Below, in pieces: positions 1 to 64,000 of a stretch of 64,000 nucleotides of DNA. Both the position numbers and the translations under genes were made by a program. Below the pieces are notes generated by a model, which was given only the letters and a program-made list of their open reading frames with translations, made no database searches and had not been told where the DNA came from. This stretch comes from Azonexus sp. (GTDB taxonomy: Bacteria > Pseudomonadota > Gammaproteobacteria > Burkholderiales > Rhodocyclaceae): assembly GCA_031277255.1 (NCBI GenBank), contig JAITMS010000017.1, positions 177-64,176 of the forward strand, in the 5' to 3' direction. Positions within the stretch are counted from its first letter, which is position 1. Each line of letters opens with the position of its first letter.

Positions 1-5
1 AAGGG

Positions 6-1436
6 CTAGATCGTTTCCGCCTTCTGCCGCATGAAGGCGGCGGCCACGGCGGCCAGCACGAAAACTGTGGCGAGGAAGAAAAAGCTCTCGGCGTAGGCGG
101 TGTGGATGCTGGGCGGCGTCATGCCATGCGCTGTTTCGCGCCATTGGACGAAAACGGCCATGATCGCCACGCCCATGACGCCGCCCAGTTGTCGGGCATA
201 GCTGACGACGACCGATGACTGGCCGAGTTGTTGCGGCGTCATGTGGCGCAGCGTCGCCAGATTGAGGGCGGGCAGGATGAGGCCCATGCCGAGGCGGCCA
301 ATGACCGTGGCGGCGATGATCGCGGCGTATTGGATGGCTCCGCCCAGGGCGGCGAAGATGAAGAAGGAGGCGCTCAGAATGACGAGGCCGGAGAGCGTCA
401 CCCATTGGGGCGGATAACGGTCGGCGAGATGACCGGCCAAGGGCAGCATCAGCACCAGCGCGATGCCGCCGGGGAGCAGGGTCAGCCCGGCGGCGCTGGC
501 GGAAAAGGCGAGGGCGTTCTGGAGAAAAACCGGGATCAGATAGGTCGAGCCGTAAAGACCGAAGCCGTAGGCGAAAGCGACGATGCTGCCGAGCGAAAAG
601 GTACGCTGCTCAAAGAGCCGCAGATGGATGATCGGATTTTCCCGCCGCCGGGCGTGGCGGTAGTAGAGCGCCGCGCCACTGGCGACGACGAGGCAATGAG
701 CGAGCGTCCACGGCGAAGCAAGGCCGCTGTGTTGCAGGCTGGAGATGCTTTCGATCAGCGCCAGCGTCGACAGGGTCAGCCAGAACAGGCCGAGCCAGTC
801 GAAAGGCTTCGCCTCGACCTGCCGGGGCGCGGGCAGGAGACGGATCGCCATGAGTCCGGCGGCGACGGCAAAAGGCGTGCCGAGCAGAAAAATCGCCTGC
901 CAGCCAAAGCGGTCGAGCAGCACGCCGCCCAGGGATGGCGCAATGGCGGGCGTCAGGGCGATGCCGAAAATCAGGAGGCCCGACGCGCGACCCTGGATTT
1001 CCGGGGCAAACAGCCGCATCAGGGCCAGCGTCCCCATCGGTTGCAGGATGCCCGCCGCCGCCCCTTGCAGAATGCGGGCGACGACGACGAGCGGAAAGCT
1101 CGGCGCGTAATAACCGCCAATGCTGGCCAGCAGCAAGATGCTGACGGCGAACAGAAAAACGATGCGGAAACCCAGGCGATCAAGGAGCCACGAGGCGGGC
1201 AGCATGGCGATCGTCATCGCCGCGAGAAAACCCGTCATCGCCCACTGCACCTGCCCCTGACCGATGCCGAAATGGCGCGCCAGCGCCGGGATGGCGACAT
1301 TGAAACTGGAGGTGGACAGCACGCCGGCCATCGTCCCCAGGCTGAGAATGAACAGGACGATCCACTTGAAGCGCGGGCCGTAGCGTTCGGACAGCGTATC
1401 AAAGGATTCGGCGGGGCGGAGCAGGGTGCGTATCAT
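6..1436 (-). CDS. MFS transporter, DHA2 (EmrB/QacA-like) family
   Basis: 476-aa ORF, hydrophobic throughout (about 14 TM by eye), MFS-like N-terminal region. Substrate unknown. Confidence 0.75.
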   Translation of the reverse strand: MIRTLLRPAESFDTLSERYGPRFKWIVLFILSLGTMAGVLSTSSFNVAIPALARHFGIGQGQVQWAMTGFLAAMTIAMLPASWLLDRLGFRIVFLFAVSILLLASIGGYYAPSFPLVVVARILQGAAAGILQPMGTLALMRLFAPEIQGRASGLLIFGIALTPAIAPSLGGVLLDRFGWQAIFLLGTPFAVAAGLMAIRLLPAPRQVEAKPFDWLGLFWLTLSTLALIESISSLQHSGLASPWTLAHCLVVASGAALYYRHARRRENPIIHLRLFEQRTFSLGSIVAFAYGFGLYGSTYLIPVFLQNALAFSASAAGLTLLPGGIALVLMLPLAGHLADRYPPQWVTLSGLVILSASFFIFAALGGAIQYAAIIAATVIGRLGMGLILPALNLATLRHMTPQQLGQSSVVVSYARQLGGVMGVAIMAVFVQWRETAHGMTPPSIHTAYAESFFFLATVFVLAAVAAAFMRQKAETI

Positions 1437-1452
1437 CGGGTCAGGTCAGTGT

Positions 1453-3051
1453 TCAGGCGCTGGTTTCGCGCCATTCAATCAGATGCGGTCCACCCGCCGC
1501 CAGCGCCTGGGCGACAGCGGCGGTCAGCGCGGCGGGCGCGTCGGCGGTGGCGAAAGCCAGGCCGAAAGCCTTGGCGGCGTGGCTGAAATCAAGGGTCTGC
1601 GGCGTTTTCCAGCCGCGCTCGAATTCTGGCAGAGCGGCTTGCGGCAGTTCGGCAAAAATACCGCCGCCGCCGTTATTGACGACGACGACAACGGCATCGC
1701 GGCCCGCCGCCAGCGCCAGCCCGCCAATATCGTGCTGGCAGGTCAGGTCGCCGACCAGAGCGACGACGCGCCCGGCTGCCGCGGCAATGCCGAGCGCCGT
1801 CGACAGATTGCCGTCAATACCGCTTGCCCCCCGGTTGGCGTGGATCACCGGCCCTTGGTCGGCGCTCCCCGAATGGCGGTCAAGATCGCGGATGGGCAGC
1901 GAATTGCCGACAAACAGCGGGATGCCGTCCGGCAGCGCCGCCAGCAGGGCCGCTATCGCGCCGCCGTCGGCGCGGGCGGCGGCTTCTTGCCGGGCAAAGG
2001 CGGCGTGCCATGCCGCCCCGGCGGGCAGCGGTTTTTCGGCCAGCAGGGCGCGGCAAAAGGCCGCCGGGTCGCTGTGCAGCAAATCGCTCAGTTGATGCGC
2101 CGGATCGTTCCAGCGCGGCCACGGATCGACCAGCACATGCAGCGGACGTGGCCGGGCGACGAACTGTTGCAGGATTCTGGTCACCGGAAAAGCGCCGAAG
2201 CGCAGCAGCCATTCGCCGCTGGGCGCCGCCGCCAGCCAGTCGGCGTAGCGGACAGCGAGGCGGCTCCGGTCATGCCGCCCGAAACGCAGGCCGGAGAGCG
2301 GCTCGGCCAGCAGCGGGCAATCGAGCGCCGCCGCCAGCGCCGTCACGCTTTCGGCAAAACCCGGCGTGGCGGGCAGTTCGCCGCAGACGATGAAGCCGGG
2401 GCGGCGGTCGAGACGCCGGGCCAGCTCACCCACCGCCGCCGCCTCCGGCGCACGGGCGGCGGCGGTGACCCGCACCGTCGGCGGCATCGCCAATGGCGGG
2501 CAGTCGCCCGATGGCAGCAGCGGCTCGCGGAAAGGCAGGTTCAGATGCACCGGGCCGGGCAGTGGGCCGCTCGCTTCGGCGCTCGCCTGCGCCGCCAGCG
2601 CCGCCAAACGGGCCGGGGCAAAACCGGCATATGGCGCGGCCAGAAGATGACGGGCGCGCAGATACGGGCCAAACAGCGCCGTCTGGTCAATCGTCTGATT
2701 GGCCCCGCAGCCCTGCAATTCCGGCGGACGGTCAGCCGTCAGCAGCAGCAAGGGCACGCCCGCCTGACTGGCCTCGATCACCCCCGGCAGCCAGTTGGCC
2801 GGGGCGCTGCCCGAAGTCGCCAGCAACAACACCGGCTGCCGCGTCGCCCGGGCGACGCCGAGGGCGAAAAACGCCGCACAACGCTCGTCGACGACAACCT
2901 CGCAACGAATCCGCGACTGCCGCAACAAGGCCAGCGCCAGCGGCGTCGACCGCGACCCCGGCGAGATCACCGCATGACGCGCGCCCGCCGCGGTAAACCC
3001 GGCGACGAGATGCTGTGACCAGAGAAAATTGAGGGTGCCGGTGTCGGTCAT
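1453..3051 (-). CDS. menD: 2-succinyl-5-enolpyruvyl-6-hydroxy-3-cyclohexene-1-carboxylate synthase (MenD, ThDP enzyme)
   Basis: 532 aa. N-terminus LWSQHLVAGFTAAGARHAVISPGSRSTPLALA and a C-terminal ThDP-binding region (GDLTCQHDIGGL...NNGGGGIF) are typical of MenD. Confidence 0.75.
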   Translation of the reverse strand: MTDTGTLNFLWSQHLVAGFTAAGARHAVISPGSRSTPLALALLRQSRIRCEVVVDERCAAFFALGVARATRQPVLLLATSGSAPANWLPGVIEASQAGVPLLLLTADRPPELQGCGANQTIDQTALFGPYLRARHLLAAPYAGFAPARLAALAAQASAEASGPLPGPVHLNLPFREPLLPSGDCPPLAMPPTVRVTAAARAPEAAAVGELARRLDRRPGFIVCGELPATPGFAESVTALAAALDCPLLAEPLSGLRFGRHDRSRLAVRYADWLAAAPSGEWLLRFGAFPVTRILQQFVARPRPLHVLVDPWPRWNDPAHQLSDLLHSDPAAFCRALLAEKPLPAGAAWHAAFARQEAAARADGGAIAALLAALPDGIPLFVGNSLPIRDLDRHSGSADQGPVIHANRGASGIDGNLSTALGIAAAAGRVVALVGDLTCQHDIGGLALAAGRDAVVVVVNNGGGGIFAELPQAALPEFERGWKTPQTLDFSHAAKAFGLAFATADAPAALTAAVAQALAAGGPHLIEWRETSA

Positions 3052-3251
3052 CGCGGGCGGGCAGGCGGGTGAAAAAAACGAATTGTAGACGACCGGGATC
3101 GGAAGCGTCCTTGCCGCCGATCAAGGCGGGGCAATCGCGGTGTGCCGGGGCCGCGCCAAACCGGCTTCTCATCAGGCAGTGGGAGAAGCGCCGCGCGCCG
3201 CTGCCGCCGTGCCGGGCCAAGGCTTGGCGGCAGCGGTCAGGCAACCCGGCA

Positions 3252-3959
3252 TCAATCGCCGCCGCCGCCGCCGCATCCCCCGCCACAGCCGCCGCCATCT
3301 CCGCCACTGCCGGAATCATCGCTACCTGAGGCATCACTGCCTGAATGGCCGAAACCGTCGGTGCCGCCGTCGATTGATGAGCGACCGAAGTCGCCGCCGC
3401 ATTGCGCGCCGGCGACTCCGCTCTGGCGTAATTGCGCGCAATCCGGGTGGTAAACGTAGCCGTTGGGAATGTTGTATTTCACGTCCAGGGCAAAAAGCAG
3501 CGGCAGCCGGGTGGGTTTCACCGGATGGATGCCTTCTTCCTTGCAGCAGTGCCACCAGACGCGCCGCAGCCCGGCGTTTGATGCCTTGTGCGCTGGCGAC
3601 AGCACAACAGCGGGCGTGTGATGAAAAAAGCGGCCAAAGGCTTTGTCGCAGAAATGTCGATATTCACGGGTGTAGAGGATGAATTCATGCCAGAGGTCGT
3701 CGGCGACTTGCGATGGCATGGCGACATATTGACGACCGCTGCGAAGATAAGCCATGAAAAACTGACGCAGCCCCTGACTGACCAAGGCTGTTTCCTTGCG
3801 GGTAAATTGCGGGTAACGCTTGGCCAGTTTATCGAGCAGACCGGGCGGCCAGCGATAATCGCGGATAAATTCGGCGCGCCGCGCCTGTTTCACCGTATGA
3901 AAGAGTGGCCAGGCCAAAAGGAATAAAAGGGCGGCTATCGCTACCGAGAGGTATCCCAT
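3252..3959 (-). CDS. membrane-anchored hypothetical protein with C-terminal Gly/Ser/Asp/Cys low-complexity tail
   Basis: Start trimmed to MGYLSVAIAALLFLL (CAT at 3957-3959) so it no longer overlaps yajD. One N-terminal TM, a conserved-looking WHEFILYTREY core, and the tail GGDGGGCGGGCGGGGGD. Confidence 0.55.
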   Translation of the reverse strand: MGYLSVAIAALLFLLAWPLFHTVKQARRAEFIRDYRWPPGLLDKLAKRYPQFTRKETALVSQGLRQFFMAYLRSGRQYVAMPSQVADDLWHEFILYTREYRHFCDKAFGRFFHHTPAVVLSPAHKASNAGLRRVWWHCCKEEGIHPVKPTRLPLLFALDVKYNIPNGYVYHPDCAQLRQSGVAGAQCGGDFGRSSIDGGTDGFGHSGSDASGSDDSGSGGDGGGCGGGCGGGGGD

Positions 3960-3987
3960 TATGGCCGCGCCATCATTTGGCCGACGC

Positions 3988-4356
3988 TCATTTCCCGCCC
4001 TTGAGCAGCCCTTGCAACCCGGCAAAGGGATTGTGCGTAGCGCCGCCGCCCCGCTCGTTGCAGGCGTCGGTGTAGCCGCGGTCGGCTTCGATCTGTTTCT
4101 GGTGTTCGTTGTCGTGGCAGTAGAGGCAGAGCAGTTCCCAGTTGCTGCCGTCCGGCGGATTGTGGTCGTGGTTGTGGTCGCGGTGGTGCACGGTCAGTTG
4201 ACTGAGGTTGGCGTGGGTGAATTCGCGGGCGCAGCGGCCACAGATCCAAGGGTAGAGCTTGAGCGCCCGTTCCCGATAACCGGCGGCGCGGTCGGCGGCG
4301 GTCTGGCGGGCGGTGGCGGTGATTTGGTCGAGTCTGGCGTGGTCGATGGTTTTCAT
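3988..4356 (-). CDS. yajD: HNH endonuclease family protein YajD
   Basis: 122 aa. YRERALKLYPWICGRCAREF...HHRDHNHDHNPPDGSNWELLCLYCHDNEH closely matches my recollection of E. coli YajD. Confidence 0.85.
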   Translation of the reverse strand: MKTIDHARLDQITATARQTAADRAAGYRERALKLYPWICGRCAREFTHANLSQLTVHHRDHNHDHNPPDGSNWELLCLYCHDNEHQKQIEADRGYTDACNERGGGATHNPFAGLQGLLKGGK

Positions 4357-4435
4357 GGGCGGCTCCTGAGGATCAGCCGATTTTAGCGGCTTGGCCGTAA
4401 AATCCGGTTTTTCTCAAAAGCGTTCAAGCTGAACA

Positions 4436-5326
4436 ATGCTGCCGATCCGTTACATCGAGCCGGTTTTCCGCCCGCCGAGCGAGGCGGAATCGCTGATTCT
4501 GCCGGTCACCGACGGTTGTTCGTGGAATCACTGCACCTTTTGCGACATGTACACCGCGCCGCAAAAGAAATTCCGCGCCCGTGAGGAGGCGGAAGTCATC
4601 GACAGCCTGCGTCTCACCGGCGAGCGTTACGGCGAGCGTATCCGCCGCGTGTTTCTCGCCGATGGCGACGCCCTGGCGCTGCCGACGCGCCGCCTCCTTG
4701 CCATCCTCGCCGCCATCCGCACCCATCTGCCCGCCGTGCGGCGCATTTCCAGCTACTGCCTGCCGCGTAATCTGCGTAAAAAATCGCCGGACGAAATGAG
4801 CGAACTGGCGGCGGCGGGCCTGTCGATGGCCTATGTCGGCGCCGAGTCGGGCGACGACGCCGTGCTGGACAAGGTGAATAAAGGCGAAACCTTTGAGAGC
4901 ACCTGCGTAGCCTTGGAAAAACTGGGCGCGGCCGGTATCAGCCGCTCGGTGATGATTCTCAACGGCCTCGGCGGTGGGGTTTTATCGCCGCAACATGCCG
5001 AAAATTCAGCGCGGCTCGCCAATGCCACCCAGCCGGAATATCTGGCGACGCTGGTGGTCAGCTTGCCCCAGGGCGAAGCGCGTTTTCGCGCCGCCTTTCC
5101 CGAATGGGAACCGCTCGACCAGCGCGGTTTGTTCGCCGAAATGGAACATTTTCTCTCGGCGCTGGAATTGCAACGCACGGTCTTCAGGAGCGACCATGCC
5201 TCCAACTGGCTCATCCTCAAAGGCACGCTGGGGGCGGACAAGGAACGCCTGTTGGCGGAAGTGCGCTCAGCCATCGCCGCGCCCGCAACAGCCCGCCTGC
5301 GCCCGGCCTGGGCGCGCGGGTTGTAG
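4436..5326 (+). CDS. radical SAM domain protein (function unknown)
   Basis: 296 aa. Cys triad near the N-terminus, GCSWNHCTFCDMY (spacing Cx4Cx2C), followed by FLADGDAL and GAESG segments typical of the radical SAM half-barrel. Confidence 0.7.
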   Translation: MLPIRYIEPVFRPPSEAESLILPVTDGCSWNHCTFCDMYTAPQKKFRAREEAEVIDSLRLTGERYGERIRRVFLADGDALALPTRRLLAILAAIRTHLPAVRRISSYCLPRNLRKKSPDEMSELAAAGLSMAYVGAESGDDAVLDKVNKGETFESTCVALEKLGAAGISRSVMILNGLGGGVLSPQHAENSARLANATQPEYLATLVVSLPQGEARFRAAFPEWEPLDQRGLFAEMEHFLSALELQRTVFRSDHASNWLILKGTLGADKERLLAEVRSAIAAPATARLRPAWARGL

Positions 5327-5398
5327 ATGAACGTTGGCGGCGGCAGCGCCGCTCCCTATACTCGCCCAAATTGACCCTATCCCGGAGCAAACGCCGCC

Positions 5399-6097
<699 letters not shown>

Positions 6098-6135
6098 ATA
6101 AATCTAAAATACGTTAATCCAATAGGATATAAATT

Positions 6136-6987
6136 ATGAGTTTGCCTGTTGATTTTTTACCTGAAGAATATCTGAGGCTGCACCCCGATGTCAGGATATC
6201 CGGTATCGACCCTGTTCAGCATTGGCAAATCTGGGGGTGCAAGGAAGGCCGCAATTATAAACGCGACCCCAATGCCCTGACACCCATCGTCGAGCGCCCT
6301 TATCAGCATGATAATTTGGTTTCCAGGCACAACCACGATTTTATGAGCGATCCGCGCTTCATAAAAGCCTACGCCCGGGGCGTCAAGGCGACCGGAGCCG
6401 ACTACCAGTGGTACTGGCGGGTACACATCGGCCTGTGGGCTGCCCGAACAGCGGCAAAGCATCAAGGCGACTTCGTTGAATGCGGTGTCAACTACGGTTT
6501 CCTCAGTTCAGCCATCATGGAAGACCTGGACTGGAACAATACCGGCAGAAAATTTTACTTGCTCGACACCTATGCTGGTATTGATGACCGCTATTTGTCC
6601 GCCCATGAAAAAATAGCCGGTGTTTCTGACAGGAGTCGCCAATCGATTGAAAATGGGTTTTACACGACCAATATTGATGCAGTAAAAAATAATTTTTCTG
6701 AATGGCCAGGCGCGGTCATTGTGCAAGGCGCGGTCCCCGATACTCTGGTTGAAATTAATTCCACTGAAATCACTTATTTACACCTCGACATGAATTGCGT
6801 CCTTCCCGAAGTCGCGGCGCTTGATTATCTATGGGATCGGCTGATACCGGGCGCGATTGTCCTGTTCGATGATTACGCCTATTTTGGCTATCAGCCGCAA
6901 AAGGAAGGCACGGACGAGTGGGCTGCCAAGATGGGCGTTGCCATTGCCAGCTTGCCTACTGGTCAGGGGTTGCTAATCAAGCCGTGA
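6136..6987 (+). CDS. TylF/MycF (macrocin O-methyltransferase)-family class I SAM methyltransferase
   Basis: 283 aa. GDFVECGVNYG (SAM-binding loop), LHLDMN and VLFDDY motifs. The N-terminal EEYLRLHPDV..GIDPVQHW motif is common on polysaccharide-modifying enzymes. The gene is about 47-50% GC. Confidence 0.65.
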   Translation: MSLPVDFLPEEYLRLHPDVRISGIDPVQHWQIWGCKEGRNYKRDPNALTPIVERPYQHDNLVSRHNHDFMSDPRFIKAYARGVKATGADYQWYWRVHIGLWAARTAAKHQGDFVECGVNYGFLSSAIMEDLDWNNTGRKFYLLDTYAGIDDRYLSAHEKIAGVSDRSRQSIENGFYTTNIDAVKNNFSEWPGAVIVQGAVPDTLVEINSTEITYLHLDMNCVLPEVAALDYLWDRLIPGAIVLFDDYAYFGYQPQKEGTDEWAAKMGVAIASLPTGQGLLIKP

Positions 6988-6998
6988 GGGCTTGTGAT

Positions 6999-7025
6999 GA
7001 TGGGTTTCGCTGCGCTCTACCCATC
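6999..7025. repeat. REP-type hairpin (GATGGGT-N13-ACCCATC)
   Basis: Inverted repeat right after the methyltransferase stop. Same family as the TGGGTTAGCGCAGCGTAACCCA hairpin at about 13193-13220. Confidence 0.45.
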
Positions 7026-7079
7026 CACGCCTCTACGCCTCGATTTTGAGTCTTGGGGCGGCTTGCCAAAAGTTGTTGG

Positions 7080-7095
7080 CTGTATAAAAATACAG
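7080..7095 (+). promoter_or_regulatory. LexA operator (SOS box) CTGTATAAAAATACAG
   Basis: Perfect CTGT-N8-ACAG palindrome 25 nt upstream of the lexA ATG. Confidence 0.85.
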
Positions 7096-7120
7096 CCATT
7101 GGTTTTTGCCGGAGTCGCCC

Positions 7121-7714
7121 ATGAAACTTACGCCGCGTCAGCAGGAAATTCTGGATTTCATTAAAAGTTCGCTGGAAACGCTGGGCGCGCCGCCGACGCG
7201 GGTGGAGATTGCCAGCGCCTTCGGTTTTGCTTCGCCCAATGCGGCGGAGGATCATCTGAGGGCGCTGGCGAAAAAGGGGGCTATCGTTCTTGAACCTGGC
7301 TCGGCGCGCGGCATCCGCCTTGTCGAGCAGCTTGGTTTGCCGCTCATCGGCAGCGTTGCCGCCGGTTCGCCGATTCTTGCCGTTGAAAACGTGCAGGGGC
7401 GTTATGCGCTCGATGCCGGGCTGTTCAGTCCGCGCGCCGATTTTTTGCTCAAGGTGCGCGGGCTGTCGATGATCGACGCCGGTATTCTTGATGGCGATCT
7501 GCTCGCCGTGCACAAAACCAGCCAGGGGCGGGATGGGCAGATTGTCGTCGCCCGGCTGGATGATGACGTGACCGTCAAGCGGCTGGAGATTCGCGCCGGA
7601 CACATCCGCCTGCTGGCTGAAAACCCCGATTTCGCGCCGATTGTCGTCAATCCGGGCGAAGTCGAGTTCGCCATCGAGGGCATTGCCGTCGGCCTTATCC
7701 GTGGCGCTACATAG
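7121..7714 (+). CDS. lexA: LexA repressor
   Basis: [14 protein letters not shown]..., winged-helix N-domain, AG cleavage site region (VAAGSP), S24 peptidase C-domain. GGAG RBS at 7111-7114. The ORF-track start at 7106 is a TTG. Confidence 0.95.
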
Positions 7715-7862
7715 AGGACAGAAGACGGAGGACAGAAGACAGAGGGGTATTCAGTGAGCAGCCATCAGAAAATTTTCGGCGCGAAGCGCCGCAAATCAGC
7801 AGACCACAGACTACCTCTCTGTCTTCTGTCTTCTGTCCTCCGTCTTCTGCCCTCCGTCTTCC
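7714..7862. repeat. heptamer-armed hairpin element, copy 1
   Basis: Left arm 7714-7746 (GAG GACAGAA GACGGAG GACAGAA GACAGAG GG). Right arm 7816-7862 is the complement (CTCTGTC TTCTGTC...). The 69-nt core contains CGGCGCGAAGCGCCG. Confidence 0.8.
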
Positions 7863-7996
7863 GGGTCGTTGAAGGGCAGGTTGGCGGCTTCGTCGAAATC
7901 CTTGCGCCGTTTGCTGCTGTAGGCCCAGATGGCGATGACCAGAAAGCAGATGAGGCCGGCGACGGTGACGAGGGAGCGCATATCGTTGATGTCCAT
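7811..7996 (-). CDS. CcoQ/FixQ-like small membrane protein (cbb3 oxidase subunit 3 family), orphan
   Basis: 61 aa. MDINDMRSLVTVAGLICFLVIAIWAY resembles CcoQ/FixQ N-termini. No ccoNOP nearby. The last 16 or so codons lie in the repeat arm. Confidence 0.55.
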   Translation of the reverse strand: MDINDMRSLVTVAGLICFLVIAIWAYSSKRRKDFDEAANLPFNDPEDGGQKTEDRRQKTER

Positions 7997-8005
7997 GCGT
8001 TTCTT

Positions 8006-9895
<1,890 letters not shown>

Positions 9896-9900
9896 CGGAA

Positions 9901-10383
9901 TCAACGCCGCCGGAAGGTCTTGTGGCAGTCCTGGCAGGTGTCGTAGACGGCCTGATAGGGCTTGTCCAGTTGCTTGCGATCTTTGGTTTGCGCGGCAATC
10001 AGCAGCTTGTCGGTGGCGGCGATGAAAGCCGCCTTGGCCTCGGTGAATTTTTCCGGCTGCCGCCAGACTTCGGCGGTGGCCTTGGTCGGCGGATAGTCGG
10101 TGTCGGTGCCGAAATGCGACCACGGGCCATCGCGCTGGGCAATCAGATCCTCGGTCATGGCGAGGAACTTGTCGGCCTTGTAGTCGCCTTTTCTCAGCAT
10201 CACGCCCATCGGCTCAAAGCTGCGGATGATCGCCTTGAATGCCTCTTGCCGGGTTTTGACCGGCTGGCCGGGACGGGTGTCCTCGACTTCACCACAGGCG
10301 GCGATGAGCGTGACGGCAAGGAGCAGGGCGAGAGGCAGGGCAGGGCGCATGGCGGCAGCAAAAAAGAGGGAAAGGAGGCGCAT
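9901..10383 (-). CDS. cytochrome c' (class II cytochrome c), probable lipoprotein
   Basis: C-terminal haem motif CQDCHKTF, four-helix-bundle size. Signal peptide with lipobox LIAAC. Start taken at MRLLSLFF. Confidence 0.7.
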   Translation of the reverse strand: MRLLSLFFAAAMRPALPLALLLAVTLIAACGEVEDTRPGQPVKTRQEAFKAIIRSFEPMGVMLRKGDYKADKFLAMTEDLIAQRDGPWSHFGTDTDYPPTKATAEVWRQPEKFTEAKAAFIAATDKLLIAAQTKDRKQLDKPYQAVYDTCQDCHKTFRRR

Positions 10384-10554
10384 TATACGGGACTGCCGCA
10401 AGGCCCGCCGCAGGGGCACGCCATGTTGCCCTTATTCCCAATTCCCTCGAATTCGAGGGATTCTATCCGGGGCGGCAAACCAGACACCAAGCGGGTTGAA
10501 TAATGGGGCGGCTCTTATTATTATACTCAGGTATAACTCTTTGAAAGGGACATC

Positions 10555-10818
10555 ATGCACACTACGAGCCTGCGCAAAGTCGGTGGTTCAATCATGCTGG
10601 CCGTGCCGCCAGCCCTTCTTGATGTCTTGAACCTTGGCGTCGGGGCAAAAGTCGGTCTGGCTGTGGACAATGGCCGTCTGATGGTTGAACCTGCTGCCCG
10701 TCCCCGGTATACCCTCGATGCGCTATTGGCGGAAGCCGAAGCCGCCGGTGTTTACCCATTGCCGGTCGAGGAGCGCGAATGGGTCGATGCACCAACGGTC
10801 GGCGGGGAGCTTGTTTGA
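10555..10818 (+). CDS. mazE: type II antitoxin, MazE/ChpS/PemI (AbrB/SpoVT) family
   Basis: 87 aa. LRKVGGSIMLAVPPALLDVLNLGVG swapped-hairpin motif. Its stop overlaps the toxin start (TGATG at 10816-10820). Confidence 0.8.
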   Translation: MHTTSLRKVGGSIMLAVPPALLDVLNLGVGAKVGLAVDNGRLMVEPAARPRYTLDALLAEAEAAGVYPLPVEEREWVDAPTVGGELV

Positions 10819-11150
10819 TGGAGCGCGGCGACATTTGGCTCGTCTCGCTCGATCCCATATCCGGTCGTGAACAACAGGGTACGCGCCCGGTGCTGATCGT
10901 CTCTCCGGGAAAATTCAACCGATTGACGCAAACGCCAGTCGTCTTGCCGATCACCAGCGGTGGAAATTTCGTCCGCGACCTTGGGCTGTCTGTTTCACTG
11001 ATGGGGGCCGGGACAAGCATAACCGGCGTTGTACGGTGCGATCAGCCACGCGCCCTTGATATGAAATCACGGGGCGGACGCAAGCTCGAAAGCGTACCTT
11101 CCGCCATCGTCGATGAAGTGCTGGCCAAACTCGTCACCATCTTTGAGTGA
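10818..11150 (+). CDS. mazF: type II toxin, MazF/PemK endoribonuclease family
   Basis: MERGDIWLVSLDPISGREQQGTRPVLIVSP...PITS is the classic MazF/PemK N-terminus. Start at ATG 10818. Confidence 0.85.
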   Translation: MERGDIWLVSLDPISGREQQGTRPVLIVSPGKFNRLTQTPVVLPITSGGNFVRDLGLSVSLMGAGTSITGVVRCDQPRALDMKSRGGRKLESVPSAIVDEVLAKLVTIFE

Positions 11151-11321
11151 TCCCAAGCTGAGTTTTCTGCATCCGGCGGAAATCGACTTGCGCAATCGCG
11201 CCAGGATCGACGATCAGGAGGCGGTGAACACCTGAACCTGCCCGCCAGCAACAAAACAAGCATATTGCGCCGCAGCATCGGGTGATAGAATCCCGCCTCT
11301 TTTCTTTCTGGCGCTTTTTTA

Positions 11322-13175
11322 ATGTCCGCTCGTCCCATCCGCAATATCGCCATCATCGCCCACGTCGATCATGGCAAAACCACGCTGGTCGACCAACTGC
11401 TCCGTCAATCCGGCACCTTTGCCGCCCACCAGCAGGTCGATGAGCGCGTCATGGATTCCGGCGATCTGGAACGGGAGCGCGGCATTACCATTCTGGCCAA
11501 AAACACGGCCATTGATTATCAGGGCGTCCACATCAATATCGTCGATACGCCGGGCCACGCCGATTTCGGCGGCGAGGTCGAGCGCGTGCTGGGCATGGTC
11601 GATGGCGTCGTGCTCCTGGTCGACGCCGTTGAAGGGCCGATGCCGCAGACGCGCTTCGTGACCAAAAAGGCGCTGGCCCAGGGTTTGCGCCCGATCGTGC
11701 TGGTCAACAAGGTCGACCGCGACGGCGGCGACCCGGACAACGCCGTCAATCTCACCTTCGACCTTTTCGACAAACTGGGCGCGACCGACGAACAGCTTGA
11801 TTTTCCGATTGTTTACGCCTCCGGCCTTAACGGCTGGGCGGCGCTGTCGCTCGATGCGCCGCGCGTCGACATGAAACCCCTGTTCGACATGATTCTGTCG
11901 CACGTGCCCGCGCCCGACGCCGATGTTGACGCGCCCCTGCAATTCCAGATTTCGGCGCTCGATTACTCCTCCTACGTCGGCCGCATCGGCGTTGGCCGGA
12001 TCAAGCGCGGCAGGGTCAAAACCGGGCAGAACGTGCTCATCCTGTTCGGCACCGAGGAAGAAGCCATCGAGCACGAACGGACGCCGATCAAAGCCAGAAT
12101 CGGCCAGGTTTTCGGTTACCAGGGCCTGAACAAGATCGAACTGGACGAAGGCTGCGCCGGTGACATCGTGCAGATTACCGGCATTGAAGACCTCGTTCTC
12201 GGCTGCACCGTGACCGACCCGGAACAGCCGGAAACCCTGCCCCTCCTCAAAATCGACGAACCGACCCTGGCCATGCAGTTCATGGTCAACACCAGCCCGC
12301 TGGCTGGCACCGAAGGCAAGTTCGTCACCAGCCGCCAGTTGCGCGACCGCCTGCACAAAGAACTCCTGACCAACATGGCGCTGCGCGTGCACGACACGCC
12401 GAATGGCGATATTTTCGATGTCGCGGGCCGCGGCGAACTGCATCTCGGCATCCTCCTCGAAAACATGCGCCGCGAAGGCTACGAACTGGCCGTTGGCCGT
12501 CCGCGCGTGGTCAAAAAGACGATCGGCGGCGTCGACTGCGAACCTTACGAAATGCTCACCGTCGACGTCGAAGAAGACCATCAGGGCGGCGTCATGGAAG
12601 CCCTTGGGCTACGCCGGGGCGAAATGCTCGACATGATCCCGGATGGCCGCGGCCGCGTGCGCATCGAATACCGCATTCCGGCGCGCGGCCTGATCGGCTT
12701 TCAGGGCGAATTTATGAATCTGACCCGCGGCACCGGCCTCATCAGCCACGTCTTTGACGAATACGCGCCGGTCAGAGACGGCGGCGTTGCCGAACGCCGC
12801 AACGGCGTGCTGATTTCGCAAGACAACGGCGAAGCCGTGGCCTATGCGCTGTGGAAACTGCAAGACCGGGGCCGGATGTTCGTCAACCCCGGCGAAAAGC
12901 TCTACGAAGGCATGATTATCGGCATCCACAGCCGCGACAACGATCTCGTCGTCAACCCGATCAAAGGCAAACAACTGACCAATGTCCGCGCCTCCGGCAC
13001 CGACGAAGCGGTGCGCCTGGTGCCGCCAATCCAGTTGAGCCTCGAAGCCGCCATCGAATTCATCGCCGACGACGAACTGGTCGAACTGACGCCCAAATCC
13101 ATCCGCCTGAGAAAACGCCATTTAACCGAAATCGAACGCAAGCGAGCGAGCAGAGGACAGAGGACTGAGGACTGA
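11322..13175 (+). CDS. typA: translational GTPase TypA/BipA
   Basis: 617 aa. [36 protein letters not shown]-motifs and BipA-specific C-terminal domain. The last 8 codons lie in the repeat arm. Confidence 0.95.
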
Positions 13176-13287
13176 GGACGGTAAGCGACGTAGGCTGGGT
13201 TAGCGCAGCGTAACCCAGCATCGTTCAGCCCAAGCTGGGATTACACTTCGTTCCATCCCAGCCTACCTTCCTGTCCTCCGTCCTCCC
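13151..13287. repeat. heptamer-armed hairpin element, copy 2
   Basis: Left arm CAGAG GACAGAG GACTGAG GACTGAG GACGG. Right arm TTCCTGTCCTCCGTCCTCCC. The core carries nested GTAGGCTGGG...CCCAGCCTAC and TGGGTTAGCGCAGCGTAACCCA hairpins. Lies between convergent typA and moaA. Confidence 0.75.
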
Positions 13288-13291
13288 AACC

Positions 13292-14365
13292 TCAGCCGCC
13301 GGTCATCGACATGAAGCGGACGACTTGCGGCGCGGTCATCTGTCCGGTGAAATCGTGGCCGAGCGGTTTGATGCCCATGCTGTCGATGATGATCTGGCGT
13401 AACTGATCGTCGTCAGCGCCGGAGCGCAGGGCGTCGAGCAGATTGACGGCGTCGTTGTGGCCGAGGCAGGGATAGAGTTCGCCCCGCGCCGTGATGCGGA
13501 CACGGTTGCAGGTGTCGCAGAAATTGTGGCTGTGCGGCGAGATGAAGCCAACCCGCGTCGCCGCGTCGGGAATCCGCCAGTAGCGGGCGGGGCCGCCGGA
13601 ATCCTCGGTCGAGGGCAGCAGCTCGAAATGTTCTGCCAGCCGCTGGCGGGTTTCTTCCGAAGAAATAAAGCGGCTGTCGCGGCTCAGAATATCGCCGAGC
13701 GGCATTTCCTCGATGAAGGAAATGTCGAGTTCGTTAGCGAGCGCAAAGCGCGTCAGATCGACAAATTCATCGTCATTGCGGCCGCGCATCATCACCACAT
13801 TGAGTTTCGTCCGGCGAAAACCGGCGGCGCGGGCGGCGGCGATGCCTTTTTTCACCTTGCCCAGATCGCCGATCCGCGTGATTTCGCGGAAACGCTCAGG
13901 GCGCAGCGTGTCGAGGCTGATGTTGAGGCGCTTGACGCCCGCCGCAAATAACGGGCGGGCGAAGCGGTCGAGTTGCGAGCCGTTGGTGGTGAGCACCAGA
14001 TTGTCAAGGCCGGGCAGGGCGGCCAGACGTTCGATCAGCCACAAGGCGTCTTTGCGCACCAGCGGTTCGCCGCCGGTGACGCGCAATTTGTTGACGCCGA
14101 GCGCGACGAAAACACGGGCGACGCGCAGGGACTCCTCAAGGCTCATCACCGCCTCGCGCGGCAGAAAAGTCATCTCCTCGGCCATGCAGTAGGTGCAGCG
14201 AAAATCGCAGCGGTCGGTGATGGAGAGGCGGACGTAAGTAATCCGCCGCCCGTATTTGTCGACCAGCGTCCCCGGCGGCAATGCGCGGCGCTGCGGCTGG
14301 ACGGCGGGCCGGAAATCGCTTCCGCCGGGGGGCGTTGATTCGGGGTGCAGGGTTTCGTTGTGCAT
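13292..14365 (-). CDS. moaA: GTP 3',8-cyclase MoaA (radical SAM)
   Basis: [14 protein letters not shown] cluster motif, C-terminal [16 protein letters not shown] second cluster, GG tail. Start chosen at MHNETL (alternative at 14407). Confidence 0.9.
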
Positions 14366-14409
14366 GTCGCGTTGCCGGACGGGGGCGCTAAAATAAGCCA
14401 TTGGCAACG

Positions 14410-14438
14410 ATTATTGACATTGCCGCTTTGACCGTCAA
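14410..14438 (-). promoter_or_regulatory. candidate sigma70 promoter for moaA (TTGACG-17 nt-AATAAT)
   Basis: Read on the minus strand as TTGACGgtcaaagcggcaatgtcAATAAT, about 45 nt upstream of the moaA ATG. Prediction by eye only. Confidence 0.35.
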
Positions 14439-14610
14439 TTAAGAAAAGTCAATGAATGGAAAATGAGGCCGAAAATCCGGGCCAATTACCGGAAAAATGG
14501 AAGCATGGCGGCATTGACGGTAGAATACCGGCTGGCGGGACAGGCCGGGGAAGGGAAGGAGCGCTGTCGGCGAAGAAAGGCTGGATACGGGGGGGGCAGA
14601 GCCAGCGCCA

Positions 14611-14640
14611 ATGAAAACGGCCTGCGCAAAGGCAGGCCGT
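14611..14640 (-). terminator. rho-independent terminator after tRNA-Asn
   Basis: Minus strand ACGGCCTGC-CTTTGC-GCAGGCCGT followed by TTTTCAT. 9-bp GC-rich stem. Confidence 0.6.
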
Positions 14641-14648
14641 CTGCAAGC

Positions 14649-14724
14649 TGGCTCCCCGACTTGGGCTCGAACCAAGGACCTACGGATTAACAGTCCGGCG
14701 CTCTACCGACTGAGCTATCGGGGA
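14649..14724 (-). tRNA. tRNA-Asn (anticodon GTT)
   Basis: Minus strand TCCCCGATAGCTCAGTCGGTAGAGCGCCGGACTGTTAATCCGTAGGTCCTTGGTTCGAGCCCAAGTCGGGGAGCCA. 7-bp acceptor stem, GTT in a CTGTTAA loop, GGTTCGAGCC T-arm, encoded CCA. Confidence 0.95.
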
Positions 14725-14778
14725 AAGAGTCGCGCATAATAGTTTCAGAAGCCGCGCGCGTCAAGCGATTCATCAATA

Positions 14779-16560
14779 TTGGACAGTGTTTCGAGTGCTA
14801 TGGACTCCAGTCTCATCTATGCCAAAACCGCCGCCGGAAACGAGGCGGTGCGTCAGGGGGCGCAGCTTGTGCAGCGCAATATGCGGGTGGTCTTGTTGCA
14901 GATTGACGGGCGGCTCTCTGTCCAGCAACTGATTGCCAAAATCGGCAGCCAGCGTCTGGTTGAAGACGCCTTGCAGGCGCTGGCCGACAAGGGCTTGATC
15001 GAGACGACCAGCGTTTTGCCGGAAACGGCGGCGGCCCGGCCAGCGGAAGCCGGAGCGGAAAATTCGATCATTTCGCAATTTTCGACTTTCGGTTCAAGTA
15101 GCATGGCCTCGGTTGGCGCTGATGACAGTGTTGGCGGTGACGACTTTACCGTCTTCGGGCGATCGACGGGGCCGTCGCTGAGCGGCGGCGCTCCGCCCGA
15201 AGCGCCGTCGCTGCCGCCGCCGCAACTGGCCGTGGTCAGAAGGGCGCGACCGAAACGCCGCTTTGCAGTTGGCCGCTGGCTCTCTGGCGGCCTTGCCATC
15301 GCCGTGGCGGCGGCGCTGGCGGCGGTCTTGCTCTATCCCTACGACCATTTCCGCCCGGCGCTCGAAACCGCCTTGGCCCGCCAGTTGGCGGCCCCGGTTC
15401 GGGTCGGCGCGGTTCATCTTGGCTGGCTGCCGCAGCCGCGTCTTCTGGTCGATGATGTCACCGTCAGCCGTGACGGTGAATGGCATATCGCCACGCTGGC
15501 GATCAGTTCACCCTGGCGGCTGCTCGGCGACGGCGGCGCTCTGCCGGAAATCGAAGCGGGCGGCGTCCGTCTGACGGCCAATCAACTGCTTGATCTGCCG
15601 TTTTTCAGTAAGCGGGGCGTGACGGCGGGCGGTTATTCGCCGCGCCGCCTGCGCATTGCCGACGCCACGGTCACCCTCGGCGATCTGACGAGCGGCCAAT
15701 GGCGGGGCGAAATACTTTTTGACGACGGCGGCAGTATGGAAAAGACCCGCTTCGACAGCGCCGACGGCAGTCTGCATCTGGAAATGACGCCAGCCGCGCA
15801 AGGCCTGGCGCTGGCGCTCGACGCCTCAGGCTGGCAACCGGAGGGTCTGCCATTCGGCTTGACGACCATGCAGGCCAGCGGTTTTTTGCAGCGCGACCGC
15901 CTGCTGCTGGAAAAACTCGACGCCAATGCCCTCGGCGGCCAGATCAGGGGCAACTGGCAACTCGACTGGAGCGCCAGCGGCATGGCGATGAGCGGCGAGG
16001 AGGACCTGACACGGCTCGACAGCCGCCAGACGATGGCGGCGCTGCTGCCCAAACTGCGACTTGAGGGCGAATTGAGCGGAGCCTTGCGGATGCGGGCCAA
16101 TGGCCGCAACTGGCAGGAGATGCTGACGCAGATCGAGGCCAGCCTTGATGCCAAAGTCACGCGCGGCCAGTTGGTCGGGATCGACCTCGGCGAGTTGGCG
16201 CGGAACAGTTTCAGCGGTGTCGTCCGTTCGGGGACGACACGTTTTGAAACCTTGCAGGCGCGTCTCGACATCACGCCGGAGCGGATCGTCGCCCAGTCAA
16301 TCCAGCTTGATGGCGGCCTGATGACGGCCAGCGGTCGCGCCACCATCGACGCGGGCGGGCAGATCGAGGGCAATGTCACGGTACAGACCCATTCCTCGAT
16401 CTTGAACACCCGCGTCCCGGCCAAAGTGAGCGGCGCCCTGAACAATATGGTGGTGACGGCAACGGTTCAGCCGGTCACCACCCGGCGGCCCTCTGAGCAA
16501 CCGGGCAATGACGGCAATCTTGAACCGGGGTCGCCGCCTCCCGATCATCTGTCGCCCTGA
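14779..16560 (+). CDS. AsmA-like envelope protein with an extra small N-terminal cytoplasmic domain
   Basis: 593 aa. About 70-aa soluble N-domain, low-complexity linker, one TM (LSGGLAIAVAAALAAVLL), then a long periplasmic region resembling AsmA family proteins. Weak family call. Confidence 0.5.
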   Translation: MDSVSSAMDSSLIYAKTAAGNEAVRQGAQLVQRNMRVVLLQIDGRLSVQQLIAKIGSQRLVEDALQALADKGLIETTSVLPETAAARPAEAGAENSIISQFSTFGSSSMASVGADDSVGGDDFTVFGRSTGPSLSGGAPPEAPSLPPPQLAVVRRARPKRRFAVGRWLSGGLAIAVAAALAAVLLYPYDHFRPALETALARQLAAPVRVGAVHLGWLPQPRLLVDDVTVSRDGEWHIATLAISSPWRLLGDGGALPEIEAGGVRLTANQLLDLPFFSKRGVTAGGYSPRRLRIADATVTLGDLTSGQWRGEILFDDGGSMEKTRFDSADGSLHLEMTPAAQGLALALDASGWQPEGLPFGLTTMQASGFLQRDRLLLEKLDANALGGQIRGNWQLDWSASGMAMSGEEDLTRLDSRQTMAALLPKLRLEGELSGALRMRANGRNWQEMLTQIEASLDAKVTRGQLVGIDLGELARNSFSGVVRSGTTRFETLQARLDITPERIVAQSIQLDGGLMTASGRATIDAGGQIEGNVTVQTHSSILNTRVPAKVSGALNNMVVTATVQPVTTRRPSEQPGNDGNLEPGSPPPDHLSP

Positions 16561-16576
16561 GTTCCGCCCGTCGACG

Positions 16577-16604
16577 TAAAAGAGGCTGCCAGCAGGCAGC
16601 CTCT
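16577..16604 (-). terminator. rho-independent terminator after the aminotransferase gene
   Basis: Perfect 10-bp stem AGAGGCTGCC/GGCAGCCTCT, 4-nt loop, followed on the minus strand by TTTTAC. Confidence 0.55.
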
Positions 16605-16626
16605 GGTGCCGGGCGAGCGATGCCGG

Positions 16627-17835
16627 TCAGCCTCTGGTCACCGCCCCGATCGCCTTGGCGACGTAGCCGATGTTCTTGCTGTTGAGCGCCGCCAGGCAAA
16701 TACGGCCGGTGGACACCGCGTAAATGCCGAACTCCGTTTTCAGCCGCTCGACCTGGGCGGCGGAGAGGCCGGTGTAGGAGAACATGCCGCGTTGTTGGGC
16801 GACAAAGGAAAAATCCGCCGTCACGCCTTCGGCCTTGATGGCCTCGACCAGGCCGGTGCGCATGGCGCGGATACGGTCGCGCATGGCTGCCAGTTCCTGT
16901 TCCCACTGGCCGCGCAGTTCGGGCGAGGCGAGCACGGCGGCGACAAGCGCGCCGCCGTGGGTCGGCGGGTTGGAGTAGTTGGTGCGGATGACGCGCTTGA
17001 TTTGTGAAAGCACGCGGGCCGCTTCGTCCTTGGTGGCGGTGACGACGGATAAAGCGCCGACCCGCTCGCCATAGAGCGAGAAGTTTTTGGAGAAGGAACT
17101 GGAAGCGAAAAATTGCAGGCCGGCAGCGGCAAAGGCGCGAACCGCCACGGCGTCGGCTTCGATGCCATCGGCAAAGCCTTGATAGGCCATGTCGAGAAAG
17201 GGGACGAGACCGCGTTCCTTGCAGATGCCGACGACTTCTTTCCATTGGGCAGCCGAGAGATCGGCGCCGGTCGGGTTGTGGCAGCAGGCGTGGAGCAGGA
17301 CGACCGAGCCGCTGGGCATTTTGCCCAGATCGGCCCGCATCGCCGCGAAATTGACGCCGCGCGTGGCGGCGTCGTAATAGGCGTAATCCTCGACGAGAAA
17401 ACCGGCGGCTTCAAACAGGGCGCGGTGGTTTTCCCAGGAGGGGTGGGAGATGTAGACCTTGGCGGCGGGGTTGAGGCGTTTCAGGTAATCGGCGCCGACG
17501 CGCAAGGCGCCGGTGCCGCCAAGCGCCTGGGCGGTGAGCGCGCGACCGGCGGCGAGCAGTTCCGAATCCTTGCCGAACAGGAGATTCTGCACGGCGTTGT
17601 TGTAGGCGGCAGGCCCTTCGATCGGCTGGTAACCGCGCGGCGGCGCGGCCTTGAGGCGGATTTCCTCAGCCGTTCTGACGGCGGCGAGAAGCGGGATTTT
17701 GCCGTTGTCGTCAAAGTAGACGCCAACGCCGAGATTGACCTTGGTTTCGCGCGTGTCGGCGTTAAAGGCTTCATTGAGGCCAAGGATCGGGTCGCGCGGG
17801 GCCATTTCCACCGCCGCGAAGATCGAAGAAGACAT
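16627..17835 (-). CDS. aspartate/aromatic amino acid aminotransferase (AspC/TyrB family)
   Basis: 402 aa. PRDPILGLNEAFNADTRETKVNLGVGVY and SFSKNFSLYGERVG (PLP lysine motif SxSKNF). Confidence 0.9.
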   Translation of the reverse strand: MSSSIFAAVEMAPRDPILGLNEAFNADTRETKVNLGVGVYFDDNGKIPLLAAVRTAEEIRLKAAPPRGYQPIEGPAAYNNAVQNLLFGKDSELLAAGRALTAQALGGTGALRVGADYLKRLNPAAKVYISHPSWENHRALFEAAGFLVEDYAYYDAATRGVNFAAMRADLGKMPSGSVVLLHACCHNPTGADLSAAQWKEVVGICKERGLVPFLDMAYQGFADGIEADAVAVRAFAAAGLQFFASSSFSKNFSLYGERVGALSVVTATKDEAARVLSQIKRVIRTNYSNPPTHGGALVAAVLASPELRGQWEQELAAMRDRIRAMRTGLVEAIKAEGVTADFSFVAQQRGMFSYTGLSAAQVERLKTEFGIYAVSTGRICLAALNSKNIGYVAKAIGAVTRG

Positions 17836-17932
17836 AGGGACTCCGTGAAATAAAATAGGAGATCAGTGATAACGCGCTGCCGATGGGTTGTTGACCGATT
17901 GGGCGCGTCGACAAAAAGCGGAAAATTTTACC

Positions 17933-20010
<2,078 letters not shown>

Positions 20011-20014
<4 letters not shown>

Positions 20015-20493
20015 ATTATCGCGTCCTGATGGTGTGCATGGGCAATATCTGCCGCTCGCCCACGGCGGAAGGCGTGCTGCGCAAGTTCATCCAGCAGAAC
20101 AAGCTCGGCGACAAAGTCGAAGTCGACTCCGCCGGAACGCACGGCTACCACGTCGGCGAAGCCCCCGACAACCGCACCCAGCGGGCGGCGAAAGCCCGCG
20201 GCTACGACCTCTCGCAACTGCGGGCGCGCAAGGTGGCGCAACAGGATCTCGACTATTTCGACCTGATCCTGGCTATGGACAAAAGCAACCTCGACCACCT
20301 GAAGCGCCTGGCGACGCCGGAACAAAGCAAACGCATCAAATTGTTCATGGACTACGCCAAACACTTCGACGACGACGAAGTCCCCGACCCCTACTACGGC
20401 CTCGGCCACGGCTTCGACCTCGTCCTCGACATGGTCGAAGACGCGGCGGCAGGGCTGGTCGAGGAGATCAAGGAGAAACTGGGGCGGCGCTGA
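20011..20493 (+). CDS. low-molecular-weight protein-tyrosine phosphatase
   Basis: [17 protein letters not shown] (CX5R P-loop) and DPYY motif. ATGA overlap with the uvrB stop. Confidence 0.85.
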
Positions 20494-20527
20494 AGGGCGC
20501 GGTAAGGCTCTTTCGCCGGAGACGCGC

Positions 20528-21712
20528 ATGGCTGCCAGATGGCCGCAGGTTGTCGCATTGGGCGTGGCGCAGACGATAGCCTGGGCTTCATCCACCTATC
20601 TGCCGGCGCTGCTGGCCCGGCCACTGGCGGCTGAACTGGGCTTGCGTCCGGCTCTGGTTTTTGCCGCTTATTCCGTCGCGCTGGTCATCATGGCTGCTTG
20701 CGGGCCGCTCATTGGCCGCCATATCGACCGTCAGGGCGGGCAGGGCATCTTGTGTCTGTCGAGCGTCACGCTCGCTGGCGGTTTGATCCTGCTCGGCCTG
20801 GCTGTCGGCCCGGTCAGCCTGTTTGTTGCCTGGGCGGTGATCGGTGTCGGCATGGCGCTTGGCCTTTACGACGCGGCTTTTACCGCTCTGGTGCGCGAGC
20901 ACGGTCTGACGGCGCGCACCCCGATCACCGGCGTCACCCTGCTCGGCGGTTTCGCCAGCACCATCGGCTGGCCGCTGACGGCCTGGTTGCTGGCGCACGG
21001 CGACTGGCGGCTGACCTGCTTCGCCTGGGCTGGCATCAACCTGTTCCTGGCCTTGCCGCTGTATTACCGCTTTCTGCCTTCCAGCAAAGACCTGGCCGGG
21101 GCGGCGCCGCCGGTCACGACGGAAGGCGCGGCAGTCGAGCACTCGCGTGGCGACCGGCGCAACATCCTGGCTTTGATTGTTTTCGGCGCGGCGACAGCCT
21201 TCGTGACCTCGGCCATGGCCGCGCATCTGCCCGGCCTGCTGGCGATTGTCGGCCTGCCGTTGGTCGCCGCCATCGGCGCGGCGGCCCTGGTCGGCCCGGC
21301 GCAAGTGGCGGCGCGGCTGGGCGAATTTCTCGCCAGCCGCCGCGGGCGATTGTCGCCGCTCCTGGCCGCCCGACTGGCGACAACTCTGCATCCGCTCGGC
21401 GGCGCTTGCCTGCTGCTCGCCGCCGGACCAGCCGGAGCCACTGCCTTCGCCCTGCTGCACGGCGCTGGTAACGGCATGATAACCATCGCCTGGGGAACCT
21501 TGCCGCTGGCCCTGTTCGGCCCGCGCGGCTACGGCTTGTTACAGGGCAAACTCGCCGCCCCGCAGCGCCTGACGCAGGCGGCGGCTCCTTTCCTCTTTGC
21601 CCTGATTCTCGAATCAGCCGGGGCCAGGGTCGCCATCGGGCTTTCCGTGACCATCTCCCTGCTCGCCCTGCTGGCCTTGCTCGCCATCCGCAAGCCGGAG
21701 GGCCTGAGTTGA
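20528..21712 (+). CDS. MFS transporter (12-TM type)
   Basis: 394 aa, uniformly hydrophobic, very GC-rich. Substrate unknown. Confidence 0.65.
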   Translation: MAARWPQVVALGVAQTIAWASSTYLPALLARPLAAELGLRPALVFAAYSVALVIMAACGPLIGRHIDRQGGQGILCLSSVTLAGGLILLGLAVGPVSLFVAWAVIGVGMALGLYDAAFTALVREHGLTARTPITGVTLLGGFASTIGWPLTAWLLAHGDWRLTCFAWAGINLFLALPLYYRFLPSSKDLAGAAPPVTTEGAAVEHSRGDRRNILALIVFGAATAFVTSAMAAHLPGLLAIVGLPLVAAIGAAALVGPAQVAARLGEFLASRRGRLSPLLAARLATTLHPLGGACLLLAAGPAGATAFALLHGAGNGMITIAWGTLPLALFGPRGYGLLQGKLAAPQRLTQAAAPFLFALILESAGARVAIGLSVTISLLALLALLAIRKPEGLS

Positions 21713-21842
21713 ATTGCGAGCAAGCAAGGGCAGGGCAGTTTTCAACCCGCCGCCTTAAACTGGGGCGGCGGTGAGTAGCTGGGGCGGCTGCCCTTGGCGA
21801 CACTACCTGCCATTTTGCATTTCCGGGCGCTGGCGTTCGGCG

Positions 21843-22355
21843 TCAGCGCCTCGGTCGTACTGAATCGTGGTCGAACAGGCCGCTACGCTCATGTTCGCGC
21901 ACCAGTTCCTGTAGCGTATTGATCAGAGCGCGGGAGTTTTCTTCGCCGAACGGGCGCAGAATTTCCCGCTGGTGGGCCTGTGCCTTGCTCACCAGCCCGG
22001 CGATACGTACCTGACCTTCAGTCGTCAGGGAGACCAGGGTTTGCCGCCGGTCTCCTTCGGTGCTCTGGCGTAGGGTCAGATTTCCCACTTCGAGACGCTT
22101 TACCAGTTTCGACAAAGTCGACTGTTTGATCAGGGCGAGTCGACAGAGCGTACTGATGGTCTCGCCCGAACTACCGTACAGACAAGCCAGTACGCGCCAC
22201 TCGGCGAAGGTCAGTCCGGTGCGGGCGACTTCACGATGAAATTCGCTGGAAATCCAGTAACTCGCTTGCGACAACCAGTACGGCAGATATTGGTCAAGAA
22301 AGCGCAGCGGCGCTTCTTCATGTCCGGAGGGCTGGGTTTTCGTATCTTTTGTCAT
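21843..22355 (-). CDS. MarR family transcriptional regulator
   Basis: 170 aa. Winged HTH region FAEWRVLACLYGSSGETISTLCRLALIKQSTLSKLVKRLE...DRRQTLVSLT. Divergent from the catabolic cluster. Confidence 0.85.
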   Translation of the reverse strand: MTKDTKTQPSGHEEAPLRFLDQYLPYWLSQASYWISSEFHREVARTGLTFAEWRVLACLYGSSGETISTLCRLALIKQSTLSKLVKRLEVGNLTLRQSTEGDRRQTLVSLTTEGQVRIAGLVSKAQAHQREILRPFGEENSRALINTLQELVREHERSGLFDHDSVRPRR

Positions 22356-22408
22356 GTTTAGTCAGAGCCTGACCTACCGACTATGTGCTAGCACTCCCGG
22401 CAGGTTCT

Positions 22409-22420
22409 ATGAATTTTCAT
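22409..22420. promoter_or_regulatory. candidate MarR operator half-palindrome ATGAA-N2-TTCAT (site 1)
   Basis: ATGAATTTTCAT lies in the AT-rich divergent intergenic region. Confidence 0.35.
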
Positions 22421-22583
22421 TGTTTACGATAACCGCAACCGGCTTGGTTTGGCAATGCGGAGTATTCCGCCAATACCTGTTACCGCCAGCCAAACAGACT
22501 ATCCACACAGTAGTGGTTTTCAAGGGAAGGTCACCGGTTTGCGCTGTTGTACATAGCGAATCGCACTCTCAGTCATTTTTAAT

Positions 22584-22607
22584 ATGAAAATTCATATGAA
22601 AATTCTT
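22584..22607. promoter_or_regulatory. candidate MarR operator, tandem ATGAAAATTC(AT) sites 2-3
   Basis: ATGAAAATTCAT ATGAAAATTCTT, 12-nt tandem, about 55 nt upstream of the dapA-like start. Confidence 0.35.
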
Positions 22608-22662
22608 TGAAGCACAAACCGAGGTGTGAATACCCTTATCCGCATTGAGCGAGGAGAGACTG

Positions 22663-23631
22663 ATGAGGTATCAAAAGCACGAAGCCAAAGCATGGGCGCG
22701 CAAAAACCTGCCCGGAATCAATGGCGGCATCATTCAGCCACTGAACAAGGACTACAGCATCGACTATGGCGGCACGCGGGCGTGGATCGAGCGACAGATC
22801 GAGATGGGCGTCAATTCCATCACCTGCGATGGCGCTTGCGGCGAGTGGCTGACTTATACGGTCGAAGAACGCAAAAAAATTTATGAGGTCGCCGTCGATG
22901 CGGTGGCCGGGCGCGTTCCGTTGTTAGCCAACACCAGTCATCCCAGCATCATGGCTGCCGTCGAGCTGGCGAAGCATGCTCAGGCAGTTGGCGTCGATGC
23001 GCTGATGCATGTCACGCCCTATGCCAATTGTTCCGGCAACGAGGGCGTGTTGCGCTATTACGAATATCTGGCCGAGCGCGTTGAGATCGGTATCTGTCTC
23101 TACAACACGCGCCCGTCGGGTTATGTGTTGAGTCCTGAGTTCATCAAGGAACTGGCGGAGAAAATCCCCAACGTCTGTGGCATCAAGCAGGGTATGGGCA
23201 GCCTCGATCAGACACTGAGAGCCTACGCGCTGGCTGGAGACCTGATCGTCATCGGCGATCCTTTTGAGGATTACTGGCCGGAGCAGATGCGCTACATGCC
23301 GGATACTGCGATGCAGTTCTGCAATTTTGTCGGCGCTTTGTTTCAGATCCCGGAGAAGCCGCGCGTCACGCAGTACACCAAGCTGTTCAAGGAGGGTAAG
23401 CAGGTTGAGGCGTACAAGATATTCAACGAGCTTTCACCCTTACGTGTGCTCTTCCACGAAACCCAAGTGGCGTATCTGTCGGGCAAAGGTGTGTTTCCGC
23501 TCGCCGCGCTCAAATACTGGGCGGAAAAACTTGGGTTGCCTGGCGGTCCGGTGCGTCCACCGTTTGAAACGCTCAATGCCTATACGCGTAGCCGGATCGA
23601 CGCTCGCCTGGCTGAAGCCGGATTGATCTGA
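22663..23631 (+). CDS. DapA/HBPHA-family class I aldolase or dehydratase (not true DapA by context)
   Basis: Schiff-base lysine motif VCGIKQG and LYNTRP tyrosine motif. RBS GAGGAG at 22651. ATG 22663 preferred over the TTG at 22645. Confidence 0.7.
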   Translation: MRYQKHEAKAWARKNLPGINGGIIQPLNKDYSIDYGGTRAWIERQIEMGVNSITCDGACGEWLTYTVEERKKIYEVAVDAVAGRVPLLANTSHPSIMAAVELAKHAQAVGVDALMHVTPYANCSGNEGVLRYYEYLAERVEIGICLYNTRPSGYVLSPEFIKELAEKIPNVCGIKQGMGSLDQTLRAYALAGDLIVIGDPFEDYWPEQMRYMPDTAMQFCNFVGALFQIPEKPRVTQYTKLFKEGKQVEAYKIFNELSPLRVLFHETQVAYLSGKGVFPLAALKYWAEKLGLPGGPVRPPFETLNAYTRSRIDARLAEAGLI

Positions 23632-23665
23632 GCGTAGTCGCCGACGACAAAAACGGGAGGCAACC

Positions 23666-24862
23666 ATGATTGGATTCGAGTTATCCGAGGAACAGCGGCA
23701 GCTTCAGGAAACGGCTCGCCGCTTCGCCACGAAGGAAATCAAGCCGTTTGCCGCCGCTGTCGACCGCGTCGCTGATCCGCGGCAGGCTTATCCGAAGGAG
23801 ATCATCGGCAAGGGTTTTGAACTGGGTTTCCATTCTCTGCTGATTCCCGAAGAATACGGCGGCATGGGCGGCTGTACGCTCGATTACGCCGTCTTGCTGG
23901 AAGAACTCGCAGCGGGCGACATCGGCATGGCGAACGCTTTTCACGTCGTCATGTCGATGTCGGAAATGATCGCCCGCATGGGCGTCCGCGAGCAGTGCGA
24001 ACGCTGGCTGAGGCCGATTGCCGAAGATACCCGCGGCGAGTACCTGATTTGTTTCGGCGCTACCGAGCCATCCGGTGGTAGCGAGATATTCTGCCCGACT
24101 GCTGATCCAAAGCTTGGCGTCCGTACGCGGGCCGTACGCGATGGTGACGATTACGTTATCAACGGCAGCAAGGTTTTCAGCAGCAATGCCAGCGTCTCCA
24201 AGCTCTATGGCTTGCTGGCGCGTAGCGACAGCAGCAAGGCCAATGCCGAATCCTGTTCCGTATTTTTCTTCGCCGCCGACACACCAGGTTTTTCGATTGG
24301 CGTCATTGAAGACAAGATGGGGCATCGTGCTTCGATGAATGGCGAGCTGATTTTCGAGAACATGCGCTTGCCAAAGGAAAACATGCTTGGCCGTGAAGGC
24401 GGCGGTTTCGAGACGCTCAACGCCATTTACGACACCAATGGTGTCGGCACCGGCGCTATGGCGGTTGGCGTGGCGCGCGCCGCTTACGAGGCGGCGCTGC
24501 AATATGCCAAGGAGCGTGAAATCTGGGGACAGCCGATCGGCAAGTATCAAGCGGTGGGCCAGATGCTGGTCGATATGAAAGCCGATGTCGAAATGGCCCG
24601 CCTGATCGTGCGCCGCATTGCCTGGCAGGGGGGCAACCGCAACACCAGTGAAGGCATGTTGCCGCCGAACATGGCCAAGGTTTATCCCGCCGAAATGGCG
24701 CGCCGCGTCACGGTCAAGGCGATGCAGATTTTCGGCGGCTCAGGCTACATGAAGGATTACCCGCTGGAGAAATACGTGCGCGACGCCATGGTGCTGCCCA
24801 TTATCAGCGGCGCTAACGAAGTGCTCAAACATTTCATGGCGCAACGCCTGCTTGACGCCTGA
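23666..24862 (+). CDS. acyl-CoA dehydrogenase family protein
   Basis: 398 aa. ELSEEQRQLQETARRFA N-terminus, GATEPSGGSE middle-domain motif, C-terminal four-helix region. Confidence 0.85.
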   Translation: MIGFELSEEQRQLQETARRFATKEIKPFAAAVDRVADPRQAYPKEIIGKGFELGFHSLLIPEEYGGMGGCTLDYAVLLEELAAGDIGMANAFHVVMSMSEMIARMGVREQCERWLRPIAEDTRGEYLICFGATEPSGGSEIFCPTADPKLGVRTRAVRDGDDYVINGSKVFSSNASVSKLYGLLARSDSSKANAESCSVFFFAADTPGFSIGVIEDKMGHRASMNGELIFENMRLPKENMLGREGGGFETLNAIYDTNGVGTGAMAVGVARAAYEAALQYAKEREIWGQPIGKYQAVGQMLVDMKADVEMARLIVRRIAWQGGNRNTSEGMLPPNMAKVYPAEMARRVTVKAMQIFGGSGYMKDYPLEKYVRDAMVLPIISGANEVLKHFMAQRLLDA

Positions 24863-24865
24863 GCC

Positions 24866-26200
24866 ATGGAACCGACCATGAATCTGGGCCGTCTGTTCAA
24901 ACCCAAATCCATCGCCGTCTATGGCGCTTCGGCGACGGATAGCCGCAAGCTCGGCAATACGCTCTTGAAAAACGCGGCGAGCGGCGCTGGCGATGTGCTC
25001 GCCATCCATCCCGAAGCGGATACGATTGATGGTGTTCGCGCCATCGCCAAGCTCGATCAGCCCGTCGACCTGGCGTTGATCTCGGTGCCTGGCGGGCGCG
25101 TCGAAGCTGCCGTGACAGACGCCGCCGCCGCCGGAACCGGAGCCGCCATCGTACTCTCTTCAGGTTTTGGCGAGACCGGGCCGGAAGGGGGCGCCAAGCA
25201 GGATCGGCTGGTCGCCATTGCCCGTGCAGCGGGTATGCGCCTGGTCGGCCCCAATTGCATGGGCGTCGTCAGCCACCTGGGCGGTGATTGCTGGCTCAAT
25301 GGCTCTTATTTCTGGCGCATTCCGGGCGTCAGCGGCGGCTTGTCTTTCGTCAGCCAATCTGGCGCTTTCGGCGGCATGTTTTTTGGCCATATGCGCGCCA
25401 GCGGACTGGGGCTGTCACGTTTTCTCAGTGTCGGCAACTCCGCCGACGTCGGCATTACTGACGCCCTCGAATGGCTGGGCGACGATCCACAAACGACGGC
25501 CATCGGCATGTTTGTCGAAGGTTTCGGCGATGGGCGGCGCTTTGTCGACGTCGCCCGCCGCGTCACCGCGAAAAAACCTGTCATTGTGCTCAAGGCCGGC
25601 AAGATGGCCGCCGGGGCGAAAGCCGCCGCCAGTCATACCGGCAGCATGGTCGGCAGCCACGCCGCCGTGCGCGCCGGGTTGCGGCGCGCTGGCGTCATTG
25701 AGGCGAGCGATACCGAATCCTTTTTCGACGCTATGGATGCAGCAGCTTCCGGCTTGCGCCGGAAAATCCGCAATATCGCCATCGTCACCATTTCCGGTGG
25801 CCCTTCGGTGCTGGCCGCCGATGCCTGCGAACGCGCCGGATTGACGTTGCCATCGTTGAGTGTCGGCACCATCGAGCGTTTGCGCGGTCTGACGCCGTCA
25901 TTCGCGGCGCTGGGCAACCCGATTGATCTGACACCGCAATGTCCAGCCGATAACTTTATCCCGGCCATTGAAGCCATCTATGCTGATCCAGCCATTGAAG
26001 GCGTGGTGGCGATCAATTGCGGGCTGGATCTCAAGCCATTCGGCACTGGCGTGGCGCGGGCGGTTGCCGCCACCGGCAAGCCGACGGCGGCTTTCGTCCT
26101 TGATGCGCCCGGCGTTGATGCCGAGATGGCGAAAGCAGGCGTCATGCGCTTTGCTTCGCCGGAACGTGCCGTGAGCGTGTTGGCCGGGGGGCTTAAATGA
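24866..26200 (+). CDS. ADP-forming acyl-CoA synthetase family, CoA-binding/ligase-CoA (alpha-like) subunit
   Basis: KSIAVYGAS CoA-binding start, succinyl-CoA-synthetase-alpha-like fold, SHTGSMVG phosphohistidine-type loop. Alternative start at 24878. Confidence 0.75.
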   Translation: MEPTMNLGRLFKPKSIAVYGASATDSRKLGNTLLKNAASGAGDVLAIHPEADTIDGVRAIAKLDQPVDLALISVPGGRVEAAVTDAAAAGTGAAIVLSSGFGETGPEGGAKQDRLVAIARAAGMRLVGPNCMGVVSHLGGDCWLNGSYFWRIPGVSGGLSFVSQSGAFGGMFFGHMRASGLGLSRFLSVGNSADVGITDALEWLGDDPQTTAIGMFVEGFGDGRRFVDVARRVTAKKPVIVLKAGKMAAGAKAAASHTGSMVGSHAAVRAGLRRAGVIEASDTESFFDAMDAAASGLRRKIRNIAIVTISGGPSVLAADACERAGLTLPSLSVGTIERLRGLTPSFAALGNPIDLTPQCPADNFIPAIEAIYADPAIEGVVAINCGLDLKPFGTGVARAVAATGKPTAAFVLDAPGVDAEMAKAGVMRFASPERAVSVLAGGLK

Positions 26201-26820
26201 AAACCTTGAGCGAATGGGAAAGCAAGCGGCGCCTCGAAGGGTTGCCGTACCCGCGGGAGTTGCTGGCGAAATCGCGGGCAGAGGCCAAGGCGTTTGTTGT
26301 CACGTTGGGTAAGCCGGTTGTCGCCAAGGCTTCGGGCGTTGCGCACAAGACGGAAGGCGGACTGGTGCGCTTCAATATTGACGCGCAAATGATCGACGCG
26401 GTGTGGGAAGAACTTGCCGCCGCTGGTGATGGCGCGGTTCTGCTCGCCGAGCAGTTGCAAGCGGAACTGGAATTGATCGTCGGCGGCTACCGTGACCCCG
26501 GTTTTGGCCCCTTGGTTACCGTCGGCATCGGTGGTATTGCGGCGGAAATTTTTAGCGATGTGGCGGCCATCCTCGCGCCGCCGGAAGCAGGCGAAGTCGC
26601 CGCCGCTCTCGGTCAACTGACGGGATATAAGCTGTTACAGGGCATTCGCGGCGGCCCGCCGGTCGATGTCGCGGCCTTGGCGCAGATCGTCAATGGCGTG
26701 GCGAATCTGCTGGTCAAGGATACGGCAGTGATGGAAATCGATTGCAATCCAGTCCTGGTCTGCCAAGGCAAACCCGTTGTCGTCGATGCGTTGATCGTCC
26801 TCAGCGATGGCGATGTCTGA
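26197..26820 (+). CDS. ADP-forming acyl-CoA synthetase family, ATP-grasp (beta-like) subunit
   Basis: 207 aa. LSEWESKRRLEGLPYP...VVAKASG..HKTEGGLV ATP-grasp motif. ATGA overlap with the upstream subunit. Confidence 0.7.
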   Translation: MKTLSEWESKRRLEGLPYPRELLAKSRAEAKAFVVTLGKPVVAKASGVAHKTEGGLVRFNIDAQMIDAVWEELAAAGDGAVLLAEQLQAELELIVGGYRDPGFGPLVTVGIGGIAAEIFSDVAAILAPPEAGEVAAALGQLTGYKLLQGIRGGPPVDVAALAQIVNGVANLLVKDTAVMEIDCNPVLVCQGKPVVVDALIVLSDGDV

Positions 26821-26857
26821 GCGCCGGACGATTTTTTCAATCCGGAGAATCGAACAT

Positions 26858-27724
26858 ATGCAGGAAATCACAAGCTATCTCGCGCCCCGCAGCCTCGATG
26901 AAGCGTTGCAGGCTATGGCGACGGGCGATGTCACCGTATTCTGCGGCGGTACCGACTTGGCGCCGCAGACAGAAGCGGGCGTCCGCCGGTACAGCACCCG
27001 CCTCATGAATATCCGCCGCATTGAAAATCTGGATGGCATCGAGGAAAAGGATGGTGTCATCCGCATCGGTGCGCTCACTACAATCAGCGAAATCCGACGC
27101 CATCCTCTGATCGCCGGAGCGGCGCCGATTTTGGCCGAAGCGGCTGAGCATTTCGCCAGCGACCAGATTCGCAACGTGGCGTCGATCGGCGGCAACATCT
27201 GCAATGCCTCACCCGCTGGCGACATGATTAATCCCTTGCTGGTGCTCGATGCTGCCGTCGAATTGGCAAGCTGGGCTGATGGCGCGCAACAAAAACGCAG
27301 GGTGCCGCTGGAGCATTTCTTTACCAGTCCGCAGCGGACGGTCAAACGCGCCGATGAACTTCTGACTTCGGTCACTTTCAGGAAACCGGCGGCGGATTTC
27401 GTGGGCCGCTTTCGCAAATCCGGTCCGCGGCCCGCGCTTGAAATTTCGACGGTATCGGTCGGCGTCGGCGGCAATTTTAGCGGCGGCGTCTTGCGCAATG
27501 CGCGCGTCGCCTTCGGTTCCGTTGCGCCAACGCCGTTGCGTGCCCGCCATGTCGAGGCGGCGCTTGAAGGCTGCAAGCTCAACGCCGACGTCATCAGTGC
27601 GGCGCTGGTCGCGGCCCGATCCGACGCCAAACCGATTGACGACGTTCGCGCCAGCGCCTGGTATCGCAGCCATCTGCTCGAAGTGTTTCTGGAGGAGGTT
27701 TTGCATCATGTCCGTGGCAATTGA
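26858..27724 (+). CDS. molybdenum hydroxylase (xanthine dehydrogenase/CoxM family) FAD-binding medium subunit
   Basis: FCGGTDL and ASIGGNICNASPAGD FAD motifs. 288 aa with only 3 Cys, so no extra Fe-S loop. Confidence 0.85.
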   Translation: MQEITSYLAPRSLDEALQAMATGDVTVFCGGTDLAPQTEAGVRRYSTRLMNIRRIENLDGIEEKDGVIRIGALTTISEIRRHPLIAGAAPILAEAAEHFASDQIRNVASIGGNICNASPAGDMINPLLVLDAAVELASWADGAQQKRRVPLEHFFTSPQRTVKRADELLTSVTFRKPAADFVGRFRKSGPRPALEISTVSVGVGGNFSGGVLRNARVAFGSVAPTPLRARHVEAALEGCKLNADVISAALVAARSDAKPIDDVRASAWYRSHLLEVFLEEVLHHVRGN

Positions 27725-28193
27725 AATTAGCTTCACGCTCAATGGCCGCCTCGTCTCGGCGCGCATTCCGCCAACGATGAAAACGCTGACCATGCTGCGT
27801 GATCGATTTGGCTTGAGCGGCACCAAATACGCTTGTGGCGAAGGGGAATGCGGCGCTTGCACGATCCGGGTCGATGGCAAAACACAGAATAGTTGCCTGA
27901 TGTTCGCCGCCGATTGCGATGGCCGCGACATCGTCACCATCGAAGGTTTGAAAACGCCGACTGGCATGAATCCGGTGCAAAAAGCTTTCGTCGAACATGG
28001 CGCCGTGCAGTGCGGCTTCTGTATGCCGGGCATGATCATGCAGGCCGATTATCTGATTGCCAATAATCCCCATCTGACGCGCCAGGAAGCACAGCGTGGT
28101 CTTGAAGGCAATCTGTGCCGCTGCACCGGCTACACCAAAGTGCTTGATGCTGTCGAGTCCGCGGTCGAGCAGAAGTGCTGCGGGCAGTGCTGA
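27708..28193 (+). CDS. molybdenum hydroxylase [2Fe-2S] small subunit (CoxS family)
   Basis: CGEGECGACTIRVDG and CGFCMPG...CRCTGY cluster motifs. Start ATG 27708 overlaps the medium subunit by 17 nt. Confidence 0.9.
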   Translation: MSVAIEISFTLNGRLVSARIPPTMKTLTMLRDRFGLSGTKYACGEGECGACTIRVDGKTQNSCLMFAADCDGRDIVTIEGLKTPTGMNPVQKAFVEHGAVQCGFCMPGMIMQADYLIANNPHLTRQEAQRGLEGNLCRCTGYTKVLDAVESAVEQKCCGQC

Positions 28194-28206
28194 AGGAGAA
28201 ACGCCC

Positions 28207-30528
28207 ATGGAACAGAAAGTTACCGCGTCGACCATCGAAAAGAAAAGCCTGATCGGTCAGCGTATCAAGAAACCCGACGCGCCCGACAAAGCTACTGGCA
28301 AAACCCGCTACATCAACGATATGGTGCTGCCGCAAATGCTTCACGGGAAAGTGCTGTTTGCCGGTCGCCCCCATGCCAGGATTGTTCGCATCGACACTGC
28401 GGCGGCGGCTAGGTTGCCGGGCGTGCACGCCGTATTGACCGGCAAGGATACGGCGGGTCTGAATTTCGGTTTTGTCCGCGATAACGTTCCGCTAAAAAAT
28501 ATTGTCCGCTGCGAACATGACGAGATCGCCGCTGTCGCCGCCGAAAGTGAGGATGTTGCCCGTCAGGCGCTCAAGCTGATCGAAGTCGAATACGAGGATC
28601 TGCCCGGCGTCTTCACCCCGGAGGCAGGCGCCAAGGCTGATGCGCCGCTTATCCGCGACAATTTTCCCGGCAACAAAAGCCTGTCTTTTGAATTCAGGCA
28701 TGGTGATGTCGCCGCCGCCGAAGCCGCTTCGGATTTCATCGTCGATAGCGTTTTCCGCCCGCACCACGTTACCCATTGCTGCATGGGAACATCCTGCGCC
28801 ATTGCCGATTTCGACGACAACGGCAAACTGACGATCTGGACGCAGACCCAATATCCCTACAACTACAAGATGGATCTCGCGCCCGCTCTTGGCATTCAGC
28901 CGGGCGATATCCGCGTGATTCAGCCACCGGTCGGCGGCGCTTTTGGCTCCAAGCTCGATGTCTATCCCTACGAGCCAATTGCCGCGCTGCTGGCGAAGAA
29001 AACAGGCCGCCCGGTCAAAGTGATGTATTCGCGTGAAGAAGAATTCAAGGCGTCGCCGACCCGCCAGCCCGCCATCATCCACATGCGCACCGGTTGCAGG
29101 CGCGACGGCACGCTGACTTTCCGCACCGCTGACGTGCTCCTCGACAACGGCGCTTACACATCGTGGGGACCGACCATCCCGGTCATTATGATGCGCACCA
29201 CCTCAGGTCATTACCGCGTGCCGGTGGTCGACTTCAAAGCCCAGGCCATTTACACCAACAACCCTTACGCCGGTTCGTTTCGCGGCTACGGGAATGTCCA
29301 GACCACTTACGCAACGGCCCAGCAGATGGATATGCTGGCCGATATGGTCGATCTTGACCCGCTTGAATTTCACATCAAAAACGCGCAAAAATCTGGCGAA
29401 ATCACGCCACAAAAATCCTTTCTGCGCGAATGCGTACTCGCCGAATGTCTTGAAACGGCAGCCAAAGCTTCTGATTACAGCAAGAAACGTAAGGAATACG
29501 CGGCCTTGCGCGGAGCGCCGGGGCGTTTCAAAAAAGGTATCGGGCTGGCTTCGTCGATCCACAACGCGGGCGGCGCCAAAATTCACAAATCGGACGGCAT
29601 CGGCACCATCCTCAAAGTCGATGACTACGCCCGTGTCACGGTCATCACTGGCGCTTCAGAAATCGGCCAAGGCATCGACGCGGTGATTACCCTCATCGTT
29701 GCCGAAGAACTCGGCGTGCCGCTTGAACACGTTACCCTCGTCAACAATGATTCTGACATCGCGCCTTGGGATGTCGGCGTCCATGCCTCACGAACCACAT
29801 TTATCGCTGGCAACGGCACGCGGCGGGCGGCGCGAAAGGCGAAGGCACAGATTCTCCAGGCCGCCGAAAAATTTTTCGGCGAACCGGCTGACACGCTGGA
29901 ACTGCGTGGCGGTTCTGTTGTGCGCGAGCAGTGCGGCACGCCGCTCATCAAACTCGACCGCCTGCTGCGCCAAATGCATTTTCAGGACGAGCCGGAACTG
30001 GTGATGGTGACCGACTACTACGAGCCGAAAAGCGAGCCGGAAGGCGCCGCCCACCTGTCCGATCATTCAGCCGCCTATTCCCATGCCGTACATATTGCCG
30101 AAATCACCGTCGATACGCTGACCGGTGAAATCAGGGTCGATCGCGTCACGGTCGCACAGGATGTCGGTCGAGTCATCAATCGTCTGGGCCTCGAAGGGCA
30201 GGTTGAGGGCGGCATCGCTATCGGCCTGGGTTACGCCTTGAGTGAAAACATGCAGCTCGAACGCGGCATCCTCAAAAACTCCTGTTTCCGCGACTACAAG
30301 CTGATAACCGCGCCGGAAATGCCGCCACTTGAGATGCACTTCATCGAGAGCGACTGCGCCGAAGGTCCCTACGGCGCCAAGGGGGTCTCGGAGCTGCCGA
30401 CCATCGTCATTGCGCCAGCCATCGCCAATGCGCTGTACAACGCCACCGGCGTGCGCATCTTCGATCCGCCACTGGCGCCGGAAAAAGTGGCGCGGGCCAT
30501 TGCCGAAATGCGGCAACGCAAACTGTAG
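28207..30528 (+). CDS. molybdenum hydroxylase molybdopterin-binding large subunit (CoxL/XdhB family)
   Basis: 773 aa. GKTRYINDM N-terminus, QPPVGGAFGSK Moco motif, C-terminal GAKGVSELP with the catalytic Glu. Confidence 0.9.
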   Translation: MEQKVTASTIEKKSLIGQRIKKPDAPDKATGKTRYINDMVLPQMLHGKVLFAGRPHARIVRIDTAAAARLPGVHAVLTGKDTAGLNFGFVRDNVPLKNIVRCEHDEIAAVAAESEDVARQALKLIEVEYEDLPGVFTPEAGAKADAPLIRDNFPGNKSLSFEFRHGDVAAAEAASDFIVDSVFRPHHVTHCCMGTSCAIADFDDNGKLTIWTQTQYPYNYKMDLAPALGIQPGDIRVIQPPVGGAFGSKLDVYPYEPIAALLAKKTGRPVKVMYSREEEFKASPTRQPAIIHMRTGCRRDGTLTFRTADVLLDNGAYTSWGPTIPVIMMRTTSGHYRVPVVDFKAQAIYTNNPYAGSFRGYGNVQTTYATAQQMDMLADMVDLDPLEFHIKNAQKSGEITPQKSFLRECVLAECLETAAKASDYSKKRKEYAALRGAPGRFKKGIGLASSIHNAGGAKIHKSDGIGTILKVDDYARVTVITGASEIGQGIDAVITLIVAEELGVPLEHVTLVNNDSDIAPWDVGVHASRTTFIAGNGTRRAARKAKAQILQAAEKFFGEPADTLELRGGSVVREQCGTPLIKLDRLLRQMHFQDEPELVMVTDYYEPKSEPEGAAHLSDHSAAYSHAVHIAEITVDTLTGEIRVDRVTVAQDVGRVINRLGLEGQVEGGIAIGLGYALSENMQLERGILKNSCFRDYKLITAPEMPPLEMHFIESDCAEGPYGAKGVSELPTIVIAPAIANALYNATGVRIFDPPLAPEKVARAIAEMRQRKL

Positions 30529-30553
30529 GGCGTTGCGATCAGGAGGCTCCGCA

Positions 30554-32059
30554 ATGAATATTGCCGACTGGATTGAAAAATGGGCGCGCGCCACGCCAAA
30601 CAAGGCAGCGCTACGTTTTGCCGACGACCAACTGAGCTACGCTCGCTTCAACGACGAAATCAAGACCCACGCCCGGATGTTACGTAACAAACTCGGCATC
30701 GCGCCGGGTGACCGCGTTGCTCATCTGGGGCAGAACCATCCGCGGATGCTGATAACCCTGTTCGCCTGCGCCCGCTTGGGCGCGATTTTCGTACCGCTCA
30801 ACTGGCGGCTGGCGCCACGGGAACATCTGCACATGTTGCGCCATTGCGCTGCCGCCGTGCTGGTCGTAGACGAACCTTACGTCAGCCAGTGCGAGCGATT
30901 CCGCGCCGAAACGCCCGATTGCCTGTTCGTCGCCATGAATGACAACGACCCTGTCGGATGGCCGAAACTCGATGATCTGCTACGCGATGCGGTGGGCGAA
31001 GACCATCACCCCGGTAGCGGCTTCGACGATCCACTACTGCTCATTTATACCTCTGGCACCACGGGCGCGCCCAAGGGCGCTGTGCTGAAGCAGGCCGCTG
31101 TTCAGGCCAATGCACTCAACAGCGTGTTGCTGCACGACATGACGAGCCAGGACGTGATTCTTACCATCTTGCCGCTCTTCCACGTCGGCGGCCTCAATGT
31201 CCAGACCACGGCGGCTTTGTATCGCGGCGCCACGGTCATCCTGCACCGCGCCTTTGCGCCCCGGCAGACGCTCGATTGCCTGCTCGGCGAAAAACCAACG
31301 CTGACCATCATCCTGCCTGCTCACATGGAGCCGCTGCAAAGCCTGCCCGACTGGGCAACGGCAAAAATCCCGCTACGCGCGGTATTGACCGGTTCCAGCG
31401 CCATTCCTGATGAGATGACGCGTCATTGGCACGGACGCGGTATTCCGTTGCTCAATATGTACGGTTCCAGCGAAACCGCGCCGATCGCCATTCATCAGTC
31501 GGTAACCAACGCTTTCGCCACCGTCGGCACAGTCGGTTTTCCCGCCATGCATTGCGCCATTCGCATCGTCGACGAGGCCGACCAGGATTGCAGAATTGAC
31601 GAACCGGGCGAGATTCTCGTGCGTGGCCCCAACGTTATGTCGTATTACTGGAACGACGAAGAAGCCACCCGCAACGCCTTCATCAACGGCTGGTTCCGCA
31701 CTGGTGACATTGGTACCGTCGATACTGGTGGTTGTTATCGCATCCTCGATCGTAAAAAGGACGTGATTATTTCCGGTGGCGAGAACATCTATCCGGCGGA
31801 AATCGAAAATATCCTGCTCTCGCACCCCAGCATCCTCGAAGCTGTCGTCGTCAGACGCCGGGATATGCAGTGGGGCGAAATACCGGTTGCGGTCATCGTC
31901 GCCAGACCTGCCAGCCGACTCGACAAAAAGACCGTGCTCGACTGGTTCAACGGCAAGATCGGACGCTATAAACATCCGAAAGACGTGGTGTTCGTCGACG
32001 CGCTGCCGCGTAACGCCATGGGCAAAGTGGTCAAACACGTATTACGCGACACGGTGTAA
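30554..32059 (+). CDS. AMP-forming acyl-CoA synthetase (ANL superfamily)
   Basis: LIYTSGTTGAPKGAVL AMP motif, YGSSET, GWFRTGD, PRNAMGKV. RBS AGGAGG at 30541. Confidence 0.9.
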   Translation: MNIADWIEKWARATPNKAALRFADDQLSYARFNDEIKTHARMLRNKLGIAPGDRVAHLGQNHPRMLITLFACARLGAIFVPLNWRLAPREHLHMLRHCAAAVLVVDEPYVSQCERFRAETPDCLFVAMNDNDPVGWPKLDDLLRDAVGEDHHPGSGFDDPLLLIYTSGTTGAPKGAVLKQAAVQANALNSVLLHDMTSQDVILTILPLFHVGGLNVQTTAALYRGATVILHRAFAPRQTLDCLLGEKPTLTIILPAHMEPLQSLPDWATAKIPLRAVLTGSSAIPDEMTRHWHGRGIPLLNMYGSSETAPIAIHQSVTNAFATVGTVGFPAMHCAIRIVDEADQDCRIDEPGEILVRGPNVMSYYWNDEEATRNAFINGWFRTGDIGTVDTGGCYRILDRKKDVIISGGENIYPAEIENILLSHPSILEAVVVRRRDMQWGEIPVAVIVARPASRLDKKTVLDWFNGKIGRYKHPKDVVFVDALPRNAMGKVVKHVLRDTV

Positions 32060-32070
32060 CGGGAGGGGCG

Positions 32071-32322
32071 ATGAAAATCCGCTATGGCGGCTGGCTGAAA
32101 AATCTGATCGGCGGCGACGCTGAAGATGTCGTCCTGCCCGCTGGCGTCACTACGGTCGGCGCTCTTCTCGACTGGCTGTCAAGCCGTGGCGAACGCTATG
32201 AAAAAGCCTTCGAGCACAGCAGCATCTTCATTGTTTCCGTCAACTGGAGATATGCCAGACAACAAGATCCCGTCACCAATCAGGACGAAGTTCTGCTGAT
32301 GCCGCCCATTGCCGGAGGATAA
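32071..32322 (+). CDS. MoaD/ThiS-family small sulfur-carrier-like protein
   Basis: 83 aa, beta-grasp size, ends in ...LLMPPIAGG (C-terminal Gly-Gly). Confidence 0.7.
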   Translation: MKIRYGGWLKNLIGGDAEDVVLPAGVTTVGALLDWLSSRGERYEKAFEHSSIFIVSVNWRYARQQDPVTNQDEVLLMPPIAGG

Positions 32323-32553
32323 GCGCCATGAACGGAGATTTTGCGAGTTCCGGATGGACGAGCGGCAGCCGTTGGCATTGTGCGTCGCCAGTCATTTTTT
32401 ATGCGCTCTCAAGCAAGACTCGGTACGGCGGACATCTGAAATTAAGCCCGCAGCCAAGGCTGAATCACAAGATAATGACGTATTGATATGATGCCGGGGA
32501 GCATCGTTGTGGCGTCGCGGCAAGCGGCGCGTTGAAGTCAAAGGAGGAGGCGC

Positions 32554-33582
32554 ATGTCCTGGATGAACACGATGCAGCAAAACGGCGTTGCCCGTAGCGC
32601 CCCGCCCACCTCCCGCGAGTTCCATCAGCCCGCCGTTTGGGCCAGCCAGGTGCGTCAGCGTTTCTTTCCGCTCGATCTGACGGTTGCCCGTGACGACCGC
32701 TTCAACGCCAAGGCGCGGCTGGCCGAGTACCCACAGTGCCGCATGGCGCAGATTTCTGCCAGTGCGCACGTTGCTTCGATGAGTCGGCTGAGTTGCAGCG
32801 AGTTGCGCCAGCGTTATGTCAAAGTTCTCTGGGAACTGGATGGCATGGGATGGCTCGACCAGTCCGGCCATGAAATCTGCTTGCCGCCAGCGCATTTCAC
32901 CATTTACGAAGCGAGTCGGCCTTATTCGATCCGTATGGAAAGCCAGTCGGCCTTCGTGGTTTTGCTGTGCGAAGTGGCGCCCAATGATCTCCTCGCGTCT
33001 CTGGCGCAGCGCGTGGCCGGTCGCTCGCTGCCGACGACGGGCGGGGCCGCGGTGGCGCTGGCTGCCGTACAGGAAATGGTCGCTCAAGGCGAGACTATCA
33101 GCCACGGCAGCCGCTTTACCGTCCTTGAATTCGTCTCATCGCTCTTGGCGCAACAGATCAACGCGTTGGAAGGGGCCAGCGGAACCAAGCGCAAACGTTC
33201 TCAGGATGAATTGCTGCGCGAGGCCGTCCAGTACATTCGTTGCCATATGAGCGATGGCGACCTGTCGCCCGACCGCATCGCCAGCGCCCTGAATATTTGC
33301 CGCCGGACGCTGTACCACGCTTTTTCGCTGATCGGCGAAACACCACAGGCAACCGTTCAGCGCCTGCGGCTGGAGCGCTGCCGGAACATCCTCACACAGC
33401 ATGGCGCCGAAAAGGCGAATATCACCGATCTCGCCTTGCAATACGGTTTCTCAGACCCGGCTTATTTCGCACGGTTGTTCCGCCGGATGTTCGGCGTCAC
33501 GCCATCGCAATGCCGCGACGATGGCGGCGCCGCGCCGGAAATCTCCGCGCTCATGCCCATGCCGGGCAGCCGCCCGCAATGA
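32554..33582 (+). CDS. AraC family transcriptional regulator
   Basis: 342 aa. C-terminal double HTH (ITDLALQYGFSDPAYFARLFRRMFGVTPSQ). Confidence 0.85.
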   Translation: MSWMNTMQQNGVARSAPPTSREFHQPAVWASQVRQRFFPLDLTVARDDRFNAKARLAEYPQCRMAQISASAHVASMSRLSCSELRQRYVKVLWELDGMGWLDQSGHEICLPPAHFTIYEASRPYSIRMESQSAFVVLLCEVAPNDLLASLAQRVAGRSLPTTGGAAVALAAVQEMVAQGETISHGSRFTVLEFVSSLLAQQINALEGASGTKRKRSQDELLREAVQYIRCHMSDGDLSPDRIASALNICRRTLYHAFSLIGETPQATVQRLRLERCRNILTQHGAEKANITDLALQYGFSDPAYFARLFRRMFGVTPSQCRDDGGAAPEISALMPMPGSRPQ

Positions 33583-33749
33583 TCGGCCCCACGGGCGGCG
33601 CTGCGGCGCGATATGAACACTGTGGATATGCACTCATTTCGGCCAGAGGTGCATCCAAATGCAAGCACGGTGGCAGGCGAAATCCTAGAGTTGATCCGAC
33701 ATCATGGAATCGACATCGACGGATAAGCCTTGCACGAACGGAGATTTGC

Positions 33750-35204
33750 ATGTCTGCGCCACCAACCTATCAACACCTGATTGCCGGAAAGAGCCAGAAT
33801 GCTTCCGACGGTGCTGTTTTCGACAAATTCGAGCCGAGCACGGGAAAGTTGCTTGCCCAGGTCGCCGCGGGTACATCGGACGATGTTGATGACGCCGTCG
33901 CGGCGGCGAGAGCCCAGTTCGACGGCGGCGAATGGAGCCGGATGCCGGGCGCGGCGCGCGGGCGTCTGCTCAACCGGCTTGCCGATCTGCTGGAGCGAGA
34001 CGCCAACCATTTCGTCGACATCCTGGGGCGGGAGCAGGGGCGTCCGGTCATGGAAATGCGCATGCTGGATCTCCCCGTGTCGATCGACACCCTGCGTTAT
34101 TTTGCGGGCTGGGCGGATAAGCTCGAAGGCCGTCAGATTCCGACGGGCGGCTTCATGGGCAAGCCGACCCTGAACTACACGGTACGGGAGCCGGTTGGCG
34201 TTGCCGCCTTGATCGTTCCCTGGAACGCGCCGCTGATGATTGCCTGCTGGAAGCTCGCACCAGCGCTGGCGGCAGGCTGCGCGGTCATCATTAAACCTTC
34301 GGAAGAGGCGCCGCTGGCTGTTGATGCGCTGGCCCGTCTGGCCTTGGAGGCAGATTTTCCGCCGGGTGTCGTCAACCTCGTTCACGGCATCGGCCCGGTC
34401 GTCGGCGCGTCGCTGGTCAAGCATCCTGGCGTGGATAAGATCAGTTTCACCGGCAGCACACCAGTGGGACGCCTGATTGCACAGGAAGCCGCAGCGTCTT
34501 TCAAGCGGGTAACGCTGGAACTGGGCGGTAAGGCGCCGCAGATTCTGCTTGAGGACGCGCCGCTGGAAGACGCTATCGGCGGGCTGATCATGGGTCTGTT
34601 CGTCGATCAAGGCCAGACCTGCGCGGCAGGGAGCCGCATTCTTGTCCATCGGCGGCATTATGATGATGTGGTGGGTGCGCTGGCGGGCGTCGCCCGATCA
34701 TTGAGATTGGGTGATCCTTTCGACCCGGAGACGCAGATGGGCGCTTTGATCAGCGCCAAGCATGCCGAGCGTGTCAAAGCGCACATCGACTCAGCGGTAC
34801 AAGAGGGCGCTCGGATGGTTGCCGGGGCCGAGCCGTTGCCGACGCAAGGATATTTCGTGCGCCCCACCATTTTTGCCGATGTCGCGCCGACGATGCGCGT
34901 CGCGCGCGATGAGATATTCGGGCCGGTTGGCGCCGTGATTCCCTTCGATAGCGAGGAAGAGGCGGTGGCGATGGCCAACGATACCCACTATGCGTTGTCT
35001 GCCTCGTTGTGGACGAAAAATGTCAGCAAGGCGCATCAGATTGCCGCTCGCCTGCGTGTCGGCGCGGTTGCGATCAACGGCTGGAGTCCGCTCGATGCCC
35101 GCCTGCCCTGGGGAGGATTCAAGGACAGCGGTGTTGGCCGGGATCTCTCCAGCAAGGCGCTCGATGGCTATCTGGAAGATAAGGTCGTCACCGTCGTCAT
35201 GTGA
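33750..35204 (+). CDS. NAD(P)-dependent aldehyde dehydrogenase
   Basis: Start ATG 33750 (the ORF-track start at 33240 is an upstream extension). FTGSTPVG, ELGGKAP and catalytic GQTCAAGSR motifs. Confidence 0.9.
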   Translation: MSAPPTYQHLIAGKSQNASDGAVFDKFEPSTGKLLAQVAAGTSDDVDDAVAAARAQFDGGEWSRMPGAARGRLLNRLADLLERDANHFVDILGREQGRPVMEMRMLDLPVSIDTLRYFAGWADKLEGRQIPTGGFMGKPTLNYTVREPVGVAALIVPWNAPLMIACWKLAPALAAGCAVIIKPSEEAPLAVDALARLALEADFPPGVVNLVHGIGPVVGASLVKHPGVDKISFTGSTPVGRLIAQEAAASFKRVTLELGGKAPQILLEDAPLEDAIGGLIMGLFVDQGQTCAAGSRILVHRRHYDDVVGALAGVARSLRLGDPFDPETQMGALISAKHAERVKAHIDSAVQEGARMVAGAEPLPTQGYFVRPTIFADVAPTMRVARDEIFGPVGAVIPFDSEEEAVAMANDTHYALSASLWTKNVSKAHQIAARLRVGAVAINGWSPLDARLPWGGFKDSGVGRDLSSKALDGYLEDKVVTVVM

Positions 35205-35656
35205 TGGGCAAAATGACGATGATGAGTTCCTGTTCCGCACCTGACAGCCGCCCGCCGCAAAGGCGGCGGTACTGCCTCTTGGGTTTCGCGCTGGGTATCG
35301 TAGCGGTGGCTTCGGCTGCCGCTCAGGCGGCGCCGTTTGATCTCGGACGCGCGTCGTTTCGAACCAATTGCGCGCTTTGCCATACGGTGACCGAAGGCGA
35401 GCCTCACGGCGCCGGTCCTCGTCTCCACGGCGTGCTCGGGCGCGCTGTCGCCTCGCTGCCCGATTTTACGTACAGCGCCGCGCTGACCGGAATCGGCGGA
35501 CACTGGGATGTTCAGCGCCTGTTGATGTTTCTGGCGGCGCCCGCGGAACTGGCACCGGGAACGGCGATGGCTTTCGCCGGTTTGAAATCCGAACGCGAGC
35601 GCCGGGCGCTGGTTTGCTTCCTTAGCGGCGACGCCCAGGCGGAGATTTGCCGATGA
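35204..35656 (+). CDS. monohaem class I cytochrome c (c2/c550-like)
   Basis: Signal peptide ...AVASAAAQA. One CALCH haem site and GPRLHGVLGR. The ATG overlaps the ALDH stop (GTGATG). Confidence 0.7.
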   Translation: MGKMTMMSSCSAPDSRPPQRRRYCLLGFALGIVAVASAAAQAAPFDLGRASFRTNCALCHTVTEGEPHGAGPRLHGVLGRAVASLPDFTYSAALTGIGGHWDVQRLLMFLAAPAELAPGTAMAFAGLKSERERRALVCFLSGDAQAEICR

Positions 35657-36813
35657 ACAGACTTTTATTCAGCCCATATCTTTTGGGCGTGGCTGGCGTG
35701 CTTCTGACGCTCGCCGTCCATGCCGCACTACCGGAAGAAAATATCAGCATCGAGCCGCTCGCTGCGCCAAATCCGCAGCGTCTGTATCTCAACGATCCGG
35801 CCATGGGCCACATCGTCGACGGGCGGATTCATGTCATCGACACGGGCCGGATGCGTTATCTCGGCCTGATCGGCGCCGGTTATGCTGCTTCGACGACCTT
35901 GTCGCGGGATGGCAAGCTTTTTTTCGTCGCCACCACCTACAACAGCCGTTTGCAGCGCGGGGAACGCACGGATGTCATCGAAGCCTGGCGGACATCGGAT
36001 CTGAAACTCGATTATGAAATCGTGATTCCACCCAAACGGGCGCAGGCGCTACACATCAAGGCGCTGGTGCGAACCACGGCAGATGATCGCTTTCTTCTGG
36101 TGCAGAACGCCACACCGGCAACTTCGGTGACTGTGGTTGATCTTCAGGCGCGTAAAGCCGTCAGTGAAATCGCGCTGCCCGGATGCTGGGGCGTCATTCC
36201 CTGGCCGCAATCACCTCGCCGCTTTTCCACGGTATGCGGCGATGGTTCGCTGACCACGATTGAACTCGATGCCGATGGCAAGGAAACCCGGCGCAGTGCC
36301 GGGCTGCGCTTCTTCGACCCGGATAGCGACCCGGTTTTCATGCACTACGAACTGTCGGGCAATCGCCTCCTGTTCGTTTCTTTTTATGGCAACGTGTATT
36401 CGCTCAAACTCGAAAGTAACCAGCCGCAGGCTGAAGCACCCTGGTCTTTCGTCGATGAAAAGGCGAAAAAACAAGGCTGGCGACCGGGCGGATTCGCGCT
36501 GTTCGCGCTGGAACCGAAGCGCAACCGGCTCATCATCGGTATGCACCCGAAAGGCAGCGAAGGCAGCCACAAGAACCCGGCCAGCGAACTCTGGGTGATT
36601 GATCTAGCACAGCGGCGTGTCGTCACTCGCGTCCCCGGCCACATGGCGTTGTCGATCACGGTGATCCGCGATGAGCGGCCCGAACTGATTGTTCTCAACG
36701 CCGTCGACAACACGTTGTTGGCCTTTGATCTGAACACCCCGCGCGGCTTGTCGAAACCGGCGCGGCGTTCGGGGCCTATCGGTGAAACGCCGGTTTTCAT
36801 GGAGACGCACTGA
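35653..36813 (+). CDS. mauB: TTQ-dependent amine dehydrogenase heavy (large) subunit, MauB/AauB family
   Basis: Seven-bladed propeller type sequence (RLYLNDPAMGHIVDGRIHVID...FFVATTYNSRLQRGERTDVIE). GGAG RBS. ATGA overlap with the cytochrome stop. Confidence 0.85.
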   Translation: MNRLLFSPYLLGVAGVLLTLAVHAALPEENISIEPLAAPNPQRLYLNDPAMGHIVDGRIHVIDTGRMRYLGLIGAGYAASTTLSRDGKLFFVATTYNSRLQRGERTDVIEAWRTSDLKLDYEIVIPPKRAQALHIKALVRTTADDRFLLVQNATPATSVTVVDLQARKAVSEIALPGCWGVIPWPQSPRRFSTVCGDGSLTTIELDADGKETRRSAGLRFFDPDSDPVFMHYELSGNRLLFVSFYGNVYSLKLESNQPQAEAPWSFVDEKAKKQGWRPGGFALFALEPKRNRLIIGMHPKGSEGSHKNPASELWVIDLAQRRVVTRVPGHMALSITVIRDERPELIVLNAVDNTLLAFDLNTPRGLSKPARRSGPIGETPVFMETH

Positions 36814-36814
36814 G

Positions 36815-37363
36815 GTGTTGGCGGGGCTGACGCTCGACCCGGTGTTCGCTTACGCCGCGGCGACGGCGATGGGCTGCATTTTCCTGTCTGGGGCCTGTGC
36901 CAAGCTGATGGACGTAAAACGCTTTGCCGCCGTACTCGACAACTACGCGCTGTTGCCCGACACCTGGATTGATCCGGTCGCCTGGTTGTTGCCGCTGTTT
37001 GAAATAGCGGCTGGCGCCATGCTGCTTTGGCCTGCGACCCGTGAGTTGGGGAGTGTGCTGGCGCTGGCGCTACTGGCTGTCGTCAGTGCCGCAGCGGCAG
37101 TGAATGTGGCGCGTGGCCGGACAGGGTTTGAATGCGGCTGCGGCGGCGATGAATTGCCGCTGGCGAGCGGCTTGTTGCTGCGCAATGCGGCACTGGCCAT
37201 ACTGCTGCTAGCGGCGGCCCAGCGTACCGCGGCAAGACCCGTGGTCTGGGTCGATATCGTGACGACTGTGATGGCTGCCTTATTTTTACTCGGACTCTTC
37301 AAGGTCGCCAACTTGTTGATCGGACAGACAGAAAAACTCGAACGATTGGGTAAAACGCCATGA
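36815..37363 (+). CDS. mauE: MauE/AauE membrane protein (small-subunit export/maturation)
   Basis: GTG 36815, one nt after the mauB stop. 4-5 TM, MauE-like AGLTLDPVFAYAAA..FLSGACAKL. Confidence 0.7.
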   Translation: MLAGLTLDPVFAYAAATAMGCIFLSGACAKLMDVKRFAAVLDNYALLPDTWIDPVAWLLPLFEIAAGAMLLWPATRELGSVLALALLAVVSAAAAVNVARGRTGFECGCGGDELPLASGLLLRNAALAILLLAAAQRTAARPVVWVDIVTTVMAALFLLGLFKVANLLIGQTEKLERLGKTP

Positions 37364-37983
37364 ACGAAGCATTGATGATTTCAAACATCCTGTTGTGGTG
37401 CGCCGTTGTCACGCTGATTGTGGTCGTGATCGCGCTGTCGCGCCAGATCGGTATTCTTTATGAGCGCATTGCGCCGATGGGCGCCTTGATGATGGATTCC
37501 GGCCCCAAGGTGGGTGAAGCCGCCCCCGTACTCGAACTCCCCTCGCTGCAGGGCGGTCGCATCGCCGTTGGCGCGCCCGGCGGGCGGATGACACTGCTGT
37601 TCTTCCTGTCGCCGACTTGCCCAGTGTGCAAAAAACTGCTTCCCATCATCTTGTCGTTGCACGCGGCTGAAAAATCCTTCGATCTGGTCTTTGCTTCCGA
37701 TGGCGAATATCCGGCGCATGAAAGTTTTCGCAGAAAAGCGGGGCTGGCGGCGTTTCCCTATGTTCTTTCGCCCGAACTGGGGATGCGCTGGCGCATCAGC
37801 AAGCTGCCTTATGCCGTGCTCATTGACCGTGGCGGCATCATCCGCGCCAAAGGGCTGGTCAATTCACGGGAGCAACTGGAAAGCCTCTTCACCGCCCAGG
37901 AACTCGGCCTCGCTTCGGTGCAGGATTTGATGGATAAACGGATTGCCGCAGGCACCCTCGAACTCGTCAAGGAGCGGACATGA
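37360..37983 (+). CDS. mauD: MauD/AauD thioredoxin-like accessory protein
   Basis: N-terminal TM anchor and SPTCPVCKKL (CxxC). ATGA overlap with mauE. Confidence 0.8.
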   Translation: MNEALMISNILLWCAVVTLIVVVIALSRQIGILYERIAPMGALMMDSGPKVGEAAPVLELPSLQGGRIAVGAPGGRMTLLFFLSPTCPVCKKLLPIILSLHAAEKSFDLVFASDGEYPAHESFRRKAGLAAFPYVLSPELGMRWRISKLPYAVLIDRGGIIRAKGLVNSREQLESLFTAQELGLASVQDLMDKRIAAGTLELVKERT

Positions 37984-38510
37984 ACTGGCTCTGGAACCTG
38001 CTCGATCAAACCGTCGAGCAACATAGCCGACAGTTGGCCCAGCGCATCTCCCGGCGCAGCATGATGGCCAAGGTCGGGCGCGCCCTCGTCGCCACCGCCT
38101 TCACGCTGCCCGTGCTGCCTTTTGACCGGACGGCGCAGGCCCTGGCGCAAGGCAGCAAAGCGCCGCCGACTGATACTGATTGCGATTACTGGCGCTATTG
38201 CTCAGTCGATGGCTTTCTCTGCTCATGCTGTGGCGGCAGCATGACGACCTGCCCGCCGGGCACGACGCCATCCAAAATTTCATGGATCGGCACCTGCCAC
38301 AATCCAGCGGATGGTCTGGATTACATCGTCAGCTACAACGATTGCTGCGGCGTGACGCCGTGCGGTAGGTGTTTTTGCAACACCAACCACGGCGACCGCC
38401 CCGGCTACCGGCTCGGCGTGCACAACGACATCAACTGGTGCATGGCCAATCACGAATCGGTCTATCACTGTACTGTCTCGATCATCGTCGGCGTCGCCGA
38501 AAGAGAATGA
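37980..38510 (+). CDS. mauA: TTQ-dependent amine dehydrogenase light (small) subunit precursor, MauA/AauA family
   Basis: Long Tat-type leader (SRRSMMAKVG). Cys-rich core CDYWRYCSVDGFLCSCCGG. Both TTQ tryptophans are in conserved context (KISWIGTCHNP and DINWCMA). Confidence 0.9.
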   Translation: MNWLWNLLDQTVEQHSRQLAQRISRRSMMAKVGRALVATAFTLPVLPFDRTAQALAQGSKAPPTDTDCDYWRYCSVDGFLCSCCGGSMTTCPPGTTPSKISWIGTCHNPADGLDYIVSYNDCCGVTPCGRCFCNTNHGDRPGYRLGVHNDINWCMANHESVYHCTVSIIVGVAERE

Positions 38511-38941
38511 GCATGAACCGCGCCAAACCGGCTGGAATGGCGCTGGCCGCGGCGATGGTTCTGGCGGTTTCCGCCGCCAGCGCCGAACCCGGCGATGCAC
38601 GTGCGCGCCGCAACTACACGCTGCACTGCGCCGGTTGCCATCTGCCTGACGGGAGTGGCGCGCCGGAGCAGGGCGTTCCAGCGATGCGCGGTGTGTTGAT
38701 CGCTTTTCAGAAAGTACCGGGCGGTCGTGACTATCTGGCCCAGGTTCCCGGCGTCATGAACTCCGGTTTGTCGGATTATGAGATCGCCGAATTGATGAAC
38801 TGGCTGATTCCGCAAATGGCAGGCCAGCCGCCTGCTTATAGCGCCGCCGAAATTGCCCGCCTGCGTGCTTCCCGGCCCGTGGATATTGTGGCTGCCCGTA
38901 TGCAACTGATCGAAAAAATGCCGACGGATCGTCGGCCCTGA
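38507..38941 (+). CDS. monohaem cytochrome c
   Basis: Signal peptide ...AVSAASA, single CAGCH, distal Met candidate in PGVMNS. ATGA overlap with the mauA stop. Confidence 0.75.
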   Translation: MSMNRAKPAGMALAAAMVLAVSAASAEPGDARARRNYTLHCAGCHLPDGSGAPEQGVPAMRGVLIAFQKVPGGRDYLAQVPGVMNSGLSDYEIAELMNWLIPQMAGQPPAYSAAEIARLRASRPVDIVAARMQLIEKMPTDRRP

Positions 38942-39119
38942 AAAATCGGCTGCGCTGAGAGGCCGCCGCCGCCGCTTGAATAGAAAAACCATGCACGGCA
39001 TTGCGCTTCCTCGTGCACGGCAATGCAAGCAAGTAGCGGAGGCAAGGGATAATATTCTGTCATCGTGTTGCATGGTGTTCATGCATTGCACGAATCACAA
39101 CGAAAGAGTGAGGAGAGAC

Positions 39120-40502
39120 ATGTCCCGTTTACCAAACCTGACGACCGCGGCGGCGGTTGCTTTCGTATTGCAGACAGTGTCTGTCGCGGCCTTGGCTGAT
39201 TCGTCCCGGCTTGGCGCCGAATTGACAGGCGCTGGCGCTGATTCGAGCGCCAGCAAGGATGGCGTCATTCCGGCCTGGAAAACGCCCGATGCCAATTTGC
39301 CGGGATGGTCTGCCGGCAAGAAACGCAAGGATTTTTTCAAATTCAAGGACGACAAACCGCTTTTCTCCATCGACGTGACAAATGTCGATAAGTACGTCGA
39401 TAAGCTCTCCCCCGGTCAGGTCGCGCTCATCAAGCAGACCAAAGGCTACCGCATGGATGTCTATCCGACGCGGCGGACTTGCGGCAATCCCGATTTTGTC
39501 CTCGAAAACACCAAAAAGAATGCCGACGGCGCGGCAAAGCTGGGCGATGACGGTTGGAGCCTGAAAGATGCCGCCGTGCCCGGCATTCCTTTTGCCATCC
39601 CGGCCAATGGCGCGCAAGCCATGTGGAACGCCAAATTCAAGTACGCCGGTGTCGGCATCGACATGGTCAAAGTTTTTGTCGCGCTGTCTCCCCGCAAGGG
39701 ATCGAGTGAGTGGGTGCGTATCACGTCGACGCAAACCTACTACTACCCGTGGGGTAAAAAAGGTTCGGCGATGCTGTCGCAAATCCCGCCGGTCGAGTAT
39801 GAGACGTACTTCGCCTATGAAGCGCCGACGGCGCTGGCCGGGCAGGCTCTGGTTTATACCTCCTACACGGATAAAGCGAGCGAAACCTTTTATTACTTTC
39901 CGGGACAGCGGCGTGTGAGAAGGATGCCGACCTATTCCTACGATGCGCCCCAGGTCGGTTTCGAGAACCAGTATACGGTCGATGAACCCCGCGTCTTCAA
40001 CGGCACCATGGATCGTTTCGACTGGAAGCTGGTCGGCAAGAAGGAAATGTACATTGGCTACAACGCCTTCGGCATGTATGACCCGAGCGTCGGTTTCGAT
40101 ACCGTGGCCGGCAGCGAATTCATTGATCCCGTCCAGCGCCGTTACGAACTGCACCGAGTTTGGGTGGTTGAAGCGACGGTCAGACAGGGGGTCCGCCATG
40201 TCGCGCCGAAGCGGACTTTCTACATCGATGAGGATAGCTGGTCCTTGGTTGCGGCCGATGATTATGACGCCCAGGGAAAGCTGTGGAAATTGCGCGAATC
40301 CTTCGTCATTCCCATTCAGGAAACCGGCAGTTGCGACAACCCGGCATTTGTCCAGTACAACCTGCTCGAAGGGCGTTATCTGTTCGATCAGGGGCCGCTG
40401 GCGGCGGGCCAGGACATGCATTGGGTCGTCGAGGCGAAGGATCCGAGATTCCGCGATGCTTTTTATACGGCGGACAACCTTCGCGCCATCAGCGAGCGCT
40501 GA
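39120..40502 (+). CDS. DUF1329 (LolA-like) periplasmic protein
   Basis: Signal peptide, then the PGIPFAIPANGAQAMWNAKFKYAGVG signature that I associate with DUF1329. RBS GAGGAG. Confidence 0.7.
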   Translation: MSRLPNLTTAAAVAFVLQTVSVAALADSSRLGAELTGAGADSSASKDGVIPAWKTPDANLPGWSAGKKRKDFFKFKDDKPLFSIDVTNVDKYVDKLSPGQVALIKQTKGYRMDVYPTRRTCGNPDFVLENTKKNADGAAKLGDDGWSLKDAAVPGIPFAIPANGAQAMWNAKFKYAGVGIDMVKVFVALSPRKGSSEWVRITSTQTYYYPWGKKGSAMLSQIPPVEYETYFAYEAPTALAGQALVYTSYTDKASETFYYFPGQRRVRRMPTYSYDAPQVGFENQYTVDEPRVFNGTMDRFDWKLVGKKEMYIGYNAFGMYDPSVGFDTVAGSEFIDPVQRRYELHRVWVVEATVRQGVRHVAPKRTFYIDEDSWSLVAADDYDAQGKLWKLRESFVIPIQETGSCDNPAFVQYNLLEGRYLFDQGPLAAGQDMHWVVEAKDPRFRDAFYTADNLRAISER

Positions 40503-40574
40503 TGACAACGGGCGGATGTCGGCCGCCGCAGCAACCGGAATTGCGGTTGAATGAGACCAGGAGACAGATTGACC

Positions 40575-42245
40575 ATGAAAAAACAGTCAGGCAAGTCGAT
40601 CATGCGCACAGCGCTGGTCGCATTGGGTGTGATGTCGTTGCAGACGGCGGGTGCTTTCACTTTTGAAACGGAAAGCCTGCGCGGCAGTTTCGATTCCTCA
40701 ATTGGCGTCGGTCTTGGCATCCGTGCGCGGACGACTTCCTGTAGCCTCGTGACGCAGGGGGCCAGCGGCCACGGAGCACCGGATGGCTGTCTGGCGCCGG
40801 CGTCGATGCTGGGCGATCAGGGCGATCTCAACTATAAGCGGGGCGATGCTTTTGCCGCCCAATTAAAAGGCAACCATGAGTTGCTGCTCAAGGCGCCCGC
40901 CATTGATCTCACCTTTATGGCGCGTGTCAACTGGGTCCGGGATTTTGCCGCGACCGATACCTCCGACATCACCAGCGCGACGACACCGCCCGATATCAAC
41001 GACGGCTTGAGTTCGAGCGCGCGCAAAGACCTGCGCTTCAAAGCCCGTCTGCTCGATCTGTGGGTTAGCAAATCCTTTGCCATCGGCGAGCAATCCCTGC
41101 GCGTGCGCGTCGGCAACCAGGTCATCAGTTGGGGTGAAAGCCTGTTCCTGCCCGGCGGTATCAACAGCACCAATGCGATGGACATCATGCGTCTGTCGCA
41201 GCCGGGTACCCAGCTCAAGGAAGTGTTCCTGCCGGCGCCGATGGTCAGTGTGGCGGCAGGTATTGGTAGCCAGGTGAATATCGAAGCCTATGTCCAGACC
41301 AACTGGAACAAGAGCTATTTTCCGCCGACCGGCAGCTACTGGTCGGTTGTCAATGGCCTCGGTAAAGGTTCCGGTGCTTACGGACTGCGCGATCTCGATG
41401 CGAAAAACAGCGGACAGTGGGGGTTGGCGCTCAGGTATCAGCCGGAAGGAACCCAGATCAATCTGGGCCTCTATGCGATGAACTACCACGACAAGACGCC
41501 CCAGTTCACGATCAATGCGAAGAATGCGGGAATAGGGGCCATCGTCGGCTGGGTTTATCCGGAAGACCGCAAACTCTACGGTATCAGCGCCAATTTCCCG
41601 CTCGGCGACTGGGCTATCGGCACCGAACTCTCTTACCGGCCCAAGGATGCCGTGTCGCTCAATTCAAACAGCGGTTGCATGTCGCAAAATGGCGATTGCT
41701 GGGTCGACGAGAAACGCTGGCAGTGGCACCTCACCGGCCTCCTGAGCCTGACGCCGGGCGGCACCGGTAGCGGCCTGCTCGATGTCGTCGGCGCCAGCAC
41801 CGGAACGCTGCTGGCCGAAGGGGTAATCCTCTATTACCCGGAGATGAAACGCTACTATGATGGTGATCCCGTTTCCGCCGGCGGCTGGGGCTGGGGGCAG
41901 GAATATGACTTTACTTTCACGGGCATGCCGAAAGCGGTTGGCAGCAAAATGTCGTCCGGCATCAATTTCGATTTCAGCCTGACTTACGACGGTACGCTCA
42001 TTCCCGGTTGGCAGGTCATTCCAGGCGTCTACTACTTCCAGGCGCTGTCGGGACGCACGCCCAACCCGTCCGGTTTGTTCATGAAAGGCGCCAAATCCAT
42101 GAATTTCTATGTGAATTTCGTGCGGAACCCGGCGACTTGGCAGTTTGGTGTGAACTATGCCGCCTTCCGGGGAGGCTCGTCGCCTTTCGATCAACCTTAT
42201 CGTGACCGGGATTATTTCGGCGCCTATGCAACCTACAACTTCTGA
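40575..42245 (+). CDS. DUF1302 outer-membrane beta-barrel-like protein
   Basis: Signal peptide MKKQSGKS...TAGA, alternating beta-strand pattern, terminal aromatic (TYNF). Confidence 0.7.
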   Translation: MKKQSGKSIMRTALVALGVMSLQTAGAFTFETESLRGSFDSSIGVGLGIRARTTSCSLVTQGASGHGAPDGCLAPASMLGDQGDLNYKRGDAFAAQLKGNHELLLKAPAIDLTFMARVNWVRDFAATDTSDITSATTPPDINDGLSSSARKDLRFKARLLDLWVSKSFAIGEQSLRVRVGNQVISWGESLFLPGGINSTNAMDIMRLSQPGTQLKEVFLPAPMVSVAAGIGSQVNIEAYVQTNWNKSYFPPTGSYWSVVNGLGKGSGAYGLRDLDAKNSGQWGLALRYQPEGTQINLGLYAMNYHDKTPQFTINAKNAGIGAIVGWVYPEDRKLYGISANFPLGDWAIGTELSYRPKDAVSLNSNSGCMSQNGDCWVDEKRWQWHLTGLLSLTPGGTGSGLLDVVGASTGTLLAEGVILYYPEMKRYYDGDPVSAGGWGWGQEYDFTFTGMPKAVGSKMSSGINFDFSLTYDGTLIPGWQVIPGVYYFQALSGRTPNPSGLFMKGAKSMNFYVNFVRNPATWQFGVNYAAFRGGSSPFDQPYRDRDYFGAYATYNF

Positions 42246-44637
42246 TGCCGTGGACGCCGGGCACGGTGTGGAGAGCCGTGCCCGGCGCGTGCTGCATTGG
42301 TTGGAAAATCTGTGTTTCTCGCATCGAGCCGTTCTGCTGACTGTCCTCGCAGCCTTTACCGTGGTGATGGGGTGGTTTGCCCTGCAATTGCGGATGGATG
42401 CGGGTTTCGACAAACAGATGCCGATCGGGCATGAGTACATCCAGACTTTCAACACCTACCGTGACGACGTGTTGGGCGCCAACCGGCTCAACTTTGTCGT
42501 CCGCGCCCGTGACGGCGAAATCTGGACTCCGGCTGGCCTGAAGCGGCTCTACGATGTCACTCAGGCCGTCACTTTTCTGCCGGGGGTTGATCGTCTGGGG
42601 GTGCAATCGTTGTGGACGCCCAACGCTTTCGTCAATGAAATCACCGAGGAGGGTTTTCGCGCCGATCCGCTGATTCCAGGCACCCTGACGCCGGAGCGGT
42701 TAACGCCGGAAGCGATTGATACGATCCACGGCGCAGCCCAACGGGGCGGCTTCATCGGCACACTGGTGGCGCGCGACAACAGCAGCGCCATGATCGTTGC
42801 CGATTTGTCCGATGTGGACAAGGATGGCAACCGGCTCGATTACGTCGCCTACAACAAGGTTCTCGAAGAGAAGATCCGTCGCCCGTTCGAGGATGCCGGT
42901 TTCGAGATTCAGATCATCGGTTTTGCCAAGCAGATCGGTGACATCGCCGATGGCGCATCGGCGGTGCTGGAATTTTGCCTGATTGCGCTGGGATTGACGG
43001 CAATTGCCGTCTACTGGTACTGCCATTCGCTACGTCTGACGCTCTTGCCGATTGCCTGTTCGCTGGCTTCGCTGATCTGGCAGTTCGGCGCGCTGCGCCT
43101 GCTCGGCTTTGGGTTGGATCCGCTGGCCGTGCTCGTTCCCTTTCTCGTGTTCGCCATCGGCGTCTCGCACGGCGTACAGCAAATCAACTATATTGTGCGC
43201 GCCCTCGCGCGCGGCAGCACCTGCTTCGACGCCTGCCGCGCCAGTTTCACCGGCCTTCTCATTCCAGGCACGCTGGCCCTGGTGACGGCGCTGGTATCGT
43301 TCATCACGCTGCTCCTGATCCCCATTCCGATGGTGCGCGAATTGTCGATTGCCGCAGCGTTGGGCGTCGGCTTCAAAATCATTACCAATCTCGTGATGTT
43401 GCCGGTCGCCGCCTCGTATTTCAATATCGGCAAGGCTTACGCCGACAAGGCCATGCGCAAGCGGGAACGGCGATCTGTGTGGATGAGCGGCTTGGCGCAC
43501 GTAGCCAAACCACGTCACGCGACCTTTACGCTGGTCATGGTTGCCGTGCTCTTTGTCGGCGCTGTGTGGCAAAGCCGTGATCGCGTGGTCGGCACGCTCC
43601 AGCCCGGCGCGCCTGAATTACGAGAGGATGCGCGTTTCAACCGCGACGCGGTCTCCATCGCCAGCCACTACGATACCGGTCTGGACTGGTTGACGGTGAT
43701 TTTTGAAGCGGCGCCCGAAAGTTGCGACAACGTCAATACCGGTCTCTACCAGAACCGTTTTATCCAAGCCATGCTGCCCGTTCCGGGCGTTCTGTCAATT
43801 TCCTCTTTTGCGGGCCAATTGAGGCTCTACAGCGAAGGCTACAACGAAGGTAATCCGAAGATGAATGTGGTGCCCATCGATCCTGCCAATTACGCGGCGC
43901 TGGCTGTAGAGATTTCGCGCGTGCGGGGGATGATGCGCAAGGATTGCGGCATGACGGCGGCGCATCTGTATCTGACCGACCACAAAGCCACCACCATCAA
44001 CCATGTGATCCAGGCCGTCAAGGTTTTCCGCGAAAGCCATCAGGAACCAGGCGTAACCATCCGGCTCGCTTCGGGAAACGCCGGTGTTCTGGCGGCGATC
44101 GACGAAGAAATTGAACGCAGCGAATTGCCCATGATGCTCTATGTGTATGCCGCCATCGTCATTCTCGTGCTGTTGGTCTATCGCGATTTCCGGGCCGTGC
44201 TGGCGTGCTGTCTGCCGCTTACCGTGGGGACTTTCATCGGCTACTGGTTTATGAAGGAACTTCAGATCGGCCTCACCGTCGCCACGCTACCCGTGATGGT
44301 TCTGGCGGTGGGTATCGGCGTCGACTATGCGTTCTACATCTACAACCGCCTGCAACTCCATCTCGCCAACGGACAGCCCATCGTCAAGGCTATCGAGCAC
44401 GCCATGCTCGAAGTGGGCATGGCGACGATTTTTACCGCGATCACGCTGGCCGTTGGCGTAGCGACATGGTCCTTTTCCGAACTGAAATTCCAGGCGGACA
44501 TGGGCAAGCTTCTGGCTTTCATGTTCATGGTCAACATGGTGATGGCGATGACGGCGCTGCCAGCCTTCGCCGTCTGGCTCGAACGCTTGTTCCCGCGCCG
44601 GGGGCCGGTACGCGCACCAGGCCTTCTGCAACACTGA
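42226..44637 (+). CDS. RND-superfamily (MMPL/HpnN-like) exporter, 12 TM with two periplasmic loops
   Basis: About 800 aa with two 6-TM bundles. Start uncertain: ATG 42226 overlaps DUF1302 by 20 nt. Confidence 0.65.
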   Translation: MQPTTSDAVDAGHGVESRARRVLHWLENLCFSHRAVLLTVLAAFTVVMGWFALQLRMDAGFDKQMPIGHEYIQTFNTYRDDVLGANRLNFVVRARDGEIWTPAGLKRLYDVTQAVTFLPGVDRLGVQSLWTPNAFVNEITEEGFRADPLIPGTLTPERLTPEAIDTIHGAAQRGGFIGTLVARDNSSAMIVADLSDVDKDGNRLDYVAYNKVLEEKIRRPFEDAGFEIQIIGFAKQIGDIADGASAVLEFCLIALGLTAIAVYWYCHSLRLTLLPIACSLASLIWQFGALRLLGFGLDPLAVLVPFLVFAIGVSHGVQQINYIVRALARGSTCFDACRASFTGLLIPGTLALVTALVSFITLLLIPIPMVRELSIAAALGVGFKIITNLVMLPVAASYFNIGKAYADKAMRKRERRSVWMSGLAHVAKPRHATFTLVMVAVLFVGAVWQSRDRVVGTLQPGAPELREDARFNRDAVSIASHYDTGLDWLTVIFEAAPESCDNVNTGLYQNRFIQAMLPVPGVLSISSFAGQLRLYSEGYNEGNPKMNVVPIDPANYAALAVEISRVRGMMRKDCGMTAAHLYLTDHKATTINHVIQAVKVFRESHQEPGVTIRLASGNAGVLAAIDEEIERSELPMMLYVYAAIVILVLLVYRDFRAVLACCLPLTVGTFIGYWFMKELQIGLTVATLPVMVLAVGIGVDYAFYIYNRLQLHLANGQPIVKAIEHAMLEVGMATIFTAITLAVGVATWSFSELKFQADMGKLLAFMFMVNMVMAMTALPAFAVWLERLFPRRGPVRAPGLLQH

Positions 44638-44643
44638 AACGAT

Positions 44644-45630
44644 ATGAAATTTTCAGCTTCCGTGATTCGCTGGCTTGTACTGCGCGGCGCGGCAACATGG
44701 GCGCTGGTTGCGCTCTGCTGCCTCGACGCTGGCGCTGACGAAACGCGGATGCCAACACTGCATCCCGCTGAGACGACCCGATACGCCATGAAAACGATGA
44801 TGCTGGCTGCCGCCGTAGCGGGCAAGCGCGTGGTCGCGGTCGGCGACCACGGTATCGTGCTACTCTCCGATGACGATGGCCAGTCTTGGCGGCAGGCGCG
44901 TTCTGTTCCCGCCGACGTGATGCTGACCGCGGTCAGCTTTGCCGACGCTGAGCGAGGCTGGGCTGTCGGACACTGGGGGCTGATCCTGCATACCGGCGAT
45001 GGCGGCGAGACTTGGGCGGTGCAACGGCTGGCAACCGATGAGGATCGGCCATTGTTCGGCGTACACTTCCGCGATACGCAGCACGGCGTCGCTGTCGGAT
45101 TGTGGTCTCTCATCCTGACCACCGACGACGGCGGTGCGACGTGGCGAACGCAGACTCTGCCGCCGCCCATCGGAGCCAGGCGGGCGGATCTCAACCTATT
45201 TGGCCTGACAGCCGACGGCAACGGAAACTGGTATGCGCCATCCGAGCGCGGTCTCATCTTGCACTCGGCTGACGATGGCGCCACCTGGAACTGGCTGGCG
45301 ACCGGCTTCAAAGGCTCGCTGTGGAGCGTCGTCGCCCTGCCGGACGGCATTTTGCTGGCGGCGGGATTACGCGGCGCGCTCTATCGCAGCGCCGACCACG
45401 GTGCCAACTGGTCCGCCGTCGACAGCGGCGCCTCCGCCTCCATCATCTCGCTGGCATGGCGGGACGGCGGCAGTAAAGTCATTGCGGCCAGCGTTGATGG
45501 CGAAGTGCTATCCAGTACCGATACCGGTGCAAGTTTCCAATCCGTCCGCAGTAACGTGCCGCTGACCGGCGCACTGATTGCACCGGGCGGACAAACCGTG
45601 CTGCTGTCGCGGCAAGGACCGGTACGATAA
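44644..45630 (+). CDS. BNR/Ycf48-like beta-propeller protein
   Basis: Repeated S/TxDxGxTW motifs (SDDDGQSW, TGDGGETW, TDDGGATW, ADDGATW, ADHGANW, TDTGASF). Signal peptide. Confidence 0.7.
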   Translation: MKFSASVIRWLVLRGAATWALVALCCLDAGADETRMPTLHPAETTRYAMKTMMLAAAVAGKRVVAVGDHGIVLLSDDDGQSWRQARSVPADVMLTAVSFADAERGWAVGHWGLILHTGDGGETWAVQRLATDEDRPLFGVHFRDTQHGVAVGLWSLILTTDDGGATWRTQTLPPPIGARRADLNLFGLTADGNGNWYAPSERGLILHSADDGATWNWLATGFKGSLWSVVALPDGILLAAGLRGALYRSADHGANWSAVDSGASASIISLAWRDGGSKVIAASVDGEVLSSTDTGASFQSVRSNVPLTGALIAPGGQTVLLSRQGPVR

Positions 45631-45642
45631 TCAAAGTTGCGC

Positions 45643-45690
45643 GGGCGTCACGCCAATCCGTCTCCGGTCTGGCGGACGCCCGTTTCTTTG
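45643..45690 (+). terminator. rho-independent terminator closing the co-directional block
   Basis: GGGCGTC(A)CGCCA...TGGCGGACGCCC hairpin followed by GTTTCTTTG. Confidence 0.6.
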
Positions 45691-45701
45691 ATGAAACCCG
45701 G

Positions 45702-48368
45702 TTATTTCGAGGTTTCGACCATTTGCAGCGGTTCGTCGGCGGTCTGGCCGAGATCGGCCTTCGGTTTGCGCGGGCGGCCGAGGCGGGCGGGGGGTTCTGC
45801 CTGGGCGACGGCGGCGGTGGTTGTGGTTTGAACCAGGACCAGGCCGCTGTCGGCGAGGGTTTGTTCCAGATTTTCAGTCGTGATGGCGATCGGCGCGGCG
45901 GTGATGACCGGGGCCGGGGGGCTGACTGGCGCTTGTTCGGCGACGGTTGCCACTACCGGTTCAGCGATGTCGACAATGACCGGCGCTGTTTCGACGGCTG
46001 GCGCGGGGATGCGGGCGGCGGGTTCGATCACCGTTGCCGCCGGGGAGGCTGCGATCTCCGGGGCCGTTTCGGCGGCTGCCGCCGCGACTTCCGGCGGCGC
46101 TTCGACAGCAACCTGTGCGGCCAGTGGTTCTTCATCCGGGGCGGCTTCGATGACGACGACGATGGGAGCGGCCTCGGCGGGTTCCGGGGTGGCGGCGGTT
46201 GTTTCATCCGTTGCCGCCGCTGCTTCGGCTTCCGGCGTCAGGGCGAGGGCTTCGCCGTCCTGACGGCGGCCTTCGCCACGGCTGCGGCTGCCGCGCCGGG
46301 TGCGGCGGCGGCTGGCGTTTTCCCCGCCGGTTTCCTGGGTTTCGCTGTCAGCGGGCGGCGGCGTGGTCAGGCTGGCGGTTTCAATCGCTTCCGGGGCTGG
46401 GCGTTGTTCGGTCTGACGTTCGGTTTTTTCCCGGCGCGGTTTGCGTTCCTTGCGCTCGCCGCTACTTGCCGCATTGGCGGCTTCGTCGCGCGGGGCGTTT
46501 TCGGCGCGGTTGCCGCGTTCCTGACGAGGGCTGCGTTCTTCCTCGCGGCGGTTGTTGCTGCGTCCGTTGCGGCGGTTTTCGCTGCGGTTTTCGTTGCGGC
46601 TCTGGCGCGGTTTGCGCGCCGGTTCAGGTTTTGCCGCCGGGGCGGGCGCCGTTTCGCCGCCGCTGAACCAGGCGGCGATTCTGGCCAGCAGGCCGGGTTT
46701 GGCGGGCGCTACCGGAGCGGCTTTGGCGGCGGCGCGTTTTTCGGCGACCAACGGGGCCGGTTGCTCCGGCGAGATGCTTTTGACCACGGCTTCCTGACGC
46801 GGTTTGGCAACCTCCTGCTGGGCCGCCAGTTTGACGGCTTCTTCCGCCGGGACGTCGACCATGCGGTAGGAGGGTTCGCGGGTGTCTTCGCTGCCCATAT
46901 CTTCATGGCGCAGGCGGGTGATTTTGTGGGCTGGCGTTTCGAGGTGGATGTTGGGGATGAGCAGAATGTCGACCTTGTGCCGCAGTTCGATGGCGGCGAT
47001 GTCCGGGCGCTTTTCGTTGAGCAGGAAGGTGGCGACGTCGACCGGCATTTGTACATGGACGGCGCGGCTGTTTTCCTTCATCGCTTCTTCTTCGAGGATG
47101 CGCAGGATGTGCAGCGCCGCCGATTCGGTCGAGCGGATGTGGCCGGTGCCGGTGCAGCGCGGGCAGGAGATGTAGCTGGTTTCGGCGAGCGCCGGACGCA
47201 GCCGCTGACGCGACAGCTCCATCAGGCCGAAGCGGCTGATCTTGCCCATCTGCACGCGGGCGCGGTCGAAGCGCAGACCGTCCTTCAAGCGGTTTTCGAC
47301 TTCGCGCTGGTTTTTGCTGCTTTCCATGTCGATGAAGTCGATGACGATGAGGCCGCCCAGGTCGCGCAGGCGCAGTTGCCGGGCCAGTTCGTCGGCGGCT
47401 TCGAGATTGGTTTTGAGGGCGGTTTCTTCAATATCCGAGCCGCGCGTGGCGCGGCCTGAGTTGACGTCGACGGCGACCAGCGCCTCGGTGTGGTCGATGA
47501 CGATGGCCCCGCCGGAGGGCAGATTGACCTGGCGGGCAAAGGCCGTTTCGATCTGGTGCTCGATCTGGAAACGCGAAAAGAGCGGCACGTCGTCGCGGTA
47601 GCGTTTGACGCGGCTGACGTTGCCGGGCATGACCGTGCCCATGAAGGCGCGGGCCTGCTCGAAGACATCGTCGGTGTCGATGAGGATTTCGCCGATGTCC
47701 GGCTGGAAGTAGTCGCGGATGGCGCGGATGACCAGCGAGCCTTCGAGGTAAATGAGAAAAGCGCCGGATTCCTGCCGCGCCGCGCCTTCGATGGCGCTCC
47801 ACAGTTGCAGCAGGTAGTTCAAATCCCACTGCAATTCTTCCGTCTGGCGGCCAATGGCGGCGGTGCGGGCGATCAGGCTCATGCCGCCGGGGACTTCGAG
47901 CTGATCCATGATTTCCCGAAGTTCGGCGCGGTCGTCGCCATCGACGCGGCGGGAGACGCCGCCGCCGCGCGGGTTGTTCGGCATCAGGACGAGATAGCGG
48001 CCCGCCAGCGAGACGTAGGTGGTCAGCGCCGCGCCCTTGTTGCCGCGCTCGTCCTTGTCGACCTGGACGATCAGTTCCTGGCCTTCCTTCAAGGCTTCCT
48101 TGATGCCAGCCTTGCTGACTTCGACACCCGGCTGGAAGTAAGCGCGGGAGACTTCCTTGAAGGGCAGAAAGCCGTGGCGTTCAGCGCCGTAATCGACGAA
48201 GCAGGCTTCGAGCGACGGTTCGATGCGGGTGACGACACCCTTGTAGATATTGCTTTTGCGTTCTTCCTTGGCGGCGGATTCAATGTCGAGGTCGATGAGT
48301 TTTTGACCGTCGACGATGGCGACACGGAGTTCTTCCGCCTGTGTCGCATTAAAGAGCATACGTTTCAT
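45702..48368 (-). CDS. rne: ribonuclease E
   Basis: MKRMLFNATQAEELRVAIVDGQKL..., S1 domain, catalytic N-terminal half, Arg/Pro/Ala-rich low-complexity scaffold C-terminal half. Confidence 0.95.
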   Translation of the reverse strand: MKRMLFNATQAEELRVAIVDGQKLIDLDIESAAKEERKSNIYKGVVTRIEPSLEACFVDYGAERHGFLPFKEVSRAYFQPGVEVSKAGIKEALKEGQELIVQVDKDERGNKGAALTTYVSLAGRYLVLMPNNPRGGGVSRRVDGDDRAELREIMDQLEVPGGMSLIARTAAIGRQTEELQWDLNYLLQLWSAIEGAARQESGAFLIYLEGSLVIRAIRDYFQPDIGEILIDTDDVFEQARAFMGTVMPGNVSRVKRYRDDVPLFSRFQIEHQIETAFARQVNLPSGGAIVIDHTEALVAVDVNSGRATRGSDIEETALKTNLEAADELARQLRLRDLGGLIVIDFIDMESSKNQREVENRLKDGLRFDRARVQMGKISRFGLMELSRQRLRPALAETSYISCPRCTGTGHIRSTESAALHILRILEEEAMKENSRAVHVQMPVDVATFLLNEKRPDIAAIELRHKVDILLIPNIHLETPAHKITRLRHEDMGSEDTREPSYRMVDVPAEEAVKLAAQQEVAKPRQEAVVKSISPEQPAPLVAEKRAAAKAAPVAPAKPGLLARIAAWFSGGETAPAPAAKPEPARKPRQSRNENRSENRRNGRSNNRREEERSPRQERGNRAENAPRDEAANAASSGERKERKPRREKTERQTEQRPAPEAIETASLTTPPPADSETQETGGENASRRRTRRGSRSRGEGRRQDGEALALTPEAEAAAATDETTAATPEPAEAAPIVVVIEAAPDEEPLAAQVAVEAPPEVAAAAAETAPEIAASPAATVIEPAARIPAPAVETAPVIVDIAEPVVATVAEQAPVSPPAPVITAAPIAITTENLEQTLADSGLVLVQTTTTAAVAQAEPPARLGRPRKPKADLGQTADEPLQMVETSK

Positions 48369-48769
48369 TGTTGTTGGCTCCAGCGCCCTTGTTTTCTCGC
48401 GCGCAGCCGTGAAATGCCCATGCAGGCAGACAGTTTCAGTTCCCGGTTGGTGTCATGGCATCGGTTCAGGGTGAAAATGCTGTTTGAAATATTGGCCGCA
48501 GCGTCGGCAAAATCTGCAAGGCGCTGCCTGAAATTCCTGCGACGGACTTTTCCGTGCGTGCTTGAAAGCGGGCTAATCCATTAACATCACTACTTTTGGT
48601 GAGTGAACTTAACCAGGCGAATCACGTTGGTCTGGCTGATGCCGGTCGCACCAGTGAAATGTTCAGAACCTGCCGCACAGTGGCCGCTTTTGATGCGGGG
48701 CGAGGGCGGTCTGACGGTTCGGAAACTTCTTGCAAACCGAGACGTAAAACAGGCGGAGTATATTAGAAA
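48369..48769 (-). promoter_or_regulatory. long rne 5' leader/promoter region (shared divergent region with rluC)
   Basis: About 400 nt non-coding upstream of rne. By analogy with the autoregulatory rne 5' UTR of enterobacteria. Structure not verified. Confidence 0.4.
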
Positions 48770-49780
48770 ATGGCGCGTGCCGCTAACAATTCAAACAAAA
48801 GCAGAGTCTCCTACCTGGTCATCGGTGGCGAGGCCGAGGGCCAGCGTCTCGACAATTTTCTCATCGGTCATTGCAAGGGCGTTCCCAAAAGCCACCTCTA
48901 CCGCATCCTGAGAAGCGGCGAAGTGCGGGTCAACAGTGGCCGGGTCGATGCCGCTTACCGGCTGCGCGTCGGCGACAAGCTGCGGCTGCCGCCGCTGCGT
49001 CTGGCGGCGCGGGAAGAAAGCGGCGGCGAAGCGGCGCGGCGGCAGATCGCGCTGCCGGTTCTTTTTGAGGATGACGCCCTGCTGGTCATCGACAAACCCG
49101 AAGGCATCGCCGTGCACGGCGGCAGCGGCGTCAGCTTCGGCGTCATCGAAGCCTTGCGCCAGCAGCGTCCGACCGCCCGCTTCCTCGAACTCGCGCACCG
49201 GCTCGACCGCGAAACCTCCGGCATTCTGCTGATCGGCAAAAAACGCCTGGCGCTGACGGCCTTGCACGATATGTTCCGCGCACACGGGGCGGGCGCTGAC
49301 AAACGCTATCTGGCGCTGGTCAAGGGCCGCTGGCTGAAGGCGACGCAGCACGTCAAGGCGCCGCTCCACAAATACCTGCTCGACAACGGCGAACGGCGGG
49401 TCAGCGTGCGGGCCGACGGCAAGGCGGCGCACACGATCTTTCGCCTGCTCGTCCGCTGGCCGACGATGAGCCTCGTCGAAGCGCAGTTGAAAACCGGGCG
49501 CACCCATCAGATTCGCGTCCATCTCGCGCATCTTGGCTTTCCCATTCTCGGTGATGAAAAATACGGCGATTTCACCCTCAATCGCCAACTGCCCAAACAA
49601 GGCCTCAAACGCATGGCCCTGCACGCCTGGCGCATGGCCTTCCGCCATCCCTTGAGCGGCGCGCCGCTGGAATGCGTGGCGCCGCTGCCGACAGGCATCC
49701 GCTCGGCCATCGCCGTTGCCGACGCGGCGAGCGAACGCGAGTTTTCTGCCGACAACCTCGACCGGATTTTGTCCCAATGA
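48770..49780 (+). CDS. rluC: 23S rRNA pseudouridine synthase, RluC/RluA family
   Basis: S4 domain (RLDNFL...SHLYRILRSGEVRVN), catalytic HRLDRETSG motif, and the classic divergent position next to rne. Confidence 0.85.
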   Translation: MARAANNSNKSRVSYLVIGGEAEGQRLDNFLIGHCKGVPKSHLYRILRSGEVRVNSGRVDAAYRLRVGDKLRLPPLRLAAREESGGEAARRQIALPVLFEDDALLVIDKPEGIAVHGGSGVSFGVIEALRQQRPTARFLELAHRLDRETSGILLIGKKRLALTALHDMFRAHGAGADKRYLALVKGRWLKATQHVKAPLHKYLLDNGERRVSVRADGKAAHTIFRLLVRWPTMSLVEAQLKTGRTHQIRVHLAHLGFPILGDEKYGDFTLNRQLPKQGLKRMALHAWRMAFRHPLSGAPLECVAPLPTGIRSAIAVADAASEREFSADNLDRILSQ

Positions 49781-50427
49781 AATACCCATTGATCGTCTTT
49801 GACTGGGACGGCACCTTGCTCGATTCCGCCGCCGCCATCGTCCACGCCATTCAGGCCGCCTGCCGCGACCTCGGCCTGCCCGCGCCGGACGACCGCCGCG
49901 CCCGCCACGTCATCGGCTTGGGCCTTGCCGACGCCATGCGGCATGTCGCGCCCGATCTCAAGCCGGAGCAGATTCAGTCAATGGCCGAGCGTTACCGCCA
50001 TCACTACTTATCCGGCGATCATCAACTGACCTTGTTCCCCGGCGTGCCGGAGATGCTCGCGCGCTTGCGGGCGGACGGCCACCGGCTCGCCGTCGCCACC
50101 GGCAAAAGCCGCCTCGGTCTGGAAAGGGCGCTCGACCACTCCGGCCTGCGCCCCTATTTTCTCGCTTCACGCTGCGCCGACGAATGCCACTCCAAGCCGC
50201 ATCCGCAAATGCTGCTCGAATTGCTGGACGAGTTGGCCATCGCCGCCGAATCAACGCTGATGATCGGCGACACCACACACGACCTGCTACTGGCGAAAAA
50301 CGCTGGCGTCGACGCGCTGGCCGTGACCTATGGCGCGCACCCGCTGGCGTCTTTGCTCGAACATCAACCGCTGGCCACGCTCTACAGCGTGCCGGCGCTT
50401 GACCAGTGGCTGCGGGCGCATGCTTGA
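49777..50427 (+). CDS. HAD-IA hydrolase (phosphoglycolate phosphatase-like)
   Basis: IVFDWDGTLLDS motif I, ATGKS motif II, GDTTHD motif IV. ATGA overlap with rluC. Confidence 0.8.
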   Translation: MKYPLIVFDWDGTLLDSAAAIVHAIQAACRDLGLPAPDDRRARHVIGLGLADAMRHVAPDLKPEQIQSMAERYRHHYLSGDHQLTLFPGVPEMLARLRADGHRLAVATGKSRLGLERALDHSGLRPYFLASRCADECHSKPHPQMLLELLDELAIAAESTLMIGDTTHDLLLAKNAGVDALAVTYGAHPLASLLEHQPLATLYSVPALDQWLRAHA

Positions 50428-50471
50428 GTGGCGCGGATAGAGCGATTTTTTGTTTATTCGCTGGCAATTTG

Positions 50472-50555
50472 ATACCGTTCGGGCTGAGCCTGTCGAAGCC
50501 CGTTTCATCCTCCCTCCGCACCGCCCTTCGACAAGCTCAGGGCGAACGGGAGGGG
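50472..50555. repeat. about 85-bp REP/MITE-like element (GGGCTGAGCCTGTCGAAGCCC ... CTTCGACAAGCTCAGGGCGAACGG)
   Basis: Internal inverted repeats. Near-identical copy in the opposite orientation at 53149-53240. Confidence 0.7.
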
Positions 50556-50570
50556 CTAAGCGCCGGACAC

Positions 50571-51026
50571 TTAACACGTTCCGGCCTTGCGGCAGGCGGC
50601 GATGGCCGGGGCGGCGGGGGTGACGGGATACTGGTCGGCGATCCAGCCCTTGATGCCGTTCTTGACGTTGTACACCGTGGCGTAACCGGCTTCTTGCGAC
50701 AGGAAGCGGCTGACCGCGCGTGAGCGGCTGCCGCTGCGGCAGATGATGACGACCGGCTGACTGGCGGCGGCGTAGGGTTTGATCCGCGCCAACCAGGCTG
50801 CCGGGTCGGCCTGGCCGGAGGCGTCGAAAAAGGTGTTGAGGCGGCTGCCCGCGATGACGCCGGTTTCTTCCCATTCCGCTTGCTGGCGGACATCAATGAG
50901 CGGCGCGCCCTGTTCGATGAGCCGCGCCAGTTCGGCATTGTCGATGTCGATGACTTCGCTGCGGGCGGCGAGGCTGACGAGCAGGAGGCAGAACGCAAAC
51001 AGACGGGAGCAGAGGCGAAGGTTCAT
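50571..51026 (-). CDS. periplasmic rhodanese-domain protein
   Basis: Signal peptide. Active-site loop ICRSGSRS (CRxGxR). Confidence 0.75.
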   Translation of the reverse strand: MNLRLCSRLFAFCLLLVSLAARSEVIDIDNAELARLIEQGAPLIDVRQQAEWEETGVIAGSRLNTFFDASGQADPAAWLARIKPYAAASQPVVIICRSGSRSRAVSRFLSQEAGYATVYNVKNGIKGWIADQYPVTPAAPAIAACRKAGTC

Positions 51027-51037
51027 GGTTGGGGGCA

Positions 51038-51877
51038 TCAGGCAAAGAGATGGAGCAGGCTATCGAGGCCGCCGAAATTGATGGCGACATCGGCCTTGGC
51101 GCGGGCCGCCGGTTTGGCGTGGTAGGCGACGGCGAGGCCGGATTCGGCCATCATCGGCAGATCGTTGGCGCCGTCGCCGATGGCGATGACTTGCCCTTGC
51201 GCCAAACCCAGTTCATCGCGCAAGCGGCAAAGGTGGCGGGCCTTGGCCGCGCCGTCCACAATCTCGCCAAGGACGCGGCCCGTCAGCTTGCCGCCAGCAA
51301 TTTCCAGTTCGTTGGAAGTAGCGAAGTCAAAGCCGAGTTCAATGCGCAGGCGCTCGGTGAAGTAGGTGAAACCGCCGGAGAGAATGGCCGTGCGCAACCC
51401 GGCGGCCTGGGCGGCGGCCAGCAGTTCGCGGGCGCCCCTGGCGAGTTGCAGGCGTTCACTGAAAACGCGGGCCAGCACGCGGGCATCCAGCCCGGCGAGC
51501 AGCGCCAGACGGCGGCGGAGACTCTCCTGATAATCCATCTCGCCACGCATCGCGGCTTCGGTGACGGCGGCAACCGCGGCTTTTTTGTTGGCGAAATCGG
51601 CCAGTTCGTCAATGCACTCGATGGTAATCAGCGTCGAATCCATGTCGAAACAGATGAGGCCAAAGTCGGCCAGTTTTCTATTGGCGGCGACAAAGGCCCA
51701 ATCGAGTTTTTCGGTTTCAATGAGGGGAATCAGGGCGTCGAATTCTGGCGTGCGGCGAGCGGCAAGCAGACGGACGACCTGCGGCGGACGCGGCTCAACC
51801 GCCGCCGCGCCGGTGGCGGCGGCGATGCGCTCAAGCAGAAAGGTGGGCAGGGCGCCGCCCTGGAGGGTGAGGTTCAC
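51038..51877 (-). CDS. serB: phosphoserine phosphatase SerB
   Basis: FDMDSTLI motif I, SGGF motif II, GDGANDL motif IV, N-terminal ACT-like extension. Confidence 0.85.
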   Translation of the reverse strand: MNLTLQGGALPTFLLERIAAATGAAAVEPRPPQVVRLLAARRTPEFDALIPLIETEKLDWAFVAANRKLADFGLICFDMDSTLITIECIDELADFANKKAAVAAVTEAAMRGEMDYQESLRRRLALLAGLDARVLARVFSERLQLARGARELLAAAQAAGLRTAILSGGFTYFTERLRIELGFDFATSNELEIAGGKLTGRVLGEIVDGAAKARHLCRLRDELGLAQGQVIAIGDGANDLPMMAESGLAVAYHAKPAARAKADVAINFGGLDSLLHLFA

Positions 51878-51895
51878 GCCGGAATCATGGGCAGA

Positions 51896-52975
51896 TCACC
51901 CCAAGCGCCCCGGCAGCACGTCGCGCAGCATGATGGCGGCGTCGCGCAGGGTGGCTTCGGTGGTCGGCCAGTCGATGCAGCCATCCGTCACCGAGCAGCC
52001 GTATCTGAGTTTTGTGAGATCGGCGGGGATGGCCTGGTTGCCTGCTTCGAGGTTGGATTCAATCATCACGCCGAGGATCGATTTGTTGCCCGCGCGAATC
52101 TGGCTGACCACGTCGCTCATCACCAGCGGCTGCATGTCCGGCTTTTTCGAACTGTTGGCGTGCGAACAGTCGACGACCAGATTGGCCGGGAGTCTGGCTT
52201 TTTGCATGGCGGCTTCGGCCATCGCCACCGAAACGGTGTCGTAATTGGGGCCGTTGTCGCCGCCGCGCAGAACGACGTGGCCGTAGGCGTTGCCGGTGGT
52301 GCGGACGATGGTGACGCGGCCATCGTTGTTGAGGCCAAGGAAAGCGTGCGGCTTGGAAGCGGAGAGCACAGCATTGGTGGCAACGAGCAGATCGCCGCTG
52401 GTGGCGTTTTTGAAACCGACCGGGGTGGATAGCCCCGACGACATTTCACGGTGCGTCTGCGATTCCGTGGTGCGGGCGCCGATGGCGCTCCAGGTGATGA
52501 GGTCGCCGTAATACTGCGGGCCGTAGGGGTCGAGCGCCTCGGTTCCGGCGGGTAGCCCCAGTTCATTGACTTGCAGCAGGAATTCGCGGGCGCGTTCCAT
52601 GCCGACGTCGACGCGGAAAGAGTCGTCCATGAACGGGTCGTTGATGTAGCCCTTCCAGCCGACCGTGGTGCGCGGCTTCTCAAAATAGACGCGCATGATG
52701 ATTTGCAGGGTGTCGCCGACTTCATCGGCGAGTTTTTTCAAGCGCCGGGCATAGTCCAGACCGGCGACCGGATCGTGGATGGAGCAGGGGCCGACGACGA
52801 CGAAAATACGGTGATCCCGGCGGTCGAGGATATTGCACAGCAACTGGCGGTTTTCGCTGACAGTCGCCTCCGCCCTGGCCGAAAGCGGCAGGCGGGCATG
52901 AATTTCGGCAGGTGCGGGCATGGCGTCAAAAGCCGCGACATTGGCGTTTTCGATGGGGGTTGCGGTTTGGTTCAT
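51896..52975 (-). CDS. 3-deoxy-7-phosphoheptulonate (DAHP) synthase, class I (AroF/G/H type)
   Basis: 359 aa. VVVGPCSIHD, KPRTTVGWKGYINDP, GARTTESQ.HRE motifs. Confidence 0.9.
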   Translation of the reverse strand: MNQTATPIENANVAAFDAMPAPAEIHARLPLSARAEATVSENRQLLCNILDRRDHRIFVVVGPCSIHDPVAGLDYARRLKKLADEVGDTLQIIMRVYFEKPRTTVGWKGYINDPFMDDSFRVDVGMERAREFLLQVNELGLPAGTEALDPYGPQYYGDLITWSAIGARTTESQTHREMSSGLSTPVGFKNATSGDLLVATNAVLSASKPHAFLGLNNDGRVTIVRTTGNAYGHVVLRGGDNGPNYDTVSVAMAEAAMQKARLPANLVVDCSHANSSKKPDMQPLVMSDVVSQIRAGNKSILGVMIESNLEAGNQAIPADLTKLRYGCSVTDGCIDWPTTEATLRDAAIMLRDVLPGRLG

Positions 52976-53100
52976 GGGGTCGGTTCGTCAATCATGTCTT
53001 TGATGGCCGCCACTTTGGCTTGCCGCATGGGGCCGTGGCGCAGAAGTGAGATTTTATCCTGTCCGGTGAGCTTGCCGCCGCAGTTATTTTTGCGCCGCGC
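52972..53100 (-). pseudogene. orphan duplicate of the mfd 3' end (about 40 codons)
   Basis: Minus-strand frame ...KNNCGGKLTGQDKISLLRHGPMRQAKVAAIKDMIDEPTP* compared with the Mfd tail ...KNRNYKLAGPEKISLLRHSPTLQAKVAAIKDMIRELTQAA*. 77/100 nt identical by hand alignment. Its TGA overlaps the DAHP synthase ATG. Confidence 0.7.
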
Positions 53101-53148
53101 AGTAGCGTCGGCTTGAATGGCTAGCGCATTTTCTGTTCAAGTCCTTAC

Positions 53149-53240
53149 ACTCCCGTTCGTCCTGAGCTTGTCGAAGGACGGTGCGGAGAGAGGAACGGAG
53201 GCTTGAACCGGGCTTCGACAGGCTCAGCCCGAACGGTATG
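53149..53240. repeat. about 90-bp REP/MITE-like element, inverted copy of 50472-50555
   Basis: Its reverse complement aligns nearly base-for-base with the 50.5-kb copy (CCGTTCGGGCTGAGCCTGTCGAAGCCCG...CTTCGACAAGCTCAGGRCGAACGGGAG). Confidence 0.7.
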
Positions 53241-53284
53241 GGGGGTGTATGCGCTTGAATCAAAGCCGATCTAGCGCCTGACTT

Positions 53285-54136
53285 TCACGATAACTCAGGC
53301 AACAATTGATGTCGCCAGAGAGAATCCTCGAAGCGCGAGCGGAAAAAACCGAAGTGTCCTATCCGTTCCGCGCCGATGTCTTGCGGCGCAATGCGCTTCA
53401 TGGTTTTGGGCGCGGTCGTATAGAAACCGTGCATTGACTCTGTATTGCGGGCAGACATCATCTCGTCGTCGGTAAAAGAGAACGAAGTAATCGGCACGCT
53501 GACCGCGGCGAATTTTTCCCGCACCGCCTGCCCCTCCGCGCCGACGACATAATCCGGGTTGAGGCACCACTGACGCCATTGATCCATGACGCCGCGAGGC
53601 AAGTCACCGACCTTGCGTAGCCGCTTGCCTGGAAAATAACCGCAGGCTCGCGTCATCAAGGGAGCCACGACAAACCAGAGCCACCATACTTTCCATTTGA
53701 GGTCAGGCGTATTTTCAATCCAGTATCCGCTCCCGGTTGCGATGGTTACGGCCTTGCTCACCCGGTTCCAGTTGGGTACAAGCCCAAGGATTTGCCCGCC
53801 CAGGCTGTGACCGAGCCAGTAAATCGGGCGAGACGGAACGCGGGCCTGAACAGCATCAATCATCGCGTCGCAATCGCACTGCGCCCAATCGAAGATATTT
53901 ACCCGGAGCCGACGAATATCGCCGTCTCTGGAGAGTCCAGTACCCGAATAGTCAAAGGTTGCGACAAGATAACCCTGATTGGAAAGCCAGGCGGCGAATG
54001 GCGCGTAATAATCCTGGCGAATGCCCATCGCGGGAACGACAAGAACCGCGGCTTTTGCTTCTTGTTTCGGCTGGAAAAAACTCGCATGAACCGAGCGGCC
54101 ATTTTGGGTCGTTATGCGCGAGGATTGAATGGTCAT
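53285..54136 (-). CDS. alpha/beta-fold hydrolase
   Basis: 283 aa. Nucleophile elbow GHSLGG and a C-terminal His region (RIGHFGFF). Lower GC than the backbone. Confidence 0.75.
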   Translation of the reverse strand: MTIQSSRITTQNGRSVHASFFQPKQEAKAAVLVVPAMGIRQDYYAPFAAWLSNQGYLVATFDYSGTGLSRDGDIRRLRVNIFDWAQCDCDAMIDAVQARVPSRPIYWLGHSLGGQILGLVPNWNRVSKAVTIATGSGYWIENTPDLKWKVWWLWFVVAPLMTRACGYFPGKRLRKVGDLPRGVMDQWRQWCLNPDYVVGAEGQAVREKFAAVSVPITSFSFTDDEMMSARNTESMHGFYTTAPKTMKRIAPQDIGAERIGHFGFFRSRFEDSLWRHQLLPELS

Positions 54137-54292
54137 TGTGGCTCCAGGGTTAAATATGCTGTGTTATCTGAAAGGCGCTAACGGCCAAGCTGAACGGCAA
54201 GTGCAAGCGGGCCGCGACTGGCCGACAAAAGAAAGATTATCTGGGCCGCCCACTTTTACTTACCCGCCTTGAGCGCCGAGTTAAGCTGCCCT

Positions 54293-54598
54293 TTAGTAAA
54301 CATGGGATTTCACCAAAAAGAGTAGAACACATGGGAGAGCAATGGCTGTAACGCAGGCGCCGATTAATGTACGGTTCGCGCGAGAGCCATAAGCAACAAA
54401 CAAAGCAACGAATCCAAGCAGGATTGGAATGGGAACAAACATAAACACAAGCTGCCACTGGGCTTCTTGTTTAACAAAAACCGCCTTCAAATAAGCGATC
54501 GCCAAATTAGCAGTTACGTAAATTGATAGAGTCAATATAGCCAATACGATCCACGTCGAAATTCGCACTCTAGACAGTCTATTGAACTTTGGCGACAT
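54293..54598 (-). CDS. small 3-TM membrane protein, hypothetical
   Basis: 101 aa with three hydrophobic helices. About 45-49% GC. Its start is 3 nt after the stop of the RHH gene. Confidence 0.5.
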   Translation of the reverse strand: MSPKFNRLSRVRISTWIVLAILTLSIYVTANLAIAYLKAVFVKQEAQWQLVFMFVPIPILLGFVALFVAYGSRANRTLIGACVTAIALPCVLLFLVKSHVY

Positions 54599-54601
54599 GG
54601 T

Positions 54602-54883
54602 TTAGTACGTATCAGTTGGCGCAGGCGGCGTGTCCGACGCATTGGCAAGAATCGCCAAGGCGTCTTTCGTGGTGGTTGTGGCGGCAATTTCGCGCAGCTT
54701 TGCCATATAGGCCATCTGTTCCCGAATCAGCAGGCCATCGTGTATCAGTTCGGCATACAGGCGATTCTCGGAAACACCCAATTGTTCGGCAAGGCGCTTG
54801 CCGCGAATCCGCTCGTTTTGCTGTATCCGCAAGGGAAAAGAGGTTTTGCTCATGGTCATTTTCTGGTGTGTCAGCGACTGCAT
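54602..54883 (-). CDS. ribbon-helix-helix (CopG/Arc-like) protein, putative
   Basis: SKTSFPLRIQQNERIRGKRLAEQLGVSENRLYAELIHDGL fits a beta-strand/helix/helix pattern. Start ambiguous (54883, 54859 or 54853). The ORF begins 8 nt after the mfd stop. Confidence 0.5.
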   Translation of the reverse strand: MQSLTHQKMTMSKTSFPLRIQQNERIRGKRLAEQLGVSENRLYAELIHDGLLIREQMAYMAKLREIAATTTTKDALAILANASDTPPAPTDTY

Positions 54884-54890
54884 TCTGAGT

Positions 54891-57800
54891 CTATGCCGCC
54901 TGAGTCAATTCCCGAATCATATCTTTTATCGCCGCCACTTTGGCTTGCAGAGTGGGCGAGTGGCGCAGGAGGGAGATTTTTTCCGGCCCGGCGAGTTTGT
55001 AGTTACGGTTTTTTTGGATCAGATGGATGATCCGGGCTGGCTCGATCGGTGGGTTTTGGGCAAATTCGGGGCTGAACTGGAGGGTGATCTGGTCGTTACC
55101 GGCGTCGAGTTTGGCGATTTGTAGCGGTTTGATGAGTAGCCGCAGGCGGTGCGTCGCCAGTAGCGCCTCGGTTTGCGGCGGCAGGGGGCCGAAGCGGTCG
55201 ATCAGTTCTTCTTGCAGGGCGTCGATTTCTTCGCGGGTTTCGCCGTTGGCCAGCCGTTTGTAGAGGGTCAGGCGCTCGTGCACGTCGGGGCAGTAGTTGT
55301 CGGGGAGGAGGGCCGGGGCGCGCAGGTTGATTTCGCCGCTGACGCCGATGGGCTGGGTCAAATCCACTGTTTCCAGAACTTTGCCTTGTTTGAGGCAGCC
55401 GACGGCGCGGTTGAGCATGTCGGCGTACAGATTGAAGCCGACTTCCTGCATTTCGCCGGATTGGTTGTCGCCCAGGACTTCGCCCGCGCCGCGAATTTCG
55501 AGGTCGTGCATGGCGAGGTAAAAACCGGCGCCGAGGTCTTCCATCATCTGGATCGCTTCGAGCCGCTGCCTGGCTTGCCGGGTCATCGCTTTTTCGTCAT
55601 TGACCAGAAGATAGGCGTAAGCCTGATGGTGCGAGCGGCCAACGCGGCCGCGCAACTGGTGCAACTGGGCGAGGCCGAATTTTTCGGCGCGGTTGATGAG
55701 AATGGTGTTGGCGTGCGGATTGTCGATGCCGGTTTCGATAATGGTGGTGCATAAGAGCAGATTGGCGCGCTGGCTGGTGAAGTCGCGCATCGCCCGTTCC
55801 AGGTCGCGTTCGGCCATCTGGCCGTGGCCGACGGCGAGACGCGCCTCCGGCAGGAGTTTTTCCAGCTTCTCCCGCATGGCCTCGATGCTGTGCACTTCGT
55901 TGTGCAGGAAATACACCTGGCCGCCGCGTTTCAATTCGCGCAGCGCGGCTTCGCGGATGATGCCGTCGGATAGCCGCGAGACAAAGGTTTTGATCGCCAG
56001 CCGCTTTTGCGGCGCGGTGGCGATGACCGAAAAATCGCGCAAGCCTTCGAGGCTCATCGCCAGTGTGCGCGGAATCGGCGTCGCTGTCAGCGTCAGCACG
56101 TCGACCTCGGCGCGCATGGCTTTGAGGGTTTCTTTCTGGCGCACGCCGAAACGGTGTTCTTCGTCGATGATGACGAGGCCCAGACGCTTGAATCTGACCG
56201 CCTTGCCGATCAGTTTGTGGGTGCCGATGATGATGTCGATCTTGCCCGCGGCGAGATCGTCGAGCGCCTCTCCCGCTTCTTTCGGTGTCCGAAAGCGCGA
56301 CAGTTCGGCGATTTTGACCGGCCATTCGGCAAAGCGGTCGGCGAAAGTCTGGTAATGCTGCTCGCACAACAGCGTCGTCGGACAGAGCACGGCCACCTGC
56401 CTGCCGCCAGCGACGGCGCAGAAAGCGGCGCGCAGCGCCACTTCCGTTTTGCCGAAACCGACATCGCCGCAGACCAGCCGATCCATCGGCTTGCCGGATT
56501 TCATGTCGTCGAGCACGGCGGCAATGGCCGCTGCCTGATCGGCGGTTTCCTCAAAAGCGAAGCCGTCGGCAAAGGTTTCGTAATCCTTGTCGGCAAAGCT
56601 GAAGGCATGGCCTTGGCGGGCGGCGCGGGCGGCGTAGAGGGCGAGCAGTTCGGCGGCGGTGTCGCGGGCCTGTTCCGCCGCCTTGCGTTTGGCTTTTTCC
56701 CACTGGCCGGAACCGAGCGTGTGCAGGGGCGCGGCTTCCGGGTCGGCACCGGAATAACGCGCGATGACGGCGAGTTGCGCCACCGGGACAAAGAGCTTGG
56801 CGTCATTGGCGTAATGGAGTTCGAGAAATTCCTGCTCGCCCAGCCCTAGATCCATCCGCACCAAGCCCTGATAACGGCCAATGCCGTGACTCTCATGGAC
56901 GACCGGATCGCCGATCTTGAGTTCGGTCAGGTCTTTGAGCCAGTTGTCGAAAGCGGCTTTTTTCGCCGCTTCCCGCCGGGCGCGGCGCGGGCTACCAGCG
57001 AACAGTTCAGCTTCGCTGACGAAAGCCAGATTGTCGATGACAAAACCGGCGTGCAACGGCGCAACGCCAAGGGCAAGCTTGTCGCCGCCGTCGACAAAAG
57101 CCTTGAGATCAGGGCAGGCCGCTGGTTTGAGGCCGTGTTCGGCGAGCATCGCCGCCAGCGTCTCACGACGGCCCGCGCTTTCCGCCACCAGCAGAACCCG
57201 CCCCGGCCAGGCGGCGAGAAAGTGTTTGAGGGCGGCCAGCGGATCGTCGGCGCGGCGGTCGATGGCGACGCTGTCGCTCAGAGGACAGAAGACAGAGGAC
57301 AGAGGACTGTGAATTTGCGGCGGCGATCCCCCCATCCCGACCTTCCCCCCGCTTGCGAGGGTGCCTCCCCTCTCCCGCTTGCGGGAGAGGGGCAGGGGTT
57401 GAGGGCTGGCCGCCGGTAACGGGCTGTCTTCCGTCTTCTGTCCTCTGTCTTCTGTTTTCAAAACCAGCCGGGCGTAGGGTTTAGCGGCGCTGAAAAACTC
57501 CTCATCGGTCAGGAACAGTTCTTCCGGCGTCAGCAAGGGCCGCGCCTTGTCGCCTTGCAGGAGCCTGTAGCGCGAACGGGTGTCCATCCAGAAGGCGGCG
57601 ATTGCGGCGGGCGCGTCGCCTTGTGTGACGAACACGGCATTCGGCGGCAGATAGTCGAACAACGTCGCCGTCGCCGAAAAAAACAGGGGCAGGTAATACT
57701 CGATCCCGGCGCTGGCGATACCGCTGGAGACATCCTTGTAAATCCCCGATTTCGCCGGGTCGCCCTCAAAACGCTCGCGGAAAGCCTGCCGGAAGCGCGT

Positions 57801-58490
57801 CCGCCCGGCGTCGTCGAGCGGAAATTCGCGGGCGGGCAGGAGACGGATTTCGTTGACCGGATAGACCGTGCGCTGCGTATCGACATCAAAAGTGCGGATG
57901 CTGTCGATCTCGTCATCAAAGAGATCGAGCCGGTAAGGCAGGGGCGACCCCATCGGAAACAGGTCGATCAACCCGCCGCGAATCGAATACTCGCCCGGCG
58001 ACACCACCTGCGTCACATGGGCGTAACCGGCCAGCGTCACCTGATCGCGGAACTTCCCGGCATCGAGCCGCTGCCCCTTTTGGAAAGCAAAGGTATAAGC
58101 CGCCATGAACTCCGGCGGCGCCAACCGTCCCACCGCTGTCGCCGCCGGCGCCAGCAGAATATCCAGTTCCCCCTGCAAGGCCGCCCACAGCGTCGCCAGC
58201 CGCTCGGAAACCAGATCCTGATGCGGCGAAAAATGGTCGTAAGGCAAAGTCTCCCAATCCGGCAGCAGACGCACGCGCAATTGCGGCGCGAACCAGGGGA
58301 TTTCTTCGAGCAAACGCCGGGCATCCGCCGCCGTCGCCGTCACCACCGCCAGCAAACGCCCGGCGCGGACAGCCGCCGCGGACAGCATCAAGGCATCGCC
58401 GGAGCCGACAGGCGACGGCAGATCAAGACGATGACCGGGACGGGGCAGGGTGGGGAGAAAAGAGCGGGGGAGCAGGGGAGAAGCGGACAC
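54891..58490 (-). CDS. mfd: transcription-repair coupling factor Mfd (carries an in-frame repeat insertion)
   Basis: 1199 aa. UvrB-homology N-terminus, RNAP-interaction domain, GDVGFGKTEVA Walker A, DEEHRFG, TATPIPRT, TRG motif region, C-terminal D7. Confidence 0.95.
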   Translation of the reverse strand: MSASPLLPRSFLPTLPRPGHRLDLPSPVGSGDALMLSAAAVRAGRLLAVVTATAADARRLLEEIPWFAPQLRVRLLPDWETLPYDHFSPHQDLVSERLATLWAALQGELDILLAPAATAVGRLAPPEFMAAYTFAFQKGQRLDAGKFRDQVTLAGYAHVTQVVSPGEYSIRGGLIDLFPMGSPLPYRLDLFDDEIDSIRTFDVDTQRTVYPVNEIRLLPAREFPLDDAGRTRFRQAFRERFEGDPAKSGIYKDVSSGIASAGIEYYLPLFFSATATLFDYLPPNAVFVTQGDAPAAIAAFWMDTRSRYRLLQGDKARPLLTPEELFLTDEEFFSAAKPYARLVLKTEDRGQKTEDSPLPAASPQPLPLSRKRERGGTLASGGKVGMGGSPPQIHSPLSSVFCPLSDSVAIDRRADDPLAALKHFLAAWPGRVLLVAESAGRRETLAAMLAEHGLKPAACPDLKAFVDGGDKLALGVAPLHAGFVIDNLAFVSEAELFAGSPRRARREAAKKAAFDNWLKDLTELKIGDPVVHESHGIGRYQGLVRMDLGLGEQEFLELHYANDAKLFVPVAQLAVIARYSGADPEAAPLHTLGSGQWEKAKRKAAEQARDTAAELLALYAARAARQGHAFSFADKDYETFADGFAFEETADQAAAIAAVLDDMKSGKPMDRLVCGDVGFGKTEVALRAAFCAVAGGRQVAVLCPTTLLCEQHYQTFADRFAEWPVKIAELSRFRTPKEAGEALDDLAAGKIDIIIGTHKLIGKAVRFKRLGLVIIDEEHRFGVRQKETLKAMRAEVDVLTLTATPIPRTLAMSLEGLRDFSVIATAPQKRLAIKTFVSRLSDGIIREAALRELKRGGQVYFLHNEVHSIEAMREKLEKLLPEARLAVGHGQMAERDLERAMRDFTSQRANLLLCTTIIETGIDNPHANTILINRAEKFGLAQLHQLRGRVGRSHHQAYAYLLVNDEKAMTRQARQRLEAIQMMEDLGAGFYLAMHDLEIRGAGEVLGDNQSGEMQEVGFNLYADMLNRAVGCLKQGKVLETVDLTQPIGVSGEINLRAPALLPDNYCPDVHERLTLYKRLANGETREEIDALQEELIDRFGPLPPQTEALLATHRLRLLIKPLQIAKLDAGNDQITLQFSPEFAQNPPIEPARIIHLIQKNRNYKLAGPEKISLLRHSPTLQAKVAAIKDMIRELTQAA
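57279..57456. repeat. heptamer-armed hairpin element, copy 3, inside the mfd coding sequence
   Basis: Left arm 57279-57307 (CAGAG GACAGAA GACAGAG GACAGAG GAC). Right arm 57425-57456 (TGTCTTC CGTCTTC TGTCCTC TGTCTTC TGTT). The core contains the palindrome CCCCTCTCCCGC-TT-GCGGGAGAGGGG (57367-57392). Confidence 0.8.
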
Positions 58491-58567
58491 GGCGGCGGGG
58501 GTACGGCGGCGGGGAAAAGATTATAGCCGCTGCCGCCGCGCGCTTCGGGGGCTATCGCAAAAGCTGA

Positions 58568-58809
58568 TTGGAGCGGTTTTGATTCAAGTGCTTACGGTTT
58601 TCCCTCGCCCGCTTGCGGGAGAGGGTGGCCGCAGGCCGGGAGAGGGCCAGCGGTGTATCCATTGCTGTCACCGCCAATCGGGACGCCGCCCCTCTCCCCC
58701 TTCGACTTTGCTCAGGACAGGCCCAGCCCCTCTCCCGCGAAGCGGGCGAGGGGAGCAAAGCGCATGGGCGCGGAAATGGATGTCCACACTTGCATCAAAA
58801 CCGCTCCAG
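58568..58809. repeat. about 240-bp MITE-like element with 23-bp terminal inverted repeats
   Basis: Left TIR TTGGAGCGGTTTTGATTCAAGTG (58568-58590). The right TIR (58787-58809) reads CTGGAGCGGTTTTGATGCAAGTG as its reverse complement, 21/23 identical. The interior carries two CCCTC.CCCGC..GCGGG.GAGGG palindromes. Confidence 0.65.
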
Positions 58810-60234
58810 CCGCCGCTCGATGGCTTCGAGGCGTGGGCGGATGGCTTCGCCTGCGGCCATTTGCGGTTCCGAAGGGGTGTAATTTTCTTCCCGTTCGCGC
58901 GCTTCTACCGTGCGCCGCGCCTGTTCAAAGGCGGCGGTGAAGGAATAGGTGTGGCGCAGCGCCTCGTCGAAATAGGCGCGGCCAAAGAAAGTCCAGTCGG
59001 CTTCGTGGCTGCATCCGTGCGAGTTGCGGTCGGCGCGGGCGGCGCTGATGACCAGGGTATGCGGGTCGGACAAAGGCGCGATGAAGCCGCCCGAATAGCA
59101 GGCCGAAACGACGACGACGCGGTTTTTGATAGCGGCGGCGTCAAGCAGTTCACGCAGGCGTTGCGGCGTCAGTTCGTCGAACTCGAACGGCCACAGGCTC
59201 AGTGAAAAATGAAATTCGGCGGAGCCGTGCGAGGTCATAAAGAGGAACAGCACGTCCTCGTTCTGGTCCATCCGGCTGCCGATGGCCTTGAGGGCGCGTT
59301 CCAGCGCCGTGACGCTGGCGACGGGGCGCTCGAGCACGGTGGCCGGGTTGTTGACCAGCACGAGGCTGCGCCCGGCGGCGTCGAAGCGTTCTTTGAACAG
59401 GGTTTCCACGCTCAGGACTTCACGCAGAAAAACATCCTGACCCGCGTCGCCGCCAAAGGCCAGCAGATAGAGTTCCGGCGTATCCGGGCGGCTGGGCTGG
59501 ACTGCCGCGAGCGCCTTTTCCAGCAACTCCGGCTGGCGGTAGAGGATGGCCTCGCCACGGGTCAGTTGCCAGCGGTCAACGTAGGAGGATTCGCCGCTAC
59601 TGTAGCTGGGCTGCCACAACTTTTGCGTATTCATGGCAAACCTTATGGAAAACCATATCCCGCCTGCTATGACAGCGCCGAGGAGGAGTGAGGCGAGGAG
59701 ATATTTCAGCTTGGTCAGCCGGTAAATCCGCCACAGGGCAACATATGTCGCCAGTGTGTACCAGACGAGAGATACGCCCAGGGAACCCGAAACCAGCCAA
59801 GTGCTGATCATCGACCGGGGTTCAAACAAGATGGGTTGAACAAAGAAATAGAGCGCCGTCGACGCCGCACTGGCGAAAAGGCCAAGCCCCAAAATTGCCG
59901 TCGTTCCTTCGAGCATTCCGGCGCTTGCATCTTCCTTCTGCATTCGCGCATAGCACCACATACACAGCAGAAACGGCGGTATCACCCAGAGCAGGTAAGG
60001 CAATGCCTGAAGGTTGAGTTCGCCATCCCATCCGACGTTGAGCAGGTCATCCATCAATCCGAGCAGGACGCCGAGCAGCCACAGCCAGACGATCTGCGGC
60101 ACGGAAGCGCGCAGGCGATTGACCGCGTTTTTCTCGAACAGCAGAAAGCCAAGACCGGCGCGCAGGTTGCTCGCCAGATCGCGCAGCGTAGCCTGGATTG
60201 CCGTTGGTGTTGTTGGGGCCGACATCGTTTCCAT
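58795..60234 (-). CDS. membrane-anchored peptidase C13 (legumain-like) family protein
   Basis: About 220-aa multi-TM N-terminal half, then LFMTSHGS (His) and VVVSACYSGGF (Cys) catalytic dyad motifs. Confidence 0.7.
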   Translation of the reverse strand: METMSAPTTPTAIQATLRDLASNLRAGLGFLLFEKNAVNRLRASVPQIVWLWLLGVLLGLMDDLLNVGWDGELNLQALPYLLWVIPPFLLCMWCYARMQKEDASAGMLEGTTAILGLGLFASAASTALYFFVQPILFEPRSMISTWLVSGSLGVSLVWYTLATYVALWRIYRLTKLKYLLASLLLGAVIAGGIWFSIRFAMNTQKLWQPSYSSGESSYVDRWQLTRGEAILYRQPELLEKALAAVQPSRPDTPELYLLAFGGDAGQDVFLREVLSVETLFKERFDAAGRSLVLVNNPATVLERPVASVTALERALKAIGSRMDQNEDVLFLFMTSHGSAEFHFSLSLWPFEFDELTPQRLRELLDAAAIKNRVVVVSACYSGGFIAPLSDPHTLVISAARADRNSHGCSHEADWTFFGRAYFDEALRHTYSFTAAFEQARRTVEAREREENYTPSEPQMAAGEAIRPRLEAIERRLERF

Positions 60235-60271
60235 CGCTGTATTTTATTCCTGCCGGAAAAGGTGGCCGGGA

Positions 60272-62824
60272 TCAGATTTTCAACCGCTCCATCAACTCCG
60301 TCTCCAGCCGGATGCGGCTGGCGCTGTCGTCGAGGTCGCCGCCGCTCAACAGAAAGACATCTTCGACCCGTTCGCCCAAGGTGGCGATTTTGGCGGTTTG
60401 CAGATGCGCGCCGTGGCGGGCGAGGATGTTGGCGACGGCGTAGAGGAGGCCGGGGCGGTCGGCGGCGGTCAGCGAGAGGACAAAATTGCCGCCGCGTTCG
60501 TCTTCGACGATACGGGCTTCGGGTTTGATCGGAAAGTGTTTGACGTGGCGCGACAGCCAGCCGGTCGGCGGCGGCTCAAGCGGAGCCTGACGGAGCAGCC
60601 GTTGTTCCAGTTCGCGCTCGATGGCGCGGGCGGATTCGCGGTTGTTGTCGCGTTCTTCGGTGTCGAGCAGGACGAAGCTGTCGAGGGCGTAGCCGTGGGC
60701 GGTGGTGTGGATTTTGGCGTCGACGATGTTGTAGCCGTTGCGGGCCAGAAAGCCGACGATGCGGGCAAAGAGGTCGGGCTGATCCTGAGTGTAGACCATG
60801 ACTTGCAGGCCGTCGCTTTGCCGCCGGGCGCTGACGATGGGGCGACGGTTGTCGATACGGTAATGCAGCGCCCGCGTGTGCCAGGCGATTTCTTCCGCCG
60901 AATGGCGGAGAAAATAAACGGTGTCGAGCTGCTTCCACAGCCGCTCGTGCACGGTGTCGGGGAGGGCGAAATCGCGCAGCAGGGAGAGCGCCGCCGCCTG
61001 CCGTTCGGCGATGACGCCGTGGGCGGGCGGCGTTGCGCCCTGGTGCAGGCAATCCAGCGTCTGCCAATAGAGATCGGCGAGGAGCTTGCCTTTCCACTGG
61101 TTCCAGACTTTCGGGCTGGTGCCGCGAATGTCGGCGTGGGTGAGGAGATAAAGCGCCGTCAGGCGGCGGTCGTCACCGGCGAAACGGGAGAAATCGGCGA
61201 TCACCTGGGGGTCGCTGAGGTCTTTCTTTTGCGCCACGTGCGACAGGAATAAATGATGTTTGACCAGCCAGACGACCAGTTCCGTGTCTTCATCCGGGAG
61301 GCCGTGCTCCTCGCAGAACTGGCGGGCGTCGGCGGCGCCCTGTTCGGAATGGTCGCCGCCGCGTCCCTTGGCGATGTCGTGAAAGAGGGCGGCGATGTGG
61401 AGCAGCCAGTGGCGATCCACTTCGTTGATGAGGCGCGAGCATTCCGGGTATTCGTGGGCAAATTCGCTCATGGCGAAGCGGCGCAGATTGCGGATGACTT
61501 GCAGAATGTGCTGGTCGACGGTGTAGACGTGAAAGAGATCATGCTGCATCTGGCCGACGATGCGGCCAAAGTTGGGCAGGTAAGCGCCGAGGATGTCGAG
61601 CTGGTTCATCCGCCGTAGCGCCCGGACGACGCCGCGCGGACTCTGGAACAGACGCAGGAACGCCGCCCGCTGCGCCGGGCTGCCGCTTTTCTCCGGCGTG
61701 ATCCACTCGCGGCAGCGCCACAGGGCGCGTAGGGTGCGCGCCGTCAGGTCGTGCAGTTCCGGGTGTTGCTGCAAGCTGAGGAAGACGTCGAGAATGGCCG
61801 CCGGGCGGCGCTCGAACAGGGTTTCGTCACGCACGTCAAGGAGATTGCCGACGCTCTGGAAATCGTCGTCGATAACCTGCGGCAAGAGTTCGCGGGCAGG
61901 CGAGAGCGCCGCCTCCATGTTTTGCAGGAGGATGACGTTGAGCAGCATGACCGCCTTGGCGTTGCGGTAATACGCCTGCATCAGTTGCTCCGAGGCGCGG
62001 CGGGCGGGCGTGTCGGTAAAACCGGCGGCAGCGGCCAGTTGTTCCTGATAATCGAACAGGAGTTTTTCCTGCCGCCGCCCGGCGGCGTAATGCAGGCGGA
62101 TGCGCAGGTGGCGCAAGGTTTCTTCGCATTCCTCGGCGTGTTCGGCTTCATCAAGGCTGATCAGGCCGTGGCTTTCGAGATCGGCCCAATGGACGCCGTA
62201 ACCGGCGGCGCGGGCGATCCAGAAAATGGTCTGAATATCGCGCAGCCCGCCCGGCGACTCCTTGCAATTCGGCTCCAGACTGTAAGGCGTCTCGTCAAAA
62301 CGCTGGTAACGCTCCTGCTGCTCCAGGCGCTTGGCCGCGAGAAAAGCCAGCGGCTCAAACCGCTGGCGCAAGCGCCGTCCCAGTCGCGCAAACAGCGGGC
62401 CGTCGCCAATCAGCAAACGGGCTTCGAGCAGCGCCGTGCAGATGGTGATGTCATCCCTGGCGCGGCTGGCGCATTCGGCCACCGTGCGCACGCTATGACC
62501 GATTTCCAGCCCGATGTTCCAGAGGTGGCTGACGAGGATTTCCAGTTTTTCCCGCAACGCCTTGCCCGCCGGGCGCGGCAGCAAAATCAGCAGATCAACA
62601 TCGGAAGCCGGATAAAGCTCGCCCCGACCATAACCGCCCACCGCCACCAGCGCCGCCGTGGACGGCATGGCCATGCCTTGCCAGAGCTTCTTGAGAACGC
62701 TGTCGATAACGCCGCAACGCCCGCGCAGCAAGGCTGTGGCGTCGTTCATCCGCTCATAATCCCGCCGCAGTGCATCATGGGCCGTTTTGATCTCGCGGCG
62801 CAGAGAGGCGGGGTCGATGGGCAT
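60272..62824 (-). CDS. glnD: [protein-PII] uridylyltransferase/uridylyl-removing enzyme GlnD
   Basis: 850 aa. Nucleotidyltransferase [19 protein letters not shown] domain (HDIAKG), two C-terminal ACT domains. Confidence 0.95.
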
Positions 62825-62913
62825 GAGTCAGTTCAGGCCAGGCTCCCCTCCCCCCTCGCGGGGGAGGGGCTTTTGTGGCGAGGCCGCAGACGGCGGGGGA
62901 GGGGAGACATACG

Positions 62914-63714
62914 TCAGCCAATCCATTCCGGCTTGGCCCGGCAACCGGCGGAAAGGGTCATCACCTCGTAGCCGCTCTCCGTCACCAGCACCGTGTGTTC
63001 CCACTGCGCCGAGAGGCTGCGGTCCTTGGTGACGATGGTCCAGCCATCCGGCATTTCGCGGATCGCCGCCTTGCCCGCGTTAATCATCGGCTCAATGGTG
63101 AAGGTCATGCCCGGCTCCAGGCGCGGGCCGGTGCCAGCCTTGCCGTAGTGCAGCACCTGCGGCTCCTCGTGGAATTTCCGGCCAATGCCGTGGCCGCAAA
63201 ATTCGCGGACGACCGAGTAACCGTTTTTCTCGGCATGTTTTTGAATGACCGCCCCGATGTCGCCCAAAAAAGCGCCAGGCCGCACGACCGAGATGCCGAG
63301 CCACAGGCACTCAAAGGTAATCTCGCACAGACGCCGGGCTTGAATGGAGCCTGCGCCGACGATGAACATGCGGCTCGTGTCGCCATGAAAACCATCCTTG
63401 ATGGTCGTAATGTCGAGATTGACGATGTCGCCATTCTTGAGCACCCGCTCACCCGGCACGCCGTGGCAGACCTGCTGGTTGACCGAGGCGCAGATCGACT
63501 TCGGATACGGGTTGTAGCCGGAAGGCGCGTAATTGAGCGGGGCCGGGATGCAACCCTGAACATCGACCATCAGATCGTGACAGAGGCGATCCAGTTCATC
63601 GGTCGTGACGCCGGGCTTGACGAAGGGTTCGATATAGTCGAGCACCTCGCTGGCGAGACGCCCGGCGACGCGCATTTTTTCAATATCCTCAGGCGTTTTG
63701 ATCGAAATGCTCAT
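62914..63714 (-). CDS. map: type I methionine aminopeptidase
   Basis: IKTPEDIEKMRVAGRL, metal ligands in DIVNLDIT, GHGIG, EPMI, and HTVLVT motifs. Confidence 0.95.
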   Translation of the reverse strand: MSISIKTPEDIEKMRVAGRLASEVLDYIEPFVKPGVTTDELDRLCHDLMVDVQGCIPAPLNYAPSGYNPYPKSICASVNQQVCHGVPGERVLKNGDIVNLDITTIKDGFHGDTSRMFIVGAGSIQARRLCEITFECLWLGISVVRPGAFLGDIGAVIQKHAEKNGYSVVREFCGHGIGRKFHEEPQVLHYGKAGTGPRLEPGMTFTIEPMINAGKAAIREMPDGWTIVTKDRSLSAQWEHTVLVTESGYEVMTLSAGCRAKPEWIG

Positions 63715-63750
63715 GGCGGCGCGGCGTTGGGGGAGGGGAGTGAAGAATAG

Positions 63751-63895
63751 CAGAGGACAGAAGACTGAGGACAGAAGACAGAGAGGTGGTCAGTCGTCAG
63801 TCAGTTACCGGCGCGTAGCGCCGCAAACCAACAGATTACAGACCACTGAATACAAATCTGTCTTCTGTCCTCTGTCTTCTGTCTTCTGTCCTCTG
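63751..63895. repeat. heptamer-armed hairpin element, copy 4
   Basis: Left arm CAGAG GACAGAA GACTGAG GACAGAA GACAGAG AGG. Right arm CTGTCTTCTGTCCTCTGTCTTCTGTCTTCTGTCCTCTGG. The core is the reverse complement of the copy 1 core (GTATTCAGTG..., CGGCGCGTAGCGCCG). Confidence 0.8.
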
Positions 63896-63934
63896 GCATA
63901 CTGCCGCCGTTTTCAGACTACGGACGAGGCGGGG

Positions 63935-64000
63935 ATGACGATTCTTCTGCTGGGCAAGGACGGTCAGGTCGGTTGGCAGTTGCAACGCTCCCTGGCGCCG
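63935..64000 (+). CDS. rfbD: dTDP-4-dehydrorhamnose reductase, 5' end only (runs off the window)
   Basis: MTILLLGKDGQVGWQLQRSLAP matches the RfbD/RmlD N-terminus (GxxGQVG Rossmann loop). Confidence 0.75.
   Translation, partial: MTILLLGKDGQVGWQLQRSLAP

Follow-up and report, generated by a model that had tools for sequence, protein, structure and literature searches.

For decades, tandem heptanucleotide arrays have been described and left unexplained, among them the STRR, GGGAATC and TAACTGA repeats and the paired arrays of Geobacter. The cyanobacterial STRR heptamers were reportedly described by Mazel in 1990, and Afseth is said to have described the 23S rRNA intervening sequence (IVS) of Coxiella in 1995. 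The protein family PF05635, the '23S rRNA intervening-sequence protein', is a small pentameric four-helix bundle related to the DGR accessory protein Avd. The 23S rRNA IVS of Coxiella burnetii contains an S23p/PF05635 ORF, its 28-bp stem is composed of two to three GACAGAT units plus GACAGAA with a unit number that differs by strain, and RNase III cuts within this stem in vitro (Warrier et al. 2016, PMC4990558). Xanthomonas campestris and X. axonopodis have GGGAATC heptamer arrays in inverted pairs: a genome contains ~185 arrays, mostly of 4 units, with 70–75 convergent pairs, and ~90% lie between genes, close to where the upstream ORF ends (Rehm et al. 2015, PMC4692102). The paired arrays of Geobacter metallireducens carry the annotation 'global regulator binding sites' (Aklujkar et al. 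2009, PMC2700814), and TAACTGA repeats occur in the Beggiatoaceae, in an account that also reviews heptamer repeats (MacGregor 2015, PMC4679880).

Here we describe hairpin elements whose stems are built of tandem heptamers, with GACNGAR units in a purine-rich left arm and YTCNGTC units in a pyrimidine-rich right arm. The kind to which this GACNGAR hairpin family belongs is partly known from the inverted heptamer pairs of Xanthomonas and Geobacter. The first-pass annotation did not recognise the elements from the literature, which is correct for the GACNGAR family (our search on GACAGAG tandem strings found no relevant paper outside the IVS) but not for the kind, which has precedents in Xanthomonas, Geobacter and the Coxiella IVS. 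There has been a real, lineage-specific burst of gene-less foldback elements in this genome, and the elements are most likely selfish and tolerated. The explanation that we favor, and consider probable, is that they are gene-less, selfish, miniature derivatives of a class of heptamer-armed, IVS-type foldback cassettes, one founder having been copied to ~59 places.

Four hairpin elements in the window

The window is the whole 64,000-nt stretch of DNA analysed here (C169:177-64176), and the genome is a MAG of 3.23 Mb in 183 contigs with 62% GC. The first-pass annotation claimed four hairpin copies, and all four are present where it had placed them: three tandem GACNGAR units with no more than one mismatch are matched 18 times in the window, always within these four loci, and not once in 100 dinucleotide-preserving shuffles of it. 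Shuffles were relied on because a reversed-sequence control is invalid for such arrays, (GACAGAA)n reversed being a rotation of itself; period-7 arrays at the same loci were recovered independently by TRF. The anatomy of the four copies is given in Table 1.

Table 1. Positions of the four elements and their parts, numbered from the first letter of the window
Feature	Position	Strand	Description
Copy 1, whole element	7712–7864		between convergent lexA and fixQ-like gene
Copy 1, left arm	7717–7744	+	4 units: GACAGAA GACGGAG GACAGAA GACAGAG
Copy 1, long-form core	7745–7816		left sub-arm GGGTATTCAGTGAGCAGCCATCAG, GC hairpin CGGCGCGAAGCGCCG, right sub-arm CAGCAGACCACAGACTACC
Copy 1, right arm	7817–7858	+	6 units of YTCNGTC
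Copy 2, whole element	13150–13290 (gap filled 13148–13290)		typA-moaA gap, stop to stop
Copy 2, left arm	13156–13183	+	4 units: GACAGAG GACTGAG GACTGAG GACGGTA
Copy 2, nested GTAGGCTGGG-type REP doublet	13190–13266		replaces standard core
Copy 2, right arm	13267–13289	+	degenerate, only 2–3 recognisable units
Copy 3, whole element	57278–57465		inside mfd (54891–58490, minus strand), translated in frame
Copy 3, left arm	57284–57311	+	4 units
Copy 3, core	57312–57428		
Copy 3, nested CCCTCTCCCGC-type REP doublet	57326–57408		splits the element's central stem
Copy 3, right arm	57429–57456	+	4 units
Copy 4, whole element	63750–63897		between divergent map (62914–63714, minus) and rfbD (start near 63926, plus)
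Copy 4, left arm	63756–63783	+	4 units
Copy 4, core	63784–63855		
Copy 4, right arm	63856–63897	+	6 units

The predicted structure of copy 1 is a single long hairpin of -86 kcal/mol (z = -8.5) that none of 200 shuffles equals, and every one of the 31 elements in the genome whose two arms could be paired (31/31) folds in this way; the proposed family of hairpins with heptamer-built stems of 25–40 bp is real. Right arms of 3–6 heptamers had been described; those of copies 1, 3 and 4 have 6, 4 and 6 units, and that of copy 2 has only 2–3 that can be recognised. We find no support for the statement that copies 1 and 4 share a core in opposite orientations, since alignment of copy 4 to copy 1 scores nearly the same on the two strands (111 vs 101 bits), and in both copies the central hairpin has its asymmetric flanks (...GCCGCAAA) in the same direction. 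Both halves of the copy 3 central stem are still present at 57313–57325 and 57409–57421, and the doublet nested in copy 2 belongs to the same REP family as that flanking a RAYT gene on contig C156. At the gathering threshold Rfam has no family for these hairpins, and a single tRNA is its sole match in the window.

Several of the copies reach into coding sequence. The end pentamer of copy 1, TAGAG, overlaps the lexA stop codon, and the last ~15 codons of the fixQ-like ORF (7811–7996) are the minus strand of the copy 1 right arm; the final 8 codons of typA and its TGA are located within the left arm of copy 2; and mfd has ~49 residues that are extra relative to 8 orthologues of the same genus, the insert lying in a variable linker. 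The arms had been expected to matter wherever they are translated, and the typA tail, the fixQ-like tail and the in-frame mfd insert are three such cases. In practice, the repeats disrupt assemblies, change how proteins end at the C-terminus and can lie in frame within a conserved repair gene.

Units, ends and cores across the genome

A pattern search of the whole assembly reveals many more copies, with 43 purine-rich (left) and 44 pyrimidine-rich (right) arrays that resolve into about 59 loci. Thirty-one loci were paired automatically, and in most of the others one side is degenerate. Of the 59, six lie less than 300 nt from a contig end; the contigs of this fragmented MAG tend to break at heptamer repeats, and Logan contigs of two DNA runs break in the arms. 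The GACNGAR kind also accounts for 58 of the 88 period-7 arrays that TRF reports genome-wide. The commonest of 340 units are GACAGAG (131), GACAGAA (81), GACTGAG (27), GACGGAG (18) and, in fifth place, GACAGAT (17), followed by others. Arms most often have 4 units, or 28 bp (21 of 43 left arms and 17 of 44 right arms), and range from 2 to 11 units, as slippage would give; the stems had been proposed to be prone to it, and variation in unit number between strains has been published for the Coxiella IVS (PMC4990558).

The outer units of the arms are the most degenerate, and beside the outermost perfect unit there is a CAGAG in which each position is kept at 41–55 of 59 ends. The bases 5' of it are T (31/59), then A or T (44), then G (29), such that the terminus reads G-W-TCAGAG. 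The elements have terminal inverted repeats in the manner of MITEs, and they also have the two inverted arrays of ~4 tandem heptamers, with a stem of at least 25 bp, that characterise IVS-type cassettes.

Eighteen copies have a common 82-nt core that can be aligned throughout. Its left part is GGGTRTTCAGT-GNNCAGTNAT-CAGYC-AATTTCC, followed by a GC stem-loop in which the stem letters vary among copies while pairing is maintained, and its right part is GCAAA-CCAACAGAC-NACAGA-NNACAGACTACCC. Conservation in the core is periodic, with CAG kept each 7 nt and the intervening bases variable. Since CAG lies on one and the same strand in the two sub-arms, A·A or U·U mismatches recur regularly along the inner helix. 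The sub-arm unit NAACAGT is one that we take to resemble the STRR3 heptamer CAACAGT. One strand folds 6–15 kcal/mol better than the other by means of G·U pairs. There is also a short form in which only GACAGTCAATTTCC-GC hairpin-GCAAATTGACTGTC lies between the arms. We note a second family of ~10 copies in the genome, in which Xanthomonas-like units (CAGGGAT/CGGGAAT) are arranged round the same kind of core.

Insertion, copying and placement

Family members are insertions that have been copied whole to unrelated loci, and it is the possession of a common core by a single family that allows copying of whole units to be seen. The odd cores are other REP doublets inserted in the central stem, with both stem halves retained, and the same composite, down to its internal junctions, can be found at loci that are otherwise unrelated. 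For example, the cores on contigs C112 and C118, including the same nested insert, are identical at 104 of 108 positions and have near-identical arm patterns, while their flanks are unrelated (49/102); the C7 and C58 composites agree at 116 of 124 positions, with the same internal junctions. The cores had been thought interchangeable. Within this genome the odd ones are instead the standard core with REP doublets inserted into it, and the idea does hold across genomes, where arms and G-W-TCAGAG ends are common and the loops differ, some having a PF05635 gene.

These composites also bear on the view that the arrays are immobile microsatellites, formed by local slippage beside hairpins that were already there, the other side arising by template switching. 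Heptanucleotides are the commonest long SSR class in many bacteria, with slippage as the proposed origin (Mrazek 2007, as summarised in PMC4679880), and unit numbers of 2 to 11, the degeneracy of the outer units and the one-sided arrays that are common in other genomes are all in keeping with this. It does not account for the same 82-nt core and end motif at dozens of unrelated loci, nor for identical nested inserts with near-identical arm patterns at different loci. Moreover, the variable positions of left and right arms match at 0.74 within an element and at 0.716 +/- 0.024 between elements, which speaks against one arm having recently served as template for the other; the same figures show no compensatory evolution of the arms, and since the match within elements is no better than between them, the arms diverge independently after copying. 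The core at the typA-moaA gap is, in addition, not homologous to the ancestral spacer of the relatives. We therefore regard an immobile origin as very unlikely.

Comparison with relatives shows what some of the sites look like without the element. In relatives typA ends in ...RGL* and is followed by a spacer of 103–243 nt before moaA, several with a visible terminator-like hairpin, whereas here copy 2 occupies the gap exactly. In the closest relative (G006, typA 89% identical) no heptamer element directly follows typA, on a contig that ends before moaA. In relatives the neighbourhood of lexA is not linked to that of fixQ-msbA; copy 1, which is at a synteny breakpoint, thus marks a rearrangement junction. 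A search of this genome for the orthologous site of a G006 element matched only a paralogue.

Some observations count against the reading of a founder copied to many places. At two sites the element replaces older sequence rather than interrupting it cleanly. The annotation had called for target-site duplications to be tabulated, and none of the 31 paired elements has a direct repeat at its flanks. Finally, no gene bounded by arms, transposase or master copy was found in this fragmented assembly, which has few multicopy proteins. A gene-bearing master bounded by arms was suspected at G211:C68, in one of the other array-rich genomes, and proved to be rsmB between two separate elements.

The absence of target duplications, together with the intergenic position and the hairpin doublet architecture, recalls REPINs, REP doublets moved by a REP-associated tyrosine transposase (RAYT), and there are four Y1 transposase family matches in the genome. 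However, the RAYT-like genes at C95:9243-9776 and on C156 (near 3400–3800) are flanked by GTAGG-type REPs of other families, and an IS200-like gene on C86 has hairpins of its own. The heptamer elements have no GTAG head, and their ends are G-W-TCAGAG followed by tandem units. Across genomes, G006 has the family and no Y1 match, while G012 has strong Y1 matches and no arrays. We have rejected RAYT and IS200 as movers, given that the Y1 genes flank other repeats and fail to track the arrays, and consider that the elements are REPINs to be most improbable.

With gene positions taken genome-wide from a crude purpose-made gene caller, 13 copies lie in convergent, 23 in tandem and 7 in divergent gaps, and 12 are apparently intragenic, some of these being start-codon artefacts. 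Convergent gaps are enriched (13 of 43 copies, vs 16% of all gaps), and element edges are typically -29 to +9 nt from stop codons. No copy is in 23S rRNA helix 9, 25 or 45, all of them lying between or inside protein genes; a partial ~180-nt 23S probe finds no 23S rRNA gene in the fragmented MAG. Two related Mu-like prophages (on C176 and C53) have seven copies between their genes, which is ~8x the genome-wide density, and arrays of this type are found in related Mu-like viral contigs as well.

The concentration at stops and in convergent gaps might be expected if the elements were useful to the host and under selection, either as binding sites for a global regulator, as the Geobacter annotators proposed for paired hepta-/octanucleotide arrays (PMC2700814), or as RNA structures that form 3' ends, terminators or stabilisers. 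The maintenance of CAG every 7 nt among variable bases could be read in the same way, as could the mode of 4 units, which recurs in Xanthomonas (PMC4692102) and Geobacter (PMC2700814), and the finding that arrays also occur in distantly related Mu-like contigs, often a short distance downstream of gpT, the major head gene. Against this, copies also lie between divergent genes (copy 4) and inside mfd, and 22 of 24 congeners are without copies at the same sites. Relative to genes, the asymmetric core has no strand bias (8 vs 3, p = 0.23; 7:1 in a shorter early list), and its orientation follows neither GC skew (15/29) nor the strand on which most genes lie (16/29). No T-run comes after the CTCTGA-W-CC at which the right arms stop, so the hairpin is not a canonical intrinsic terminator; in RNA, GGA motifs would be buried within a perfect stem. 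A selected regulatory role thus appears quite unlikely.

The explanation that we favor, that of selfish copies of a founder cassette, can be set out in steps. The cassette class is one in which stems are inverted arrays of ~4 tandem heptamers and gene-carrying members hold PF05635 in the loop, and it includes the classical C. burnetii 23S rRNA IVS. The founder would have had, from left to centre, G-W-TCAGAG, (GACNGAR)~4, a sub-arm with CAG every 7 nt and a small GC hairpin, and, from centre to right, a second sub-arm, (YTCNGTC)~4 and the end CTCTGA-W-C. It may have arrived horizontally, and would have been copied as a whole unit within the lineage to ~59 places, with copies surviving where harm was small, namely against stop codons, in place of an old spacer, or occasionally in frame in a gene. 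Tolerance would have been helped by arms that are almost without stop codons (of the 261 frames on each strand, 5 contain a stop on the pyrimidine strand and 57 on the purine strand). After insertion, arm units were probably gained and lost by slippage, and other REP doublets entered the loop. By analogy with the Coxiella IVS stem in vitro, a transcribed stem of 28–40 bp should be a substrate for RNase III, and the genome has an rnc gene; cleavage at a copy would cut or uncouple the host transcript. Correia elements, the transcribed hairpins of which are processed by RNase III, are a parallel to this proposal.

Distribution, PF05635 cassettes and known systems

The family is patchily distributed. 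Three-unit arrays are absent in 22 of 24 congeners, and G006 has a few copies with a related core. Four-unit arrays are present in 12 of 301 genomes of the taxonomic family and reach high numbers in four, with 38 in this genome, 46 in G068, 47 in G211 and 15 in G261; these represent three genera, in which the other species have none. The 82-nt core of this genome was not found in the other array-rich genomes, where arms and ends are common, loops differ and many arrays are one-sided, and both observations weigh against the favored explanation. Given the differing cores and the one-sided arrays elsewhere, all GACNGAR arrays need not share a common descent. Over all species genomes the 4-unit pattern occurs, among the matches listed, in many phyla, and it is present in 93 viral contigs. 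The Accumulibacter loci show only ~71% identity.

A search for PF05635 genes in this genome and in G006, G068, G211 and G261, including one with a purpose-built HMM at E<=10, found none, and the gene is absent from every sampled genome of the genus; in the taxonomic family, 38 of 301 genomes have it. Where it does occur, heptamer arrays are close by. They adjoin all five of the PF05635 genes first found in the family and order. In a set of 32 such genes, inverted period-7 arrays, usually of ~4 units, directly abut and bracket the ORF in 17 cases, and 13 more are flanked by an array on one side at least (30/32 in total). In the G027 cassette the arms are GGACTGA arrays, and in an Actinomycetota MAG (L053) the PF05635 ORF lies between (GACAGAG)4-5 and (CTCTGTC)6, so that, with the Coxiella IVS, the same heptamer unit is found on gene-carrying cassettes.

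It is this shared architecture and unit that links the heptamer family to the IVS-type cassettes. Because the genome has no PF05635 gene, the copies are gene-less derivatives rather than full members of the cassette class, and a PF05635 gene in the genome is unnecessary for high copy number. A trans-acting partner is thus not visible, and the gene may be cargo rather than a copying factor; a large copy number without it limits models in which the PF05635 protein drives copying. A bolder reading, which we think unlikely, is that heptamer-armed hairpins constitute one pan-bacterial system, the arrays of ~4 units being recognition sites for the element-encoded PF05635 protein and the gene-less copies being non-autonomous members moved in trans, perhaps from a master that is phage-borne or lost. 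Were this true, STRR, the arrays of Xanthomonas and Geobacter and the intervening sequences of rRNA would all belong to one system, and the genome described here would be the clearest burst of its gene-less form.

Comparison with known systems shows both the likenesses and the differences of the GACNGAR family. REPINs/BIMEs, Correia elements and Rickettsia palindromic elements are, like it, small selfish palindromic repeats tolerated at gene ends, and the in-frame mfd insert parallels the palindromic elements inside Rickettsia genes. The family differs from REPINs and Correia elements in having no GTAG head, cognate RAYT, TA duplication or fixed 26-bp terminal repeat, and its arms are microsatellites, unlike those of any of the three groups. 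The STRR and TAACTGA repeats are also tandem intergenic heptanucleotide arrays with a patchy distribution across phyla, but they are mostly described as direct arrays of other units and not as hairpin elements with a conserved core.

The Geobacter pairs are closer, with 3–5 units on opposite strands at variable spacing, dozens per genome and a lineage-specific distribution; their units are different (GTTGCTYN, TCTCCGTS, MTYCTGA and GGACCGG), and mobility was no part of that study (PMC2700814). The family conforms to the Xanthomonas pattern of convergent, opposite-strand arrays, mostly of 4 units, that are intergenic and near the end of the upstream ORF. The Xanthomonas arrays have been read as G-quadruplex formers (PMC4692102), whereas GACNGAR has no G3 run, and only the second, smaller family here has units of the Xanthomonas type, GGGAT/GGAAT. 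The same design built from a unit without G-runs argues against the G-quadruplex explanation, for quadruplexes cannot explain what the two share. The Xanthomonas report describes no common core, unit copying or PF05635 link (PMC4692102).

The Coxiella IVS resembles the family in its ~28-bp stem of nearly the same heptamer (GACAGAT x2-3 + GACAGAA, vs GACNGAR), in its sporadic distribution and in its suspected horizontal origin. It differs in being a single copy, in 23S rRNA helix 45, with a PF05635 ORF in its loop, where the family has no gene and about 59 copies between and inside protein genes; cleavage by RNase III has been shown for the Coxiella IVS, whereas for the family we infer it. To the earlier reports of heptamer arrays this genome adds filled and empty sites within one genus, copies inside prophages, and a shared heptamer unit that ties the elements directly, at the level of sequence, to 23S rRNA intervening-sequence stems and to the PF05635 cassettes.

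Elements of the window and their nested repeats

Copy 1, one of the window's four heptamer-armed elements (window 7712-7864), lies at a synteny breakpoint between lexA and a fixQ-like/msbA block, which are on separate contigs or far apart in all congeners checked. The REP family nested in copy 2 (window 13190-13266) is the one found beside the RAYT-like gene of contig C156. A repeat of ~170 nt (…GTTCGTCCTGAGCTTGTCGAAGGACGG…TAGAGCATTTTCTGTTCAAG…) is a recurrent nested insert in the loops of heptamer-armed elements of the Azonexus genome, G000.

Coordinates of features (C-numbers, contigs of G000 unless another genome is named; L162, a sequence stretch)
Feature	Location	Remarks
Element with ~170-nt repeat in its core	C126:12765-13099
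	C139:13875-14160
	C157:10124-10399
	C108:2250-2454
	C2:7530-7699
RAYT-like Y1 transposase gene	C95:9243-9776	own GTAGG-type REPs on flanks
	C156, near 3400-3800	own GTAGG-type REPs on flanks
Mu-like prophage 1	C176:10000-33521	related to prophage 2
Mu-like prophage 2	C53:19000-38500	related to prophage 1
Three tandem ~210-nt units	L162 (G068:C2:26500-30000), 1570-2100
Second-family element	C55, near 2484	minus strand
	C41:14220-14330
	C26, C49, C51, C167	contigs only
	C130:8576
	C153:4229
Hybrid element	C98:1206-1330	outer arms CAGGRAT/CGGGRAT type; inner right arm YTCNGTC units

Prophages and other genomes

Seven heptamer-armed elements lie between genes of the two Mu-like prophages, which carry MuA-like, MuB-like, gpT major head, tail and baseplate genes. 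The Mu-like viral contigs L285, L286, L261, L252, L205 and L213, only distantly related, have a GACNGAR array downstream of their gpT homologue, at a distance of a few hundred bases. In G068, a genome of another genus, a GC-rich unit of ~210 nt is repeated three times in direct tandem; the heptamer arms stand at the head of every copy, which opens with GGTTCAGAG(GACNGAR)n and lacks an inverted partner. A further stretch, L191 (G296:C21:1-1995), carries two PF05635 genes 1.4 kb apart, each enclosed by its own inverted heptamer arms, of differing units (GAGTGCT vs CGCAAGT).

A second heptamer-armed family

About ten hairpin elements on G000 contigs outside the window constitute a second family, of the same design as the GACNGAR family and with arms of (CAGGRAT/CGGGRAT)n. 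Common to both families is a CAG every 7 nt, in the arms, end unit and sub-arms. The arm unit of the second family is of the type seen in the GGGAATC arrays of Xanthomonas.

Follow-up and report, generated by a model that had tools for sequence, protein, structure and literature searches.

An operon for putative oxygen-independent catabolism of auxin or a close analogue in Azonexus

We consider it somewhat probable that the window, the whole 64,000-nucleotide stretch of Azonexus sp. DNA analysed here, carries an operon, self-contained and acquired by horizontal transfer, through which indole-3-acetate (auxin) or a very close analogue of indolic or aryl-acetic type is catabolised by a CoA-dependent route that needs no oxygen. 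The original prediction had held the substrate of this cluster to be unassignable, although it listed indoleacetate among compounds for growth tests. Orthology and context now lead us to assign indoleacetate or a very close analogue with moderate confidence. This assignment is possible because the molybdenum hydroxylase of the cluster is orthologous to the enzyme of the iaa pathway of anaerobic indoleacetate degradation. In the route that we propose, orthology supports the first three steps (regulator, ligase and hydroxylase); the remaining four, including the roles and order of the other enzymes, are inferred.

Operon layout and its regulator

Nine co-directional, closely packed genes and a divergent marR gene occupy positions 21843-32322. 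Spacing within the nine-gene operon runs from -17 to +37 nt. Start sites were picked via profile alignment and ribosome-binding sites.

21843-22355, minus strand: MarR-family repressor, IadR-like, candidate auxin sensor (Pfam MarR/MarR_2)
22409-22420, 22584-22595 and 22596-22607: operator-like palindromes, ATGAA-N2-TTCAT, in the marR/dapA-like intergenic region
22663-23631, plus strand: DapA-like DHDPS-fold protein (PF00701)
23666-24862, plus strand: ACAD-like flavoprotein with the acyl-CoA-dehydrogenase fold (Pfam ACAD N, M and C domains)
24866-26200, plus strand: AcdA, ADP(NDP)-forming acyl-CoA synthetase alpha (CoA_binding_2 + Succ_CoA_lig)
26197-26820, plus strand: AcdB, ADP(NDP)-forming acyl-CoA synthetase beta (ATP-grasp; PF13549)
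26858-27724, plus strand: Mo hydroxylase FAD (medium) subunit (FAD_binding_5 + CO_deh_flav_C); alternative start at 26807
27708-28193, plus strand: Mo hydroxylase 2x[2Fe-2S] (small) subunit (Fer2 + Fer2_2)
28207-30528, plus strand: Mo hydroxylase molybdopterin (large) subunit, iaa-cluster enzyme orthologue
30554-32059, plus strand: AMP-forming aryl-acid CoA ligase, iaa-ligase family (AMP-binding domains)
32071-32322, plus strand: MoaD/ThiS-like Gly-Gly protein (PF02597; C-terminal GG)

Much of this layout had been anticipated from the letters alone. Pfam and NCBIfam confirm the identities and order of the nine genes, and the AcdA and AcdB genes do overlap at ATGA, with the start at 26197 falling within the AcdA end at 26200. 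The hydroxylase genes follow the M-S-L order (FAD at 26858, 2Fe-2S at 27708, Mo at 28207), and the divergent marR gene is accompanied by operator-like repeats at 22409, 22584 and 22596. The combination of two mechanistically different CoA ligases is borne out by the AMP-forming ligase and the split AcdAB. The ATG of the DapA-like gene is preceded by GAGGAGAG. Promoter and terminator scans of the operon gave results at chance level.

We use the name type B for clusters that combine the DapA-like, ACAD-like and AcdAB proteins with the Mo enzyme and the AMP ligase. Each of the nine betaproteobacterial type-B loci checked has the ATGAA-N2-TTCAT palindrome upstream of its DapA-like gene, and across the 1.31 Mb of loci fetched, all 14 matches to the palindrome fall in type-B DapA-like promoter regions. 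The best solved relatives of the MarR protein are the Variovorax MarR_73/IadR structures 7KFO and 7KKI (97 bits over 139 residues). Seven indoleacetate contacts are reported in the IadR structure study (PMC9613470). Five are retained in the window protein (Tyr15, Ser28, His32, Trp45 and Arg46), including all three that hold the carboxylate; the two changes are Ala18 to Tyr and Val65 to Leu. No close homologue of this MarR was found in the iaa-type genomes searched. We propose that an aromatic acid would release the IadR-like repressor from its ATGAA-N2-TTCAT operators, as the first step of the pathway.

Molybdenum hydroxylase and AMP-forming ligase

The large subunit shares 84-89% identity with its counterparts in canonical iaa clusters, among them those of Aromatoleum buckelii, Ramlibacter lithotrophicus and Paramagnetospirillum caucaseum. 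Besides hydantoinase A/B, these same clusters encode a split B12 mutase, a family III CoA transferase and an ACAD of the IaaF type with a GGG motif. In a maximum-likelihood tree of the large subunit, sequences from type-B and iaa clusters intermingle, and the sister of the A. buckelii enzyme comes from a type-B locus; one alignment column in 773 discriminates between the two contexts. A second Mo family, 52-57% identical, was confined to iaa clusters (9/9 loci examined). Identity to iaa-cluster subunits is 62-73% for the FAD subunit and 70-79% for the 2Fe-2S subunit. Directly 3' of the large subunit, canonical iaa clusters of the same Mo family carry a MoaD-like homologue, 42-55% identical to the window copy, which scores 55 bits against TIGR01682 (cut-off 66). 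By these comparisons the window enzyme is the orthologue of the iaa-pathway Mo enzyme.

The original prediction had named 4-hydroxybenzoyl-CoA reductase and furoyl-CoA dehydrogenase as the known Mo hydroxylases of CoA pathways, an incomplete list that missed the iaa enzyme. A system resembling either, acting on hydroxybenzoates or furoate, is disfavoured and in our estimate highly improbable. 4-Hydroxybenzoyl-CoA reductase alpha is indeed both the nearest solved structure to the large subunit (371 bits) and its top NCBIfam model, but the large subunit reaches just 566 bits where that model demands 995, and its nearest relatives (84-89% identity) all come from iaa or type-B clusters. With 3 Cys and lacking a 4Fe-4S insertion, the FAD subunit (288 aa) bears out the predicted absence of the HcrB-type Fe-S loop. 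A hydratase of the furoyl pathway is not encoded either.

The AMP-forming ligase finds its top match in the A. buckelii genome in the iaa-cluster ligase (49%; runner-up at most 35%). The type-B ligases group in a single clade that shares 45-57% identity with iaa ligases, and its sister group consists of the sole ligases of alphaproteobacterial (Emcibacter-type) iaa clusters. We propose that this ligase would form an aryl-acetyl-CoA. Next, the Mo hydroxylase (three subunits plus a dedicated MoaD-like protein) would use water to hydroxylate the pyrrole ring at C2, the reaction proposed for the iaa pathway, giving 2-oxindole-3-acetyl-CoA (or 2-oxindole-3-acetate).

These relationships also bear on a different reading, in which a broad-specificity iaa-type hydroxylase has been recruited by the same architecture for another aromatic or N-heteroaromatic acid, such as 2-oxindole-3-acetate, indole-3-propionate, indole-3-carboxylate, or a quinoline- or other heteroaryl-carboxylate. 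We regard this as a possible but doubtful alternative. The distinctness of the type-B ligase clade and the Ala18 to Tyr change in the MarR pocket speak for it; against it stand the interleaving of the large subunits and their single discriminating column in 773, the canonical iaa clusters whose only ligases are sisters of the type-B clade, and the conserved carboxylate contacts of MarR.

The type-B gene set

Tight clustering of the large subunit with a characterised system, which the original prediction had contemplated, is what we found with the iaa enzyme; that the pathway of such a system would explain all nine genes is true only in part. The iaa pathway accounts for the three Mo hydroxylase genes, the AMP ligase and the MoaD-like protein; the DapA-like and ACAD-like genes and the ADP-forming synthetase fall outside it.

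The DapA-like protein retains Tyr133 and, as predicted, the Schiff-base Lys. It has lost Thr44, Thr45, Tyr107 and Arg138; GIKQG is present, GACGE replaces GTTGE and PYAN replaces PYYN. It scores 119 bits against TIGR00674 (cut-off 206). Its family is tight, with members at least 70% identical and the next sequences at most 37%, and structural matches to its AlphaFold model (pLDDT 92.6) are generic DHDPS folds only (TM about 0.82). Against butyryl-CoA dehydrogenase and MCAD the ACAD-like protein reaches about 250 bits; it lacks the catalytic Glu (YEG to ISG) and has Asn at the MCAD Thr255 position. It was rejected as an IaaF orthologue because its identity to IaaF is just 30-32%. AcdA, which has the SHTGS histidine motif, scores 357 bits against TIGR02717 (cut-off 567), with 2CSU and 4XYL as its best solved relatives; AcdB has the HKTEGG motif. 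The idea in the original prediction that one ligase may activate while the other may recover ATP is plausible. However, relatives of AcdAB at 56-70% identity adjoin other Mo hydroxylases without any AMP ligase. There, an activating role is favoured over ATP recovery, and AcdAB may therefore act in the activating direction.

The DapA-like/ACAD-like pair also occurs, at 70-79% identity, without the ligase, AcdAB or an iaa-type Mo enzyme, beside two kinds of Rieske oxygenase or beside an IorAB-type Mo hydroxylase and an amidase. We regard the pair as a portable "lower module", coupled in other bacteria to Rieske oxygenases or to a different type of Mo hydroxylase. We suggest that in the window it serves a route that would dispense with ATP-dependent lactam opening, B12 rearrangement and IaaF. 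The ADP-forming synthetase may remove CoA with ATP recovery, or activate a second carboxyl. The Glu-less ACAD-fold flavoenzyme could oxidise the acidic C3/C-alpha of the oxindole acid, after which water would add. This addition is modelled on the known water-dependent conversion of Ox-IAA to DOAA, whose C3 oxygen derives from water in the aerobic iac pathway (PMC7225977). Finally, the Lys-dependent DHDPS-fold lyase may cleave a C-C or C-N bond, freeing the side chain. Counting against this route, the window cluster encodes neither a hydratase nor an amidase.

Conservation of the nine-gene neighbourhood, raised as a check in the original prediction, is present: the set occurs in 14 of the 80 loci fetched with the Mo subunit, spanning Beta- and Gammaproteobacteria, and in further metagenome contigs, a recurrence that places the arrangement far beyond chance. 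One type-B locus adjoins an integrase and a transposase. The type-B operon is conserved and moves horizontally.

Could the window instead hold a remnant of an ordinary iaa pathway, split across the genome, with the DapA-like, ACAD-like and AcdAB genes as unrelated passengers? We think this quite unlikely. The genome does encode hydantoinase A/B homologues (48% and 37% identity, contig C60) and B12 mutase homologues (40%), but these lie in a different cluster, far under the 70-95% identity of true iaa orthologues. No orthologue of the iaa hydantoinase, B12 mutase, IaaF or IaaL was found in the window cluster or the genome. The supposed passengers travel with the other type-B genes in all 14 loci, and the conserved operator stands upstream of the DapA-like gene, the first of the operon. 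Conversely, three iaa genomes contain no DapA-like or AcdA orthologues. Benzoyl-CoA-reductase-type genes are absent from 7 of 15 type-B genomes, including that of the window (96.9% complete), and present in all five iaa genomes tested. On gene content we read type B as an alternative to iaa.

Some accessory genes are common to both cluster types, including a pair encoding an octopine-dehydrogenase-like and a 3-hydroxyacyl-CoA-dehydrogenase protein. The ABC importer of other type-B clusters has a binding protein that resembles aromatic-acid binders (4EVQ), but its identity to the usual iaa binding protein is just 27-29%, a point against indoleacetate as the substrate. This importer also serves one canonical iaa cluster (locus L081), which counts against another acid as the substrate. 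That alternative draws support from one metagenome-assembled genome (G404) in which a type-B cluster coexists with a complete iaa cluster, neither sharing its ligase, Mo enzyme or importer with the other; the two could serve different substrates. It is also favoured by the OxoO/CarAa-type Rieske oxygenases and Mo hydroxylases, typical of N-heterocycle pathways, that adjoin the DapA-like/ACAD-like pair and AcdAB relatives.

Two type-B operons contain a bona fide malate synthase. Its presence suggests that glyoxylate might be formed, and the route proposed for indoleacetate would not obviously yield it.

Comparison with known systems

Earlier work on the iaa cluster and anaerobic indoleacetate degradation was reportedly carried out by Ebenau-Jehle (2012) and Schuhle (2016). 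The cluster for this pathway is described from Aromatoleum aromaticum EbN1 and A. evansii (Schuhle 2021, PMC8360864). The window cluster resembles it in the orthologous three-subunit XDH-family Mo enzyme and its MoaD-like partner, an AMP-forming ligase from the same family, a CoA-thioester logic without an oxygenase and, among the relatives of the window cluster, the same kind of ABC importer. Both have a MarR-class regulator, but that of the window is closer to IadR of the aerobic pathway than to any found in the iaa genomes searched. Unlike the iaa cluster, the window cluster has no hydantoinase-type ring opener, B12 mutase (IaaGH), decarboxylating IaaF or CoA transferase IaaL, and instead has the DHDPS-fold protein, the Glu-less ACAD-fold protein and the split ADP-forming synthetase. 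Type-B hosts, moreover, often lack benzoyl-CoA reductase genes.

With the aerobic iad/iac loci of Variovorax and Pseudomonas putida 1290 (PMC9613470, PMC7225977) the window shares the IadR-type MarR and its indoleacetate carboxylate contacts. 2-Oxindole-3-acetate is probably a shared early intermediate, followed by water-derived oxygenation at C3. Unlike those loci, the window cluster has no Rieske dioxygenase, IacA monooxygenase, IOR or cyclase-type isatin hydrolase, and ring hydroxylation is predicted to proceed via the Mo enzyme and water. HcrCAB (PDB 1RM6) is likewise an XDH-family enzyme acting on a CoA thioester and offers the closest solved large-subunit structure; the window enzyme differs in its score under the family cut-off, its FAD subunit without the [4Fe-4S] loop, its M-S-L gene order and its predicted direction, hydroxylation rather than dehydroxylation. 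AcdAB shares the split alpha/beta organisation and both histidine motifs of archaeal-type NDP-forming acyl-CoA synthetases (ACD; PDB 4XYL, 2CSU). It differs from them in scoring under the acetate-CoA ligase cut-off and in belonging to a bacterial lineage that recurs beside XDH-family hydroxylases.

Gene content and genomic setting

Searches with Pfam and NCBIfam models confirm every gene in the original prediction. The predicted ATGA overlap of the two synthetase genes also holds. We refer to the first two products of the row as the DHDPS-like and ACAD-like proteins and to the split NDP-forming synthetase as AcdAB. The genes, with the most likely start of each of the nine, are as follows.

21843-22355, minus strand: MarR gene, divergent from the nine-gene row
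22663, plus strand: DHDPS-like protein (DHDPS family)
23666, plus strand: ACAD-like protein (acyl-CoA-dehydrogenase fold)
24866, plus strand: NDP-forming acyl-CoA synthetase, alpha (AcdA)
26197, plus strand: NDP-forming acyl-CoA synthetase, beta (AcdB), overlapping alpha at ATGA
26858, plus strand: XDH-family FAD subunit
27708, plus strand: XDH-family 2x[2Fe-2S] subunit
28207, plus strand: XDH-family molybdopterin subunit
30554, plus strand: AMP-forming CoA ligase
32071, plus strand: MoaD/ThiS-like protein, 83 aa, with a C-terminal Gly-Gly

Neighbouring genes in the row overlap by up to 17 nt or are up to 37 nt apart. Current annotation of these genes is generic ("xanthine dehydrogenase family", "dihydrodipicolinate synthase family", "CoA-binding protein"). 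Promoter and terminator scans gave counts equal to the shuffled expectation and are uninformative on operon boundaries. No RNA runs containing the stretch are listed; the only public run with it is a termite-gut metagenome, which is probably its source.

The flanking genes are unrelated to the operon: uvrB, a low-molecular-weight phosphatase gene and an ArsK-like MFS gene lie upstream, and an AraC gene and an aldehyde/amine dehydrogenase operon lie downstream. We considered the MFS gene (20528-21712) as an importer and rejected it, because the model that fits it best describes ArsK-type efflux, with a score short of the cut-off, and none of the related loci has this gene. DNA similarity to ten same-genus genomes ends at the end of the phosphatase gene, near 20500, and none of the ten carries the cluster, which places the cluster in accessory DNA. 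The whole interval 20500-36800 (MFS gene, MarR gene, operon, AraC gene and amine-dehydrogenase operon) is missing from these genomes; the accessory region that includes the operon thus measures at least 16 kb. GC content falls to 0.55 at 22-24 kb of the window. In a gammaproteobacterial locus with the same architecture (L056), a tyrosine integrase and a DDE transposase (14126-15133, 19342-20574) directly bracket the operon, an arrangement that fits mobility of the whole block.

The molybdenum hydroxylase and two cluster architectures

The large subunit of the molybdenum enzyme has hundreds of relatives at 85-92% identity, and the next tier is at 57% or below. One close relative, from a Lautropia locus (87%), adjoins genes for hydantoinase A/B, an acyl-CoA dehydrogenase (ACAD), a split B12 mutase, a ThiS-like protein, a family III CoA transferase and an ABC importer. 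This gene content is that of the published iaa cluster of anaerobic indoleacetate degradation (PMC8360864, PMC9613470). The ACAD of the Lautropia cluster carries the GGG motif that is the hallmark of IaaF. The window's subunits are 84-89% (large), 70-79% (small) and 62-73% (medium) identical to those of the iaa-cluster enzyme, whose letter names are assigned by position.

We retrieved 80 species-representative loci via the large subunit and scored them with proteins of both clusters. They split into two architectures: type A, the iaa layout, found for example in Aromatoleum buckelii U120, Ramlibacter lithotrophicus and Paramagnetospirillum caucaseum, and type B, the layout of the window. Neighborhood conservation, proposed at the outset as a check, was borne out: type B recurs in 14 of the 80 loci, hosted by Rhodocyclaceae, Sulfuritalea, Azonexus, Steroidobacteraceae and uncultured Gammaproteobacteria. 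A maximum-likelihood tree of large subunits places type-B rows interleaved among type-A rows and not in one clade, with the A. buckelii enzyme sister to a type-B row. A single column out of 773 in the alignment discriminates the two types, and it corresponds to residue 3. Judged by these identities, the interleaved tree and the near absence of discriminating columns, the window's enzyme is an orthologue of the iaa molybdenum enzyme, with no sign of an altered pocket. A MoaD-like gene directly follows the large subunit also in type-A clusters of this molybdenum family, and is therefore part of the enzyme module. What differs is the position of the enzyme, which in the window lies between AcdB and the AMP-forming ligase and not between a B12 mutase and a CoA transferase; we found no B12 mutase or IaaL in the window. 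The FAD subunit has 288 aa and, as originally predicted, only 3 Cys and no counterpart of the extra Cys-rich [4Fe-4S] loop of 4-hydroxybenzoyl-CoA reductase. Scores in the comparison with that reductase were 85 bits for TIGR03195 (cut-off 405) and 566 for TIGR03194 (cut-off 995).

A second molybdenum family, 52-57% identical to that of the window, occurs inside iaa clusters only (9 of 9 loci examined). Its loci are L091/L092 (contig C2 of the MAG G404) and L093-L100; no MoaD-like gene was detected behind their large subunits, and L093, L098 and L100 lack hydantoinase genes between the ligase and IaaF. The MAG that contains the window encodes two more XDH-family enzymes on contig C42, with 39% and 31% identity to the large subunit in the window.

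Searches of this MAG yielded no orthologues of the iaa hydantoinase, mutase, IaaF or IaaL. The best matches reach 48%/37%, 40%, 41% and 31%, respectively, against 66-97% for true hydantoinase, mutase and IaaL orthologues among betaproteobacterial iaa clusters and 62-82% in more distant ones. Conversely, three iaa genomes contain no orthologues of the DHDPS-like protein or AcdA. Together these absences indicate that the two layouts are alternatives. The ACAD-like protein is no orthologue of IaaF, the decarboxylating benzylmalonyl-CoA dehydrogenase of the iaa pathway: the two are 30-32% identical, and the window's protein has ISG where IaaF has GGG in place of YEG. The iaa-cluster reference IaaF carries GGG, as published.

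The hydantoinase-like genes of the window's MAG sit in another cluster, on contig C60 (L088:3984-15342, minus strand). Alongside the hydantoinase A/B-like genes (48% and 37% to iaa), this cluster encodes an OYE/FadH-type Fe-S flavoreductase, a 3-hydroxyacyl-CoA-dehydrogenase/enoyl-CoA-hydratase fusion, a 623-aa ACAD and an AMP ligase, followed by a pair of BNR-propeller and MMPL/RND genes that resembles the window's envelope module at 39-45 kb. Genes similar to its reductase and ligase are found immediately upstream of MarR in the type-B loci L086 and L075. A gene of the NnrS family, whose products are haem-copper membrane proteins with a link to NO stress, adjoins both type-B and iaa clusters in several genomes (L007, L008, L094, L099, L100).

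In a first sample, benzoyl-CoA-reductase-type genes (PF06050) were absent from four of six type-B genomes, the window's included, and present in all five iaa genomes tested. A strict association of type B with the lack of these genes was rejected when nine more type-B genomes weakened it: such genes are absent in 7 of 15, the window's MAG (96.9% complete) again among them. We keep this fraction only as indicating that type B does not require benzoyl-CoA reductase, so that an aryl-CoA bound for reductive dearomatisation is not a necessary end product. The MAG G404 carries a type-B cluster together with a complete iaa cluster, which suggests that the two serve different substrates or are used under different conditions.

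Ligase, regulator and importer

In A. buckelii, the ligase of the iaa cluster is the best mutual match of the window's AMP-forming ligase (49%); the next best in that genome is at 35% or below. Type-B ligases form one clade (support 98), sister to ligases of Emcibacter-type alphaproteobacterial iaa clusters, in which the sister-clade protein is the sole ligase. Identity to iaa ligases overall is only 45-57%.

The iaa genomes searched hold no close homologue of the MarR protein. Its best solved relatives are the Variovorax MarR_73/IadR structures (97 bits, with the next matches at 73 and then 43); across 139 residues, about 40% of positions are identical to IadR. For IadR, binding of indoleacetate at 0.41 uM and seven contact residues have been published (PMC9613470). 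Five of the seven are identical in the window's MarR (Tyr15, Ser28, His32, Trp45 and Arg46), including all three carboxylate contacts; Ala18 is changed to Tyr and Val65 to Leu. Candidate operators, palindromes of the form ATGAA-N2-TTCAT, lie 75-90 nt 5' of the DHDPS-like gene in every betaproteobacterial type-B locus checked. The pattern has 14 matches in 1.31 Mb of fetched loci, and all 14 fall upstream of DHDPS-like genes, a phylogenetic footprint.

At the end of other type-B clusters stand five genes for an ABC importer, with a binding protein similar to aromatic-acid binders. This importer (70-86% identity) is encoded behind the canonical iaa cluster of a Sterolibacterium MAG as well. The ligase and binding protein have diverged from the usual iaa versions. 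Ligase, MarR, operator and importer point to indoleacetate as the probable substrate.

Replacement enzymes, a proposed route and its place among auxin pathways

The DHDPS-like protein keeps the Schiff-base Lys161 and Tyr133, and the genome's housekeeping DapA lines up with it at the GIKQG and LYNT motifs. It lacks the DHDPS residues Thr44/Thr45, Tyr107 and Arg138, with GACGE for GTTGE, PYAN for PYYN and no Arg at the aligned position, and scores 119 bits against TIGR00674 (cut-off 206). Its family is tight, with members at 70% identity or more and the next relatives at 37% or below. The structure model is confident, and searches of ESM Atlas and with Foldseek returned only generic DHDPS-family structures. 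The ACAD-like protein shows three Pfam ACAD domains. Its alignment with butyryl-CoA dehydrogenase (Bcd) and MCAD, at about 250 bits, covers the full length, and the protein contains an 8-residue insertion. It lacks the catalytic glutamate, having ISG at YEG and Asn at MCAD Thr255, the alternative base position; both features are conserved in all relatives of the pair.

AcdA has CoA-binding and ligase-CoA domains with an SHTGS phosphohistidine loop, and AcdB has an ATP-grasp domain and HKTEGG with the second His. The synthetase falls below the cut-off of the acetate-specific TIGR02717. Relatives of AcdAB at 56-70% identity adjoin other XDH-family hydroxylases, in clusters with Rieske, LigB and hydrolase genes and a PaaX-like regulator and without an AMP ligase. 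The link between this synthetase lineage and molybdenum hydroxylases is thus recurrent.

The DHDPS-like/ACAD-like pair also occurs, at 70-79% identity and with the same motifs, without the ligase, AcdAB or a window-type molybdenum enzyme, in three other settings.

Setting 1: OxoO/CarAa-type Rieske oxygenase, GST and hydrolases
Setting 2: Rieske alpha subunit, ferredoxin-like proteins, SDR and PrpD-like genes, with a cytokinin-dehydrogenase-like gene near
Setting 3: two-subunit IorAB-type molybdenum hydroxylase and an amidase

AcdAB co-varies with the genes for CoA-dependent hydroxylation and not with the pair. We take the pair to be a lower module that would act once the ring is hydroxylated. 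The iad locus was considered as the origin of this module and set aside, as the published iad gene list contains no DHDPS-like or ACAD-like gene. The cytokinin-dehydrogenase-like gene (L105:20528-20969; FAD_binding_4 and Cytokin-bind) is separated by some 8 kb from a pair that adjoins a Rieske oxygenase, and that locus may serve catabolism of more than one plant hormone.

These observations suggest a route. An aromatic acid would derepress MarR, the AMP-forming ligase would activate the acid with CoA, and the molybdenum enzyme would hydroxylate pyrrole C2 with water and without O2, as orthology predicts for all three. AcdAB may then remove the thioester with a gain of ATP, or activate a second carboxyl. 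The ACAD-like protein could oxidise the oxindole acid at C3/C-alpha; the C3-H of such an acid is acidic, so the usual catalytic base would be dispensable. Addition of water would give a compound like DOAA, the water-dependent oxidation product of 2-oxindole-3-acetate, and the DHDPS-like enzyme, through its lysine, may then split off the side chain. For DOAA made in the aerobic iac pathway, water is the source of the C3 oxygen (PMC7225977). One type-B cluster includes ETF genes, consistent with a flavoprotein dehydrogenase. A genuine malate synthase A gene (748 bits, cut-off 595) between the MoaD-like and importer genes of two type-B operons (L086:14193-15791, L046:14191-15786) hints at glyoxylate as a product.

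An isatin route downstream, on contig C42, was rejected: the cyclase-family gene there lies among F420-biosynthesis, luciferase-like and FAA-hydrolase genes with no link to the operon. That region (L101:2278-19315) holds F420-biosynthesis-type genes in a betaproteobacterial MAG, namely a fused CofG/CofH-like radical-SAM gene (801 aa) and CofD, next to genes for a luciferase-like monooxygenase, an FAA hydrolase, the cyclase-family protein and an HMGL-like protein.

Bacterial auxin degradation shapes plant root development, and indoleacetate is also a gut tryptophan metabolite. Hosts of type B are Rhodocyclaceae, Sterolibacteriaceae, Steroidobacteraceae and uncultured Gammaproteobacteria, and their sources are wastewater, groundwater, lakes and, for the window, a termite gut. 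A broad reading, less likely than not, is that type B is a further auxin route independent of O2, B12 and benzoyl-CoA reductase; that its lower half is a new unit of Glu-less ACAD-fold and Thr-less DHDPS-fold proteins behind at least four ring-hydroxylating systems; and that an archaeal-type ADP-forming synthetase takes CoA off and recovers ATP after CoA-dependent molybdenum hydroxylation. The enzymology would be new in three respects: an ACAD fold without a catalytic base, a DHDPS fold without a proton relay, and a bacterial lineage of ADP-forming acyl-CoA synthetases repeatedly partnered with molybdenum hydroxylases.

Our literature search for the type-B architecture found the iaa, iac and iad pathways and no description of type B. 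To our knowledge, these three are the only described auxin routes, and one alone works without oxygen. The gene content points to type B as a probable second oxygen-independent route, with no need for B12 or benzoyl-CoA reductase, set apart by its unexplained enzyme trio and its portable lower module.

What the first reader, a model, noticed from the sequence alone, without database searches (positions are those of the whole stretch)
52972..55025. Diverged direct duplication of the mfd 3' end brackets a 1.8-kb low-GC islet; the orphan copy is still stop/start-coupled to the DAHP synthase gene
On the minus strand, the last 35-40 codons of mfd read ...KNRNYKLAGPEKISLLRHSPTLQAKVAAIKDMIRELTQAA* (54891-55010). 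They recur at 52972-53100 as ...KNNCGGKLTGQDKISLLRHGPMRQAKVAAIKDMIDEPTP*. My ungapped hand alignment of 52990-53089 against 54915-55014 gives 77/100 identical nt. This includes an 18-nt identical core, GCCGCCACTTTGGCTTGC (53006-53023 and 54931-54948), and 22/28 identical residues. The orphan copy keeps its reading frame, and its TGA overlaps the ATG of the DAHP synthase gene (ccATGAa at 52972-52975). It therefore looks like the original mfd terminus, translationally coupled to the aro gene. Between the two copies lies DNA of about 47-50% GC, against about 65% for the backbone. This DNA encodes an RHH protein, a 3-TM protein and an alpha/beta hydrolase, and also holds a REP element. All three genes are co-oriented with mfd, and the RHH ORF begins 8 nt after the present mfd stop. 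This layout is what remains when an element integrates into the 3' end of a gene and carries a replacement 3' end. No integrase is present, so it is either a decayed island or the product of a different mechanism. I do not know of mfd as a described integration target.
Basis: partly seen in the sequence, partly recalled or inferred. Interest (0 to 1): 0.7.

Follow-up and report, generated by a model that had tools for sequence, protein, structure and literature searches.

The report
Displaced mfd tail beside foreign islet
A 1.8-kb piece of foreign DNA sits between the DNA-repair gene mfd and the aromatic-pathway gene next to it; it arrived with its own copy of the last ~35 codons of mfd and pushed the old copy downstream as a dead fragment, a known kind of insertion scar at a gene not reported as a target in the papers searched.

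Summary
The repeat is real. Window 52979-53090 and 54904-55015 are direct repeats (77/100 nt, one 18-nt identical run). The Smith-Waterman score is 90, against 19 +/- 2.4 for shuffles.

In about 20 related Azonexus/Dechloromonas genomes the mfd stop overlaps the DAHP-synthase start (ATGA). The downstream orphan copy keeps exactly this junction.

The two tails are as diverged at silent sites (dS about 0.74) as mfd genes of different genera. The exception is a 24-nt core that is 92% identical and carries substitutions seen in no relative. I read them as two xenologous tails joined by recombination, not a simple duplication.

The islet is a decayed patchwork:
- the last 6 codons of a PIN_3 toxin gene;
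- a 3-TM ORF;
- an alpha/beta hydrolase;
- a host REP.

There is no integrase. A termite-gut relative (L099) carries the same PIN_3 module (92% nt) just after its own mfd, inside a toxin/defence cluster.

The short spacing after the mfd stop (7 nt, not 8) comes from counting the toxin-gene remnant as part of the ORF.

The mechanism is unresolved between homology-driven 3'-end displacement and an integrase that was later lost. This is a known kind of scar at a new locus, of modest interest.

The parts
54891..58490 (-). mfd (transcription-repair coupling factor), intact, 1199 aa
   Evidence: ORF. Collinear with 80 relatives at 65-83% aa identity over the C-terminal 249 aa.
54900..55014 (-). Upstream, functional copy of the mfd tail repeat (KNRNYKLAGPEKISLLRHSPTLQAKVAAIKDMIRELTQ, then AA*)
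   Evidence: It matches the family consensus through the last native residue. Of its 12 private changes, 9 are at codon position 3.
54931..54948 (.). 18-nt core, identical in both copies (upstream copy)
   Evidence: It encodes QAKVAA; the QAK state is absent from 42 close loci and 120 Mfd fragments.
54854..54890 (-). Left junction: 7-nt spacer after the mfd stop, then the remnant of a PIN_3 toxin gene (last 6 codons MQSLTH, stop TAG mutated to CAG, and the intergenic spacer)
   Evidence: Homology to L096/L099/L093-95 starts exactly at 54883. The PIN_3 C-terminus reads ...GQLMQSLTH* in L096/L099.
54602..54853 (-). 83-aa partner gene of PIN_3 toxins (putative antitoxin; RHH-like N-terminus not proven)
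   Evidence: The family has 175 members, nearly all 82-85 aa. In 27 of the 39 loci fetched that carry this gene, it lies 3-9 nt (25 nt in a few) downstream of a PF13470 gene. 92% nt identity to L096/L099. AF2 pLDDT 74; Foldseek gave no hit with E<1.
54293..54598 (-). 101-aa ORF with 3 predicted TM segments, 43% GC, no homologues found
   Evidence: Only a sub-threshold DUF485 hit. No NCBIfam or PADLOC hit. Homology to L099 ends at 54596.
53285..54136 (-). alpha/beta-hydrolase (Hydrolase_4/S33 type), 283 aa
   Evidence: Pfam PF12146, E 1.3e-16. More than 5000 homologues; the best outside this genome is 73% identical and sits in an unrelated chromosomal context, L097.
53147..53241 (.). REP-like palindromic element of the host genome
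   Evidence: Inverted repeat I2. Second copy at about 50474-50551. The L081 assembly breaks inside it.
53091..53146 (-). Right-junction spacer of unknown origin; it contains a short near-repeat (ACTGCGCGGCGCAA / ACTGCGGCGGCAAG)
   Evidence: Read directly. No match anywhere in the fetched loci.
52972..53090 (-). Orphan mfd tail (KNNCGGKLTGQDKISLLRHGPMRQAKVAAIKDMIDEPTP*); no start codon; its TGA overlaps the aro ATG
   Evidence: Of its 9 private changes, 8 are at codon positions 1-2.
53006..53023 (.). 18-nt core (downstream copy)
51896..52975 (-). DAHP synthase (class I) gene, in its native junction with the orphan tail
   Evidence: PF00793, E 1.7e-78. The ATGA overlap with mfd is conserved in about 20 relatives.

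Best explanation
This is a 3'-end displacement scar.

**Shown**
- The ancestor had the compact arrangement in which the mfd stop overlaps the DAHP-synthase start.

**Inferred**
- DNA from another member of the Azonexaceae entered. That donor's own mfd was already followed by toxin-antitoxin/accessory genes, as seen today in L099.
- It recombined with the host through the homologous mfd tail, either as one-ended homologous plus illegitimate recombination or as a RecA-type single crossover of a circularised fragment.
- mfd now ends in a working tail followed by the imported cargo. The previous tail, about 33-38 codons, was pushed 1.9 kb downstream. There it survives only as the untranslated leader-side flank of aro and is decaying.
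- The 24-nt nearly identical core, with substitutions unique to the two copies, is the recombination or conversion patch.
- Later events trimmed the cargo. A deletion removed the PIN_3 toxin and everything between it and the mfd stop, leaving an orphan partner gene. A host REP inserted near the right end.
- No dedicated integrase is needed.
For: - **Synteny and double alignment.** The contiguous tail+aro of relatives aligns to both copies.
- **Divergence between the tails.** dS is 0.74 and dN/dS 0.26. That dS equals the mfd divergence between this genome and other genera, 0.71-0.93. The orphan's private changes at codon positions 1-2 affect only 8 of 66 sites, too few for a copy that had been neutral for that long. 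So both tails spent most of their history inside working mfd genes.
- **Mosaic identity along the repeat.** Identity is 75% / 92% / 62%. The unique shared states are confined to the core.
- **Donor-type arrangement exists.** L096/L099 have an mfd tail, then vapC, PIN_3 and the same partner gene at 92% nt, then a candidate defence gene.
- **The cargo is recent.** The RHH gene has dS 0.225 to L099, far more recent than the genome split.
- **No mobility genes.** None in the islet, and none in 4.5 kb of the L099 insertion.
- **Ragged right junction.** It has filler DNA and a small local repeat.
- **Precedent.** The same mechanism is proposed for orphan arrays in Rhs and T6SS effector loci (PMC5361080).
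Against: - Homologous recombination between sequences only about 80% identical is very inefficient, and homology-facilitated illegitimate recombination is rarer still (PMC5361080).
- No donor-derived stretch of mfd upstream of the repeat could be detected. Identity to all relatives is flat at 78-82%.
- The last 402 nt of the window's mfd are not L099-like (dS 0.71).
- A linear one-ended event does not by itself explain the shared unique core. It needs an added conversion step or a circular substrate.
- All rate arguments rest on 33 codons.
Confidence: 0.42

Rival explanations
1. An integrative element with a site-specific recombinase used a site inside the mfd tail as attB and carried a replacement tail in its attP, as prophage e14 does at icd/icdC. 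The 18-nt core is the common att core. The integrase and most of the element were later deleted, and the deletion endpoint is the mfd-stop/PIN_3-remnant junction.
For: - Direct repeats of a gene's 3' end flank foreign DNA, and the ORF is restored.
- An identical core with states unique to the two copies sits between diverged arms.
- A second lineage (L096/L099) has foreign TA/defence DNA starting right after its mfd stop and shares a 92%-identical module.
- The left junction looks like a deletion scar, cutting through a toxin gene 7 nt after the mfd stop.
- e14/icd-icdC is a documented precedent (PMC13626634).
Against: - No recombinase, excisionase or other mobility gene in the islet, nor in the first 4.5 kb of the L099 insertion.
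- The L099 mfd tail has a different sequence at the core (AACGACAAGGTCGCGGC, 6 of 17 differ). The two insertions therefore did not use one att core.
- The repeat extends on both sides of the core. In 3'-end-targeting elements known to me (e14, tRNA islands; my own knowledge) the element copy runs from the crossover to the gene end only.
- No mfd-tail fragments on phage records or IMG/VR contigs.
- No paper in the library describes mfd as an att site.
- The PIN_3 module is itself an 846-nt patch found in other contexts.
Confidence: 0.3
2. In-situ duplication. An insertion by illegitimate recombination or repair duplicated about 112 nt of the host's own mfd tail, giving identical copies at first. 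The copies then diverged in place, the orphan neutrally.
For: - The copies share derived states not seen in relatives.
- Differences by codon position, 4/7/13, are roughly what one neutral copy plus one constrained copy would give.
Against: - The shared unique states are confined to about 20 nt. Outside the core the copies are no closer to each other (62-75%) than to other genera.
- dS of 0.74 would make the event as old as the genus-level splits. Yet the orphan has changed at only 12% of position-1/2 sites, the islet GC is not ameliorated, and the RHH gene is at dS 0.225 from L099.
Confidence: 0.1
3. Assembly artefact. The MAG contig is mis-joined at the REP (53147-53241), so the islet and the orphan-aro segment are not adjacent in the real genome.
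For: The independent Logan contig L081 stops inside the REP at 53210, and its last 30 nt also match the other REP copy. Exact-protein look-ups for aro found no second assembly.
Against: - The assembled order mfd-aro-serB, all co-oriented, matches relatives.
- Even if mis-joined, both tails exist. L081 confirms mfd with its present tail fused to the PIN_3 remnant, and the orphan is preceded by non-mfd DNA.
Confidence: 0.05

Closest known systems
Prophage e14 (and phage 21) at icd of E. coli K-12: icd plus the icdC pseudogene
   Same: Foreign DNA sits in the 3' end of a housekeeping protein gene. The gene stays intact because the insert supplies an alternative 3' end with mostly conservative differences. 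The displaced original 3' end remains as a C-terminal pseudogene fragment at the far end (PMC13626634).
   Different: e14 encodes its integrase and excises. Here no recombinase or other mobility gene is present, the copies are far more diverged (about 23% nt), homology lies on both sides of the identical core, and the insert is 1.8 kb of patchwork.
C-terminal (3'-end) displacement at Rhs, CDI and T6SS effector-immunity loci, proposed to occur by homology-facilitated illegitimate recombination
   Same: A conserved upstream coding region anchors incoming DNA that brings a new 3' end plus cargo. The old 3' end is shifted downstream as an orphan without a start codon. No integrase is involved (PMC5361080).
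   Different: Those loci are polymorphic-toxin genes whose tips are under diversifying selection, and they build arrays. Here the gene is a housekeeping repair factor, the two tails encode the same function, and there is a single orphan.
cis-mobilisable elements (CIMEs) and decayed genomic islets flanked by att repeats without an integrase (from my own knowledge, not tested)
   Same: A small insert bounded by direct repeats of the target's 3' end, with no recombinase of its own.
   Different: In CIMEs the flanking att sites are near-identical and match those of a co-resident ICE. No such partner element or matching att site was found here.
PIN-domain toxin-antitoxin modules (VapBC-like); here PF13470 PIN_3 plus a downstream 83-aa partner
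   Same: A conserved two-gene unit, 3-9 nt apart (25 nt in a few loci), that moves as an 846-nt patch and is common in accessory regions.
   Different: The gene order is toxin first. The partner has no Pfam or NCBIfam family. In the window the toxin is deleted apart from 6 codons.

Membership tests
Integrase-mediated integrative element in the 3' end of a protein gene (e14/icd type) | Direct repeat of the target gene's 3' end at both ends of the insert | tested here: met
   112 nt at 75-79% identity, score 90 against 19 +/- 2.4 for shuffles. Relatives align to both copies.
Integrase-mediated integrative element in the 3' end of a protein gene (e14/icd type) | Target ORF kept intact by the upstream copy | tested here: met
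   mfd is open through a consensus-like tail ...DMIRELTQ followed by AA*.
Integrase-mediated integrative element in the 3' end of a protein gene (e14/icd type) | Site-specific recombinase (and usually an excisionase) encoded in the insert | tested here: not met
   The islet holds only three ORFs: the PIN_3 partner, the 3-TM ORF and the hydrolase.
Integrase-mediated integrative element in the 3' end of a protein gene (e14/icd type) | Identical core shared by attL and attR | tested here: inconclusive
   An 18-nt identical run exists and carries unique states. It lies in the middle of the homology, and a conversion or crossover patch would explain it equally well.
Integrase-mediated integrative element in the 3' end of a protein gene (e14/icd type) | Recurrence: independent insertions at the same core, or a free attP form | tested here: not met
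   L099 has an insertion after mfd but a different core sequence, and no second tail within 4.5 kb. No phage or IMG/VR hits.
3'-end displacement by homology-facilitated or one-ended recombination (Rhs/T6SS type) | Conserved upstream gene retained with a new 3' end plus new downstream cargo | tested here: met
3'-end displacement by homology-facilitated or one-ended recombination (Rhs/T6SS type) | Old 3' end retained downstream as an orphan, without its 5' part or a start codon | tested here: met
   The orphan frame 53136-52972 has no ATG, GTG or TTG at its head. It shows a decay pattern.
3'-end displacement by homology-facilitated or one-ended recombination (Rhs/T6SS type) | Related genomes with the donor arrangement (same gene followed by the same cargo) | tested here: met
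   L096/L099: mfd tail, then PIN_3 and the partner gene at 92% nt.
3'-end displacement by homology-facilitated or one-ended recombination (Rhs/T6SS type) | Donor-derived segment of the anchor gene upstream of the repeat; illegitimate joint with microhomology | tested here: inconclusive
   No mosaic boundary is detectable in mfd, because the nearest relatives are only about 80% identical. The joint region has filler DNA and a short local repeat, but no clear microhomology.
Type II toxin-antitoxin module (PIN_3 toxin plus partner) | Adjacent toxin and partner genes both present | tested here: not met
   Only the last 6 codons of the toxin remain in the window. The pair is intact in 27 of the 39 fetched loci that carry the partner gene.
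Ribbon-helix-helix (CopG/Arc/MetJ) DNA-binding fold, claimed for the 83-aa protein | N-terminal strand-helix-helix recognised by a profile or fold search | tested here: inconclusive
   No Pfam or NCBIfam family. The AF2 monomer has a coil at residues 5-11 and helices at 13-26 and 30-39. The Foldseek best hits have E>1, with Arc repressor at rank 4 and the TacA2 antitoxin at rank 3.

The most novel reading that the evidence does not exclude
The mfd tail is a dedicated attachment site for an undescribed family of small toxin-antitoxin/defence islets in Azonexaceae. These islets have no integrase of their own and are mobilised in trans. They carry a surrogate mfd tail, so that neither mfd nor the translationally coupled DAHP-synthase gene is damaged. 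The window and L099 would be two members, and the 18-nt core would be the crossover site.
Probability: 0.15. Interest if true: 0.5.

Novelty: new member of a known kind. Interest (0 to 1): 0.3.

Why it matters
- **How a tight gene junction can be split.** The mfd stop overlaps the DAHP-synthase start across a whole family. Here accessory DNA opened that junction without inactivating either gene, because the newcomer brought a spare gene end and the old end stayed attached to the downstream gene.
- **A possible hotspot.** Two lineages carry toxin-antitoxin or candidate-defence DNA at this spot, so the mfd/aro junction may be a small hotspot in Azonexus/Dechloromonas-type bacteria.
- **A caution for annotation.** The apparent 93-aa 'RHH' ORF is an 83-aa gene fused to a toxin-gene remnant. 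The orphan tail should be annotated as a pseudogene fragment, not as a leader peptide.
- **Limits.** It does not open a new biological principle.

Tried and rejected
- **GC and GC3 as a marker of a foreign tail.** Rejected. The mfd tail has equally low GC3 in 42 relatives, and the two copies have similar GC3 by hand count.
- **Nearest-neighbour identity of each tail to relatives.** Both are about 70%, so this is uninformative. Per-segment identities are too noisy at 24-51 nt.
- **A second orphan tail in 80 related loci.** None found; all scores were 30 or below.
- **The 5-kb gaps between mfd and aro in Azospira-type genomes.** These are a conserved patatin/unknown/hybrid-kinase block, not islands.
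- **L051 versus L053 as an empty/filled pair.** They share only mfd itself, so they are not informative.
- **A closer relative of the window's Mfd.** The search of 5.8 billion proteins returned only gene fragments at 77% identity or less. Two short Mfd fragments inside long contigs turned out to be split genes.
- **Phage records and IMG/VR for mfd-tail fragments.** Nothing relevant.
- **The junction spacers.** BLAST found no matches. The 30-nt inverted match to aro (I3) is probably chance.
- **Rfam and promoter/terminator scans of the islet.** Nothing above noise.
- **PADLOC on the islet proteins.** No hits.
- **Exact look-ups of the aro product, to confirm the right junction independently.** Not on record.

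Full report

Yes. On the minus strand the last part of mfd (54904-55015) recurs at 52979-53090. The repeat finder reports a 112-nt direct repeat at 75% identity. The 18-nt core occurs exactly twice in the window, at 53006 and 54931, and is the longest identical run. The downstream copy is open to a TGA that overlaps the ATG of the DAHP-synthase gene.

Several details need correction:
- The islet (53101-54890) is 53.4% GC, not 47-50%. Only the 3-TM ORF is low, at 43%. mfd and aro are 62-63%.
- The lower GC of the last 200 nt of mfd is not a sign of foreign origin. GC3 falls in the same way in 42 relatives.

**2. Host and native arrangement**

The hydrolase carries the NCBI name 'MAG: Azonexus sp.'. 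The closest Mfd C-termini in 185,000 species genomes are Azonexus/Dechloromonas at up to 83% aa identity.

In these relatives aro follows mfd directly. In about 20 loci the mfd stop overlaps the aro start as ATGA (gap -4), and in most others the gap is 1-30 nt. None of the 80 loci has the islet genes or a second mfd tail.

BLASTN of relatives against the window gives two collinear hits. One runs through mfd to about 54901. The other starts at 53073-53090 and continues without a break into aro. So the orphan plus aro is the original junction, and about 1.9 kb has been interposed together with a second tail.

**3. What the islet contains**

- **The 'RHH' ORF.** The 93-aa ORF is an 83-aa gene (54853-54602). 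Its family has 175 members, nearly all 82-85 aa and mostly Rhodocyclales/Burkholderiales. In 27 of the 39 fetched loci that carry it, it sits 3-9 nt (25 nt in a few) downstream of a 141-aa PF13470 PIN_3 toxin gene.
- **The toxin remnant.** Window 54883-54854 is homologous to the last six codons of that toxin gene (MQSLTH) with its stop changed from TAG to CAG. Homology to the intact modules begins exactly at 54883, 7 nt after the mfd stop.
- **The RHH fold is plausible but not shown.** There is no profile hit. The AF2 model has pLDDT 74 with helices at 13-26 and 30-39 after an extended N-terminus. No Foldseek hit has E<1; Arc repressor is at rank 4.
- **Where the homology ends.** Homology to the PIN_3 modules stops at 54596, where other loci begin an MmeI-like gene and the window begins the 43%-GC 3-TM ORF.
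- **The hydrolase.** It belongs to a very large family. The closest outside copy (73%) lies in an unrelated chromosomal context.
- **The REP.** The element at 53147-53241 has a second copy 2.7 kb away, so it belongs to the host repertoire and probably inserted later.

The islet is thus a patchwork, not the remains of one recognisable element, and it has no recombinase.

**4. A second case**

A termite-gut metagenome contig (L096, extended by L099, 4.9 kb) starts in an Azonexaceae-type mfd. Directly after the mfd stop it carries, in order:
- a vapC-type PIN gene;
- the PIN_3 gene;
- the same partner gene (92% nt, dS 0.225 to the window);
- an MmeI fragment;
- a 495-aa protein matching the PADLOC candidate defence family PDC-M11A (E 5e-139);
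- an ASCH protein and an AAA protein.

Neither aro, an integrase nor a second tail is visible in the 4.5 kb. The mfd of that contig is no closer to the window (dS 0.71) than other genera are. The PIN_3 module is itself an 846-nt patch, 93.6% identical between L099 and L100, which have otherwise unrelated flanks.

**5. Relationship of the two tails**

Between the copies dN is 0.19 and dS 0.74, with differences of 4, 7 and 13 at codon positions 1, 2 and 3. That dS equals the divergence between this genome's mfd and those of other genera, 0.71-0.93.

Polarising the differences against the consensus of 42 relatives gives this split:
- the upstream copy has 12 private changes, 9 at position 3, as expected for a working gene;
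- the orphan has 9 private changes, 8 at positions 1-2, including non-conservative replacements of conserved residues (NRSY to NCGG, R to D, L to P), as expected for decay.

The orphan has changed at only 12% of position-1/2 sites. That is too little if it had been neutral for the whole time implied by dS 0.74. Both tails therefore most likely evolved inside functional mfd genes of different lineages, and one of them was imported.

Identity along the repeat is mosaic: 75% in the proximal 51 nt, 92% in a 24-nt core and 62% in the distal 24 nt. Outside the core, each copy is as close to other genera as to its partner. The core encodes QAKVAAI. The QAK states occur in none of the 42 close loci, the other loci, or 120 further Mfd C-terminal fragments. 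I interpret the core as a patch exchanged between the two tails, either the crossover/heteroduplex of the insertion event or a later conversion. All of this rests on 33 codons and is indicative only.

**6. Mechanism**

By contiguity, the proximal part of the present tail (joined to mfd) and the distal part of the orphan (joined to aro) are host DNA, and the foreign DNA lies between them. Two routes fit.

(a) Homology-driven displacement. DNA from a related bacterium that already had accessory genes after mfd (the L099 type) recombined through the mfd tail. The other end was joined illegitimately, or the substrate was circular and a single crossover occurred. This needs no integrase. It explains why both tails are ordinary Azonexaceae mfd tails at genus-level divergence, and it matches the mechanism proposed for orphan 3' ends in Rhs and T6SS loci (PMC5361080). 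Its weaknesses are the low efficiency of recombination at about 80% identity and my failure to detect a donor-derived stretch further upstream in mfd.

(b) Integrase-mediated insertion of an element carrying a surrogate tail, as for e14 at icd/icdC (PMC13626634), followed by loss of the integrase. The identical core and the recurrence of TA/defence DNA after mfd favour this. Against it:
- no mobility gene is present;
- the core sequence in L099 is different;
- the homology lies on both sides of the core;
- nothing relevant turned up on phage or IMG/VR sequences;
- nothing relevant turned up in the literature library.

I put (a) at about 0.4, (b) at about 0.3, an in-situ duplication followed by divergence at about 0.1, and a mis-join at the REP at about 0.05. 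An independent assembly (L081) confirms the left half at 100% identity over 2906 nt but ends inside the REP.

**7. Known systems and novelty**

The layout works like e14/icd-icdC and like C-terminal displacement at Rhs/T6SS loci. It fails the membership test for an integrative element on the recombinase and on recurrence at one core. It meets the descriptive features of 3'-end displacement. mfd was not found as a described target in the paper library. I rate it a new member of a known kind, of modest interest.

**8. Verdict**

- The 'integrated element carrying a replacement 3' end' reading is only partly supported.
- The 'decayed island' is better described as a small accessory patchwork at a possible hotspot.
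- The decisive data would be an empty-site relative, the far end of the L099 insertion, or a circular junction.

Noticed in passing
window 57274-57463 (inside mfd); other copies at 7720-7862 and 63759-63894, partial copy at 13152: A MITE-like element is inserted in frame in the mfd coding region. It has heptad-repeat inverted ends (AGAAGAC/AGAGGAC) and a central palindrome CCTCTCCCGCAAGCGGGAGAGGGG. It adds about 49 aa to a linker compared with L009, and relatives lack it (BLAST gap at 57463-57274). The ORF stays open.
   Followed up: partly
window 53147-53241 and about 50474-50551: Two copies of a ~95-nt REP-like palindromic element (arms CTGAGCYTGTCGAAGS) in inverted orientation. The independent assembly L081 breaks inside one copy, so this family probably fragments assemblies of this genome.
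   Followed up: partly
L099 2258-3745 (also 3702-4181 and 4163-4696): Downstream of mfd in a termite-gut relative lies a 495-aa PIN/GNAT/EVE-like protein matching the PADLOC candidate defence family PDC-M11A (E 5e-139). It is followed by an ASCH protein and an AAA protein, so the mfd-downstream site there holds a defence-type cluster.
   Followed up: partly
L099 929-1774 vs L100 3059-3904: The PIN_3 toxin gene and its 83-aa partner form an 846-nt unit with sharp boundaries. It is 93.6% identical between two contigs whose flanks are otherwise unrelated. In both contigs the unit is followed by the start of an MmeI-family gene (MPLSWNEIR...). The partner family has no Pfam or NCBIfam model.
   Followed up: partly
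L086 vs L087/L088 (gene at 10001-10249 / 1995-2243): The same 82-aa partner protein (P0126) occurs with no PIN_3 gene upstream in L086, and with a frameshifted PIN_3 and an IS21-type insertion nearby in L087/L088. Toxin loss with partner retention is therefore recurrent in this family, as in the window.
   Followed up: no
L046, L048, L049, L052, L055-L059, L062 (between mfd stop and aro): In Azospira-type Rhodocyclaceae a conserved ~5.1-5.3-kb block (patatin-like phospholipase, an unknown protein, and a PAS hybrid histidine kinase) separates mfd from aro. The tight mfd/aro coupling is therefore specific to the Azonexus/Dechloromonas and Accumulibacter/Propionivibrio groups.
   Followed up: partly
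window 53094-53123 vs 52647-52676: A 30-nt inverted match (80%) links the spacer just upstream of the orphan tail and a conserved stretch inside aro (PRTTVGWKGY). BLAST against relatives gave no support, so it is probably chance.
   Followed up: yes
window 53081-53105 (minus strand): At the left edge of the orphan there is a short near-tandem repeat (ACTGCGCGGCGCAA ... ACTGCGGCGGCAAG). Relative to the consensus KNRSYK there is an apparent 3-nt deletion plus a 6-nt GGC insertion. This may be slippage or repair at the junction.
   Followed up: no

Follow-up and report, generated by a model that had tools for sequence, protein, structure and literature searches.

REP and REPIN sequences are short imperfect palindromes which occur as inverted doublets and are associated with RAYT transposases, and REPs are extragenic by definition. 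Inverted pairs of heptamer microsatellites have, to our knowledge, been described solely in Xanthomonas and Nostoc. The inverted heptamer SSR pairs of Xanthomonas (unit GGGAATC) and the heptamer repeats of Nostoc consist of few units, four being the commonest number, and are dispersed over the genome (Rehm et al., 2015; PMC4692102). Many of these arrays form convergent pairs on opposite strands which are capable of forming a stem-loop; most are located near the ends of ORFs and 7–11% overlap with ORFs. A complete heptamer pair which is read through in frame within a conserved gene is not described in that paper (PMC4692102). The Rickettsia palindromic elements (RPEs; Ogata et al., 2000, as reviewed in PMC10969869) are dispersed palindromic repeats of about 100–150 bp that are found in frame in housekeeping genes, where their translation adds a segment which the fold accommodates. 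The same 2024 review refers to in-frame MITE fusions as “not unusual” and covers intragenic ERIC, BOX and Anabaena MITEs. The kind of event reported here is already known, namely from the inverted heptamer arrays of Xanthomonas and from in-frame MITE fusions. An earlier sequence-only reading of the present locus had stated that in-frame palindromic insertions are well known in Rickettsia and rarely noted elsewhere, which is overstated because of this assessment of the MITE fusions (PMC10969869).

The locus lies in a stretch of 64,000 nt, termed the window, from a metagenome-assembled genome (MAG) of Azonexus. The gene concerned is mfd, encoding a factor with influence on mutagenesis. The gene and the parts of the element within it are as follows:

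54891..58490, minus strand: mfd (transcription-repair coupling factor), intact, 1199 codons with GTG start (ORF list and translation)
57279..57459, no strand: whole hairpin element in mfd, 181 nt (inverted repeats I1–I3, empty-site alignment, RNA fold)
57424..57459, minus strand: N-terminal-side arm, in mfd sense (ACAGARG)x5, encoding KTEDRGQKTED (TRF, translation)
57308..57423, no strand: core, 116 nt, G+C-rich, with nested stems
57367..57392, no strand: perfect 12+12 palindrome CCCCTCTCCCGC-TT-GCGGGAGAGGGG, a REP-like hairpin (inverted repeat I5)
57345..57361, no strand: second, imperfect hairpin which has CCCGCTTGCG in common with the perfect palindrome (direct repeat D4, RNA fold)
57279..57307, minus strand: C-terminal-side arm, in mfd sense (CYTCTGT)x4 (TRF, translation)
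Junction peptide of the translated insert: TEDSPLPAASPQPLPLSR

On the window strand the arms were detected by TRF as tandem arrays with a period of 7, (CAGAGGA)x4.1 at 57279–57307 and (CTGTCTT)x5.1 at 57424–57459, and form inverted repeats of 23–24 nt with a complementarity of 92–96%. The complementary tandem-heptamer arms around a core, as described in the sequence-only reading, are thereby confirmed, and the nested palindrome is present exactly as given. With respect to the bounds of 57279–57456 proposed for the element, the left edge was retained and the right edge had to be moved to 57459. The purine arm contains no T, neither this arm nor its complement yields a stop codon in any frame, and stop codons are absent from all three mfd-sense frames of the core. 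Because arms and core are stop-free, the ORF stays open if the change in length is a multiple of three. Folding of the mfd-sense RNA resulted in a minimum free energy of -115.7 kcal/mol (z = -5.9) with a predicted outer stem of 19 contiguous bp, or 23–24 bp when one or two mismatches are allowed, and the second, imperfect hairpin of the core (57345–57361) appears as a local hairpin. A stable hairpin of about 30 bp had been considered possible, which is too high for the length. Promoters, terminators and Rfam families were not found in the mfd element. An RNA stem of 19–24 bp in a coding region could have consequences for mfd.

All seven Mfd Pfam domains were identified in the window protein by a Pfam scan, the catalytic motifs are present in the translation and E. 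coli Mfd structures align over its full length, in agreement with the uninterrupted ORF reported before; the peptide quoted for the element likewise is the true in-frame translation. Two sets of landmarks place the insert after the UvrB-homology module and before domain D3: in the Pfam scan UvrB_inter extends to residue 223 and MFD_D3 begins at residue 424, and the alignment to E. coli Mfd stops in D1 at about residue 354 and restarts at residue 408. The AF2 model of the protein matches Mfd structures including 2EYQ; residues 345–418 are modelled as coil, the pLDDT falls below 50 at residues 350–395 and the flanks are confident. With its position in the D1b–D3 linker according to the E. coli alignment and in a coil between confident flanks in the model, the insert is located at a fold-compatible site, and a surface loop is supported by the structure model. 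On either side of the insert dN/dS amounts to 0.09–0.13, as pairwise values in which the post-insertion branch is not isolated; both halves of mfd are under purifying selection.

For the analysis of the linker the window protein was aligned with 120 close Mfd homologues, giving a set of 121 sequences, and with E. coli Mfd, and the DNA was aligned to the empty sites of two relatives (L127 and L122). Homology to these empty alleles ends at ...CTGGTTTTG and restarts at CGTCGCCATCGAC. Where the native linker has 39 nt (13 aa), the window contains 189 nt (63 aa), composed of the 181-nt element and 8 flanking bases, which corresponds to a net gain of 50 aa. The spacing at the linker is 12–20 residues in 107 of the 121 aligned sequences compared with 66 residues in the window protein. 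The segment is therefore missing from the orthologues as predicted, but the predicted gap of 55–60 residues and the assumed extra length of about 59 aa do not take into account that the 63 residues replace a native linker. The outcomes that the sequence-only reading had named against itself, a homologous segment of the same length in orthologues or a frameshift or stop in mfd, are both absent. The native linker is replaced, not interrupted, and a simple cut-and-paste insertion leaves this replacement unexplained. Homologues of the insert peptide were found neither by a word-indexed search nor by an exhaustive HMMER search among 1.84 billion representative proteins, in which the only match was one unrelated repeat protein; this lack of homologues is the expectation for translated non-coding DNA.

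Among the 121 aligned sequences, internal insertions of at least 8 aa occur solely in the D1b–D3 linker, which apparently is the one place in Mfd that takes tens of extra residues. In relatives the same linker is filled by at least four other, unrelated palindromic DNAs (L121, L123/L125, L124 and L126), and these analogous in-frame inserts come from independent assemblies; within the Rhodocyclales, at least five unrelated palindromes occupy this linker. In the closest relative (P0002/L121) the insert is of the REP type and belongs to the same hairpin family as the one in the window, without heptamer arms. No further copies of the relatives' linker palindromes were detected within their own loci of 6–9 kb, and no armed elements were detected near mfd in L121–L127. 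Two metagenome scans, one with a 23-mer of the core and one with a degenerate pattern of the flanks, revealed no population variants or empty alleles.

The arm motif has 23 matches in the window compared with 0.06 expected by chance, exclusively at 7.7, 13.2, 57.3 and 63.8 kb, and the ACAGARG arrays comprise 4–6 copies each with a period of 7 (TRF). Besides the element in mfd, the following related features were identified:

7711..7861, no strand: canonical armed element between lexA (plus strand) and a FixQ ORF (minus strand) (inverted repeats I2, I4)
13150..13290, no strand: armed element, right arm degenerate, core GTAGGCTGGG...CCCAGCCTAC
58569..58808, no strand: distinct inverted-repeat element directly upstream of mfd, 22-nt arms (inverted repeat I10)
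63750..63896, no strand: canonical armed element between map (minus strand) and a downstream gene (plus strand) (inverted repeat I1)

The canonical elements at 7.7 and 63.8 kb have a length of about 150 nt with arms of 44–51 nt. All four armed copies in the window are convergent pairs and have the arms in common; their cores belong to three unrelated types. The architecture which had been regarded as the same at all four positions consequently applies to the arms and not to the cores, and the 13.2-kb copy has a degenerate right arm. With the canonical copies the mfd copy shares the arms only, and its core is a different repeat of the same genome: the element upstream of mfd contains two inverted copies of the mfd-core REP hairpin, at 58603 and 58727, and a second copy of the mfd-core palindrome with one mismatch is located at 58603–58624. 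The 13.2-kb core is an inverted doublet which begins with GTAG. These other copies had been described as intergenic, which is not entirely the case, as the lexA stop codon lies within the 7.7-kb element, which also encodes about 15 residues at the C-terminus of FixQ, and bipA/typA receives its last codons together with its stop from the left arm of the 13.2-kb element. It was considered that the arms were seeded by, or homed to, similar native codons, as suggested by LKTE in E. coli Mfd vs. the arm-encoded LKTED and by the enterobacterial BipA end RGQKEE vs. the arm-given RGQRTED. Seeding or microhomology was rejected on account of the nearest relatives, which have LAL-PARAA... in Mfd and ...ASREGA or ...AQRGL in BipA.

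In a genome-wide scan for the arm motif over 596 Gb, chance alone would produce about 70 single matches of 18 nt; for this reason only multi-unit arrays and pairs were interpreted among the matches listed. In the pairs of the window and 120 fetched loci the purine array comes first in 33 cases and the order is reversed in two. Arrays in other genomes span 18–179 nt, the upper value being reached by solo arrays. The canonical element family is also present in Accumulibacter MAGs, with a subterminal sequence shared across genera, and at one locus (L034) an arm pair encloses a functional tRNA-Ile within an rRNA operon. No direct repeat that could represent a target-site duplication flanks any of the four window copies and the fetched loci yielded no transposase whose ends match, so that mobility is deduced from dispersal alone. 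The only widely spaced array pair (L060) was considered as autonomous parent and rejected, because the enclosed ORF lacks transposase features. The neighboring “ORF” at this locus is a translated array.

The explanation we favor, with a probability of roughly 0.7, is that the 13-codon D1b–D3 linker gave way to a hairpin-forming, non-coding repeat, which is now simply translated. The ends of this repeat are the inverted ACAGARG arrays, and its core consists of the genome's own CCCCTCTCCCGC-TT-GCGGGAGAGGGG hairpin repeat; the order of events that joined arms and core is one that we infer. The reading frame would have survived owing to the stop-free arms and core and to a change in length, from 39 to 189 nt, that is divisible by three. 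The translated product would be a loop of 63 residues in which Pro, Gly, Ser and charged residues abound and which is probably disordered. As the insert is situated in a surface linker tolerant of changes in length, Mfd is most likely still functional, and the protein is presumably made and active. The insert itself is most likely neutral or nearly so.

Local construction, in which a REP-type hairpin was present first and the heptamer arrays were then added around it, is unlikely. The arms could have emerged by slippage together with hairpin-templated copying, or each of them could have arrived separately. Slippage expansion of heptamer SSRs is known (PMC4692102), solo arrays reach considerable length, the cores of the armed copies are unrelated, and the armless hairpin of the same family in the linker of P0002/L121 would represent a suitable starting point; moreover, the functional tRNA-Ile between the arms at L034 is hard to see as cargo of a transposed unit. 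However, the REP hairpin has opposite orientations in the window and in L121, and the native linker flanks are kept in L121 and lost in the window, which makes an independent origin of the two inserts probable. A defined element also accounts better for the presence of one and the same heptamer unit at four loci and for the strict polarity of the pairs. A bolder reading, which we judge quite improbable, regards the heptamer arrays as a polar, self-contained module that is paired around arbitrary DNA by an undescribed mechanism and provides a latent frameshift switch within ORFs. It would set the arrays apart from the ends of an ordinary MITE, and the switch here would act on mfd. The unrelated cores within the same arms, among them a REP cluster in mfd and tRNA-Ile in an rRNA operon, and the 33:2 polarity are compatible with such a module.

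Very unlikely in our view is a function of the insert, either as an RNA stem which sets the stability or translation of the mfd mRNA, for instance because RNase III cuts it or ribosomes pause at it, or as an on/off frameshift switch based on the 7-nt tracts. The RNA is very stable with its perfect 19-bp outer stem, and armed elements are found within the rRNA operon transcript of L034; stems in rRNA operon transcripts normally are processing sites. A unit of 7 nt is, in addition, not divisible by three and the core is stop-free, and therefore the change of one unit would shift the frame into D3. Against this, the tracts are short (4–5 units) and imperfect, population variants were not found in the metagenome scans and the element contains no promoter, terminator or Rfam family. 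Tolerance fits better than a specific function, because at least four other, unrelated palindromes share the linker in relatives. An artifact, i.e., a repeat misassembled into mfd, or an inactivated relic of mfd whose frame is still open, is extremely unlikely. The sequence originates from a MAG of which only one contig is on record, repeats are frequent sites of misassembly, and many bacteria can do without Mfd, but the frame is exact across the junctions with 1199 open codons, all domains and catalytic motifs are kept, downstream of the insert the dN/dS is close to 0.1, and relatives that were assembled independently carry comparable in-frame inserts at this position.

A translated repeat in mfd is of interest in several respects. 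Rickettsia, the classic example of selfish or repeat DNA turned into protein sequence, is joined by a further case, which comes from a free-living betaproteobacterium and concerns a repair factor that has been studied well. The inverted heptamer pairs, so far little understood, are thereby connected with a family whose polarity is defined and which has a common subterminal sequence; this family also occurs in rRNA operon spacers and offers a concrete system for how such pairs originate. The permissive linker is useful for protein engineering, e.g., for the insertion of tags or sensors, and bears on how the N-terminal clamp of Mfd is tethered to the motor.

Compared with the RPEs, the mfd element likewise is a palindromic repeat with other copies in the genome, lies in a conserved ORF with the frame kept, is missing from orthologues and is found at a surface-loop position. 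It differs in its betaproteobacterial host, in arms consisting of tandem heptamer arrays, in variable cores and in that only one of the four window copies is internal to a gene. Since the cores are not the same in all copies, conservation of an element-encoded peptide is limited to the translation of the arms (QKTEDRG/SSVFCPL). The element is RPE-like by its behavior, and membership of the Rickettsia palindromic elements proper is not claimed. With MITEs it has the small size (181 nt, <300 bp), terminal inverted repeats, dispersed copies and ORF compatibility with fusion to a host gene in common; unlike MITEs, the window elements lack a target-site duplication, end in microsatellite-like arrays that vary in length and have interchangeable cores. 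Among the fetched loci no parent insertion sequence was identified. Likeness to REP/REPIN sequences is seen in the core hairpin of mfd, which recurs as an intergenic inverted doublet (58603/58727), and in the 13.2-kb core doublet starting with GTAG, whereas the mfd copy is intragenic and heptamer arms are foreign to REPs. Phase-variable SSR contingency loci have long, near-perfect tracts with frame-shifting differences in unit number among cells or strains. In mfd the unit of 7 nt is not divisible by three and the core is stop-free, the tracts comprise 4–5 imperfect units, and the two metagenome scans gave no variant alleles. The Xanthomonas pairs resemble the window arrays in units of 7 nt, variable unit number and close, convergent opposite-strand pairing. 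The Xanthomonas-type unit is G-rich, whereas ACAGARG has no G-run and, without G-tracts, no G-quadruplex potential, and unlike the Xanthomonas pairs the ACAGARG pairs have a canonical subterminal sequence that is common across genera.

The mfd ORF of the window, described in the sequence-only reading as uninterrupted at 1199 aa, is indeed open, and the tandem-heptamer arms around a core with a nested palindrome, proposed at 57279, were recovered within it. The features are:

54891-58490, minus strand: mfd ORF, 1199 codons, open throughout
57279-57307: period-7 array CAGAGGA, 4.1 copies, C-terminal-side arm
57367-57392: exact 12+12 palindrome in the core
57424-57459: period-7 array CTGTCTT, 5.1 copies, complement of the other array
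58569-58808: inverted-repeat element directly upstream of mfd, 22-nt arms, 95% complementary

The two arrays form 23-24-nt inverted repeats (92-96% complementary) separated by 121-125 nt. The arm pattern ACAGARGACAGARGACAG with up to three mismatches has 23 matches in the window, compared with 0.06 expected from shuffles, and all are confined to 7.7, 13.2, 57.3 and 63.8 kb. The mfd-sense RNA of 57260-57480 folds at -115.7 kcal/mol (z = -5.9 vs dinucleotide shuffles) and the DNA strand also outfolds its shuffles (z = -3.8). The repeat element is real and far beyond chance. A hairpin of about 30 bp had been expected in the mRNA; the predicted fold is very stable, but the arms form a perfect outer stem of 19 bp, with the inner stems nested inside. 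Within the element no Rfam family, promoter or terminator was matched.

No frameshift or stop, which would make mfd a pseudogene, was found in the window sequence. All Mfd Pfam domains are present (UvrB_inter 136-223, MFD_D3 424-496, CarD/TRCF RID, DEAD, Helicase_C and TRCF), as are Walker A (GDVGFGKT) and the DEEH motif, and E. coli Mfd structures align over the full length of the protein. Pairwise dN/dS values against four relatives were 0.09-0.13 upstream and 0.12-0.13 downstream of the insert. The heptamer unit ACAGARG lacks T, and a stop codon cannot arise in any frame of it or of its complement CYTCTGT; the G+C-rich core has no stops in all three sense frames. Since arms and core are stop-free, survival of the frame needed solely a length that is a multiple of three. 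An identical protein is on record as P0001, a MAG-derived Azonexus sp. entry annotated with 1165 aa from a start 34 codons 3' of GTG 58490 (window 58388-58490). This annotated start is probably too short, because the longer N-terminus reaches E. coli Mfd residue 1 in the alignment and agrees with the consensus of the relatives.

Window residues 4-354 align to the N-terminal D1a-D2-D1b module of E. coli Mfd and residues 408-1197 to its residues 364-1147; the extra segment thus sits in the D1b-D3 linker, where the alignment breaks. When the window protein is aligned by MAFFT with its 120 best homologues (77-84% identity), the usual linker comprises about 13 residues, e.g., LAL-PARAAATAGQLPN-VAIDRR, vs 63 in the window, and no homologous segment of the same length was seen in repeat-less orthologues. 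DNA homology to the empty alleles L127 and L122, which lack the insert, stops at ...CTGGTTTTG and restarts at CGTCGCCATCGAC. Here 189 nt stand for 39 nt in the relatives, a net gain of 150 nt or 50 aa, and the native linker, including the almost invariant QLPN, is unrecognisable. Judged from these sequences, the event therefore replaced the linker, and the 181-nt element was not simply added to it; the predicted clean gap of 55-60 residues holds insofar as orthologues lack the segment, but not in its size or cleanness.

AlphaFold2, run on residues 1-600 with 35 homologues, gave a model (TM 0.61-0.63 to E. coli Mfd structures) that places the segment between a confident strand (340-344) and helix (419-427), with no secondary structure across 345-418 and pLDDT below 50 for 350-395. 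The insert is best read as a predicted disordered surface loop, a possibility that the sequence-only reading had raised. No homologue of the insert peptide was detected among 1.84 billion representative proteins, the sole match being an unrelated repeat protein, which is in keeping with non-coding DNA being translated and not with the acquisition of a domain.

The canonical form is that of the copies at 7.7 and 63.8 kb, with heptamer arrays and a subterminal inverted sequence (GTATTCAGT..TC.GTAATC / GAC.GAC.ACTGA..AC) in 44-51-nt arms flanking a small GC hairpin; this subterminal sequence also occurs in Accumulibacter MAGs (L010, L096, L030). With these the mfd and 13.2-kb copies have just the arrays in common: at 13.2 kb an inverted doublet headed by GTAG forms the core, and in mfd the core is made up of two hairpins of CCCGCTTGCG type. 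Within the element at 58569-58808 the CCCTCGCCCGCTTGCGGGAGAGGG hairpin, which also makes the core of the mfd insert, is present as two inverted copies; the hairpin at 58603 is near-identical to the mfd core hairpin. As the arrays come from the armed family and the core hairpin from this second type of repeat, the mfd insert is, by sequence comparison, chimeric and combines two repeat families. None of the four window copies shows a target-site duplication. The other three copies had been taken as intergenic and of the same architecture; the arms are common, but three unrelated cores occur among the four copies, and gene ends are invaded. The lexA stop TAG (7712-7714) lies within the outermost arm unit of the 7711-7861 element, arm sequence encodes about 15 residues at the C-terminus of the FixQ/CcoQ ORF (7811..7996, minus strand), past the Pfam profile, and the arm at 13150-13181 supplies the last codons and stop of BipA (...ASRGQRTED* vs ...ASREGA or ...AQRGL in relatives).

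Among the 121 aligned sequences, internal insertions of at least eight residues occur only in the D1b-D3 linker, which is expanded in P0002, P0003, P0012, P0014, P0021, P0038, P0050 and P0055. Linker DNA was compared for five of these eight homologues, and each contains a palindrome:

L121, locus of the closest relative (P0002): palindrome CCCCTCTCCCCTCGCGGGAGAGGGG
L124: inverted doublet of CCCCTCCCCCCTGGCGGGGGAGG
L126: palindrome CCCTCCCCTTCAAGGGGAGGG
L123 and L125: 27-bp perfect hairpin AAAAAACCGGGGACAGACCACGGTTTT

Only L123 and L125 share a type. Their 19-nt arm GGGGACAGACCACGGTTTT is identical (L123 4060-4133, L125 4048-4094). Each of these two Mfd proteins shares just about 79-80% identity with that of the window. 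The shared hairpin suggests either recent independent insertions of one family or strong hairpin conservation. Because several unrelated elements occupy the linker and none is found elsewhere in Mfd, the recurrence is most simply ascribed to tolerance of the site, with insertions elsewhere lost to selection; targeting of the linker is a possible alternative.

An 18-nt arm pattern matched at least 120 loci in 185,579 species genomes; single matches are compatible with chance (about 70 expected, an estimate). Among the matches listed, many multi-unit arrays come from Betaproteobacteria (Accumulibacter, Gallionella, Thiobacillus and related groups), and they occur in other phyla too; for 62 of 195 arrays a partner on the opposite strand lies no more than 450 nt away, and paired arrays enclose unrelated cores of 12-430 nt. 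In 33 of 35 adjacent pairs listed from the window and these loci, the purine array (ACAGARG)n precedes its complement, the order being reversed in two. This polarity is the same whichever strand is read and is not required by a hairpin alone. In L034 (uncultured betaproteobacterium; 164-341, 3650-4075) a complete rRNA operon harbours armed elements: the 23S-5S spacer is taken up by one, and in the 16S-23S spacer an array pair surrounds tRNA-Ile, with tRNA-Ala between two elements. In a Pseudomonadales MAG, a 125-codon "ORF" (L060 5066-5443) is merely a long translated array, (RTEDRGQ)n, so heptamer arrays can yield spurious gene calls. Metagenome-contig scans returned no population variants of the mfd insert, which is weak evidence because the flank-pattern scan also missed L121 (JGI sample 3300042623), which should match; the collection evidently lacks some JGI samples.

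We favor, with a probability of roughly 0.7, a passive insertion in which the repeat would have taken the place of a permissive D1b-D3 linker and would be tolerated and translated. Stepwise construction in place, with a REP (short palindromic hairpin repeat) first and the arms later, would accommodate the interchangeable cores and the tRNA enclosed by an array pair; it seems unlikely, as the REP orientation is opposite to that in the closest relative and the linker flanks are lost relative to it. Short, imperfect tracts and the variety of elements occupying the same site make a functional RNA stem or heptamer slippage switch improbable. An assembly artefact or pseudogene is hardly credible given the exactly kept frame, the low dN/dS and the comparable inserts that independently assembled relatives carry.

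In-frame insertions of this kind have precedents. Rickettsial RPEs, rightly named beforehand, are the classic case of small palindromic elements fused in frame to host genes, but such fusions are "not unusual" for MITEs according to a 2024 review (PMC10969869) and hence less rare elsewhere than supposed. In Xanthomonas, 70-75 of about 185 GGGAATC heptamer arrays form convergent pairs, as do the ACAGARG arrays here, and 7-11% overlap ORFs, the mechanism being unknown (PMC4692102). In-frame palindromic fusions (PMC10969869) and inverted heptamer arrays (PMC4692102) are thus established; what this case adds is a heptamer-armed family that is chimeric, strictly polar and present in rRNA operons, and the recognition of the Mfd D1b-D3 linker as a repeatedly colonised site.
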